32,000 nt of DNA. It comes from an uncultured Actinomycetes bacterium (GTDB lineage: Bacteria; Actinomycetota; Actinomycetes; S36-B12; CAIYMF01). How positions within the stretch are numbered: the first letter of the stretch is position 1; every line of letters starts with the position of its first letter. The DNA lies in NCBI GenBank assembly GCA_963843975.1, contig CAWJMG010000003.1:240001-272000 (forward strand). Direction: 5' to 3'. Below the pieces are notes generated by a model. The model saw nothing but the letters and a program-made list of their open reading frames with translations. It made no database searches and had not been told where the DNA came from. This document shows, piece after piece, positions 1-32,000 of this stretch. Both the position numbers and the translations under genes were made by a program.

Positions 1-284
1 ACGGCGTCAACGTGGAGTTCGTCGTCCGCGTGGGCCAACCCGGCGCGCGACACGTCCGCATGCGGGTGCACGAGCGTGGGGTCGGTGAGACCCTCAGCTG
101 CGGCACCGGCGCCTGCGCGGTGATGGTGGCCGCGGCCGGACGCGACCAAGCCCCGACCGAGACCGCCTACACCGTCGACGTTCCCGGAGGAACCGTGGTC
201 GTGACCCGTCGAGCCGACGAGCACCTCGAGCTGCGCGGACCTGCCGAGATCGTGGCCCGCGCGACCATCACCTCCGCCTCGTGA
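1..284 (+). CDS. dapF: diaminopimelate epimerase, C-terminal fragment (gene begins upstream of the window)
   Basis: The frame is open from the window edge to TGA 282-284. The translation contains ERGVGETLSCGTGACA, the second active-site Cys motif of DapF. dapF upstream of hflX is common actinobacterial synteny. Confidence 0.85.
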   Translation, partial: GVNVEFVVRVGQPGARHVRMRVHERGVGETLSCGTGACAVMVAAAGRDQAPTETAYTVDVPGGTVVVTRRADEHLELRGPAEIVARATITSAS

Positions 285-1057
285 GCGACGAGCAGCGCGA
301 CGTCGATGTCGACGACGGTCCAGCCTTCGCCGCGGCCGTCGGCAGCTTCGTGAGCGACCTCGGCGGCGGCTTCATGATCTCCAGCCAGGCCAAGGAGTTC
401 GGCAAGAGCAACGGGCTGCGCGGCCGCCAGGCCTACGTGCTGGGTCGCGGGAGCGTGCTCGGCGACGTCGACGCCGATGTCGTCACGAGCGCGTTCGGCT
501 TCTGGCCCGCCGACATCGTGCGCGAGTCGTGGGACGCCGGCCGCGCCGTGATGCCGGTCGCGGCTGCTCGCGAGGGCTACAGCGCTGCCTGCCACGACTG
601 GGGCATCGCGCACTACGCCAGCCTCGACGGTGCCGCGCGCCTCGCCGAGCTGCTCGAGTGGATCGTCGACGGCACCGACGTCGCCGGCCTCCCGCTGTAC
701 GCCGGATGGCGTGCCGTGCCGCTGCCCGACGACCCGCTCGCGCGCGTCGCCCAGCTCATGCACCTCCTGCGCGAGCACCGGGGAGGCCTGCACATCGTCG
801 CCGTCGTCGCGTGCGGGCTCACCCCGCTGCAGGCGATCCTCGCCGGCAAGGGCGGCCCCGGGAACGCGACGTTCTTCGGGTGGGAGGAGCCGTTCGAGGA
901 CTTCAGCGGCCATCTCATCGCGCGGTCCGAGGCCGAGGCGCTCACCGATCGCCTCGTGGCCCCGGCGTACGACGTGCTCGGGCACGACGAGCGCGTCGAG
1001 CTGCTCGACCTCCTGCAGCGCGCGGCAGACGCCGCCTACGGTCCCGACGCGGCCTAG
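281..1057 (+). CDS. conserved hypothetical protein (258 aa)
   Basis: The GTG start overlaps the dapF stop (GTGA at 281-284). The composition is balanced and protein-like, with high GC3. I recognise no family motif. All overlapping ORFs are Arg/Pro-rich shadows. Confidence 0.6.
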   Translation: MSDEQRDVDVDDGPAFAAAVGSFVSDLGGGFMISSQAKEFGKSNGLRGRQAYVLGRGSVLGDVDADVVTSAFGFWPADIVRESWDAGRAVMPVAAAREGYSAACHDWGIAHYASLDGAARLAELLEWIVDGTDVAGLPLYAGWRAVPLPDDPLARVAQLMHLLREHRGGLHIVAVVACGLTPLQAILAGKGGPGNATFFGWEEPFEDFSGHLIARSEAEALTDRLVAPAYDVLGHDERVELLDLLQRAADAAYGPDAA

Positions 1058-1059
1058 CC

Positions 1060-2331
1060 ATGTACGACGACGCGCACCGCGCCGCCGATCACGGCAGCCC
1101 CGCCGTGGCCGAGAACGCCTCTGCCGCAACGGCTTCGGCGCCGTCCAAGCGGGGCATCAGGTCGAAGGCCAGCCGCATCGTCGGCATCGACGTCGCGCGC
1201 GGCATCGCGCTGCTCGCCATGGCGGGCACGCACATGCTCCCGGTGCACACGCCGTCCGGGCAGCTCACCATCACCGGCTTCCTGTTCGGTGGCCGCGCCT
1301 CGGCGCTGTTCGCGCTGCTGGCCGGCGTGAGCCTCGCGATCGTCACCGGTGGCAGCACGCCGAAGACGGGACGCGACATGAAGCGCGCCCGGGTCACGAT
1401 CGCCGTGCGCGCCGGCCTCATCGGCGTCATCGGTCTCGTCCTCGCGATGACCGACACGATCGTGGCCGTGATCCTGGCGTACTACGCCATCTACTTCCTG
1501 CTCGCGCTGCCGTTCCTGAAACTGCGCGCCTCGACCCTGCTGTCGCTCGCGATCGTCTGGGGCGTGGTGAGCCCGCAGCTCAGCTTCTGGATCCGCGGCT
1601 TCCTGCCCGACGGCCCCGGCCCGCAGGTCGACCTGATCATGGTCTTCACCGATCCCGTGCCGGCCTTCACGCAGCTCTTCTTCACCGGCTACTACCCGGC
1701 GTTCACGTGGCTCACGTTCATCCTCGCGGGCCTCGCCGTCGGTCGCATGGACCTGCGCGCGAAGGCCACCGCGATCCGCCTCCTGCTGGTCGGAGCGGTC
1801 GTCGCGGTCGCCGCGTGGGCGGCGTCCGGGCTGCTGCTGCAGGTCGTCGGCTTCACCACCGTGTGGCAGACCGAGGAGGGTGCGCGCACGTTCTCGGGCT
1901 GGCACGTCAACAACATCGGCTGGTACGGCACCACGCCGACGGACGATGCGAGCTGGCTCCTGGTGGCCGGGCCGCACAGCGGCACCTCGTTCGACCTCAT
2001 CGGCGTCACGGGCTCGGCGGTCGCGGTGCTGGGCGCGTGCCTCCTGCTCGTCCGAGCCGACCTCCTGCGCAGGCTGTCGTACCCGCTGGCGGCCACGGGT
2101 GCGATGACGCTGACGCTCTACTCGATCCACGTGGTCGTGCTCTCGTTCGACGTGGGCGACCTCGGCTCGCGGACGTACTACTTGACACACGTGGTGGTTG
2201 CTCTCGCGGCCGCCTCGGTCTGGTTGTGGTTCTTCACCAAGGGGCCGCTCGAGGCGCTCGTGCACGAGATCGCCACCGGGGTCGGCAAGGCGGCCGTGCC
2301 GCCCGAGCCGAAGCAACCCATCGCGGCCTGA
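1060..2331 (+). CDS. polytopic membrane protein, DUF1624/DUF418 (heparan-alpha-glucosaminide N-acetyltransferase/YeiB-like)
   Basis: ATG 1060 lies 3 nt after the previous stop, in the frame of ORF 529..2331. The motif RIVGIDVARGIALLAMAGTHM and about 10 hydrophobic helices are typical of this acyltransferase-like family. The upstream part of the ORF is Arg/Pro junk. Confidence 0.65.
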   Translation: MYDDAHRAADHGSPAVAENASAATASAPSKRGIRSKASRIVGIDVARGIALLAMAGTHMLPVHTPSGQLTITGFLFGGRASALFALLAGVSLAIVTGGSTPKTGRDMKRARVTIAVRAGLIGVIGLVLAMTDTIVAVILAYYAIYFLLALPFLKLRASTLLSLAIVWGVVSPQLSFWIRGFLPDGPGPQVDLIMVFTDPVPAFTQLFFTGYYPAFTWLTFILAGLAVGRMDLRAKATAIRLLLVGAVVAVAAWAASGLLLQVVGFTTVWQTEEGARTFSGWHVNNIGWYGTTPTDDASWLLVAGPHSGTSFDLIGVTGSAVAVLGACLLLVRADLLRRLSYPLAATGAMTLTLYSIHVVVLSFDVGDLGSRTYYLTHVVVALAAASVWLWFFTKGPLEALVHEIATGVGKAAVPPEPKQPIAA

Positions 2332-2376
2332 GCCGCGCCCAGCCTTGCGGACCGCGCGTGGAGTGCAGGCGGAGGG

Positions 2377-2748
2377 TCAGGCGGCTGCACGAGGCTCGGT
2401 CGACGCCCAGGTGTAGAGCCCGGCGACGACCAGCCACACCGCGGTCGGAGCGATGAGCAGCGCTGCCTGCCATGACACCGACGCCACGACGGCGAGGACC
2501 ACGGCGAGGATGACGGCGTACACCGCGATCGACTGCCGGCCCGTGAGCAGCCCCGTGCCCGTCGCGACCGGCTGCAGCCAGGTGGCCGCGATGAGCACGA
2601 TCACGCCGATCCGGGCCACGGGGGAGGAGCCGTCGGGGATCCGGCGGTAGGCGAGCACCATGAGCCCGGTGAGCACGAGCCACCCGGGCACGACGACGTA
2701 GCCGAGCCAGCTCAGCCTGGCCAGCACCCGATCGGCGTCGAGCCGCAT
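2377..2748 (-). CDS. small integral membrane protein (123 aa, about 4 TM)
   Basis: This is an internal ATG (2748) of ORF 2377..2859. It is preceded on the minus strand by GGAGGAGGTGGGCTG, a strong RBS. The translation MRLDADRVLARLSWLGYVVVPGWLVL... is hydrophobic. Confidence 0.55.
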   Translation of the reverse strand: MRLDADRVLARLSWLGYVVVPGWLVLTGLMVLAYRRIPDGSSPVARIGVIVLIAATWLQPVATGTGLLTGRQSIAVYAVILAVVLAVVASVSWQAALLIAPTAVWLVVAGLYTWASTEPRAAA

Positions 2749-2891
2749 CAGCCCACCTCCTCCGCGCCCAGTCTCGGCCATGACGGGCGCAGACCGCCGC
2801 ATCGACCGTCCGGCGCCGTACGCCGCAGGGCCTGCGCTGAGCGAGAACCGGGTCGGCACCGCGGCGGCAACCGTGCGACCCTAGAAGGGAC

Positions 2892-4289
2892 ATGACTGAT
2901 TCCTTCATCGAGGACGACGAGCTCACCACCGGTGAGTTCGAGCTGTCCGACCGTGCAGCGCTGCGCCGCGTAGGCGGCCTCTCCACCGAGCTCACCGACG
3001 TCACCGAGGTCGAGTACCGCCAGATCCGCCTCGAGCGGGTGGTGCTCGTCGGCGTGTGGACCGAGGGCACCGTGCTCGACGCCGAGCGCAGCCTCGCCGA
3101 GCTCGCGCGTCTCGCGGAGACCGCCGGCTCGGTCATCGTCGACGGCCTGATCCAGCGCCGCGACCGGCCCGATCCTGCGACGTACATCGGCTCGGGCAAG
3201 GCGAAGGAGCTGCGCGACGTCGTGGTCGAGCACGGAGCCGACACCGTGATCGCCGACGGCGAGCTCACGCCCGGACAGCTGCGCCAGCTCGAGGACGTCG
3301 TGAAGGTCAAGGTCGTCGACCGCACCTGGCTGATCCTCGACATCTTCGCCCAGCACGCACGCAGCCGTGAGGGCAAGGCGCAGGTCTCGCTCGCGCAGAT
3401 GCAGTACCTCCTCCCGCGACTGCGCGGCTGGGGCGAGTCGCTCTCCCGTCAGGGCGGTGGCGCGGGCGGCTCCGGCGGCGGCGTCGGCACGCGCGGCCCC
3501 GGTGAGACCAAGATCGAGACCGATCGTCGTCGCATCAACACCTCGATGGCCAAGCTGCGCCGCGACATCAAGGAGATGAAGACCGCGCGCGACACCCAGC
3601 GCGCCGACCGTCGTCGCCACGGTGTCCCCAGCGTCGCGATCGCCGGCTACACCAACGCCGGCAAGTCCAGTCTTCTCAACCGCGTCACGGGTGCGGGTGT
3701 GCTCGTCGAGGACTCGCTCTTCGCCACCCTCGACCCGACCGTACGACGTACCCACACGCCGACCGGCCGCGAGTACACCGTGACCGACACCGTCGGCTTC
3801 GTGCGCCACCTTCCGCACCAGCTCGTCGAGGCCTTCCGCTCGACGCTGGAGGAGGTGTCGGAGTCCGACCTGATCCTGCACGTGGTCGACGGCAGCGACG
3901 ACGACCCCGAGGGCCAGATCACCGCGGTGCGCGAGGTGCTCGCTGAGATCGGCGCCCACCACGTGCCCGAGATCATCGTGATCAACAAGGCCGACGCAGC
4001 CGATGCCGAGACGATCGCGCGGCTGCAGCGCCGCGAGCCGCATTCCATCGTCGTGAGCGCCAAGACCGGCCAGGGCATCGAGCAGCTGCTCGGCATGATC
4101 GAGCACGACCTTCCGCGCAGCGCCGTCGAGGTCGATGTCGTCGTCCCGTACGAGCGCGGCGATCTGGTGGCGCGCGCGCACAAGGACGGCGAGGTGCTCG
4201 GCGTCGACCACACCGACACGGGCACACGGCTCAAGGCGCGCGTTCCGCAGAGCCTGGCCACCGAGCTCGAGGCCGCCGCCGGCGCCTGA
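2892..4289 (+). CDS. hflX: GTPase HflX
   Basis: 465 aa. The HflX N-terminal domain is followed by the G-domain motifs GYTNAGKSSL (G1), DTVGF (G3) and NKAD (G4). An RBS GAAGGGA lies upstream of ATG 2892. Confidence 0.95.
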   Translation: MTDSFIEDDELTTGEFELSDRAALRRVGGLSTELTDVTEVEYRQIRLERVVLVGVWTEGTVLDAERSLAELARLAETAGSVIVDGLIQRRDRPDPATYIGSGKAKELRDVVVEHGADTVIADGELTPGQLRQLEDVVKVKVVDRTWLILDIFAQHARSREGKAQVSLAQMQYLLPRLRGWGESLSRQGGGAGGSGGGVGTRGPGETKIETDRRRINTSMAKLRRDIKEMKTARDTQRADRRRHGVPSVAIAGYTNAGKSSLLNRVTGAGVLVEDSLFATLDPTVRRTHTPTGREYTVTDTVGFVRHLPHQLVEAFRSTLEEVSESDLILHVVDGSDDDPEGQITAVREVLAEIGAHHVPEIIVINKADAADAETIARLQRREPHSIVVSAKTGQGIEQLLGMIEHDLPRSAVEVDVVVPYERGDLVARAHKDGEVLGVDHTDTGTRLKARVPQSLATELEAAAGA

Positions 4290-4409
4290 TCGACCGCGTC
4301 GCCGTTACGGGCACGCCCCGGCATTCCCACGTCCGAGGCGCTGCTCTACGGTCGCCCCTGACACGCTCGCGACCGCGGGCGGCCCCTGGGACGAGAGGAC
4401 GCCCGCATC

Positions 4410-4745
4410 ATGACCGACGAAGAGACCACCGAGCCCGCCGTCGAGGCAGTCGCGCTCGTCGACATCGACGGCGACGGCACCGTCGACGCGGTGACCGCGA
4501 TCATCGACAACGGCGACACCGTCACCTACGTCGACATCGACGGCGACGGCACCGTCGACGCCGTCATCGCCACGGCCGAGGACGGCACGACCGTCATCGC
4601 GATCGACGAGGACGGCGACGGCAGCCCCGACGTCCTGCTCATCGACGAGGACGGCGACGGCACGATCGACGTCGTCGCGACGCTGGACGAGAACGGCGAG
4701 GTCGTCGAGGTCGCCGAGGTCGAGAAGGCGGCCGACGAGGCCTGA
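4410..4745 (+). CDS. small highly acidic protein with four DxDGDG(T/S)xD calcium-loop-like repeats (111 aa)
   Basis: RBS GAGAGGA precedes ATG 4410. The repeats read VDIDGDGTVDAV (twice), IDEDGDGSPDV and IDEDGDGTIDV. No signal peptide is evident. A hairpin terminator follows. Confidence 0.7.
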   Translation: MTDEETTEPAVEAVALVDIDGDGTVDAVTAIIDNGDTVTYVDIDGDGTVDAVIATAEDGTTVIAIDEDGDGSPDVLLIDEDGDGTIDVVATLDENGEVVEVAEVEKAADEA

Positions 4746-4763
4746 TCCCCGCAGCACGCGAAC

Positions 4764-4790
4764 GGGCCGGCGCAGGTGATGCGCCGGCCC
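4764..4790. terminator. GC-rich hairpin between convergent genes, followed by TTT
   Basis: The arms GGGCCGGCGCA (4764-4774) and TGCGCCGGCCC (4780-4790) form a perfect 11-bp stem with a 5-nt loop, followed by TTTCG. It lies between the stop of 4410..4745 (+) and the stop of 4812..5837 (-). Confidence 0.6.
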
Positions 4791-4811
4791 TTTCGCATGT
4801 CGTCGAGGCGG

Positions 4812-5837
4812 TCACAGGCGACGGGCGCCGTGCTCCTTCTTGGCCGCGAAGAGTGCGACGTCGGCCCTCTCGAGCGCGCCGTAGAGCGACTCGCCCGGCT
4901 CCACCTGGGCCCAGCCCGCGGACCACGCGGCGCTCGCGGCACCGCGCGTCTCGGGGCACTCCTCGCGCACCCGGCACTCGAGAGTGCGAGCGGCCTCGAG
5001 CCGGGTGTCGACGAGCACGACCGCGAACTCGTCGCCGCCGAACCGGCACGCGAGATCGCTCTCGCGGAGCCCGTCGCTCCAGCCGAGGGCGACGTGCTGC
5101 AGCAGCTTGTCGCCTGCGATGTGCCCGTGGGTGTCGTTGTAGGTCTTGAAGTGGTCGAGGTCGATGAGGCCCACGGTGACCGGGATGCCCGAGCGCGCGC
5201 AGGCGGCGAGCAGCGGCGGGGCGAGCAGGTCGAGCCCCCGACGGTTGTGCAGCGTCGTGAGCTCGTCGTGCAGCGCAAGGCTTCGCAGCCGCTCGACCAG
5301 CCACGACACGAGGACCGTGAGGCCGACGATCACCGCCACGATCATCCAGTAGACCGCCGGCGAGGACATCCTCGGATTGAGCTGCTCGCCGATGCCGTAG
5401 AGGACGATCATCAGCGTGAGCGACACCTGCAGCCGTCGCCTCGGCAGGAAGTAGGCGGCGAAGACGGCGTAGGCCGTGAGACCGAGGCCAATGAGCACCT
5501 GCCCCTCGTCCGTCGGTGTCAGAAGCGTGACGAGAACCGCGAGCACGTACGCGATGCCCAGGCCCACGTCGATACCGAGCCCGCCCGGCACGAGCGGCAG
5601 GAGCCACCAGGTGATCGCGGCGAGGAGTAGGAGTGCGGCGGCGATCTTGGCGTAGACCGCGGGGTCGCCCGTGCGGTTGAACCCCGGGACCGCGAACATG
5701 CCGCAGCACAGGGCCGCGAAGACCTGGATGGAGGCGAGGATCGCGTACGGCGTGCGACGGCGACCGAGGTGGTGCTGGAACGTGCTGGCGGCTTCCCCCC
5801 GCGGCGTCGAGGGGCTGGCCGCCCCCTCGGTGCTCAT
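4812..5837 (-). CDS. membrane-anchored diguanylate cyclase (about 6 TM + GGDEF domain), paralog 1
   Basis: 341 aa. Motifs: DELTTLHNRRGLD, DLDHFKTYNDTHGHIAGD, and RESD (RxxD I-site) followed by RFGGDEF (GGDEF encoded at 5025-5039). Confidence 0.9.
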   Translation of the reverse strand: MSTEGAASPSTPRGEAASTFQHHLGRRRTPYAILASIQVFAALCCGMFAVPGFNRTGDPAVYAKIAAALLLLAAITWWLLPLVPGGLGIDVGLGIAYVLAVLVTLLTPTDEGQVLIGLGLTAYAVFAAYFLPRRRLQVSLTLMIVLYGIGEQLNPRMSSPAVYWMIVAVIVGLTVLVSWLVERLRSLALHDELTTLHNRRGLDLLAPPLLAACARSGIPVTVGLIDLDHFKTYNDTHGHIAGDKLLQHVALGWSDGLRESDLACRFGGDEFAVVLVDTRLEAARTLECRVREECPETRGAASAAWSAGWAQVEPGESLYGALERADVALFAAKKEHGARRL

Positions 5838-5911
5838 GAGCCCAGGTTAGGCAGCCCGTATCCGTCGTTGCGCGTCGTGGGAGCGAACCGAGAGGGAGGT
5901 TGGATGAGGGC

Positions 5912-6626
5912 ATGATCACGGTCGCCACCTGGAACGTTCTGGCTCCCGCCTACGCACTCCCGAACCGGTATCCGGGCGTGCCGACCGACCATCTCGCCAC
6001 CGACCCTCGAAGCCCGCGTGTGCGTGAGCGCCTCGACGATCTGCTGGGTCGGTGCGATGTCGTGGCAGTGCAGGAGGCCGACAGGGAGCTGGTCGCCTGG
6101 CTAGTCGAGCAGGCCGGCGCCGACGTCGTGCACGCGCCAAGGCCGTCGTCCGTGGACGGCGTACTGCTCGCCTCGCGCCGCCATGGCCTCGACGGGCTCA
6201 CGGGAGGGTCGGCGGACCAGAGACGCACGTGGGCGGCCGCGGACGTGGACGGGGTGCTCGTGGTGTCGGTGCACCTCGACCCTGAGTGGCCGGCCAAACG
6301 CCTGCGCGGAGCCGTCCAGGCTGCGCAGCTCGTCACCTGGCTCGACGAGGAGACGCAGAGGCTCGTCGGTCGTGATCGCGGGCGACATCAATGCGTCGTG
6401 GGACGGCCCCACCGGGGCGGCCCTGCGGTGGGGCGGCTTCGCGGCTGAGCGTGCCGGGTCCACTGCCGCCACCAACGGGAAGTGCCGTGAGCTCGATGTC
6501 ATGGCGACGCGTGGATGCACGGCTCGTCTCACACCGATGGGTCTGCCGGCCGTCGGAACGCCGTACTGGCTACCGGATCTCGAGATCCCGAGCGACCACG
6601 CGCCGGTGCTCGCGGTGATCGACTAG
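5912..6626 (+). pseudogene. endonuclease/exonuclease/phosphatase (EEP) family protein, interrupted by a frameshift near 6350-6366
   Basis: The N-terminal EEP motifs (TWNVL, VAVQEAD, VSVHL) are in the phase of ORF 5900..6448. The C-terminal motifs are in the phase of ORF 6183..6626: GDIN at 6381-6392 and SDH at 6591-6599. RBS AGAGGGAGG (5891-5899) precedes ATG 5912. Confidence 0.7.
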
Positions 6627-6636
6627 CGCGGGAGCC

Positions 6637-7089
6637 TCAGACGGCGGTGGCGAGGCGGCCGCGGCGGGTGAGGTGGTCGTCGTGGGCTGCGCTCACCACG
6701 GCGAGGGCGCTCATGCCCTCGGTCCAGGCGGCGAAGCCGGGCCACCAGCCGCTGCTCGTCAGCGTGCGCGCCTTCTCGTGCAGCTCCTCCGCGGCGTCGA
6801 CGTCGAGGCCGGGCAGGACGGCGAGGAACTCGTCGCGGCCGGGGCGGGCGAGCACGGCGTCGAAGGGGAGCAGCGACTGCCACGCGACGATGGCGCCGTC
6901 GATGGCGTCGTCGCCGGCACGGACTGCGTCGTCGCGCATGTGCTTGCCGGCGCGGACCTCGAAGTAGGCGACCGAGCAGGGGACGCCGGAGTCCCACGCC
7001 GCCTGGGCAAGAGCCAGACCGTCTTCGCGCAGCTTGCGGCCCGACCACACGCCGGTGATCGGGTCGACGTCGTGCACGTGAATCACCAC
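6637..7089 (-). CDS. standalone degenerate GGDEF-domain protein (GRDEF, 150 aa), probably catalytically inactive
   Basis: GTG start at 7089. DPITGV stands in place of DxLTGL. EVRAGKHMRDDAVRAGDD stands in place of DxDxFKxxNDxxGHxxGD. ARPGRDEFLAVLPG stands in place of RxGGDEFxxxLP (GRDEF at 6826-6840). There is no RxxD I-site and no TM region. Confidence 0.6.
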   Translation of the reverse strand: MVIHVHDVDPITGVWSGRKLREDGLALAQAAWDSGVPCSVAYFEVRAGKHMRDDAVRAGDDAIDGAIVAWQSLLPFDAVLARPGRDEFLAVLPGLDVDAAEELHEKARTLTSSGWWPGFAAWTEGMSALAVVSAAHDDHLTRRGRLATAV

Positions 7090-7231
7090 CGTTTCAGGCT
7101 AGGAGGGCAAGGTGAACGGACGGCCAACGCAGACACGGTTCGCTCGTTCGGGTGACGGCACGCAGACGCTGAGTGCGGTCTCGGTCGCACAGCGTCCCGT
7201 CCCGCGATCGAGACTCGCTGGTGCGCCGTGA

Positions 7232-8245
7232 TCAGGCCTGCGGACGCGGCAACGAGCGCTTGGCGTCCATCAGTGCCTCGTCAGCGCGGTTGAGCGCGTC
7301 GTACAGGTCCTCGCCAGGCAGCCAGGTCGCGAGGCCGATGCTCCAGGACGCCGGCCCGTGCGCCCGTACGCGGCCGATGAGCTCCTCAGCCTGCTGGGGC
7401 GTCGTTCCGGGCAGGACCACGGCGAACTCGTCGCCACCGAAGCGAGCCAGCACGTCGCTGGCCCGCAGCTCGGCGAGCCACGCGGCGGCGACTGCGACGA
7501 GGAGCGCGTCGCCGGCGATGTGGCCGCGGGAGTCGTTGAAGCCCTTGAAGTCGTCGAGATCGAGGATGCCGACCGTGACGGGGCTGTTCGCGCGGCCGGC
7601 GGCCGCGAGAACGGGGGGAGCCGTGAGGTCGAGGCCGCGACGGTTGAGCGCACCGGTGAGGGCATCACGAAGTGCGAGGTCGCGCAGGTGCTCGGCGAGC
7701 GAGGCGACCATGAGCGTCACGCCCGAAGTGATCGCGACGACGAGCACTACTTGGACGAAGCCCGTGAGCTTCGGGTTGACCAGCCAGGCGAGGGTGAATC
7801 CGAGCGCCATGAGTGCGACGTGGAACCAGAGGCGCGGCTTGGGTCTGAAGTAGCCGGCGAAGGCGCCGAGCGCGACGAGGCCGAGACCCACGCTCATCTG
7901 CGCCTCGGCGTTGTCGACGGCGAACGCGCCCGCGATCGCGAGGCACTCCGTCACGAACAGCGAGACGCCCAGGCCCCACCCGCCACGGGTGCGCGGCGCG
8001 ATGCGCCACGTGTAGACCGCGAGGATGAGCAGCAGGGCGCCGACGGCGGCGTCGAGCGGGCGGTAGATCGACGACGCCGAGCTGGAGACGCCGAGCACCA
8101 GGGCTGCTGCGGCCGTGGAGGCCTGAAGACCGGCGAGCACGTGGTACGGCGTACCGGCCTGGCGGTAGAGGCTGGGGTGGAACGGCGCCTCGCTGTCGAC
8201 CCCCTGGTCCGTGGCGCGGCCGTTGCCCGGGGGCTCGATCTGCAC
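7232..8245 (-). CDS. membrane-anchored diguanylate cyclase (TM + GGDEF), paralog 2
   Basis: 337 aa with a GTG start at 8245 (uncertain). Motifs: DALTGALNRRGLD, DLDDFKGFNDSRGHIAGD, RASD I-site and RFGGDEF (7424-7438). Confidence 0.9.
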   Translation of the reverse strand: MQIEPPGNGRATDQGVDSEAPFHPSLYRQAGTPYHVLAGLQASTAAAALVLGVSSSASSIYRPLDAAVGALLLILAVYTWRIAPRTRGGWGLGVSLFVTECLAIAGAFAVDNAEAQMSVGLGLVALGAFAGYFRPKPRLWFHVALMALGFTLAWLVNPKLTGFVQVVLVVAITSGVTLMVASLAEHLRDLALRDALTGALNRRGLDLTAPPVLAAAGRANSPVTVGILDLDDFKGFNDSRGHIAGDALLVAVAAAWLAELRASDVLARFGGDEFAVVLPGTTPQQAEELIGRVRAHGPASWSIGLATWLPGEDLYDALNRADEALMDAKRSLPRPQA

Positions 8246-8319
8246 CCACGAACGGTAGCGGCGGCGATCGGCGGGTTTCCTGCTCAGCGGCCAGCCCGGG
8301 GTGGTTGCTGAGGAGACCC

Positions 8320-9318
8320 TCAGCCGGACGAGAGGTCGTTCCCCCGTTTGGCCTCGAAGAGCGCGTGGTCAGCGCGGGCAAGGGCGACGTACAGGTCCTC
8401 GCCGGGGCGCCAGGAGTCGAGGCCGATGCTCCACTGCGATCCGCAGCGGCGCCGCACCCGGCTGACGAGCTCGTCCGCCTCGGCCGGTGTGGCGCCTGGA
8501 AGCACGAGCGCGAACTCGTCGCCGCCGAATCTCGCCATGACGTCGCCGTGACGCAGCTCGACCTCCCAGCACCGGGCCACGCACACGAGCTCCTCGTCGC
8601 CCGCGAGGTGCCCGTAGTGATCGTTGAAGCCCTTGAAGTCGTCCATGTCGAGCAGGCCCACGGTCACCGCGCCGCCGCTACGACGTGCCGAGGCCGCGGC
8701 CAGCGGTGCCACGAGCTCGAGGCCACGTCGGTTGAAGGCGCCGGTCAGCGAGTCGTGCAGGGCCTGGTTGCGCAGGCGTTCGGCCAGCTGAGACACCATC
8801 GCGGACACGCCGATGATCACGCACGACACCACGAGGAAGTCGATGGGCGTGTCGAGCTGCCTGTTCACGGCCACGGCCAGGCCGTATCCCGCGATGAGCA
8901 CCGCGAGGTGCACGGCGACGAGTCGCGGCGGGCGATAGCTGGCGGCGAAGACCCCGAGGAGCACCAGCCCGATCCCGATGAGCACCTGCCCCTGGGCCGT
9001 CGGCACGAGCAGGACGCCGCCGCACGCGATGAGGGCGCCGAAGGCGATGCTCAGGTCGAGCCCGACCGAGCCACGGGGTCGGGGCGCTAGGAACCGGGTC
9101 ACGGCCGCGGCCACGAGCAGGGCGATCCCCGACCCGAGGTCGTAGCCGCGCAGGGGGTCGGCGGTGTTCGGTGCCACGCTGAACAGCAGCGACGCGAGGC
9201 CGCCCACGAGCCAGATGAGGGCGAGGATGCGGTACGGCGCCAGCCGCTCGGCCGCCGAGATGGCTGACGTGGACCTGTTGGCGAGCGCACGGCCGGGGCC
9301 GTCGCCCCGTTCCGACAT
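8320..9318 (-). CDS. membrane-anchored diguanylate cyclase (TM + GGDEF), paralog 3
   Basis: 332 aa with ATG at 9318. Motifs: DSLTGAFNRRGLE, DMDDFKGFNDHYGHLAGD, RHGD I-site and RFGGDEF (8512-8526). Confidence 0.9.
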   Translation of the reverse strand: MSERGDGPGRALANRSTSAISAAERLAPYRILALIWLVGGLASLLFSVAPNTADPLRGYDLGSGIALLVAAAVTRFLAPRPRGSVGLDLSIAFGALIACGGVLLVPTAQGQVLIGIGLVLLGVFAASYRPPRLVAVHLAVLIAGYGLAVAVNRQLDTPIDFLVVSCVIIGVSAMVSQLAERLRNQALHDSLTGAFNRRGLELVAPLAAASARRSGGAVTVGLLDMDDFKGFNDHYGHLAGDEELVCVARCWEVELRHGDVMARFGGDEFALVLPGATPAEADELVSRVRRRCGSQWSIGLDSWRPGEDLYVALARADHALFEAKRGNDLSSG

Positions 9319-9380
9319 GGCCCCACGCTAGGGCGTGCGCAGGGCCGGAGTCGCGGTCAGCGGACGCCGTCCCTGGCGCT

Positions 9381-11567
9381 GTGGACGCGTCGTGCGGCGG
9401 CGCCCTCCGGGGCTGGTTGGATCAGGGGGTGAGCACCCCCGACGACCAGGCGCCGACGTCTGCCGACGACGCTGCCGAGCCCGCGGTCGTCGAGCGCGGG
9501 CCGACCGTCACCCGGCCGAAGAAGGCCAAGCCCCCGCGCGCCGAGCTGTCGGTGGCCGACGGTCTGGCCGCCGCCGTGGGCGGGCTCGACGGCGAGGGCG
9601 AGGACCGTCCCGGGCAGGTCCAGATGGCGCAGGCCGTGGCCTCCGCGCTCAGCGGTGCGGGGCACCTGCTCGTGCAGGCGGGCACGGGCACCGGCAAGTC
9701 CCTGGCCTACCTCGTGCCCGCGATCCTGCACGCAACCTCGCCGGAGCGGCGGGTCGTCGTCGCAACCGCCACGCTCGCGCTGCAGCACCAGCTGGTCAGC
9801 CGCGACCTCCCGCGCCTCGCCGACTCGCTCGAGCCCGTGCTGGGGCGGCGTCCGACGTACGCCGTGCTCAAGGGTCGGCACAACTACGTGTGCCTCGACC
9901 GGCTGAACCGCGGCGCGACCGACCGCGAGGACTCCGACGACGACGCCCTCTTCGCCGCACCGACCACGCCGCTCGGCCAGCAGGCGAAGGCGCTTCGCGA
10001 GTGGACGGACGACACCGAGACGGGCGACCGCGACGACCTGCCGTTCCCCGTCGACGGCCGCGTGTGGCGGTCGGTGTCGGTGAGCGGGCGCGAGTGCGTC
10101 GGTGCGGCCAAGTGCGTGTACGGCGACGACTGCTTCGCCGAGGCCGCACGCGCCAAGGCGGCGGCGTCGCAGGTGGTCGTCACCAACCACGCGATGCTCG
10201 CGATCCACGCGCTCGACAACGTACCCGTGCTGCCCGAGCACGACGCCGTGGTGATCGACGAGGGTCACGAGCTCGTCGACCGCGCGACGGCCGCGGTGTC
10301 GTCCGAGCTGTCGGAGCCGCTGATCGAGCGGGCCGTGCAGCGCACGCGTCGCCTAGTCGACGCAGACCTTGCCGACCGGCTCGACTCCGCCGCCGAGGCG
10401 CTGGGGATCGAGCTGTCGCGGCGTGCGGCGGACTCGGCCGGCACGGTGCGGGTCGAGGAGGTCACGGGCTCGCTGCTGCTGGCGCTCGCGTCGGTGCGCG
10501 ACACCACTCACGCGGCGATCACGGCGCTGAACGCCGACATGAACTCCTCCAAGGACGACCCCGAGAAGGCCGCGACCAACACGCGTGCCCGAGGCCTGCT
10601 CTCCGAGATCCACGACGTCGCCGGCGCGCTGCTGTCGATGGACGACGAGGACGTCGTGTGGATCGACTCCGGAGACAGGCGCGCGCCGGTGCTCAAGCTC
10701 GCGCCGCTGTCGGTGGCGGGGCTGCTCCGCACTCAGCTCTTCGACACCTCGCGCGTGGTCGTCACGTCGGCCACGCTGCAGCTCGGTGGATCGTTCGAGC
10801 CGGTCGCGCGCTCGTTCGGCCTCCCGCTCGACGGCACGTCGTCGGCCGACGGCGCGTGGACCTCGCTCGACGTCGGATCGCCGTTCGACCATGCGCGCCA
10901 AGGGATCCTGTACGTCGCCACTCGCGTGCCGCCGCCTGGCCGCGGCGGCACGGACGACGCGGCGATGGAGGAGCTGGCCGACCTGATCGGCGCGGCGGGT
11001 GGTCGCACGTTGGCCCTGTTCTCGTCGTGGCGCGGCGTCGAGAAGGCCGAGGAGAAGCTCGCCGAGCTCCTGCCCGATCGGCTGCTCGACCGCCAGATCG
11101 TGCCGCTCGACGTCCCCGTCTACGTGCAGAAGCGCGGCGACTCCGTGGCCGATCTGGTGTCGCGATTCTCCTCGCACCCTCGCTCCGTCCTGCTGGGCAC
11201 TCTGTCGCTGTGGCAGGGCGTCGACGTGCCGGGGGAGGCCTGCCACCTCGTGGTGATCGACCGCATCCCATTCCCCCGGCCGGACGACCCGCTGGTGTCC
11301 GCGCGATCGCGCTTCGCCGAGGAGCACGGCTCGAACGGCTTCACCGCCGTGTCGGTGCCGCGCGCCGCGCTGCTGCTCGCGCAGGGCGTGGGTCGGCTGA
11401 TCCGAACCTCGTCCGACCGCGGTGTCGTCGCGGTGCTCGACCCGCGGCTGGCGACGTCCGGCTACGGCCCCTACCTGCGCAAGAGCCTGCCGCCGTTCTG
11501 GTTCACGACCGACGGCGATCTCGTGCGCCAGAGCCTGACCCGCCTCGACGAGCTCGCCTCGGGCTGA
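9381..11567 (+). CDS. dinG: ATP-dependent DinG/XPD-like helicase (Fe-S cluster type)
   Basis: Motifs: Walker A QAGTGTGKSLAYL, DEGH box (VVIDEGHEL), four Cys (YVC, ECVGAAKC, DDC) typical of the XPD/DinG Fe-S domain, and C-terminal motifs SATL and QGVGRLIR. The start is uncertain; GTG 9428 is an alternative. Confidence 0.85.
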   Translation: MDASCGGALRGWLDQGVSTPDDQAPTSADDAAEPAVVERGPTVTRPKKAKPPRAELSVADGLAAAVGGLDGEGEDRPGQVQMAQAVASALSGAGHLLVQAGTGTGKSLAYLVPAILHATSPERRVVVATATLALQHQLVSRDLPRLADSLEPVLGRRPTYAVLKGRHNYVCLDRLNRGATDREDSDDDALFAAPTTPLGQQAKALREWTDDTETGDRDDLPFPVDGRVWRSVSVSGRECVGAAKCVYGDDCFAEAARAKAAASQVVVTNHAMLAIHALDNVPVLPEHDAVVIDEGHELVDRATAAVSSELSEPLIERAVQRTRRLVDADLADRLDSAAEALGIELSRRAADSAGTVRVEEVTGSLLLALASVRDTTHAAITALNADMNSSKDDPEKAATNTRARGLLSEIHDVAGALLSMDDEDVVWIDSGDRRAPVLKLAPLSVAGLLRTQLFDTSRVVVTSATLQLGGSFEPVARSFGLPLDGTSSADGAWTSLDVGSPFDHARQGILYVATRVPPPGRGGTDDAAMEELADLIGAAGGRTLALFSSWRGVEKAEEKLAELLPDRLLDRQIVPLDVPVYVQKRGDSVADLVSRFSSHPRSVLLGTLSLWQGVDVPGEACHLVVIDRIPFPRPDDPLVSARSRFAEEHGSNGFTAVSVPRAALLLAQGVGRLIRTSSDRGVVAVLDPRLATSGYGPYLRKSLPPFWFTTDGDLVRQSLTRLDELASG

Positions 11568-11802
11568 TCGCTCGTCTGCTCGCTCCGCCACGATGCTTCA
11601 GGGGTGCATCTGTCGCCTCCGGATCCGTCCCCGGCACGGATTCGACAGCCCGGTCGACGTTGTTCGGGCGCGGCGAGGCCGAGGTGTCCGGTGTGCGGTC
11701 GATGTGGGACGGATGTGCCCCACGGGGTTTGCACCCAGCGTGACCGGGGAGCACCAGGGAGTACGGCGGCGCAGGCCGCCACTTCGTACCCCAGGAGTTC
11801 CC

Positions 11803-12774
11803 ATGACGTACCAGCCCGAGCGAGACGGATACAGCGTCGCCCGTACGAGTGCTGACGGCAGCACCTCGACGAAGGACGACCGTCCCGTGGTGGTCGAGGA
11901 CGACGGCGCCATGCGCAACGCGGACGACACGGCGACCACCGACGGCACCCGCAGCGCGGACGAGGGGTTCCTCGTCGACGACACCCGCACCGACCGTCGG
12001 CGCGGCGACGTCCGCCAGGACGACGAGCACCTGTCCGACGCCGACACCGCGCGCATCGCCCAGGGCGAGACCATCGACGGCCGGCACGCGCGTGCGGCCG
12101 ACGCCGAGGATGCGCACGTCGTCGTCGCGGACGACCCGCGCGCTGTCCGAGGTCGCCGCGTCGACACCGTGGACACGCAGATGGCTCCCGCAGCGGTCGT
12201 CGCACGCGAGAGGGCGGCGTACGGCGGCGTGAAGTGGGGGTCGGCGTTCTTCGGCTGGCTCAGCGCGATGGGGCTCGCGGTCGTCCTGACCGGCCTCGTC
12301 GCTGGTGCCGGCACGGCGCTGGGACTCGCGAACGACGTGTCCGCGTCCGACGTCGTGGGCGACGTCGCCAGCGGCAACGCCTCCACCATCGGCATCGCCG
12401 GCGCGATCGCGGTGCTGCTGATCATCCTCGTGTCGTACTACGCCGGCGGGTACGTCGCCGGCCGCATGGCCCGCTTCGACGGCGCCCGTCAGGGCTTTGC
12501 CGTGTGGCTGTGGTCGATCCTGATCGCTCTGGTCGTCGGTCTCGTAGCGCTCGTGGCGGGCGACCAGTACGACGTGCTCGGCAACCTCAACGCGTTCCCG
12601 CGCTTCCCGACGAGCTTCTCGAGCCTCAGCGCCGCTGGCCTCATCGCGCTGCTGGCCACCGTGGTCGTCAGCCTGCTCGGCGCGATCCTCGGCGGCCTCG
12701 CCGGGATGGGCTTCCACCGCAAGGTGGACGCGGCGGCCTTCGGCCCCGAGCGGCGGGTCGAGCTTCCCGCCTGA
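11803..12774 (+). CDS. membrane protein with an acidic disordered N-terminus and about 4 C-terminal TM helices (323 aa)
   Basis: This is an internal ATG 11803 of ORF 11593..12774, preceded by CAGGAG. High GC3. The C-terminal half is hydrophobic (GVKWGSAFFGWLSAMGLAVVLTGLVAGAG...). No family is recognised. Confidence 0.6.
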   Translation: MTYQPERDGYSVARTSADGSTSTKDDRPVVVEDDGAMRNADDTATTDGTRSADEGFLVDDTRTDRRRGDVRQDDEHLSDADTARIAQGETIDGRHARAADAEDAHVVVADDPRAVRGRRVDTVDTQMAPAAVVARERAAYGGVKWGSAFFGWLSAMGLAVVLTGLVAGAGTALGLANDVSASDVVGDVASGNASTIGIAGAIAVLLIILVSYYAGGYVAGRMARFDGARQGFAVWLWSILIALVVGLVALVAGDQYDVLGNLNAFPRFPTSFSSLSAAGLIALLATVVVSLLGAILGGLAGMGFHRKVDAAAFGPERRVELPA

Positions 12775-12871
12775 CGAAGCTCACCGGCCCCCGCGGCCGG
12801 TGGGTCTGGCACCACGGCGCGGTTCGTCCCCCTCTCGCATCGCGCCGTGCCCGCTTCGCCAGACCGCACGG

Positions 12872-12909
12872 CTGAGGGCCGTGGACCGTCAGTGGTCCAC
12901 GGCCCTCAG
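12872..12909 (+). terminator. perfect 16-bp hairpin downstream of 11803..12774
   Basis: CTGAGGGCCGTGGACC (12872-12887), loop GTCAGT, GGTCCACGGCCCTCAG (12894-12909). It shares the core GAGGGCCGTGGA...TCCACGGCCCTC with the hairpin at 14591-14630. Confidence 0.6.
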
Positions 12910-13056
12910 CGCGTCGAGGGTCTGCGGAGCCGTCGCTTCCCGGGCCGAAGCGCGAGCTGACAGCAACTGGGTGCGCTGCTGACGTTCGTCGAAGCGGGTG
13001 GCGGTCTGGCTTTGGCTTTGCGCCGCAGGGTCGTTGCCGCTGGCAGCGGCGTACGG

Positions 13057-13269
13057 CTACTCGTCGAAGAAGAAGATGTCCTCGAGGGTGACGCCGAAGA
13101 CGCGCGAGATGCGGAAGGCGACCTCGAGCGAGGGGGAGTACTTGCCGGCCTCGGTCGCGTTGATCGTCTGACGCGTGACGCCGACGAGATCGGCGAGCTC
13201 TCCCTGGCTCATGCCCACCTCCGCGCGGTGCTCGCGGATGGAGTTGGTGACGACCGTGGGCCTGCCCAT
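13057..13269 (-). CDS. XRE-family helix-turn-helix transcriptional regulator (70 aa)
   Basis: This is an internal ATG 13269 of ORF 13057..13449. The translation MGRPTVVTNSIREHRAEVGMSQGELADLVGVTRQTINATEAGKYSPSLEVAFRISRVF is a classic Cro/C1 HTH. It begins 2 nt after the stop of the upstream membrane gene. Confidence 0.85.
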   Translation of the reverse strand: MGRPTVVTNSIREHRAEVGMSQGELADLVGVTRQTINATEAGKYSPSLEVAFRISRVFGVTLEDIFFFDE

Positions 13270-13271
13270 GC

Positions 13272-13694
13272 TCAGGCTCCCCCGCGGAAGAGCACGAGCT
13301 TCCAGATGCCGGCGAACACCTCGGCGAGCACCCACATCCCCGCCAGGACGTTGGCGATCCAGAACCACGGCACCTCGGCCCACGCGAGGGTGAGCACGAC
13401 GAACGCCGCCGTCGCGAGCACGTAGCCGCCGGCGGTCTGGCCGCGCCACTCGATGAGCTTCTCCCGCTCGTCGTGCTTCGCCTGCGCGTCCTTGGGCTGC
13501 GCGATCGCCGCCACGATGTGCCCGCCGGCCGTGAGCAGGATGAGGATGACGACCATCCCGATCATCAGCGGCTGGTACGGGATGTCGCCCACCGCCTTGC
13601 CGCGCGCCACAGGGATCAGCAGTGCGACGTACCCCAGTGCCGTGACCAGCAGCGCAACGATCGTGATGAGGATGCTCTTCTCGCGGAACGACAT
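13272..13694 (-). CDS. small membrane protein (140 aa, 4 TM), DUF2178-like partner of the XRE regulator
   Basis: The translation is hydrophobic with 4 predicted helices. RBS GGAG precedes ATG 13694. The pairing of a short HTH with a small 4-TM protein is a recurrent two-gene arrangement. Confidence 0.7.
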   Translation of the reverse strand: MSFREKSILITIVALLVTALGYVALLIPVARGKAVGDIPYQPLMIGMVVILILLTAGGHIVAAIAQPKDAQAKHDEREKLIEWRGQTAGGYVLATAAFVVLTLAWAEVPWFWIANVLAGMWVLAEVFAGIWKLVLFRGGA

Positions 13695-13704
13695 CGGTGA
13701 CTCC

Positions 13705-13749
13705 TGTCTAAAATCTTTGACAGGCCGAGGCTGTCAAAGATTTTAGACA
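13705..13749. promoter_or_regulatory. AT-rich perfect 19-bp inverted repeat (operator/promoter) directly upstream of the membrane/XRE operon
   Basis: TGTCTAAAATCTTTGACAG (13705-13723), spacer GCCGAGG, CTGTCAAAGATTTTAGACA (13731-13749). Each arm contains TTGACA. On the minus strand, TTGACA lies 17-18 nt upstream of ATTTTA/TTTTAG, which ends about 16 nt before ATG 13694. Confidence 0.6.
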
Positions 13750-13799
13750 GTGTCAACCGACGCCCCGCAGTCGGTTGATGCGACGGCGGCGGAGCAGGG

Positions 13800-13854
13800 C
13801 TGCGAATCCGTCGTCTCCCACGGGGTTTCGGGTCGGGAGACGACGGATTCGCAG
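13800..13854. repeat. 20-bp-stem palindromic element, copy 1 (downstream of hsp20; likely its terminator)
   Basis: CTGCGAATCCGTCGTCTCCC (13800-13819), 15-nt loop, GGGAGACGACGGATTCGCAG (13835-13854). The stem is perfect. It is a paralog of 14502-14561. Confidence 0.65.
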
Positions 13855-13873
13855 ACGGTGGTGCCGACACGGC

Positions 13874-14341
13874 TCAGGTGGCGGTGACCTGTGGTGCGTC
13901 GACGTGGCCGGCGACGACCTTGGCGTCGTCCTTCACGGCGATCTCGATGCGACGCGGCTTGGCCTTCTCCGCCACCGGGATCGTCACCGTGAGCACGCCG
14001 TTCTCGTACGTCGCGGAGATGCCGTCGGTGTCGATGCCCTCGCCGAGGGAGAGCTGGCGCATGTAGCTGCCGGTGAAGCGCTCGCTCGAGAGCCACTCGA
14101 CCGACTCCTCGGTGCGGCCGCTGCGCTCGGCGCGGATGGTGAGGGTGCCGTTGTCCACGTGGACGTCGACGGAGCCCGGGTCGACGCCGGGGAGATCGGC
14201 GTGCAGGACGTAGTGGTCGCCGGACCGGTACAGGTCCATCGGCATGAAGCGCGGTGCGCGCGGGGAGCCTGCAGGGACTCCGAGCATCTGCTCGGTCAGC
14301 CTGTCCAGGTCGCGGAACGGGTCGAAGCGGAGCACGGTCAT
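13874..14341 (-). CDS. Hsp20/alpha-crystallin family small heat-shock protein (155 aa)
   Basis: This is an internal ATG 14341 of ORF 13874..14371, preceded by AAGGAGG at 7-nt spacing. The alpha-crystallin domain reads MDLYRSGDHYVLHADLPGVDPGSVDVHVDNGTLTIRAER...GVLTVTIPV. Confidence 0.9.
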   Translation of the reverse strand: MTVLRFDPFRDLDRLTEQMLGVPAGSPRAPRFMPMDLYRSGDHYVLHADLPGVDPGSVDVHVDNGTLTIRAERSGRTEESVEWLSSERFTGSYMRQLSLGEGIDTDGISATYENGVLTVTIPVAEKAKPRRIEIAVKDDAKVVAGHVDAPQVTAT

Positions 14342-14410
14342 GGTGACCTCCTTGGGCGCTGTTCGTGCCACCCCACCACCGCGGTGAGGCGGCTCCGTGC
14401 GGCACCCAGA

Positions 14411-14437
14411 TTAGCAACCCACCCCGGCGAGTGCCAA
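14411..14437. promoter_or_regulatory. CIRCE-like inverted repeat upstream of hsp20 (candidate HrcA operator)
   Basis: TTAGCAACC-N9-GAGTGCCAA compared with the CIRCE consensus TTAGCACTC-N9-GAGTGCTAA: 15 of 18 positions match and the N9 spacing is correct. It lies 70-96 nt upstream of ATG 14341. Confidence 0.35.
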
Positions 14438-14501
14438 GTCGTACGTCGCCGGTGATCCCGTGCAGCACACCAGGTCTCGGTCGGCTCGGCGTGTGCCTTC
14501 G

Positions 14502-14561
14502 GTCTGTGAATCTGTCGCTTCCCGGCCCCCTGCGGGCGGGGGAAACGACAGATTCACAGAC
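14502..14561. repeat. palindromic element, copy 2 (upstream of hsp20)
   Basis: GTCTGTGAATCTGTCG (14502-14517) pairs with CGACAGATTCACAGAC (14546-14561), and the inner GC-rich segment is partly paired. It has the same orientation and about 80% identity to copy 1, with compensatory transitions in both arms. Confidence 0.65.
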
Positions 14562-14590
14562 GATGGCGGCTACGACGGCTGGCGGCACAG

Positions 14591-14630
14591 GACGAGGGCC
14601 GTGGATCCGGGTGGATCCACGGCCCTCGTC
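14591..14630 (-). terminator. perfect 18-bp hairpin downstream of lexA
   Basis: GACGAGGGCCGTGGATCC (14591-14608), loop GGGT, GGATCCACGGCCCTCGTC (14613-14630). It lies 35 nt after the lexA stop (14665). Confidence 0.6.
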
Positions 14631-14664
14631 GTACGAAGCGGGAGGCTTCGTGGTCTGGCGGGTT

Positions 14665-15381
14665 CTAGAGGCGGCGCAGCACCGCGACGACCTTGCCGAC
14701 GATGCGGGCGTGGTCGCCGTCTATGGGGGAGAAGTCCTTGTTGGCCGGCAGCAGCTTCACGTGGCCGTTCTTGCGCTGGAACGTCTTCACGGTCGCCTCG
14801 TCGTCGAGCATCGCGGCCACGATGTCGCCGTTGGCGGCGTCGGGCTGCGAGCGGACGACGACCCAGTCGCCGTCGCAGATCGCGGCCTCGATCATCGACT
14901 CGCCGACGACCTTGAGCAGGAAGAGCTCGCCGTCGCCCACGAGCGACTTCGGCAGCGGGAAGACCTCCTCGATCGCCTGCTCGGCGAGGATCGGCCCGCC
15001 GGCGGCGATGCGGCCGATCACCGGCACGTACGACGCCTCGGGCATGGAGTCGCCGATGTCGGTGATGTCGTGGCTCTCGTTGGGGTCGACGACCTCCATC
15101 GCGCGGGGCAGGCGCGGGTCGCGCCGGATGTAGCCCTTCTTCTCCAGCGCAGCGAGCTGGTGCGCCACCGACGACGGCGACGTGAGCCCGACCGCCTCGC
15201 CGATCTCGCGCATCGACGGCGGGTAGCCCCGCGTCTCGATCGCGGTGCGGATCATGTCGAGCACGATCCGCTGGCGGACGGTGAGGCCGTCGGCGTCGGG
15301 CAGGCCCTCGGGCACGGGGATCTCCACGACCTTGGGCCGCCCTGCCTTGCGCCGGGGTGCCGGGGTGTCGCTGGTGCTCAT
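14665..15381 (-). CDS. lexA: SOS repressor LexA
   Basis: This is an internal ATG 15381 of ORF 14665..15486. It has a winged-helix N-terminal domain ([32 protein letters not shown]), the AAGG cleavage site, and the catalytic GESM Ser and VKTF Lys. Confidence 0.95.
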
Positions 15382-15540
15382 GAGATTCCCCTTCGGTTGC
15401 GGTGGAGCGTCTGGGTCGTGGCCGGGAGCGCCCACCAGCGCATCCCGACCGGACTGTCGGACCCCCTGCGCAGACTGCGGAAGCACGGGGAAACGAGCTT
15501 CCGAAGCCCTCCAGGGCGTCCGGGAGACACGCTAGCCCGT

Positions 15541-15569
15541 TCGAACACGCGTATCAAACATCTGTACGG
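15541..15569. promoter_or_regulatory. two overlapping weak SOS-box-like sites in the lexA upstream region
   Basis: TCGAACacgcGTATCA (15541-15556) and TCAAACatctGTACGG (15554-15569), compared with the actinobacterial LexA box TCGAAC-N4-GTTCGA. In each, one half-site is good and the other is degenerate. Confidence 0.35.
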
Positions 15570-15617
15570 AAATGCTCGACACGGCGTGTCTCGGATGCTA
15601 GAAATCATACAGACGTT

Positions 15618-15633
15618 CCGAACACCCGTTCGA
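15618..15633. promoter_or_regulatory. SOS box (LexA operator) in the lexA / LysM divergent intergenic region
   Basis: CCGAACacccGTTCGA matches TCGAAC-N4-GTTCGA at 11 of 12 specified positions. It lies 47 nt upstream of the LysM gene ATG 15680. Confidence 0.65.
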
Positions 15634-15679
15634 TCGCCCGGCTCCACCGCACAGCACCGCTCAGCTCCAGGAGGCAGAC

Positions 15680-16045
15680 ATGGCCACGATCTCGATCTCG
15701 GCTCCGGCGACCTACCGCCGCCCGGCATCCACCCCGTCGACCCCTGTCCGCCTCACCGCGCGCGGCCGCCGCCTCGCCCGTACGGCGATCGTGCTGCTCG
15801 CGCTGCTCACGGTCCTGGCCTTCGGCCTCGCCGGCCGGATGCCCGCCAGCGCAGGGGATTCCGCCGCCGTGCCGGCCACGGCCACGGTCGTCGTGCAGCC
15901 CGGCCAGTCGCTGTGGGGGATCGCTCAGAGCGTGGCTCCCAACGACGACGTCCGCGCCACGATCGAGCGGATCACGACGCTGAACAACCTCGACAGCACC
16001 ACGGTCGTCCCGGGCCAGCAGCTGATCGTCCCCGCGGCCGGCTGA
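15680..16045 (+). CDS. LysM-domain membrane protein, divergent from lexA (ChiZ/DivS-like candidate SOS-induced division inhibitor)
   Basis: RBS CAGGAGG precedes ATG 15680. The protein has an N-terminal basic segment, one TM (AIVLLALLTVLAFGLAG) and a C-terminal LysM domain (VVVQPGQSLWGIAQSV...TTLNNLDSTTVVPGQQLIVP). Its position matches that of Rv2719c next to lexA in mycobacteria. Confidence 0.85.
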   Translation: MATISISAPATYRRPASTPSTPVRLTARGRRLARTAIVLLALLTVLAFGLAGRMPASAGDSAAVPATATVVVQPGQSLWGIAQSVAPNDDVRATIERITTLNNLDSTTVVPGQQLIVPAAG

Positions 16046-16050
16046 TCGCC

Positions 16051-16218
16051 ATGCGCATCGCGACCGACGACCTCGGAGTCGTCGCCTTCGTCCTTCCGCA
16101 GCACGCCAACCGCGTGTTCGACCTCCACGAGTGGCCCGACGGCTCGTTCAGCCTCGAGCTCGTCGACAGCGACGTCGACCAGACCGCCGAGGCGACGTAC
16201 GACCTGCGCTCCGCCTGA
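16051..16218 (+). CDS. small acidic hypothetical protein (55 aa), probably co-transcribed with the LysM gene
   Basis: ATG 16051 lies 5 nt after the LysM stop. About 53 of 55 codons end in G/C, a strong coding signature for this genome. It is followed by the hairpin at 16234-16278. It forms the last 55 codons of the otherwise spurious ORF 14365..16218. Confidence 0.5.
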   Translation: MRIATDDLGVVAFVLPQHANRVFDLHEWPDGSFSLELVDSDVDQTAEATYDLRSA

Positions 16219-16233
16219 TAGACCTCCTCAGGG

Positions 16234-16278
16234 TGATCGGCCGGTGTCCGCACGGTGGGTGCGGAGACCGGCCGATCA
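16234..16278 (+). terminator. 20-bp hairpin after the LysM/small-ORF unit
   Basis: TGATCGGCCGGTGTCCGCAC (16234-16253), loop GGTGG, GTGCGGAGACCGGCCGATCA (16259-16278). There is one mismatch in the stem. Confidence 0.6.
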
Positions 16279-16361
16279 GCGTTTCCGGCCAATCTGAGTA
16301 GGGAGCGTGCGCTCTGCGACGGATTTGGCACCCAGCTACCCCGTCGGCGTCCGGGGAGGGT

Positions 16362-16413
16362 CGCTTTGGATGCCTGAGAGGCATGAATTCAGGCCTCTCA
16401 GGCATCCAAAGCG
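16362..16413. repeat. 52-bp near-perfect palindrome with nested ATGCCT/AGGCAT sub-palindromes in a long non-coding region
   Basis: CGCTTTGGATGCCTGAGAGGC (16362-16382) pairs with GCCTCTCAGGCATCCAAAGCG (16393-16413). The centre aTGAATTCAg is itself palindromic apart from one pair. GC content is lower than in the surroundings. Confidence 0.7.
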
Positions 16414-16653
16414 AGGGGGCGTGGACCACCGGATCTGGGGGTACGGCGTACGGCGCGGCACCAGATGGTGGGGTCGCGACACGCCGACGACACGCCGACC
16501 CCGGCACCGATTTCGACCGGTGTTAGGGCTCGCTCACGGGTCGAAAACCCTGCAATCTCAGGCGTGTCGCGCACCACACCGATCCGAGCAAGATCACTCC
16601 CGGAAACCGGTCGCCGCGAGCCTTGCGTGCTGTCGGAGGTGGGGTCTACGGTT

Positions 16654-16701
16654 CCCCTACATCTAGTAGTTACACCGCTGTAAGTCGTCCACAGGTAGTG
16701 G
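16654..16701. promoter_or_regulatory. tandem NrdR boxes upstream of nrdR-nrdJ
   Basis: CCCCTACATCTAGTAG (16654-16669) and CGTCCACAGGTAGTGG (16686-16701), compared with the NrdR-box consensus acaCwAtATaTwGtgt. The box starts are 32 bp apart, which is the usual tandem spacing. They lie about 200 bp upstream of the nrdR ATG. Confidence 0.5.
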
Positions 16702-16901
16702 TCCCTGGGTCAACAGGTTGCGAACACGTTGTCCCCAGGATCCCCACAGATCGGTGCACAGGCTCCCCAGCAAACCGGGTCAAACCGGACACGCAGAACC
16801 CCCGAAACGCCGCACCACAGCACCGCCACGCACAGGCCCGGGCCACAAGCGCCCCGGCGCCACCACGGAAGCCACGACGAGAGAGAAGGGAGGCGGCCAC
16901 G

Positions 16902-17435
16902 ATGCACTGCCCGTTCTGCCGCCACACCGACTCCCGCGTCGTCGACTCCCGCAGCGACGCCGACGGCATGAGCATCCGCCGTCGTCGGCAGTGCCCCGAG
17001 TGCGGCAAGCGCTTCACGACGGCCGAGACGGTCACGCTCACGGTCACCAAGCACAACGGCGTCACCGAGCCGTTCAGCCGCACCAAGGTGGCGAACGGCG
17101 TGCGCAAGGCGTGCCAGGGCCGCCCGGTGAGCGAGGACGACCTCGCGCTCCTGGCCCAGTCGGTCGAGGAGGCGGTGCGCGCGAGCGGCTGCGCCGAGAT
17201 CGCGAGCCACGACGTCGGCCTGGCGATCCTCGGGCCGCTGCGCGAGCTCGACGAGGTCGCCTACCTGCGGTTCGCGAGCGTCTACCGCGCGTTCGAGGGC
17301 CTCGAGGACTTCGAGGCCGAGATCGCCCTGCTGCGGGCCGAGCGCGAGCTCAGCCCCGATCTTCGCACCGGCCGCCGAGAGGCCGCCGGAGGCGAGCACG
17401 ACCGTGCTGATCAGCTCAGCACCACCTCGCCCTGA
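16902..17435 (+). CDS. nrdR: transcriptional repressor NrdR (zinc ribbon + ATP-cone)
   Basis: This is an internal ATG 16902 of ORF 16623..17435, preceded by GAGAAGGGAGG. The translation is [42 protein letters not shown], followed by an ATP-cone domain. Confidence 0.95.
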
Positions 17436-17638
17436 TCCGCGTTCAGGGCCCCCACCAGATCCACGGCTCCTTCCCCTGCCGGCACGACCCCGCACGACCG
17501 CACGAAGCAAGAAACAGCACCGAGGAATACCGCGAGAACCCAGCAGTTCCAGGCAATAACGGCACTGCACCAGACGTTGAACAAGCAGGACTCGAACAAG
17601 CTCCCCACGGGGGATCGAGCCGGTCAGTGGAGGAACGC

Positions 17639-20512
17639 ATGACGGAGACGACAGGCGCCAAGGCGTCGAAGAAGGCCGCTACCCCCAGGGTCGCAGGCCT
17701 CACCATCGACCGGATCTACACCACTCCGGGGGTGCACCCGTACGACGACGTCACCTGGGAGCACCGCGACGTGGTGCAGACCAACTGGAAGACCGGCGAG
17801 ACCGTCTTCGAGCAGCGCGCGGTGGAGTTCCCCGACTTCTGGACGGTCAACGCCTCCACGATCGTCACCACGAAGTACTTCCGCGGCGCCGTGGGCACCG
17901 ACCAGCGCGAGCGCAGCCTGCGCCAGCTGATCGACCGCGTCGTGCTCACCTACACCAAGGCGGGCAAGGACTTCGGCTACTTCCTCACCGAGGAGGACGC
18001 CACCGTCTTCGAGCACGAGCTCACCTGGATGCTGCTGCACCAGGTCTTCAGCTTCAACAGCCCCGTGTGGTTCAACGTCGGTACGACGAGCCCGCAGCAG
18101 GTCAGCGCCTGCTTCATCCTCGCCGTCGACGACACGATGGACTCGATCCTGAACTGGTACCGCGAGGAGGGCCTGATCTTCAAGGGCGGCTCCGGTGCCG
18201 GCCTCAACCTCTCCCGCATCCGCTCGAGCAAGGAGCTGCTGCACTCCGGCGGCACCGCGAGCGGCCCGGTCTCCTTCATGCGCGGCGCCGACGCCAGCGC
18301 CGGCACCATCAAGAGCGGCGGCGCCACGCGTCGTGCGGCCAAGATGGTCGTGCTCGACGTCGACCACCCCGACATCGAGGAGTTCATCGAGACCAAGGCC
18401 GCGGAGGAGCGCAAGATCCGCGTGCTCCGCGACGCCGGCTTCGACATGGACCTCGGCGGCAAGGACATCACCTCGGTCCAGTACCAGAACGCCAACAACT
18501 CGGTCCGCGTGACCGACGAGTTCATGCGCGCTGTCGAGGAGGGCACCGAGTTCGGCCTCCGCGCCCGCTCGACCGGCGAGATCATCGAGACGGTCGACGC
18601 CAAGAAGCTGTTCGAGAAGATCGCGCTCGCCGCGTGGGAGTGCGCCGACCCGGGCATCCAGTACGACGGCACGATCAACGACTGGCACACCAACCCCGAG
18701 ACGGGCCGCATCACCGCGAGCAACCCGTGCTCGGAGTACATGAGCCTCGACAACAGCTCGTGCAACCTCGCGAGCCTCAACCTGCTGAAGTTCCTCAAGG
18801 ACGACGACACGTTCGACGCCGTCACCTTCGGCAAGGCCGTCGACCTCATCATCACGGCGATGGATATCTCGATCTGCTTCGCGGACTTCCCGACCGAGCC
18901 GATCGGCGACACCACCCGCAAGTACCGCCAGCTCGGCATCGGCTTCGCCAACCTCGGCGCGCTGCTCATGGCGACCGGCCTGCCCTACGACAGCGACGGC
19001 GGCCGCGCGCTCGCCGGCGCGATCACGAGCCTCATGACGGGCCGCGCCTACAAGCGCTCCGCCGAGCTCGCCGCGATCGTCGGCCCGTACGAGGGCTACG
19101 CCCGCAACGCCGACGCCCACAAGCGCGTGATGCGCAAGCATGCTGCGGCCACCGACGGCGTCCGCACCGTGACGAGCCTCGACTCGGACGTGCTCAAGCT
19201 CGCGCAGAAGGCGTGGGAGGACGGCGTCAAGCTCGGCGAGAAGAACGGCTACCGCAACGCGCAGGCCTCGGTGCTCGCGCCGACCGGCACCATCGGCTTC
19301 ATGATGGACTGCGACACCACCGGCATCGAGCCCGACTTCTCGCTGGTGAAGTTCAAGAAGCTCGTCGGCGGCGGCTCGATGCAGATCGTCAACCAGACGA
19401 TCCCGCGGGCGCTGCGCAAGCTCGGCTACACCGAGGAGACGGTCGAGGCGATCGTCGAGTACATCTCCGACAAGGGGCACGTCGTCGACGCTCCCGGCCT
19501 CAAGACCGAGCACTACCCGGTGTTCGACACCGCGATGGGCGAGCGCTCGATCACGCCCATGGGCCACGTGCGGATGATGGCGGCCTGCCAGCCGTTCCTC
19601 TCGGGCGCGATCTCCAAGACGGTGAACATGCCGGAGGAGGCCACGGTCGAGGAGATCGAGGAGGTCTACTTCCAGAGCTGGAAGATGGGCATCAAGGCGC
19701 TCGCGATCTACCGCGACAACTGCAAGGTCGGCCAGCCGCTCTCGGACGGCAAGTCGACCAAGGCCGACAACGGCGTCGCCGCCGTCGCCAGCCCCGCGAC
19801 GGTCGTCGAGTACCGCCCGATCCGCAAGCGCCTGCCCAAGAAGCGCCCGTCGCAGACGGTGTCGTTCTCGGTCGGCGGTGCCGAGGGCTACATGACCGCC
19901 GGCTCCTACCCGGACGACGGCCTGGGCGAGGTCTTCCTCAAGCTCGGCAAGCAGGGCTCGACGCTCGCCGGCGTGATGGACGCCTTCTCCATCGCGATCT
20001 CGATCGCGCTGCAGTACGGCGTGCCGCTCGAGGCCTATGTCTCGAAGTTCGTCAACATGCGCTTCGAGCCGGCCGGTCTCACCGACGACCCGGACATCCG
20101 CATGGCGCAGTCGATGATGGACTACATCTTCCGCCGCCTCGCACTGGACTACCTGCCCTACGAGAAGCGCTCGGCCCTCGGCATCTTCACCGCCGACGAG
20201 CGCGCCGAGCAGGTCGCCGGCTCGTACAACACCCCGGCCCCCGCCGCCGAGATCGCCGCGGCCGTGACCGAGGAGCTCGAGACCCTCGCGCAGTCGGCTC
20301 CGGTGTCGGCCCCGACGGCTCCGTCCTCGGACGACGCCGCTCTCGGTGCGATCGCTGCGCCGAAGGAGGCCCACTCCTCGGCCGAGCTGCTCGAGGTCAT
20401 CACCGGCAAGGCCTCGGACGCGCCGCTCTGCATGACCTGCGGCATCAAGATGCGCCCGGCCGGCAGCTGCTACGTCTGCGAGGGCTGCGGCTCGACCAGC
20501 GGCTGCAGCTGA
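17639..20512 (+). CDS. nrdJ: adenosylcobalamin-dependent ribonucleotide reductase, class II (NrdJ)
   Basis: About 957 aa. GGAGG (17629-17633) precedes ATG 17639. Class II signatures: ASNPCSEYMSLDNSSCNLASLNL, TGIEPDFSLVKFKKLVGG, and the C-terminal Cys cluster CMTCGIKMRPAGSCYVCEGCGSTSGCS. The nrdR-nrdJ pairing is as in Streptomyces. Confidence 0.95.
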   Translation: MTETTGAKASKKAATPRVAGLTIDRIYTTPGVHPYDDVTWEHRDVVQTNWKTGETVFEQRAVEFPDFWTVNASTIVTTKYFRGAVGTDQRERSLRQLIDRVVLTYTKAGKDFGYFLTEEDATVFEHELTWMLLHQVFSFNSPVWFNVGTTSPQQVSACFILAVDDTMDSILNWYREEGLIFKGGSGAGLNLSRIRSSKELLHSGGTASGPVSFMRGADASAGTIKSGGATRRAAKMVVLDVDHPDIEEFIETKAAEERKIRVLRDAGFDMDLGGKDITSVQYQNANNSVRVTDEFMRAVEEGTEFGLRARSTGEIIETVDAKKLFEKIALAAWECADPGIQYDGTINDWHTNPETGRITASNPCSEYMSLDNSSCNLASLNLLKFLKDDDTFDAVTFGKAVDLIITAMDISICFADFPTEPIGDTTRKYRQLGIGFANLGALLMATGLPYDSDGGRALAGAITSLMTGRAYKRSAELAAIVGPYEGYARNADAHKRVMRKHAAATDGVRTVTSLDSDVLKLAQKAWEDGVKLGEKNGYRNAQASVLAPTGTIGFMMDCDTTGIEPDFSLVKFKKLVGGGSMQIVNQTIPRALRKLGYTEETVEAIVEYISDKGHVVDAPGLKTEHYPVFDTAMGERSITPMGHVRMMAACQPFLSGAISKTVNMPEEATVEEIEEVYFQSWKMGIKALAIYRDNCKVGQPLSDGKSTKADNGVAAVASPATVVEYRPIRKRLPKKRPSQTVSFSVGGAEGYMTAGSYPDDGLGEVFLKLGKQGSTLAGVMDAFSIAISIALQYGVPLEAYVSKFVNMRFEPAGLTDDPDIRMAQSMMDYIFRRLALDYLPYEKRSALGIFTADERAEQVAGSYNTPAPAAEIAAAVTEELETLAQSAPVSAPTAPSSDDAALGAIAAPKEAHSSAELLEVITGKASDAPLCMTCGIKMRPAGSCYVCEGCGSTSGCS

Positions 20513-20520
20513 TCGAAGAC

Positions 20521-20589
20521 TCCGTTCTCACACTGTGAGAACGGCCAGACTCGGGGCGGGTTGTCGTGGGGAAGCGACAACCCGCCCCG
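20521..20589 (+). terminator. two consecutive hairpins after nrdJ (core/island boundary)
   Basis: First hairpin: CCGTTCTCACA-C-TGTGAGAACGG (20521-20543). Second hairpin: TCGGGGCGGGTTGTCG (20550-20565), loop TGGGGAAG, CGACAACCCGCCCCGA (20574-20589). Confidence 0.6.
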
Positions 20590-20801
20590 ACTCGTTTCCA
20601 CAAAGCAGTTGTCCGAACTCCCTCGGTGTCGTTCTGTGGAGGGACGGCCACAGGGAGCCTCGGCCGCTACAGCGTTGTCCTCTCACCCAACGAGAGGATG
20701 GAATCGTGCAAAGCCAACACGGCTGTCGATCGCTTAGGGCCGGAAGTCTGAGCTCGCCGGTAGTGTCGCCGCGGAGTCAATCGACAGAGGGGGGTAACGC
20801 A

Positions 20802-23800
20802 ATGACTCGGATCTTCGACAACATTGGGGACGCTCTCGGCCCGCACCTCCAGGCGACCCTGTCGAAGTACGACCGTATTGACGCAGCAGTCGGCTACTTC
20901 AACCTGAGGGGCTGGGCCCTCTTCGCTCCGCTGATCGAGTCCAAGACCGTTGGCACCGTCCCCGTCGCGCGGGTCTTGGTAGGCATGACCACCGCAGACC
21001 CGGGCGCGCAAGTTCTGGATGCCCTGCAAAGTGACCTTGACGGGGTCGCGGGCGACGAGGACATCGACCGAGATGTGGCTCGCCGGCGTCGCGAGCGCGC
21101 AATCCTGAAGTTCCGCGAGCAGCTGTCCCGAGGCATCCCGAACGAGCAGGACCTCGAGACGCTTCGTACCCTCCGGGCGCATCTGGAGGACGGGCGCGTC
21201 GCCGTCAAGTTGTTCACGCGTCGCCCGCTCCACGGCAAGACCTACATCGCGCACCGGATGGACCTCAACAACCCCATCACCGCGTTCGTCGGCTCGTCCA
21301 ACCTCACCCTCTCTGGCCTGAAGCACAACTACGAACTCAACGTCGACGTTCTCGACTCGGACGGGACGAAGAAGCTCGACCACTGGTTCGAGGACCGTTG
21401 GAACGACACGTTCAGCCTCGACATCACCGCCGACCTCATCACCCTGATCGACCAGTCGTGGGTCAGCGAAACGCCGCTGACCCCGTACGACGTGTACCTG
21501 AAGGTCTGCTACCACCTATCTCGCGACGTCAGAGAGGGCCTCGCCGAGTTCTCCATCCCAGCCGGCCTGCGCGAGCAGTTGCTCGACTACCAGACCAGCG
21601 CCGTGAAGACCCTCGCACGACGAATCCAGCACCGCGGCGGCACGATGCTCGGCGACGTCGTCGGCCTCGGAAAGACCATCACGGCGGTCGCCGTCGCCGC
21701 GACCCTTCGCGAGGACTACGGTTACGAGCCGCTCATCGTGTGCCCGAAGAACCTTGAGAAGATGTGGCGCGCGTACCTCGACAAGTACGAACTCCCAGGC
21801 CGCGTCGTCCCCTACAGCCTCGCTGCCCGCGACCTGCCCAACATGCGCCGCTACCGGTTCGTAATCGTGGACGAGAGCCACACCCTGCGGAACTCCACGC
21901 GGCAGGACTACCAGGCCCTCCACGACTACATCCGCAGGAACGACTCCAAGGTCCTGCTGCTCACTGCAACCCCGTACAACATCAGGTTCGGGGACGTCGC
22001 CAACCAGATCGGGCTCTACGTCGACGATGACGATGATCTTGGCCTGCAGCCGCTGGCCGCGATCGCAAAGAACCCGTCTCTGATGGACAAGGTCGACGGG
22101 AAGGTCACCTCGCTGGGAGCGTTCCGCCGGTCGGACGAGCCCGACGACTGGAAGCGCCTCATGTCCGACCATCTAGTGCGCCGCACCCGTGGGTTCGTCA
22201 AGGCGAACTACTCGCTCATCGACGAGCACGGACGTGAGTACCTCACGTTCGCAGACGGCAGCAGGTTCTACTTCCCGACTCGCAAGCCGAAGCCGATCGA
22301 GCACGACTTCGGCAAGAAGGACCCCGCTCGCCTCATGGCGTCGGACAAGACGCTCGACACAATCTCCGTTCTTCTTCTTCCCCGCTACGGTCTCGGTGAC
22401 TACGTCTCTCCGGACGCTAAGCCGACCGCTGGCGAGCAGAAGGTCATTGAGAAGATCCAGCGCGCGTCGGGTCACCTGTCAGGCTTCGTCCGCACCGGCC
22501 TCTACAAGCGACTCTCCTCCTGCGGCCATTCCTACACGCTCTCGTTGCAGCGCCATCTCGCCCGCAACGAGCTGTGGGTGTACGCCATCGACAACGACCT
22601 GCCGCTTCCCGTCGGAACGATCCTTGACTCGATGTTCGACTCCGACCCGGACAGCACCACTGAAGCGGATGAGGACTACGACCTGGACGACGCGGACTAC
22701 TCCGCCGTCGCGATCAGGGACTACGACGCCCTGAAGAAGCGCAACCCCCCGTCCATCGTGTGGGTGAAGTCGTCCCTGTTCGCTCCAGACCTGCGCGACC
22801 ACCTCGTGCAGGACGCTAACGCCATCCGCGGCCTGCTGAGCAAGTACGGCACGTGGGACCAGAAACGCGACTCCAAGATCGACGCGCTGGCGGACCTGCT
22901 GACGGGCAAGCACAAACGCGACAAGGTCCTGATCTTCACCGAGTACGCCGACACCGCCCGCTACGTTGGAGAGGCGCTTGCAAAGCGGGGGATCAAGTCC
23001 GTCGGCGTCGTCACGGGTGCTAGCAGCGACCCCACCGACATGGCCCGCAGATTCTCCCCGAAGAGTAACGAGGACCTCGGTCAGGGAGAGATCCCGGTCG
23101 GTAACGAGATTCGCGTTCTCGTCACCACGGACGTGCTCAGCGAGGGCCAGAACCTCCAGGACGCCCACGTCGTCGTCAATTACGACCTGCCCTGGGCGAT
23201 CATCAGGCTGATCCAGCGCGCCGGCCGTGTCGACCGCATCGGACAGCAGTCCGACACCGTGTTCGTCTACTCCTTCTTCCACGGCGACGTCGAAGGCGTC
23301 CTCAACCTTCGCGAGCGAATCCGGCACCGGCTGGAGACCAACGCACAGGTGTTCGGCAGCGACGAACGATTCTTTGGTACCAAGAACGAGACCGCGACGA
23401 TCGAGGGCCTCTACAACGGCGACCTGAAGGACGACGAGTTCGAGGCCGAGTCGGACAACGACGCCACCTCGATCGCCTACGAGATCTGGACCAACGCCGC
23501 CGAGGAAGACCCCCAGCGTGCCGAGCGCATCAAGAACCTCCCGGACCTCGTGTACGCGACCCGCCCGGTTCGGGCGGAAGAGCCGAGCGGCATCGGTGTC
23601 TACGTCCGCACCGATCGCGGAGTCGACGGCTTCGGCTGCGCCGAGACCGCCGACGGCGTACGCCTGATGACGGGGCAGGAAGCGCTTCGCTTCTTCCAGG
23701 CAGAGCTTGAGACGCCGTCCCTGCCGCGCCAGGATAACCACTTCCGCCTTGTCGCGGACCTCGTGAAGGGGCCGCTCCGCCGACCGGACCTCGTTGAAGG

Positions 23801-24077
23801 CCGACTCCGGGGCGTTCGTTCACGGGTGTGGCGTCGGCTGAACGGTCACCTCGCGACCGCCGATCCCTATGTATCCGAAGCCCTCGACGCCCTCTACCGT
23901 CGTCCCCTCACCGTCGAAGCGGATGACCGCATCCGACGCGCGCTCTCCATGCGCGACGAAGACGAACTCGCCCAACTTCTCGTCGTGCTCCACGCCGACG
24001 CACGACTCGTCCTGCCCGACGGCCCGGGCAGTGACCCGATCCGCATCGTCTGCACCATGGGGGCCGCACGTGCATAG
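20802..24077 (+). CDS. PLD-family (HKD) nuclease domain fused to an SNF2-family helicase (1091 aa)
   Basis: This is an internal ATG 20802 of ORF 20535..24077, preceded by AGAGGGGGG. There is a single HKD-like motif, HGKTYIAH...VGSSNLTLSG (HGK at 21231-21239). SNF2 motifs: DVVGLGKT (I), VIVDESH (II), LLLTATPYN (III), TTDVLSEGQNLQ (V) and QRAGRVDRIGQ (VI). The roughly 250-aa C-terminal region is uncharacterised. Confidence 0.9.
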   Translation: MTRIFDNIGDALGPHLQATLSKYDRIDAAVGYFNLRGWALFAPLIESKTVGTVPVARVLVGMTTADPGAQVLDALQSDLDGVAGDEDIDRDVARRRRERAILKFREQLSRGIPNEQDLETLRTLRAHLEDGRVAVKLFTRRPLHGKTYIAHRMDLNNPITAFVGSSNLTLSGLKHNYELNVDVLDSDGTKKLDHWFEDRWNDTFSLDITADLITLIDQSWVSETPLTPYDVYLKVCYHLSRDVREGLAEFSIPAGLREQLLDYQTSAVKTLARRIQHRGGTMLGDVVGLGKTITAVAVAATLREDYGYEPLIVCPKNLEKMWRAYLDKYELPGRVVPYSLAARDLPNMRRYRFVIVDESHTLRNSTRQDYQALHDYIRRNDSKVLLLTATPYNIRFGDVANQIGLYVDDDDDLGLQPLAAIAKNPSLMDKVDGKVTSLGAFRRSDEPDDWKRLMSDHLVRRTRGFVKANYSLIDEHGREYLTFADGSRFYFPTRKPKPIEHDFGKKDPARLMASDKTLDTISVLLLPRYGLGDYVSPDAKPTAGEQKVIEKIQRASGHLSGFVRTGLYKRLSSCGHSYTLSLQRHLARNELWVYAIDNDLPLPVGTILDSMFDSDPDSTTEADEDYDLDDADYSAVAIRDYDALKKRNPPSIVWVKSSLFAPDLRDHLVQDANAIRGLLSKYGTWDQKRDSKIDALADLLTGKHKRDKVLIFTEYADTARYVGEALAKRGIKSVGVVTGASSDPTDMARRFSPKSNEDLGQGEIPVGNEIRVLVTTDVLSEGQNLQDAHVVVNYDLPWAIIRLIQRAGRVDRIGQQSDTVFVYSFFHGDVEGVLNLRERIRHRLETNAQVFGSDERFFGTKNETATIEGLYNGDLKDDEFEAESDNDATSIAYEIWTNAAEEDPQRAERIKNLPDLVYATRPVRAEEPSGIGVYVRTDRGVDGFGCAETADGVRLMTGQEALRFFQAELETPSLPRQDNHFRLVADLVKGPLRRPDLVEGRLRGVRSRVWRRLNGHLATADPYVSEALDALYRRPLTVEADDRIRRALSMRDEDELAQLLVVLHADARLVLPDGPGSDPIRIVCTMGAARA

Positions 24078-27000
24078 CACCGACCAGATGCTCGCTCTGT
24101 TGGATCAAGGTGACTTCCGAACCCTGTTCATCGAGCACCTCGGATGGTCCAAGCCCAAGGGGGGCCACCTCAACATCCCGATCGACGACACGACCTACGA
24201 CCTAGAGCCGATTGCGGAGTACCACGGCATCAAGGTCTGGGCATGTAACACGGTGCCCGACCGGCGCACCCAGCGCCTCATCGACGTAGCGCTCCGGCGC
24301 GAGGGAACCGAGCGTCTGACGATCTTCCACGACTCCGTTCACCAGGAGTGGAAGTGGCCCATGTCGGGCGACGCCCACGGACGCGGGCAGGGCCGGCTCG
24401 TCACGCACGAACACTTCGTCGGCAAGCGGACCGAGGCGCTTCTTCAGCGCCTCAGCCAGATCACCATCGGCATGGATGAGTCTCCGTCAGTCGTTGAGAT
24501 CGTCGCTCGTCTGCGAAAGGCCTTCGACGCCGACCGGATGACTGCGGCGTTCTACACCAAGTTCTCCAAGCAGGCTGAGGACCTCGCCAAGTCCATTCGC
24601 GGGCTCAGCGTCGTAGCCGATCGCGAGTGGTACGCCGCGTTGCTGATGAACAGGCTCATGTTCATCTACTTCATGCAGCGCAAGGGCTTCATGGACGGAC
24701 AGTCCGACTACCTGGCCGACCGCCTTCGGTCGATCCGTGCAGCTAAGGGCGAGGACAAGTTCTACGAGTTCTACACGGACTTCCTCATCCCGCTGTTCCA
24801 CGACGGTCTCGGATCCAGCCAGCGACCGCTCACAGACGCCGGCATGGCGGCGCTCGTCGGCGACGTGCCCTACGTCAACGGCGGAATCTTCAGCGTCCAC
24901 CCGCTGGAGCGAGACCACAAGATCGGCATCCCGGACCGTGCTTTCGAGGAGATCTTCGAGCTGTTCGACGCCTATCAGTGGCACCTCGACGACCGACCCA
25001 CAGGCAACCCTAGCGAAATCAACCCTGACGTCCTCGGTTACATCTTCGAGCAGTTCATCAACAACAAGGAGCAGGGCGCGTACTACACCAAAGATGACGT
25101 CACCTACTTCATGACGTCGTCGACGCTCCTGCCGGCCTATCTCGACCGCCTCATCGCCGCGACGGGAGTCAACCCCTGGATCCATGTCACCGCTGACCCC
25201 AACCGGTACATCTGGGACGGACTGACCTACGGCACCGACGAGCCCCTACCCAAGGACGTCGCGGACTCAGCCGACGAGCCATGGCCCCGTAACGGGTGGT
25301 CGCATCAGGCCAGCGAGACGTGCGGCCTTCCAGGCGAGACATGGTGGGAGGTAGACCACCGCAGGAAGGCACTCGACCACGTCCGCCAGGCCCTCGCCAA
25401 CGGCCAAGTCGCCAGTGTCGATTCAGCGATCACCAAGAACATCGACCTGGAGTCCCTGGTCGTCGACACGATTGACCGGCTCGACTCCCCAGACGACGTC
25501 ATTACCGCGTGGCAGGCACTGACCGACATCAAGATCGTCGATCCGACCTGTGGATCGGGCGCGTTCCTGTTTGCCGCCTTGAAGATCCTGGAGGTCGTCT
25601 ACTCAGTCATCCTGGACGCCGCGGAGAGGCACGCCGCGACCGCGAGCAACCACGAGATCGACGCGCTGCTTGACCGCGTGCGCAGCCACCCCAGCCGCAC
25701 GCACTTCGTGCTCAAGCACGCGACCCTGAACAACCTCTACGGCGTCGACATCATGAAGGAAGCCGTGGAGATTGCCCGACTCCGCCTGTTCCTCAAACTG
25801 GTCTCTGCAGCGGAGTCGCGAGACCGGCTAGAGCCGCTGCCGGATCTCGACTTCAACATCAAGCCGGGAAACATCCTCGTCGGGTCGTACTCCGTCGACG
25901 CCATCGAGCAGGACTCCGACGATCTGCTGTCCGGCTCTACCGCAGACGCCGTCACCGAAGCCGCCAAACGCATCGCCGACGACTACCGCGCGTTCCGGGC
26001 CGCCAGCGAAACCGGTGACAACGACGCCATCGCAGGGCGCAAGGAGCGCCTCCTCTCGGCCCTGGATCAGACCCGCGCCATTGTCGACGCCCAGTACCAC
26101 GCAGCGAACGGCGGCCGCGCTGGCGGCCTGGAGAAATGGCGGACGACCCACCAGCCGTTCCACTGGTTCATAGAGTTTCCCGAGGTGTTCGCCAACGGTG
26201 GGTTCGACGTCGTTCTCGGTAACCCACCGTATGTCTCGCGCACCAAGGTCAAGGACTACACCTACCGCGGATTCCGCACGGACCATCTCTCCGACATCTA
26301 CGCGCCGTGCGTCGAACGAGCCACGCAGATCACCAACCCGAACGGCCGATTCGCGATGATCCTGCCCATCTCGGTGCAGTTCGCGGACGGGTTCCAGGAG
26401 GCGCGAGGCGTCCTCGAAGACGCCTACCCCGGCCTGTGGGTGAGTGCCTTCTCTCGCAACCCCGCAGCCCTTTTCAGCGCCGGCCTCGGCGTCCGATCGA
26501 CCATTGTAATCGGCACCCGCACAGGTGACGCTGGCCTCTTCGTCACGAAGACCCACCGCTGGTACGACGAGTATCGGCCCGCCTTGTTCGAGACGCTGCA
26601 CTACCTCAAACTGCCCGACTCGCTTCGCGCTGAGGGCTGGCTGCGGCCGACAAGCGAAGGCCTCGCCGAGATCATGGTGACGGCGCTGGCGGAACCGGGC
26701 TCCATTGGCACTGCTGTACGCCCCTGGGACGGCGGCAGTGTCGGGTTCAAGCAGACGAGCCTCTACTGGCTGTCTGTGTTTCCCGAGGACCCACCGTGCT
26801 TCGAGTTGGACGGTCGGATCGCGGAGCAGACGAAGATCGGTCGCCTCAAGTTCGGCAGCGAGGAGGAGGCACTGCTCGCGACCGCCGTCCTGGCGTCGAA
26901 GTTCGCCTTCGTTTGGTGGTACTGCTCCGGAGACGACTTCGACGTCACTCAGGACGGGCTCCGTAGAACCCCCATCGACCCCACGCGCCTGTCTGCCGAG

Positions 27001-27264
27001 ACCAAGCGCAGCCTGATCAAGTCGGCACTGGCGATGATCGCCGACTTCCCGAACCACGTGATGTTCACGAAGTACGCCGGGAAGTGGATGGGCAACTATG
27101 TGCACTCCGAAATGCGGGACATCACGGACCGGATCGACCTCGCGCTCGCGAAAGAGCTCGGTTACGTGGACCTGCTCCCGGCGCTCGAGCACGCGTACTA
27201 CTGCGTGTACAAGCCGACTGGTGACCGGCCAGGTACGTTGCGGGAGTCGCCGTTCTCAGATTGA
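24070..27264 (+). CDS. gamma-class N6-adenine DNA methyltransferase, Eco57I/PglX/DrmMI-like, with long N- and C-terminal extensions (about 1064 aa)
   Basis: GTG 24070 overlaps the helicase stop (TAG 24075-24077) by 8 nt. ATG 24088 is an alternative start. Motifs: GAYYTKDDV (motif X), VDPTCGSGAFLFAA (motif I, 25540-25560) and VVLGNPPYV (motif IV, NPPY at 26221-26232). The N-terminal LGWSKP... region is as seen in MmeI/PglX-type enzymes. Confidence 0.9.
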   Translation: MHSTDQMLALLDQGDFRTLFIEHLGWSKPKGGHLNIPIDDTTYDLEPIAEYHGIKVWACNTVPDRRTQRLIDVALRREGTERLTIFHDSVHQEWKWPMSGDAHGRGQGRLVTHEHFVGKRTEALLQRLSQITIGMDESPSVVEIVARLRKAFDADRMTAAFYTKFSKQAEDLAKSIRGLSVVADREWYAALLMNRLMFIYFMQRKGFMDGQSDYLADRLRSIRAAKGEDKFYEFYTDFLIPLFHDGLGSSQRPLTDAGMAALVGDVPYVNGGIFSVHPLERDHKIGIPDRAFEEIFELFDAYQWHLDDRPTGNPSEINPDVLGYIFEQFINNKEQGAYYTKDDVTYFMTSSTLLPAYLDRLIAATGVNPWIHVTADPNRYIWDGLTYGTDEPLPKDVADSADEPWPRNGWSHQASETCGLPGETWWEVDHRRKALDHVRQALANGQVASVDSAITKNIDLESLVVDTIDRLDSPDDVITAWQALTDIKIVDPTCGSGAFLFAALKILEVVYSVILDAAERHAATASNHEIDALLDRVRSHPSRTHFVLKHATLNNLYGVDIMKEAVEIARLRLFLKLVSAAESRDRLEPLPDLDFNIKPGNILVGSYSVDAIEQDSDDLLSGSTADAVTEAAKRIADDYRAFRAASETGDNDAIAGRKERLLSALDQTRAIVDAQYHAANGGRAGGLEKWRTTHQPFHWFIEFPEVFANGGFDVVLGNPPYVSRTKVKDYTYRGFRTDHLSDIYAPCVERATQITNPNGRFAMILPISVQFADGFQEARGVLEDAYPGLWVSAFSRNPAALFSAGLGVRSTIVIGTRTGDAGLFVTKTHRWYDEYRPALFETLHYLKLPDSLRAEGWLRPTSEGLAEIMVTALAEPGSIGTAVRPWDGGSVGFKQTSLYWLSVFPEDPPCFELDGRIAEQTKIGRLKFGSEEEALLATAVLASKFAFVWWYCSGDDFDVTQDGLRRTPIDPTRLSAETKRSLIKSALAMIADFPNHVMFTKYAGKWMGNYVHSEMRDITDRIDLALAKELGYVDLLPALEHAYYCVYKPTGDRPGTLRESPFSD

Positions 27265-27454
27265 ACGGACACGACGAGGAGTGCCAGCAATGGGTCGGTG
27301 GTTCGTGCTCCACCTCGTGGGGATTGGCCGCTCGAGACGCCCAAGGTACGGCGACCCTGTAAGCATGAGGTCCTCGCCGAAATGGCCGAGCTGATGGGCG
27401 AAACGCGGGTGGAAAGGGCTGCTTGGGCCCCTCGCAAGGCAGCTATCAGCCCCT

Positions 27455-28975
27455 CTATGGCGCGGTTTGCCCCGCTTGTCGCTCGAGCGTCAACCCTGTT
27501 CGAATTGCGCGGCCAAGCGCCTTTTGGTACCTGGTCCATGCCTCGTCGGTTCTGACGTCTGTTCGTTCCGGGAACGGCAGATCGACCAGTCGCAGCTCGT
27601 AGGTCCTTTCCGGCGCTCGAAGGAGATTTCTGCCGTTCTGGCCTACCTGTCCAGACCTGTTCGGGTAGAACACAGCCCCGCTGTCGGTCAGCTGACTGGA
27701 CCCCGGGGCTTTCGCTGTGTGGCTGTAAGCGAACATCTGATCGCCGTCCGATGCGCCCAGCGAACCCGTGTCCACCTTGTACTTTGCGTCGGCGAGCACG
27801 TGCTTGCCTTCGAGCTCGAAGATGAAGTCGGCTCGCCGGTTCGCCCCCTCGAGCGGCCCAGAGAATGGGAGCCAAGGCGGTGAGACGGGCACTTGCGCAT
27901 GAGTGCCATTTGGATCCGCGATCGTGTGCAGGGCGCCGAGCAGGCACTGCTCCCACCACTTCTCCATGTACAGGTGGACTGCCAGGGCTCTGTCGGTTCT
28001 GGCATTCCCCTCTGTGGGGACCACCGAGGCCCGGCTCAGCACTTGCACTGCCCCGAGAACGGCGCCGGCCCACTGCTGCTCCAGGCTATTGAGGACAAGA
28101 CGACGCGCAGCAACGAGTGCACGCTCCCTGTCGAGCACCGCCACGGTGTCCAGCTTCCGGGCTAGCCCGACGGCCTGCGCACGGATCGGAGCCGAAAGAT
28201 GACTTAGGGCGGGTGGGACGCGTTCACGAGCCACGGTGTGTAGCCCAGCTAGGACGATCCGGAGCAGCGTCGTGTCGCCGGACTGCTCGTCAAATCTGCA
28301 TCTCACCTGTGGCGTGCCCGTGAGCAATGCAAGTACCAAACTCGTGCCCGAGAGCCTTCCGCGCGGGCTCGTCAGCTCCTCGACCCGCTCTCGATATCCA
28401 GGTCTAGCCCTGTCCACCACCCGGCGGACCTCGTCAACGAACAGCTTGTGTTCGACGAGCCGCACCAGAGACTGCGCGGCGGTCCCGTCGTATCCGTCGT
28501 CAAGCGCGACCTTCTGACGATTGGCCAGCAGTACCAAGGACGCGACGGAGTCAAACGAACCCCCGTCCGATACCGGGGGTAGAACGCCGCCACCCGAGGG
28601 CCGAATCAGCTGAAGTAAGTCCTGACGCCCCTCCTGGCCTGCGATCTCTAGAATCGCTTGAGCTAGCGAAGCGGTAGCGCTTGGCGTGCTGCGACCCTCG
28701 GCGGAATCCATCTCGAACAATGTGACGTGTGTTGTGGTCCCGGGGATGTGATCCGGAAGGAGCAGGTGGCGACGTTCTCCCGGGCCCCAAGGTTTGGGGA
28801 GGATCGTGATGGTCCAAGCACCACCATCACCGTCTGGCAGAATCGCGAAACCGGCTCGGGTACCCCGCGGGCTTGCGCTGAAGGCGATTCTGGAACTCGC
28901 CCTGGGTTCGCTCGTTGTCGAGACCACGGGAAGCTCGTTACGCCTCGCCGGTTTCGGACAGCAATGTCGGCTCAC
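27455..28975 (-). CDS. mcrC: McrC-like nuclease subunit (PD-(D/E)xK) of a Type IV McrBC-like restriction system
   Basis: It overlaps the upstream McrB-like gene by 38 nt if GTG 28975 is used (alternative GTG 28927). The C-terminal motif RADFIFELEGKHVLADAKYK (ADAKYK at 27776-27793) is the McrC-type D...E/DxK nuclease signature. Confidence 0.75.
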   Translation of the reverse strand: MSRHCCPKPARRNELPVVSTTSEPRASSRIAFSASPRGTRAGFAILPDGDGGAWTITILPKPWGPGERRHLLLPDHIPGTTTHVTLFEMDSAEGRSTPSATASLAQAILEIAGQEGRQDLLQLIRPSGGGVLPPVSDGGSFDSVASLVLLANRQKVALDDGYDGTAAQSLVRLVEHKLFVDEVRRVVDRARPGYRERVEELTSPRGRLSGTSLVLALLTGTPQVRCRFDEQSGDTTLLRIVLAGLHTVARERVPPALSHLSAPIRAQAVGLARKLDTVAVLDRERALVAARRLVLNSLEQQWAGAVLGAVQVLSRASVVPTEGNARTDRALAVHLYMEKWWEQCLLGALHTIADPNGTHAQVPVSPPWLPFSGPLEGANRRADFIFELEGKHVLADAKYKVDTGSLGASDGDQMFAYSHTAKAPGSSQLTDSGAVFYPNRSGQVGQNGRNLLRAPERTYELRLVDLPFPERTDVRTDEAWTRYQKALGRAIRTGLTLERQAGQTAP

Positions 28976-30482
28976 CGGCGGCAGGCTCCAGGCTCACGAA
29001 CTCCTCGACGACTAGTCCGGCGGCGAGGCCCTGCCCCGCCAACGAGATCTTCAGCCCGAGGTGGCCGTTGAGGAAGCCTTCGAAGGATTCGAGGTTCTTC
29101 TCCACTTGCACGGCCGCACTAGGGGAGAGGTTGGCATCCAGCCAAGGCCGCCTCGACTCGGCGGTAAGGATGTCCAAGGAGAACGCCTGTGTCACCGTGT
29201 CCAATAGTTGAGGGAGAATCGCATAGCGCCAGACCGCCTTCTCGCGATCGGCGCCACTCAACTCCGACTCGGACCTGAATTGCCCGAAACGCCTGGTGGT
29301 TGATTGCGCCTGCCAGCTGGACTTGGCCTGGTAGCCGGCCAGGCCGCTTGCCCTGGGACCGTCGAACGGCAAGTACTCGAGCGCAAGCTCGCTGGTCCCA
29401 ATGGGCCGCCAGACTGTGACGCCATTGTTCATCTCGTGGAATGGCATACCAGTGAAGCGAACGTTGCCGCGGCTCGGATTCTCGAGACGGACCTTGTGGC
29501 TCATTCCGTTGTGGTGAACTGTGAACTGGACGGAGTTGCCCTTGCTGCTCAGGCTCTTACCCGATCCTGCGCCGACCAGAAGGCGACTTGCCCAGTCTTT
29601 CGTCACCTGGAGTTGCGTGCCCGTCGCCACGGCAGCGCCGTCCACTTCCATCCAGTAGGACGGCGCTCCGGCGCTGAGGCCAAGATCGAAAAGGTAACTG
29701 TGGCCAAGAGTCGAGTTTGGGCCTAGCGCTCGACCCAAGGCCTGGTTCAGTGTGTCAAGGGCGTTCACAGATCGCTCTATGATCTCGGGCCCGACACCGT
29801 TCAAGACCGTGGTCAACCTGGATTTCAAGTCGTCGCCAGAAAGCGGTAGTACCCGCACGAATGCGAACCTCCTACGAAGTGCGGAGTCGAGTGGCGCGAT
29901 TGATCGATCGGAGGAGTTCATGGTCCCGATCAGATACAGGTTGTCTGGCACGCCAAGCAGCTTGTTGGAATAGGGAAGCTGGGTTGTAACGCCACCCTTC
30001 CAGCACAAGTCATGGGTTCCATCTGTCCGGGTGCAATTGGGATCGTGTCGAAGCCGTTTCGACCCCTCCAGACCTAGGAGCAGGTCGCCGAGCACCTTTG
30101 AGACGTTCGCGCGGTTGATCTCGTCGATCAAAACGAGGAAATCCCGGCTCGGTGAGGCCCGCGCCACCTTGATCCATTCCTGGAAAACCCCGGAACGCAA
30201 CTCGAATCCCCTGGGCTTGCTTGCGGGGTCTTCCGAACTGGCAGGAGCCGGGTTGTATCGGATTCCTTCGACGAACTCCTCGTAACTCGTGCTTGGGTGG
30301 AAGGTGACCGCCCACGAGCCGACTCCAACGGCTGGTTCGCCGCGGTCGTTGCTGCCGATAAGGCGGGGCCAGGCTTCCGCAATGGCCGCGATAGAGAACG
30401 ACTTCCCAGTTCCGGGAGGGCCCTCCAGAATTGCGTTCTTGAATACCTGCAGTGCTTCAACGGCATCGCTAACAGTCGTCAC
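28938..30482 (-). CDS. mcrB: McrB-like AAA+ GTPase with an N-terminal ATPase domain and an uncharacterised C-terminal domain of about 230 aa
   Basis: Motifs: Walker A EGPPGTGKSF (30399-30422), Walker B/McrB box LVLIDEINRANVSKVLGDLL, the McrB signature GTMNSSDRS (MNxxDRS), and RRRF. Confidence 0.85.
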   Translation of the reverse strand: MTTVSDAVEALQVFKNAILEGPPGTGKSFSIAAIAEAWPRLIGSNDRGEPAVGVGSWAVTFHPSTSYEEFVEGIRYNPAPASSEDPASKPRGFELRSGVFQEWIKVARASPSRDFLVLIDEINRANVSKVLGDLLLGLEGSKRLRHDPNCTRTDGTHDLCWKGGVTTQLPYSNKLLGVPDNLYLIGTMNSSDRSIAPLDSALRRRFAFVRVLPLSGDDLKSRLTTVLNGVGPEIIERSVNALDTLNQALGRALGPNSTLGHSYLFDLGLSAGAPSYWMEVDGAAVATGTQLQVTKDWASRLLVGAGSGKSLSSKGNSVQFTVHHNGMSHKVRLENPSRGNVRFTGMPFHEMNNGVTVWRPIGTSELALEYLPFDGPRASGLAGYQAKSSWQAQSTTRRFGQFRSESELSGADREKAVWRYAILPQLLDTVTQAFSLDILTAESRRPWLDANLSPSAAVQVEKNLESFEGFLNGHLGLKISLAGQGLAAGLVVEEFVSLEPAAGEPTLLSETGEA

Positions 30483-30672
30483 AGCGATCCTCGGCTTTGG
30501 TGCTCATGCCCATGCTGCGAGGTTATCCGGGTTCATGACGTTGGGACGGGAAAAGCGGATTGGAAGGCCACCTGGCGAGATCGATCGCTTCGCGAAGAGC
30601 GAGCCGGGCCGTCAGCCACTCTCTGCGGCTGGCGGTGCATGCTCCGGCGATTCACGCGTTCGACCTGCGATC

Positions 30673-31146
30673 TCAGGCGACGTCCTCGTCGGAGCCGACG
30701 GACTCGAGGTCGACCGGAAACGGAGTGGATCCTCCGAAGACCGCGGCCACCATGACGCCGATCTCGTCGGCGACCGTCGTGACGGAATCGAGTGCACGCT
30801 CGATGGCGGGCTTGTCGACCGACATCCAGTGGATCGCGGCGTCGATCACGATGGCGCCGTCGTCCCAGGAGATCGAGGTCCAGCGGCTGCGGGGGTTGAG
30901 CTCGGTCAGTTCGGTGAGCATCTTGCGCGACTTCGGCACCTCGTTCGCAGCCAGTGCAAACACGCGGACACCAGGCTGAGAGCCCCTGACCATTGAGACC
31001 CAGCACATCGACGTCTGGGAGCGGAAGGGGTAGTCGTCGTCGGCGTCGGTGGCCAGCTCGGTGTGGCCCCAGATCTCCTGCAGGGCGCGCTCCACGTGCG
31101 AGCGCAGCATCCGCGTCATCTGCTCGTTGCTCTGGGTCTCGGTCAT
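30673..31146 (-). CDS. YbjN-like (putative chaperone/sensory-transduction-regulator fold) protein, 157 aa
   Basis: Strong RBS GAGGAGAGGTGGAG precedes ATG 31146. It is an acidic cytoplasmic protein. The overall pattern (WVSMVRGSQPGVRVFA...AIHWMSVD) resembles actinobacterial YbjN-domain proteins. The assignment is from memory, not from a search. Confidence 0.55.
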   Translation of the reverse strand: MTETQSNEQMTRMLRSHVERALQEIWGHTELATDADDDYPFRSQTSMCWVSMVRGSQPGVRVFALAANEVPKSRKMLTELTELNPRSRWTSISWDDGAIVIDAAIHWMSVDKPAIERALDSVTTVADEIGVMVAAVFGGSTPFPVDLESVGSDEDVA

Positions 31147-31256
31147 CTCGACTCCACCTCTCCTCGTATGTCACCAGGGTAGGGAGGGGGTCTGACAGTC
31201 GAAATGGCATGGAGGAGTGCAGGAATCACCCGACTCGGAGGTTCCGAAATGTCTGC

Positions 31257-31835
31257 TCATGACTCCGAGTGGGCCACGTCGCTGCGGCCCTTCGAGCGCT
31301 TGCCGTAGGCTCGCCGCAGCTCCGTCAAGCGACTGCGTACGTCCGTTCGCGGCATCTTGTCGAGGTTGAGCGGCGGGTCGAGCTCGGCGAGCAGGGCTGT
31401 TTCCAGATGGTCGAGCGAGTCGGCATCCTCCACGGGGATCGCGATGACCCTGAGGTGGTCGTGCATCCATGCCGTGAGCCGGATCTCGTCGATGCCGGCG
31501 TCTCCGTTGGCGCTCGCGAGGATCGATCCGAGACTCAGCCGGAACGTCGAGAACTCGTGGCGACCGGCGAGGTGCATGCCTTTGATCCGCCCCCACAGGG
31601 TGTTCTTTGACTTCCTCCCGCTCTTCACGCGGGTCGCTCCAGCAAGGCCGGCGTAGATGAGGCCAGGTGCGATCTCCTGCCCAAGGCCTCGTGACAGATC
31701 GTCCGCTCCGCTCGCATCGACCCACCAGCTGTAGAGGCCGGGTGATCGGAGTCCTTCGCCCTCCGTGGCGAGGAACTCGGCAGGCGTCACCGCCGTGCTC
31801 TTCGCCGTCAGCGACTCGAGGAGCCTCCGAGGCAT
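31257..31835 (-). CDS. hypothetical protein with GIY-YIG-nuclease-like motifs (192 aa)
   Basis: ATG at 31835. Motifs: GLYSWWV ... LIYAGLAG ... LWGRIKGMH ... STFRLSLGSIL ... ETALLAELDPPLNL, which resembles the GIY...YIG...R...E...N layout. The composition is balanced, unlike the overlapping Arg-rich ORF 31171..31944. Confidence 0.5.
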   Translation of the reverse strand: MPRRLLESLTAKSTAVTPAEFLATEGEGLRSPGLYSWWVDASGADDLSRGLGQEIAPGLIYAGLAGATRVKSGRKSKNTLWGRIKGMHLAGRHEFSTFRLSLGSILASANGDAGIDEIRLTAWMHDHLRVIAIPVEDADSLDHLETALLAELDPPLNLDKMPRTDVRSRLTELRRAYGKRSKGRSDVAHSES

Positions 31836-32000
31836 CTGGTGCCGGTACCGCTGGCTTGGGTACTGCGGTAGCGGCTGGCTCCTCGACCCCGTACCAGCGG
31901 AGACGCTCGCCCAGGGACAGGCCAGCCAGGGGAGTTCGGATCACGGCACCGGCGGCCTCGAGCCGTGGACGAATCGCGCTGGCATAGGCGGCACCGGCAT

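What the first reader, a model, noticed from the sequence alone, without database searches (positions are those of the whole stretch)
20802..27264. Translationally coupled PLD-nuclease/SNF2-helicase fusion plus PglX/Eco57I-like m6A methyltransferase: a two-gene ATP-dependent R-M-like module that fits no canonical class
Seen in sequence:
- The 1091-aa ORF carries one HKD-type PLD nuclease motif (HGKTYIAH...GSSNLT) N-terminal to a complete SNF2 helicase core (GLGKT, DESH, TATP, QRAGRVDRIGQ).
- Its stop (TAG 24075-24077) is overlapped by the GTG 24070 start of an approximately 1064-aa gamma-class adenine methyltransferase (DPTCGSG, NPPY).
- I could not spot a PD-(D/E)xK or HNH motif in the methyltransferase.

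Established knowledge:
- Class 1 DISARM combines DrmD (SNF2), DrmMI (adenine MTase) and DrmC (PLD) with the core DrmA helicase and DrmB (DUF1998).
- Type ISP enzymes fuse nuclease, SF2 motor, MTase and TRD in a single chain.
- NgoAVII/CglI use a PLD nuclease together with a helicase-like ATPase.

Inference: motor and nuclease are on one protein and MTase and specificity on the other, and no DrmA/DrmB-like gene is present anywhere in the window. The pair therefore looks like a self-contained, minimal translocating restriction-modification or DISARM-like system. A single HKD copy implies that cleavage needs dimerisation, which points to collision-type cleavage.
Basis: partly seen in the sequence, partly recalled or inferred. 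Interest (0 to 1): 0.85.

Follow-up and report, generated by a model that had tools for sequence, protein, structure and literature searches.

The report
Two-gene helicase-nuclease plus methylase restriction system
Two overlapping genes, one encoding a DNA motor fused to a nuclease and one a nuclease-less adenine methylase, form a widespread pair that most likely acts as a two-protein, ATP-driven restriction-modification system that I did not find described as a system.

Summary
A 1091-aa HKD(PLD)-SNF2 protein (20802-24077) is overlapped by 8 nt by a 1064-aa Eco57I-type adenine methylase (GTG 24070-27264).

The pair is a conserved unit:
- The methylase partner lies next to the helicase, on the same strand, in 75 of 76 evaluable loci from many phyla, and in 9 of 9 evaluable viral-collection loci.
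- No DrmA/DrmB-like or DUF499-like large gene recurs. The window's McrBC-like neighbour is not conserved.

New findings:
- The methylase starts with a family-specific ~175-aa domain with no Pfam match, no PDB fold match and no conserved (D/E)xK.
- In one actinobacterial group the methylase body is swapped for an MmeI-type body. There this domain sits exactly where MmeI carries its nuclease.
- Synechocystis PCC 6803 carries the pair on pSYSX. Its methylase is Slr6050 (M.Ssp6803IV), tentatively assigned to the asymmetric site GAAGGC, and its knockout could not be segregated.

Most likely this is a split restriction enzyme organised like Type III and Type ISP systems. The methylase reads and marks the site, and the PLD-SNF2 protein cuts. 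It is closest to MANTIS (BREX-related type 2) but lacks two of its four parts. I rate it a new variant of a known kind, of moderate interest.

The parts
20513..20801 (+). Leader region between the nrdJ stop and gene 1. It holds a GC-rich hairpin at about 20543-20592 (probable nrdJ terminator) and the ribosome-binding site GAGGGGGG just before the ATG. GC content drops here, marking the edge of the island.
   Evidence: No sigma-70-like promoter was found by the simple scan.
20802..24077 (+). Gene 1, the 1091-aa HKD(PLD)-SNF2 protein and predicted restriction subunit. It has an N-terminal single-HKD nuclease domain (~1-220), a RapA-like Swi2/Snf2 ATPase core (~245-850) and a conserved C-terminal region (~890-1091) of unknown role.
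   Evidence: Pfam. Invariant H144, K146, G164-S-S-N167 and E178, plus the SNF2 motifs, in alignments across phyla. RapA is the best match among solved structures by sequence and by fold. The AF2 model has pLDDT of only 66.
21231..21305 (+). HKD catalytic motif, HGKTYIAHRMDLNNPITAFVGSSNLT (residues 144-168).
   Evidence: It is invariant in all aligned orthologues, including the Synechocystis pSYSX helicase.
24070..24077 (+). 8-nt overlap between the GTG start of gene 2 and the TAG stop of gene 1, consistent with translational coupling.
   Evidence: Tight overlap or a small gap recurs in the actinobacterial loci: 4-nt ORF overlaps and estimated gaps of about -15 to -6 nt.
24070..24594 (+). N-terminal family-specific domain of the methylase (residues 1-~175). 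Predicted to be non-catalytic and proposed to couple the methylase to the PLD-SNF2 protein.
   Evidence: AF2 pLDDT 85.7, alpha-alpha-beta3-alpha-beta3-alpha topology. No PDB fold match (best E = 0.02). No Pfam match. The conserved residues are mostly hydrophobic (L19, F20, L24, G25, W26, G53, P63, W94, W96). E93 and K95 of the window's 'EWK' are E in 7 and K in 2 of 70 sequences. The domain is shared with the MmeI-type partners. It is found in 503 cluster representatives, at the N-terminus in essentially all of the 150 listed.
24595..25060 (+). Helical spacer region (residues ~176-330), including WYAALLMNRLMFIYFMQRKGF. It corresponds to the MmeI helical spacer.
   Evidence: Strong conservation. 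Weak, sub-threshold MmeI_hel similarity at residues 191-274, E = 0.16.
25061..26440 (+). Gamma-class N6-adenine methyltransferase domain (residues ~331-790): GAYYTK, motif I DPTCGSG (491-497) and motif IV NPPY (718-721), with long insertions.
   Evidence: Pfam Eco57I, MmeI_Mtase and N6_Mtase. PADLOC REase_MTase_IIG PDLC03628, E = 6e-171. Invariant columns.
26441..27264 (+). C-terminal ~270 aa of the methylase, the predicted target-recognition region. It is the most variable part of the protein.
   Evidence: tblastn recovers this piece in only about 21 of the loci that keep the catalytic piece. No Pfam match. The TRD assignment is an inference by analogy with MmeI and Type IIG enzymes.

Best explanation
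The two genes encode a two-subunit, ATP-dependent restriction-modification system. It is organised like a Type III system, or like a Type ISP enzyme split in two, but it is built from different parts.

Proposed mechanism:
1. The methylase subunit recognises a short, probably asymmetric sequence through its variable C-terminal region.
2. It methylates one adenine (m6A) to mark host DNA.
3. Its own nuclease position is taken by a non-catalytic ~175-aa N-terminal domain. Together with the helical spacer, this domain couples site recognition to the PLD-SNF2 subunit.
4. On unmethylated sites the PLD-SNF2 subunit is recruited or switched on.
5. It uses ATP to move along or remodel the DNA.
6. It cuts with a single PLD active site formed from the HKD halves of two protomers.

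What is shown: the domain content, the intact catalytic motifs, the tight and widespread gene linkage, the partner-body swap that retains the N-domain, and the published phenotype of the Synechocystis orthologue.

What is inferred: physical coupling through the N-domain, ATP-driven translocation, a site-orientation rule, the cleavage geometry, and whether two genes are enough.
For: Linkage:
- A methylase homologue lies next to the helicase on the same strand in 75 of 76 evaluable genome loci, spanning Actinomycetota, Acidimicrobiia, Chloroflexota, Cyanobacteria, Proteobacteria, Bacteroidota, Planctomycetota and others.
- The same holds in 9 of 9 evaluable IMG/VR loci.
- In the window the genes overlap by 8 nt.

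No other recurrent large gene: all-against-all clustering of flank ORFs found only a DprA-like gene, in 22 of 80 loci.

Catalytic competence:
- The HKD motif and the SNF2 motifs are invariant.
- The methylase motifs I and IV are invariant.

The methylase lacks its own nuclease.

Module swap:
- In 15 actinobacterial loci the partner is an MmeI-family protein.
- It aligns to MmeI (5HR4) residues 161-903 only. Its first ~156 residues are instead the N-domain shared with the window methylase, at 37-46% identity in the closer loci.
- In the SNF2 tree these loci sit around the window's own clade.

Variable C-terminus, as expected of a specificity domain.

Mobile and defence context:
- GC drops by 5-10 points from 20.5 kb onward.
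- Copies occur on plasmids.
- Neighbours include McrBC-like, Gabija-like, MORC-like and ApeA-like genes.

Synechocystis pSYSX carries the pair:
- Its methylase is 33% identical to the window methylase over 1079 aa.
- That methylase is Slr6050 (M.Ssp6803IV), tentatively assigned to GA(m6A)GGC.
- Its deletion could not be segregated (PMC6105098). That is the behaviour expected if the partner nuclease is active.

A related architecture is proven to restrict: MANTIS MtsD, a PLD plus SF2 dimer (bioRxiv 10.64898/2026.09.23.753747).
Against: - There is no direct experiment on this family: no restriction assay, no interaction data, and no methylome for this host.
- The Synechocystis motif assignment is tentative, reached by elimination. 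The authors read non-segregation as essentiality, and it could have another cause.
- MANTIS needs two extra proteins (MtsA, MtsB) for its methylase to work, so two genes may not suffice here.
- 22 of 80 loci carry an extra DprA-like gene.
- One locus (L061) has an Hsp70-like/TPR protein in place of the methylase.
- The N-domain keeps some conserved polar residues (E81, D88, H113, E137, D153), so an unusual catalytic role is not excluded.
- The full-length helicase model is of low confidence.
Confidence: 0.62

Rival explanations
1. Two independent systems sit side by side. The methylase is a complete single-chain Type IIG/IIL restriction-modification enzyme, and the PLD-SNF2 protein is a stand-alone helicase-nuclease defence such as a SauUSI-like Type IV enzyme.
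For: - PADLOC's Type IIG model matches residues 11-846 of the methylase at E = 6e-171.
- NCBIfam and PADLOC contain stand-alone 'PLD + helicase anti-phage' models that give partial hits.
- HmaA, a Snf2-nuclease fusion, shows antiviral activity against phage T4 (PMC11232893).
Against: - The N-terminal domain has no conserved (D/E)xK, no Pfam nuclease match and no PDB nuclease fold match.
- In the MmeI-type partners the known nuclease domain is precisely the part that is missing.
- Near-obligate adjacency across phyla, with overlapping stop and start codons, is not expected of unrelated systems.
- The helicase has no recognisable modified-base reader domain.
- The PLD-helicase models score far below their cut-offs (161.6 bits against 1100).
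Confidence: 0.12
2. The pair is a reduced or decayed remnant of a larger known system, either class 1 DISARM or MANTIS (BREX-related type 2). It is non-functional, or it depends on the missing partners encoded elsewhere.
For: - The best PADLOC hits for the helicase are 'HKD+Snf2' (C3a139), at 127.8 bits, and DrmD, at 121 bits.
- DrmMI is the second-best PADLOC hit for the methylase.
- Type-2 BR helicases carry the same N-terminal HKD plus a RapA-like Swi2/Snf2 core, and RapA is the best structural match here.
Against: - No DrmA/DrmB-like, DUF499-like or DUF3780-like gene recurs in the 76 evaluable neighbourhoods, and none is in the window.
- The pair is intact, with invariant catalytic residues, across hundreds of species. 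Decay would not give that pattern.
- Scores are far below the family cut-offs: DrmD 130 against 610.
- The family-specific N-domain marks this as a lineage of its own.
Confidence: 0.08
3. The pair has a non-defence role. The methylase would be an epigenetic regulator working with a RapA-like remodeller or repair factor.
For: - RapA, an RNA-polymerase recycling factor, is the closest solved relative.
- Hagemann et al. describe Slr6050 as essential for viability.
- The gene pair lies next to the lexA-nrdR-nrdJ housekeeping genes in the window.
Against: - The HKD nuclease motif is invariant.
- Distribution is patchy across phyla, with copies on plasmids and in viral-collection contigs.
- The region has a deviant GC content and defence-gene neighbours.
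- The methylase C-terminus is hypervariable, which fits an arms-race specificity domain rather than a regulator.
Confidence: 0.05

Closest known systems
MANTIS, also called BREX-related (BR) type 2 or Gao_RL (MtsA-D)
   Same: - The effector is an N-terminal single-HKD nuclease fused to an SF2 (Swi2/Snf2, RapA-like) ATPase.
- Protection comes from an N6-adenine methylase that also sets specificity.
- MANTIS hemimethylates short asymmetric sites. The only orthologue here with data is tentatively assigned to GAAGGC.
   Different: - There is no DUF499 AAA+ ATPase (MtsA) and no DUF3780-type small protein (MtsB) in the window or recurrently in related loci.
- The helicase matches PADLOC's 'HKD+Snf2' model (C3a139) only partially, at 127.8 bits. 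That this model represents the MANTIS/Gao_RL helicase is my assumption.
- The methylase is an Eco57I/MmeI-type chain with a family-specific N-terminal domain not described for MANTIS.
Type ISP (LlaGI, LlaBIII) and Type III (EcoP15I) restriction-modification enzymes
   Same: Both combine a nuclease, an SF2 motor, a methylase and a target-recognition domain. They act on asymmetric, hemimethylated sites and use ATP-dependent communication (established knowledge). The two-subunit split here mirrors Mod and Res of Type III systems.
   Different: - The nuclease is HKD/PLD, not PD-(D/E)xK.
- The motor is Swi2/Snf2 (RapA-like).
- The methylase is a gamma-class Eco57I/MmeI type, not a beta-class Mod.
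- The functions are split over two chains, unlike Type ISP.
- No sequence-level membership was found.
Type IIG/IIL single-chain enzymes (Eco57I, MmeI)
   Same: The methylase has the same order of parts after the N-terminus: helical spacer, gamma-class methylase, target-recognition region, C-terminus. The variant partners align to MmeI residues 161-903 at E = 5e-170. PADLOC's Type IIG model matches the window methylase at E = 6e-171.
   Different: The N-terminal PD-ExK nuclease domain is replaced by a different, apparently non-catalytic domain. A separate helicase-nuclease gene is always attached.
Class 1 DISARM (DrmD, DrmMI, DrmA, DrmB, DrmC)
   Same: It also combines a SNF2-like helicase, an adenine methylase and a PLD nuclease.
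   Different: - DrmA and DrmB, the core genes, are absent.
- The PLD domain is fused to the SNF2 protein rather than being a separate DrmC.
- Scores are far below the DrmD cut-off.
PLD-plus-ATPase restriction enzymes (SauUSI; NgoAVII/CglI)
   Same: They pair an HKD nuclease with a helicase-like ATPase. The RE_NgoFVII PLD model matches residues 120-201. A single HKD copy needs a dimer to form an active site.
   Different: SauUSI is a Type IV enzyme that reads methylated cytosine with its own target-recognition domain and has no methylase partner. In NgoAVII/CglI the nuclease and ATPase are separate proteins with a B3-like DNA reader.

Membership tests
Class 1 DISARM | Core genes drmA (helicase with DUF1998 partner) and drmB are in the locus. 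| tested here: not met
   None in the window. No recurrent large neighbour gene in 80 related loci.
Class 1 DISARM | The helicase is a DrmD equivalog (NCBIfam NF038317, cut-off 610 bits). | tested here: not met
   130.3 bits. The PADLOC DrmD models give at most 121 bits, as partial matches.
MANTIS / BREX-related type 2 (Gao_RL) | A DUF499 AAA+ ATPase (MtsA) is in the operon. | tested here: not met
   The only AAA protein nearby is a McrB-like AAA_5 protein on the opposite strand, and it is not conserved with the pair. No recurrent gene of about 1000 aa in the flanks.
MANTIS / BREX-related type 2 (Gao_RL) | A small DUF3780-type protein (MtsB) is in the operon; it is present in 98% of type-2 BR loci. 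| tested here: not met
   The genes overlap in the window, so there is no room between them. The only recurrent small neighbour elsewhere is DprA-like (PF02481), in 22 of 80 loci. The inserts seen in about 15 loci were not all scanned.
MANTIS / BREX-related type 2 (Gao_RL) | The effector is an N-terminal HKD nuclease fused to a Swi2/Snf2 (RapA-like) helicase. | tested here: met
   Pfam PLDc_2, SNF2 and Helicase_C. RapA is the best solved relative. Only the architecture is shared: PADLOC's 'HKD+Snf2' model (C3a139) gives a partial match of 127.8 bits.
Type IIG/IIL restriction-modification enzyme | Nuclease and methylase lie in one chain, with an N-terminal PD-(D/E)xK domain carrying catalytic residues. 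| tested here: not met
Type IIG/IIL restriction-modification enzyme | A gamma-class N6-adenine methylase domain of Eco57I/MmeI type, followed by a C-terminal specificity region. | tested here: met
   Pfam Eco57I at 93 bits. PADLOC PDLC03628 at E = 6e-171. Motifs I and IV are invariant. The C-terminus is variable.
Type ISP / Type III ATP-dependent restriction-modification | Cleavage needs ATP and two inverted unmethylated asymmetric sites. | not testable with these tools
   This needs biochemistry. The only support is the tentative asymmetric motif GAAGGC of the Synechocystis orthologue.
Restriction-modification system (general) | Loss of the methylase is lethal while the nuclease is active, and the nuclease restricts unmethylated DNA. 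| tested here: inconclusive
   The published slr6050 knockout could not be segregated, but the link to the helicase gene has not been tested. No restriction assay exists.

The most novel reading that the evidence does not exclude
The ~175-aa N-terminal domain is a previously unrecognised, portable motor-docking module. By replacing the built-in nuclease of Eco57I- and MmeI-type enzymes, it would turn single-chain Type IIG/IIL enzymes into two-protein restriction systems driven by a PLD-SNF2 motor that need no AAA+ loader. That would make this family an evolutionary bridge between Type IIL/IIG, Type ISP/III and the BREX-related (MANTIS) systems. It would also mean that some automated 'Type IIG' calls are really halves of a two-gene system.
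Probability: 0.4. Interest if true: 0.7.

Novelty: new variant of a known kind. Interest (0 to 1): 0.55.

Why it matters
- The family is large. It occurs on plasmids and in model organisms such as Synechocystis PCC 6803.
- The helicases are annotated only as 'helicase-related protein' or 'NgoFVII family restriction endonuclease'. The methylases are annotated as Eco57I-domain or generic DNA methyltransferases.
- If the pair is a working two-gene restriction system, defence-annotation tools mislabel it. PADLOC's Type IIG model matches the methylase and no model covers the helicase.
- The reported 'essentiality' of slr6050 would get a simple explanation.
- It would show how restriction enzymes are rebuilt by swapping a nuclease domain for a docking domain.
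- It would be a simpler counterpart to MANTIS for studying how a methylase hands an unmodified site to a PLD-helicase effector.
- The variable C-terminus on an MmeI-like scaffold could also be a source of new specificities.

Tried and rejected
- Decayed DISARM and incomplete MANTIS were rejected on neighbourhood and score evidence.
- The McrBC-like pair downstream is not part of the system. It is absent from all 80 related loci.
- A hidden PD-(D/E)xK site in the window's 'FHDSVHQEWKW' was rejected. E93 is E in 7 of 70 sequences and K95 is K in 2 of 70.
- The Foldseek search of the N-domain model against the PDB gave only chance-level hits, with best E = 0.02 and TM at most 0.31.
- A sequence search of the window methylase against PDB chains found nothing.
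It is a high-GC actinobacterium, judged from gene order and from its homologues.
- The full-length helicase model was too uncertain (pLDDT 66, HKD region below 50) for anything beyond family-level fold matching.
- The promoter and terminator scan gave nothing useful, and there are no tRNA genes.
- Literature searches for the pair (SNF2/PLD/HKD with Eco57I, MmeI or Type IIG; slr6047) found no description of it as a two-gene system. The library is limited to open-access papers and bioRxiv, so absence is not proof.

Full report
**Setting**

The window is high-GC actinobacterial DNA. Its first 20 kb hold a conserved housekeeping stretch:
- HflX at 2892-4289;
- a DinG-like helicase at 9381-11567;
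- a GGDEF protein;
- LexA at 14665-15486, on the minus strand;
- NrdR;
- the B12-dependent reductase NrdJ at 17627-20512.

After the nrdJ stop and a GC-rich hairpin, GC content falls from 0.69-0.76 to 0.61-0.67 and stays there to the end of the window. The finding therefore lies at the start of an acquired island. The island also carries a convergent McrC-like/McrB-like pair at 27455-30482.

Gene 1 runs from ATG 20802, behind a GAGGGGGG ribosome-binding site, to TAG 24075-24077, and encodes 1091 aa. Gene 2 starts at GTG 24070, 8 nt before that stop ends, and encodes 1064 aa. An ATG at 24088 is a possible alternative start. Public gene calls give the same two lengths.

Pfam finds these domains above their cut-offs:
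- gene 1: PLDc_2/RE_NgoFVII at residues 120-201, SNF2-rel_dom and Helicase_C;
- gene 2: Eco57I, with weaker MmeI_Mtase and N6_Mtase hits.

Among solved structures, the helicase is closest to E. coli RapA by sequence. It is also closest by fold, although the full-length model is only moderately confident at pLDDT 66.

**The pair is a conserved unit**

The helicase has thousands of homologues, many of them full length at about 60% identity in Actinomycetota. I kept 80 loci from many phyla, at 40-58% identity over the full length.

- Four of the 80 loci end too close to the gene to be judged.
- Of the other 76, 75 have a homologue of the window methylase next to the helicase on the same strand.
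- In 68 of them the methylase is downstream. In 7 (six Acidimicrobiia-type genomes and one unclassified genome) it is upstream.
- The single exception, L061, has an Hsp70-like/TPR protein instead.
- Ten IMG/VR contigs carry full-length orthologues. All nine with enough flanking sequence have the methylase too.

I clustered all flank ORFs against each other. After removing shadow ORFs, only one further recurrent gene was left: a DprA-like protein (PF02481) downstream of the methylase in 22 loci, none of them actinobacterial. Nothing like DrmA, DrmB or a DUF499 ATPase recurs, and the McrBC-like pair is unique to the window. Other neighbours are varied defence genes:
- an OLD-family ATPase with a UvrD-like helicase, as in Gabija;
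- a MORC-like ATPase;
- an ApeA-like protein.

About 15 loci have 400-1800 nt inserted between the two genes. In Synechocystis the insert is a VapBC pair.

**The catalytic residues are kept**

- In the helicase, H144, K146, G164-S-S-N167 and E178 of the HKD motif and the SNF2 motifs are invariant in alignments that include cyanobacterial, proteobacterial and Bacteroidota members.
- In the methylase, motif I (DPTCGSG) and motif IV (NPPY) are invariant.
- The last ~270 residues of the methylase are recovered by tblastn in only about a third of the loci that keep the catalytic piece. That is the behaviour expected of a specificity domain.

**The N-terminus of the methylase is the most informative part**

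In 15 actinobacterial loci, only the first ~160-360 residues of the window methylase find a match. The rest of those proteins is MmeI family, with MmeI_hel, MmeI_Mtase, MmeI_TRD and MmeI_C domains. One of them aligns to the MmeI crystal-structure chain 5HR4 over MmeI residues 161-903 at E = 5e-170. Its first 156 residues do not align.

So the place where MmeI carries its PD-ExK nuclease is taken by a domain shared with the window's Eco57I-type methylase. In a tree of the helicases, the MmeI-type loci form two groups around the clade that holds the window. The methylase body has therefore been exchanged while the N-domain and the helicase stayed together.

Properties of the N-domain:
- It folds confidently (pLDDT 85.7) into an alpha-alpha-beta3-alpha-beta3-alpha unit.
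- It has no PDB neighbour by Foldseek (best E = 0.02).
- It has no Pfam match.
- Its strictly conserved residues are mostly hydrophobic or aromatic.
- The window's D88...E93-W-K95 looks like a nuclease motif, but E93 is E in 7 and K95 is K in 2 of 70 sequences.
- A search of 1.84 billion representative proteins found 503 with this domain. It sits at the N-terminus in essentially all of the 150 listed, and the full-length members are about 920 or about 1050-1280 aa long.

**Published data on an orthologue**

Plasmid pSYSX of Synechocystis PCC 6803 carries a helicase-related protein that is 38.7% identical to the window helicase over its full length. It is followed by VapBC and then by a 1100-aa DNA methyltransferase. 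That methyltransferase is 33% identical to the window methylase over 1079 residues.

Its length, its plasmid location and its Eco57I domain match Slr6050 as described by Hagemann et al. (PMC6105098). Their paper reports the following:
- The enzyme is named M.Ssp6803IV and is tentatively assigned to the asymmetric site GA(m6A)GGC.
- The deletion could not be segregated.
- Recombinant expression in E. coli failed.
- The helicase gene is never mentioned.

A methylase that cannot be removed is what one expects if its partner nuclease is active. This has not been tested.

**Comparison with known systems**

The closest described system is MANTIS, also called BREX-related type 2 or Gao_RL. It has a DUF499 AAA+ ATPase, a small DUF3780-type protein, an N6-methylase and an HKD-SF2 effector. 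It hemimethylates asymmetric 6-bp sites and restricts best at inverted site pairs. Its effector is a dimer with one shared PLD site.

The window pair shares the effector architecture and the logic. It lacks two of the four genes. It matches PADLOC's 'HKD+Snf2' helicase model (C3a139) only weakly, at 127.8 bits, about the same as DrmD at 121 bits. That this model stands for the MANTIS/Gao_RL helicase is my assumption. NCBIfam places the helicase in no family: the PLD anti-phage model gives 161.6 bits against a cut-off of 1100, and DrmD gives 130 against 610.

PADLOC's Type IIG model PDLC03628 matches the methylase at E = 6e-171. Automated tools would therefore call the methylase a Type IIG enzyme and ignore the helicase. 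I found no paper that describes the two-gene system. That search covers only open-access papers and bioRxiv.

**Mechanism**

I commit to a two-subunit ATP-dependent restriction-modification system, at confidence about 0.6.
1. The methylase subunit reads a short asymmetric site and methylates one adenine.
2. Through its N-domain and spacer it recruits or activates the PLD-SNF2 subunit at unmethylated sites.
3. The PLD-SNF2 subunit uses ATP and cuts with an HKD active site made from two protomers.

Hemimethylated asymmetric sites leave one daughter duplex unmarked after replication. A site-orientation rule of the Type III, Type ISP or MANTIS kind is therefore plausible.

The MANTIS preprint describes MtsD as a dimer with one shared PLD site, likens it to BfiI, and describes SauUSI as an autonomous dimer.

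Rivals:
- two unrelated neighbouring systems, 0.12;
- a remnant of DISARM or MANTIS, 0.08;
- a non-defence role, 0.05.

**Verdict**

The finding is real and its core reading is right. It is a new variant of the helicase-nuclease plus methylase theme. It has a distinctive domain replacement and a ready genetic test in a model cyanobacterium. Interest 0.55.

Noticed in passing
window 27455-30482 (- strand): A convergent McrC-like (506 aa) and McrB-like (514 aa) pair whose genes overlap by 38 nt. The McrB-like protein has its AAA_5 domain at the very N-terminus (residues 17-206), with no N-terminal DNA-reader domain and a ~300-aa C-terminal extension. The McrC-like protein matches PF10117 only at residues 177-423, and PADLOC finds nothing for it. 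The pair is not linked to the helicase-methylase pair in any other locus.
   Followed up: partly
window 20513-32000: GC content drops from 0.69-0.76 to 0.61-0.67 directly after nrdJ and a GC-rich hairpin at about 20543-20592. This suggests an acquired defence island inserted downstream of the conserved lexA-nrdR-nrdJ block. No tRNA gene was found, and no integrase among the ORFs scanned. ORFs at 30289-31944 have no Pfam match.
   Followed up: partly
L053:16711-17346, L063:17768-18388, L074:18068-18811, L034:16587-17204 and 18 more loci: A DprA-like (PF02481) protein of about 210-250 aa is encoded downstream of the methylase, on the same strand, in 22 of 80 loci. All are outside Actinomycetota. 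It may be an accessory third component of the system in those lineages.
   Followed up: partly
L081:12487-13120 (Synechocystis pSYSX) and about 15 other loci: Small genes are inserted between the helicase and methylase genes, in gaps of 400-1800 nt. In Synechocystis the insert is a VapBC toxin-antitoxin pair, an example of genes embedded inside a defence operon.
   Followed up: partly
L061:9984-12413: This is the one evaluable locus without a methylase partner. The PLD-SNF2 gene is followed, with an overlap, by an Hsp70-like protein with TPR repeats.
   Followed up: partly
L108, L115, L119, L124, L136, L144, L151, L155, L159, L160 (IMG/VR contigs): A more distant PLD-SNF2 family of about 860 aa, 24-26% identical over residues 1-845, lacks the C-terminal region. 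No homologue of the window methylase was detected beside it. It may be the stand-alone 'PLD-helicase anti-phage' family of NCBIfam and PADLOC.
   Followed up: no
L008:16134-18893 and L015:16157-17671: In loci with an MmeI-type partner, the next gene downstream is an AAA_16 ATPase of about 920 aa (L008) or an ApeA-like HEPN protein (L015). These are further defence genes packed against the pair.
   Followed up: no
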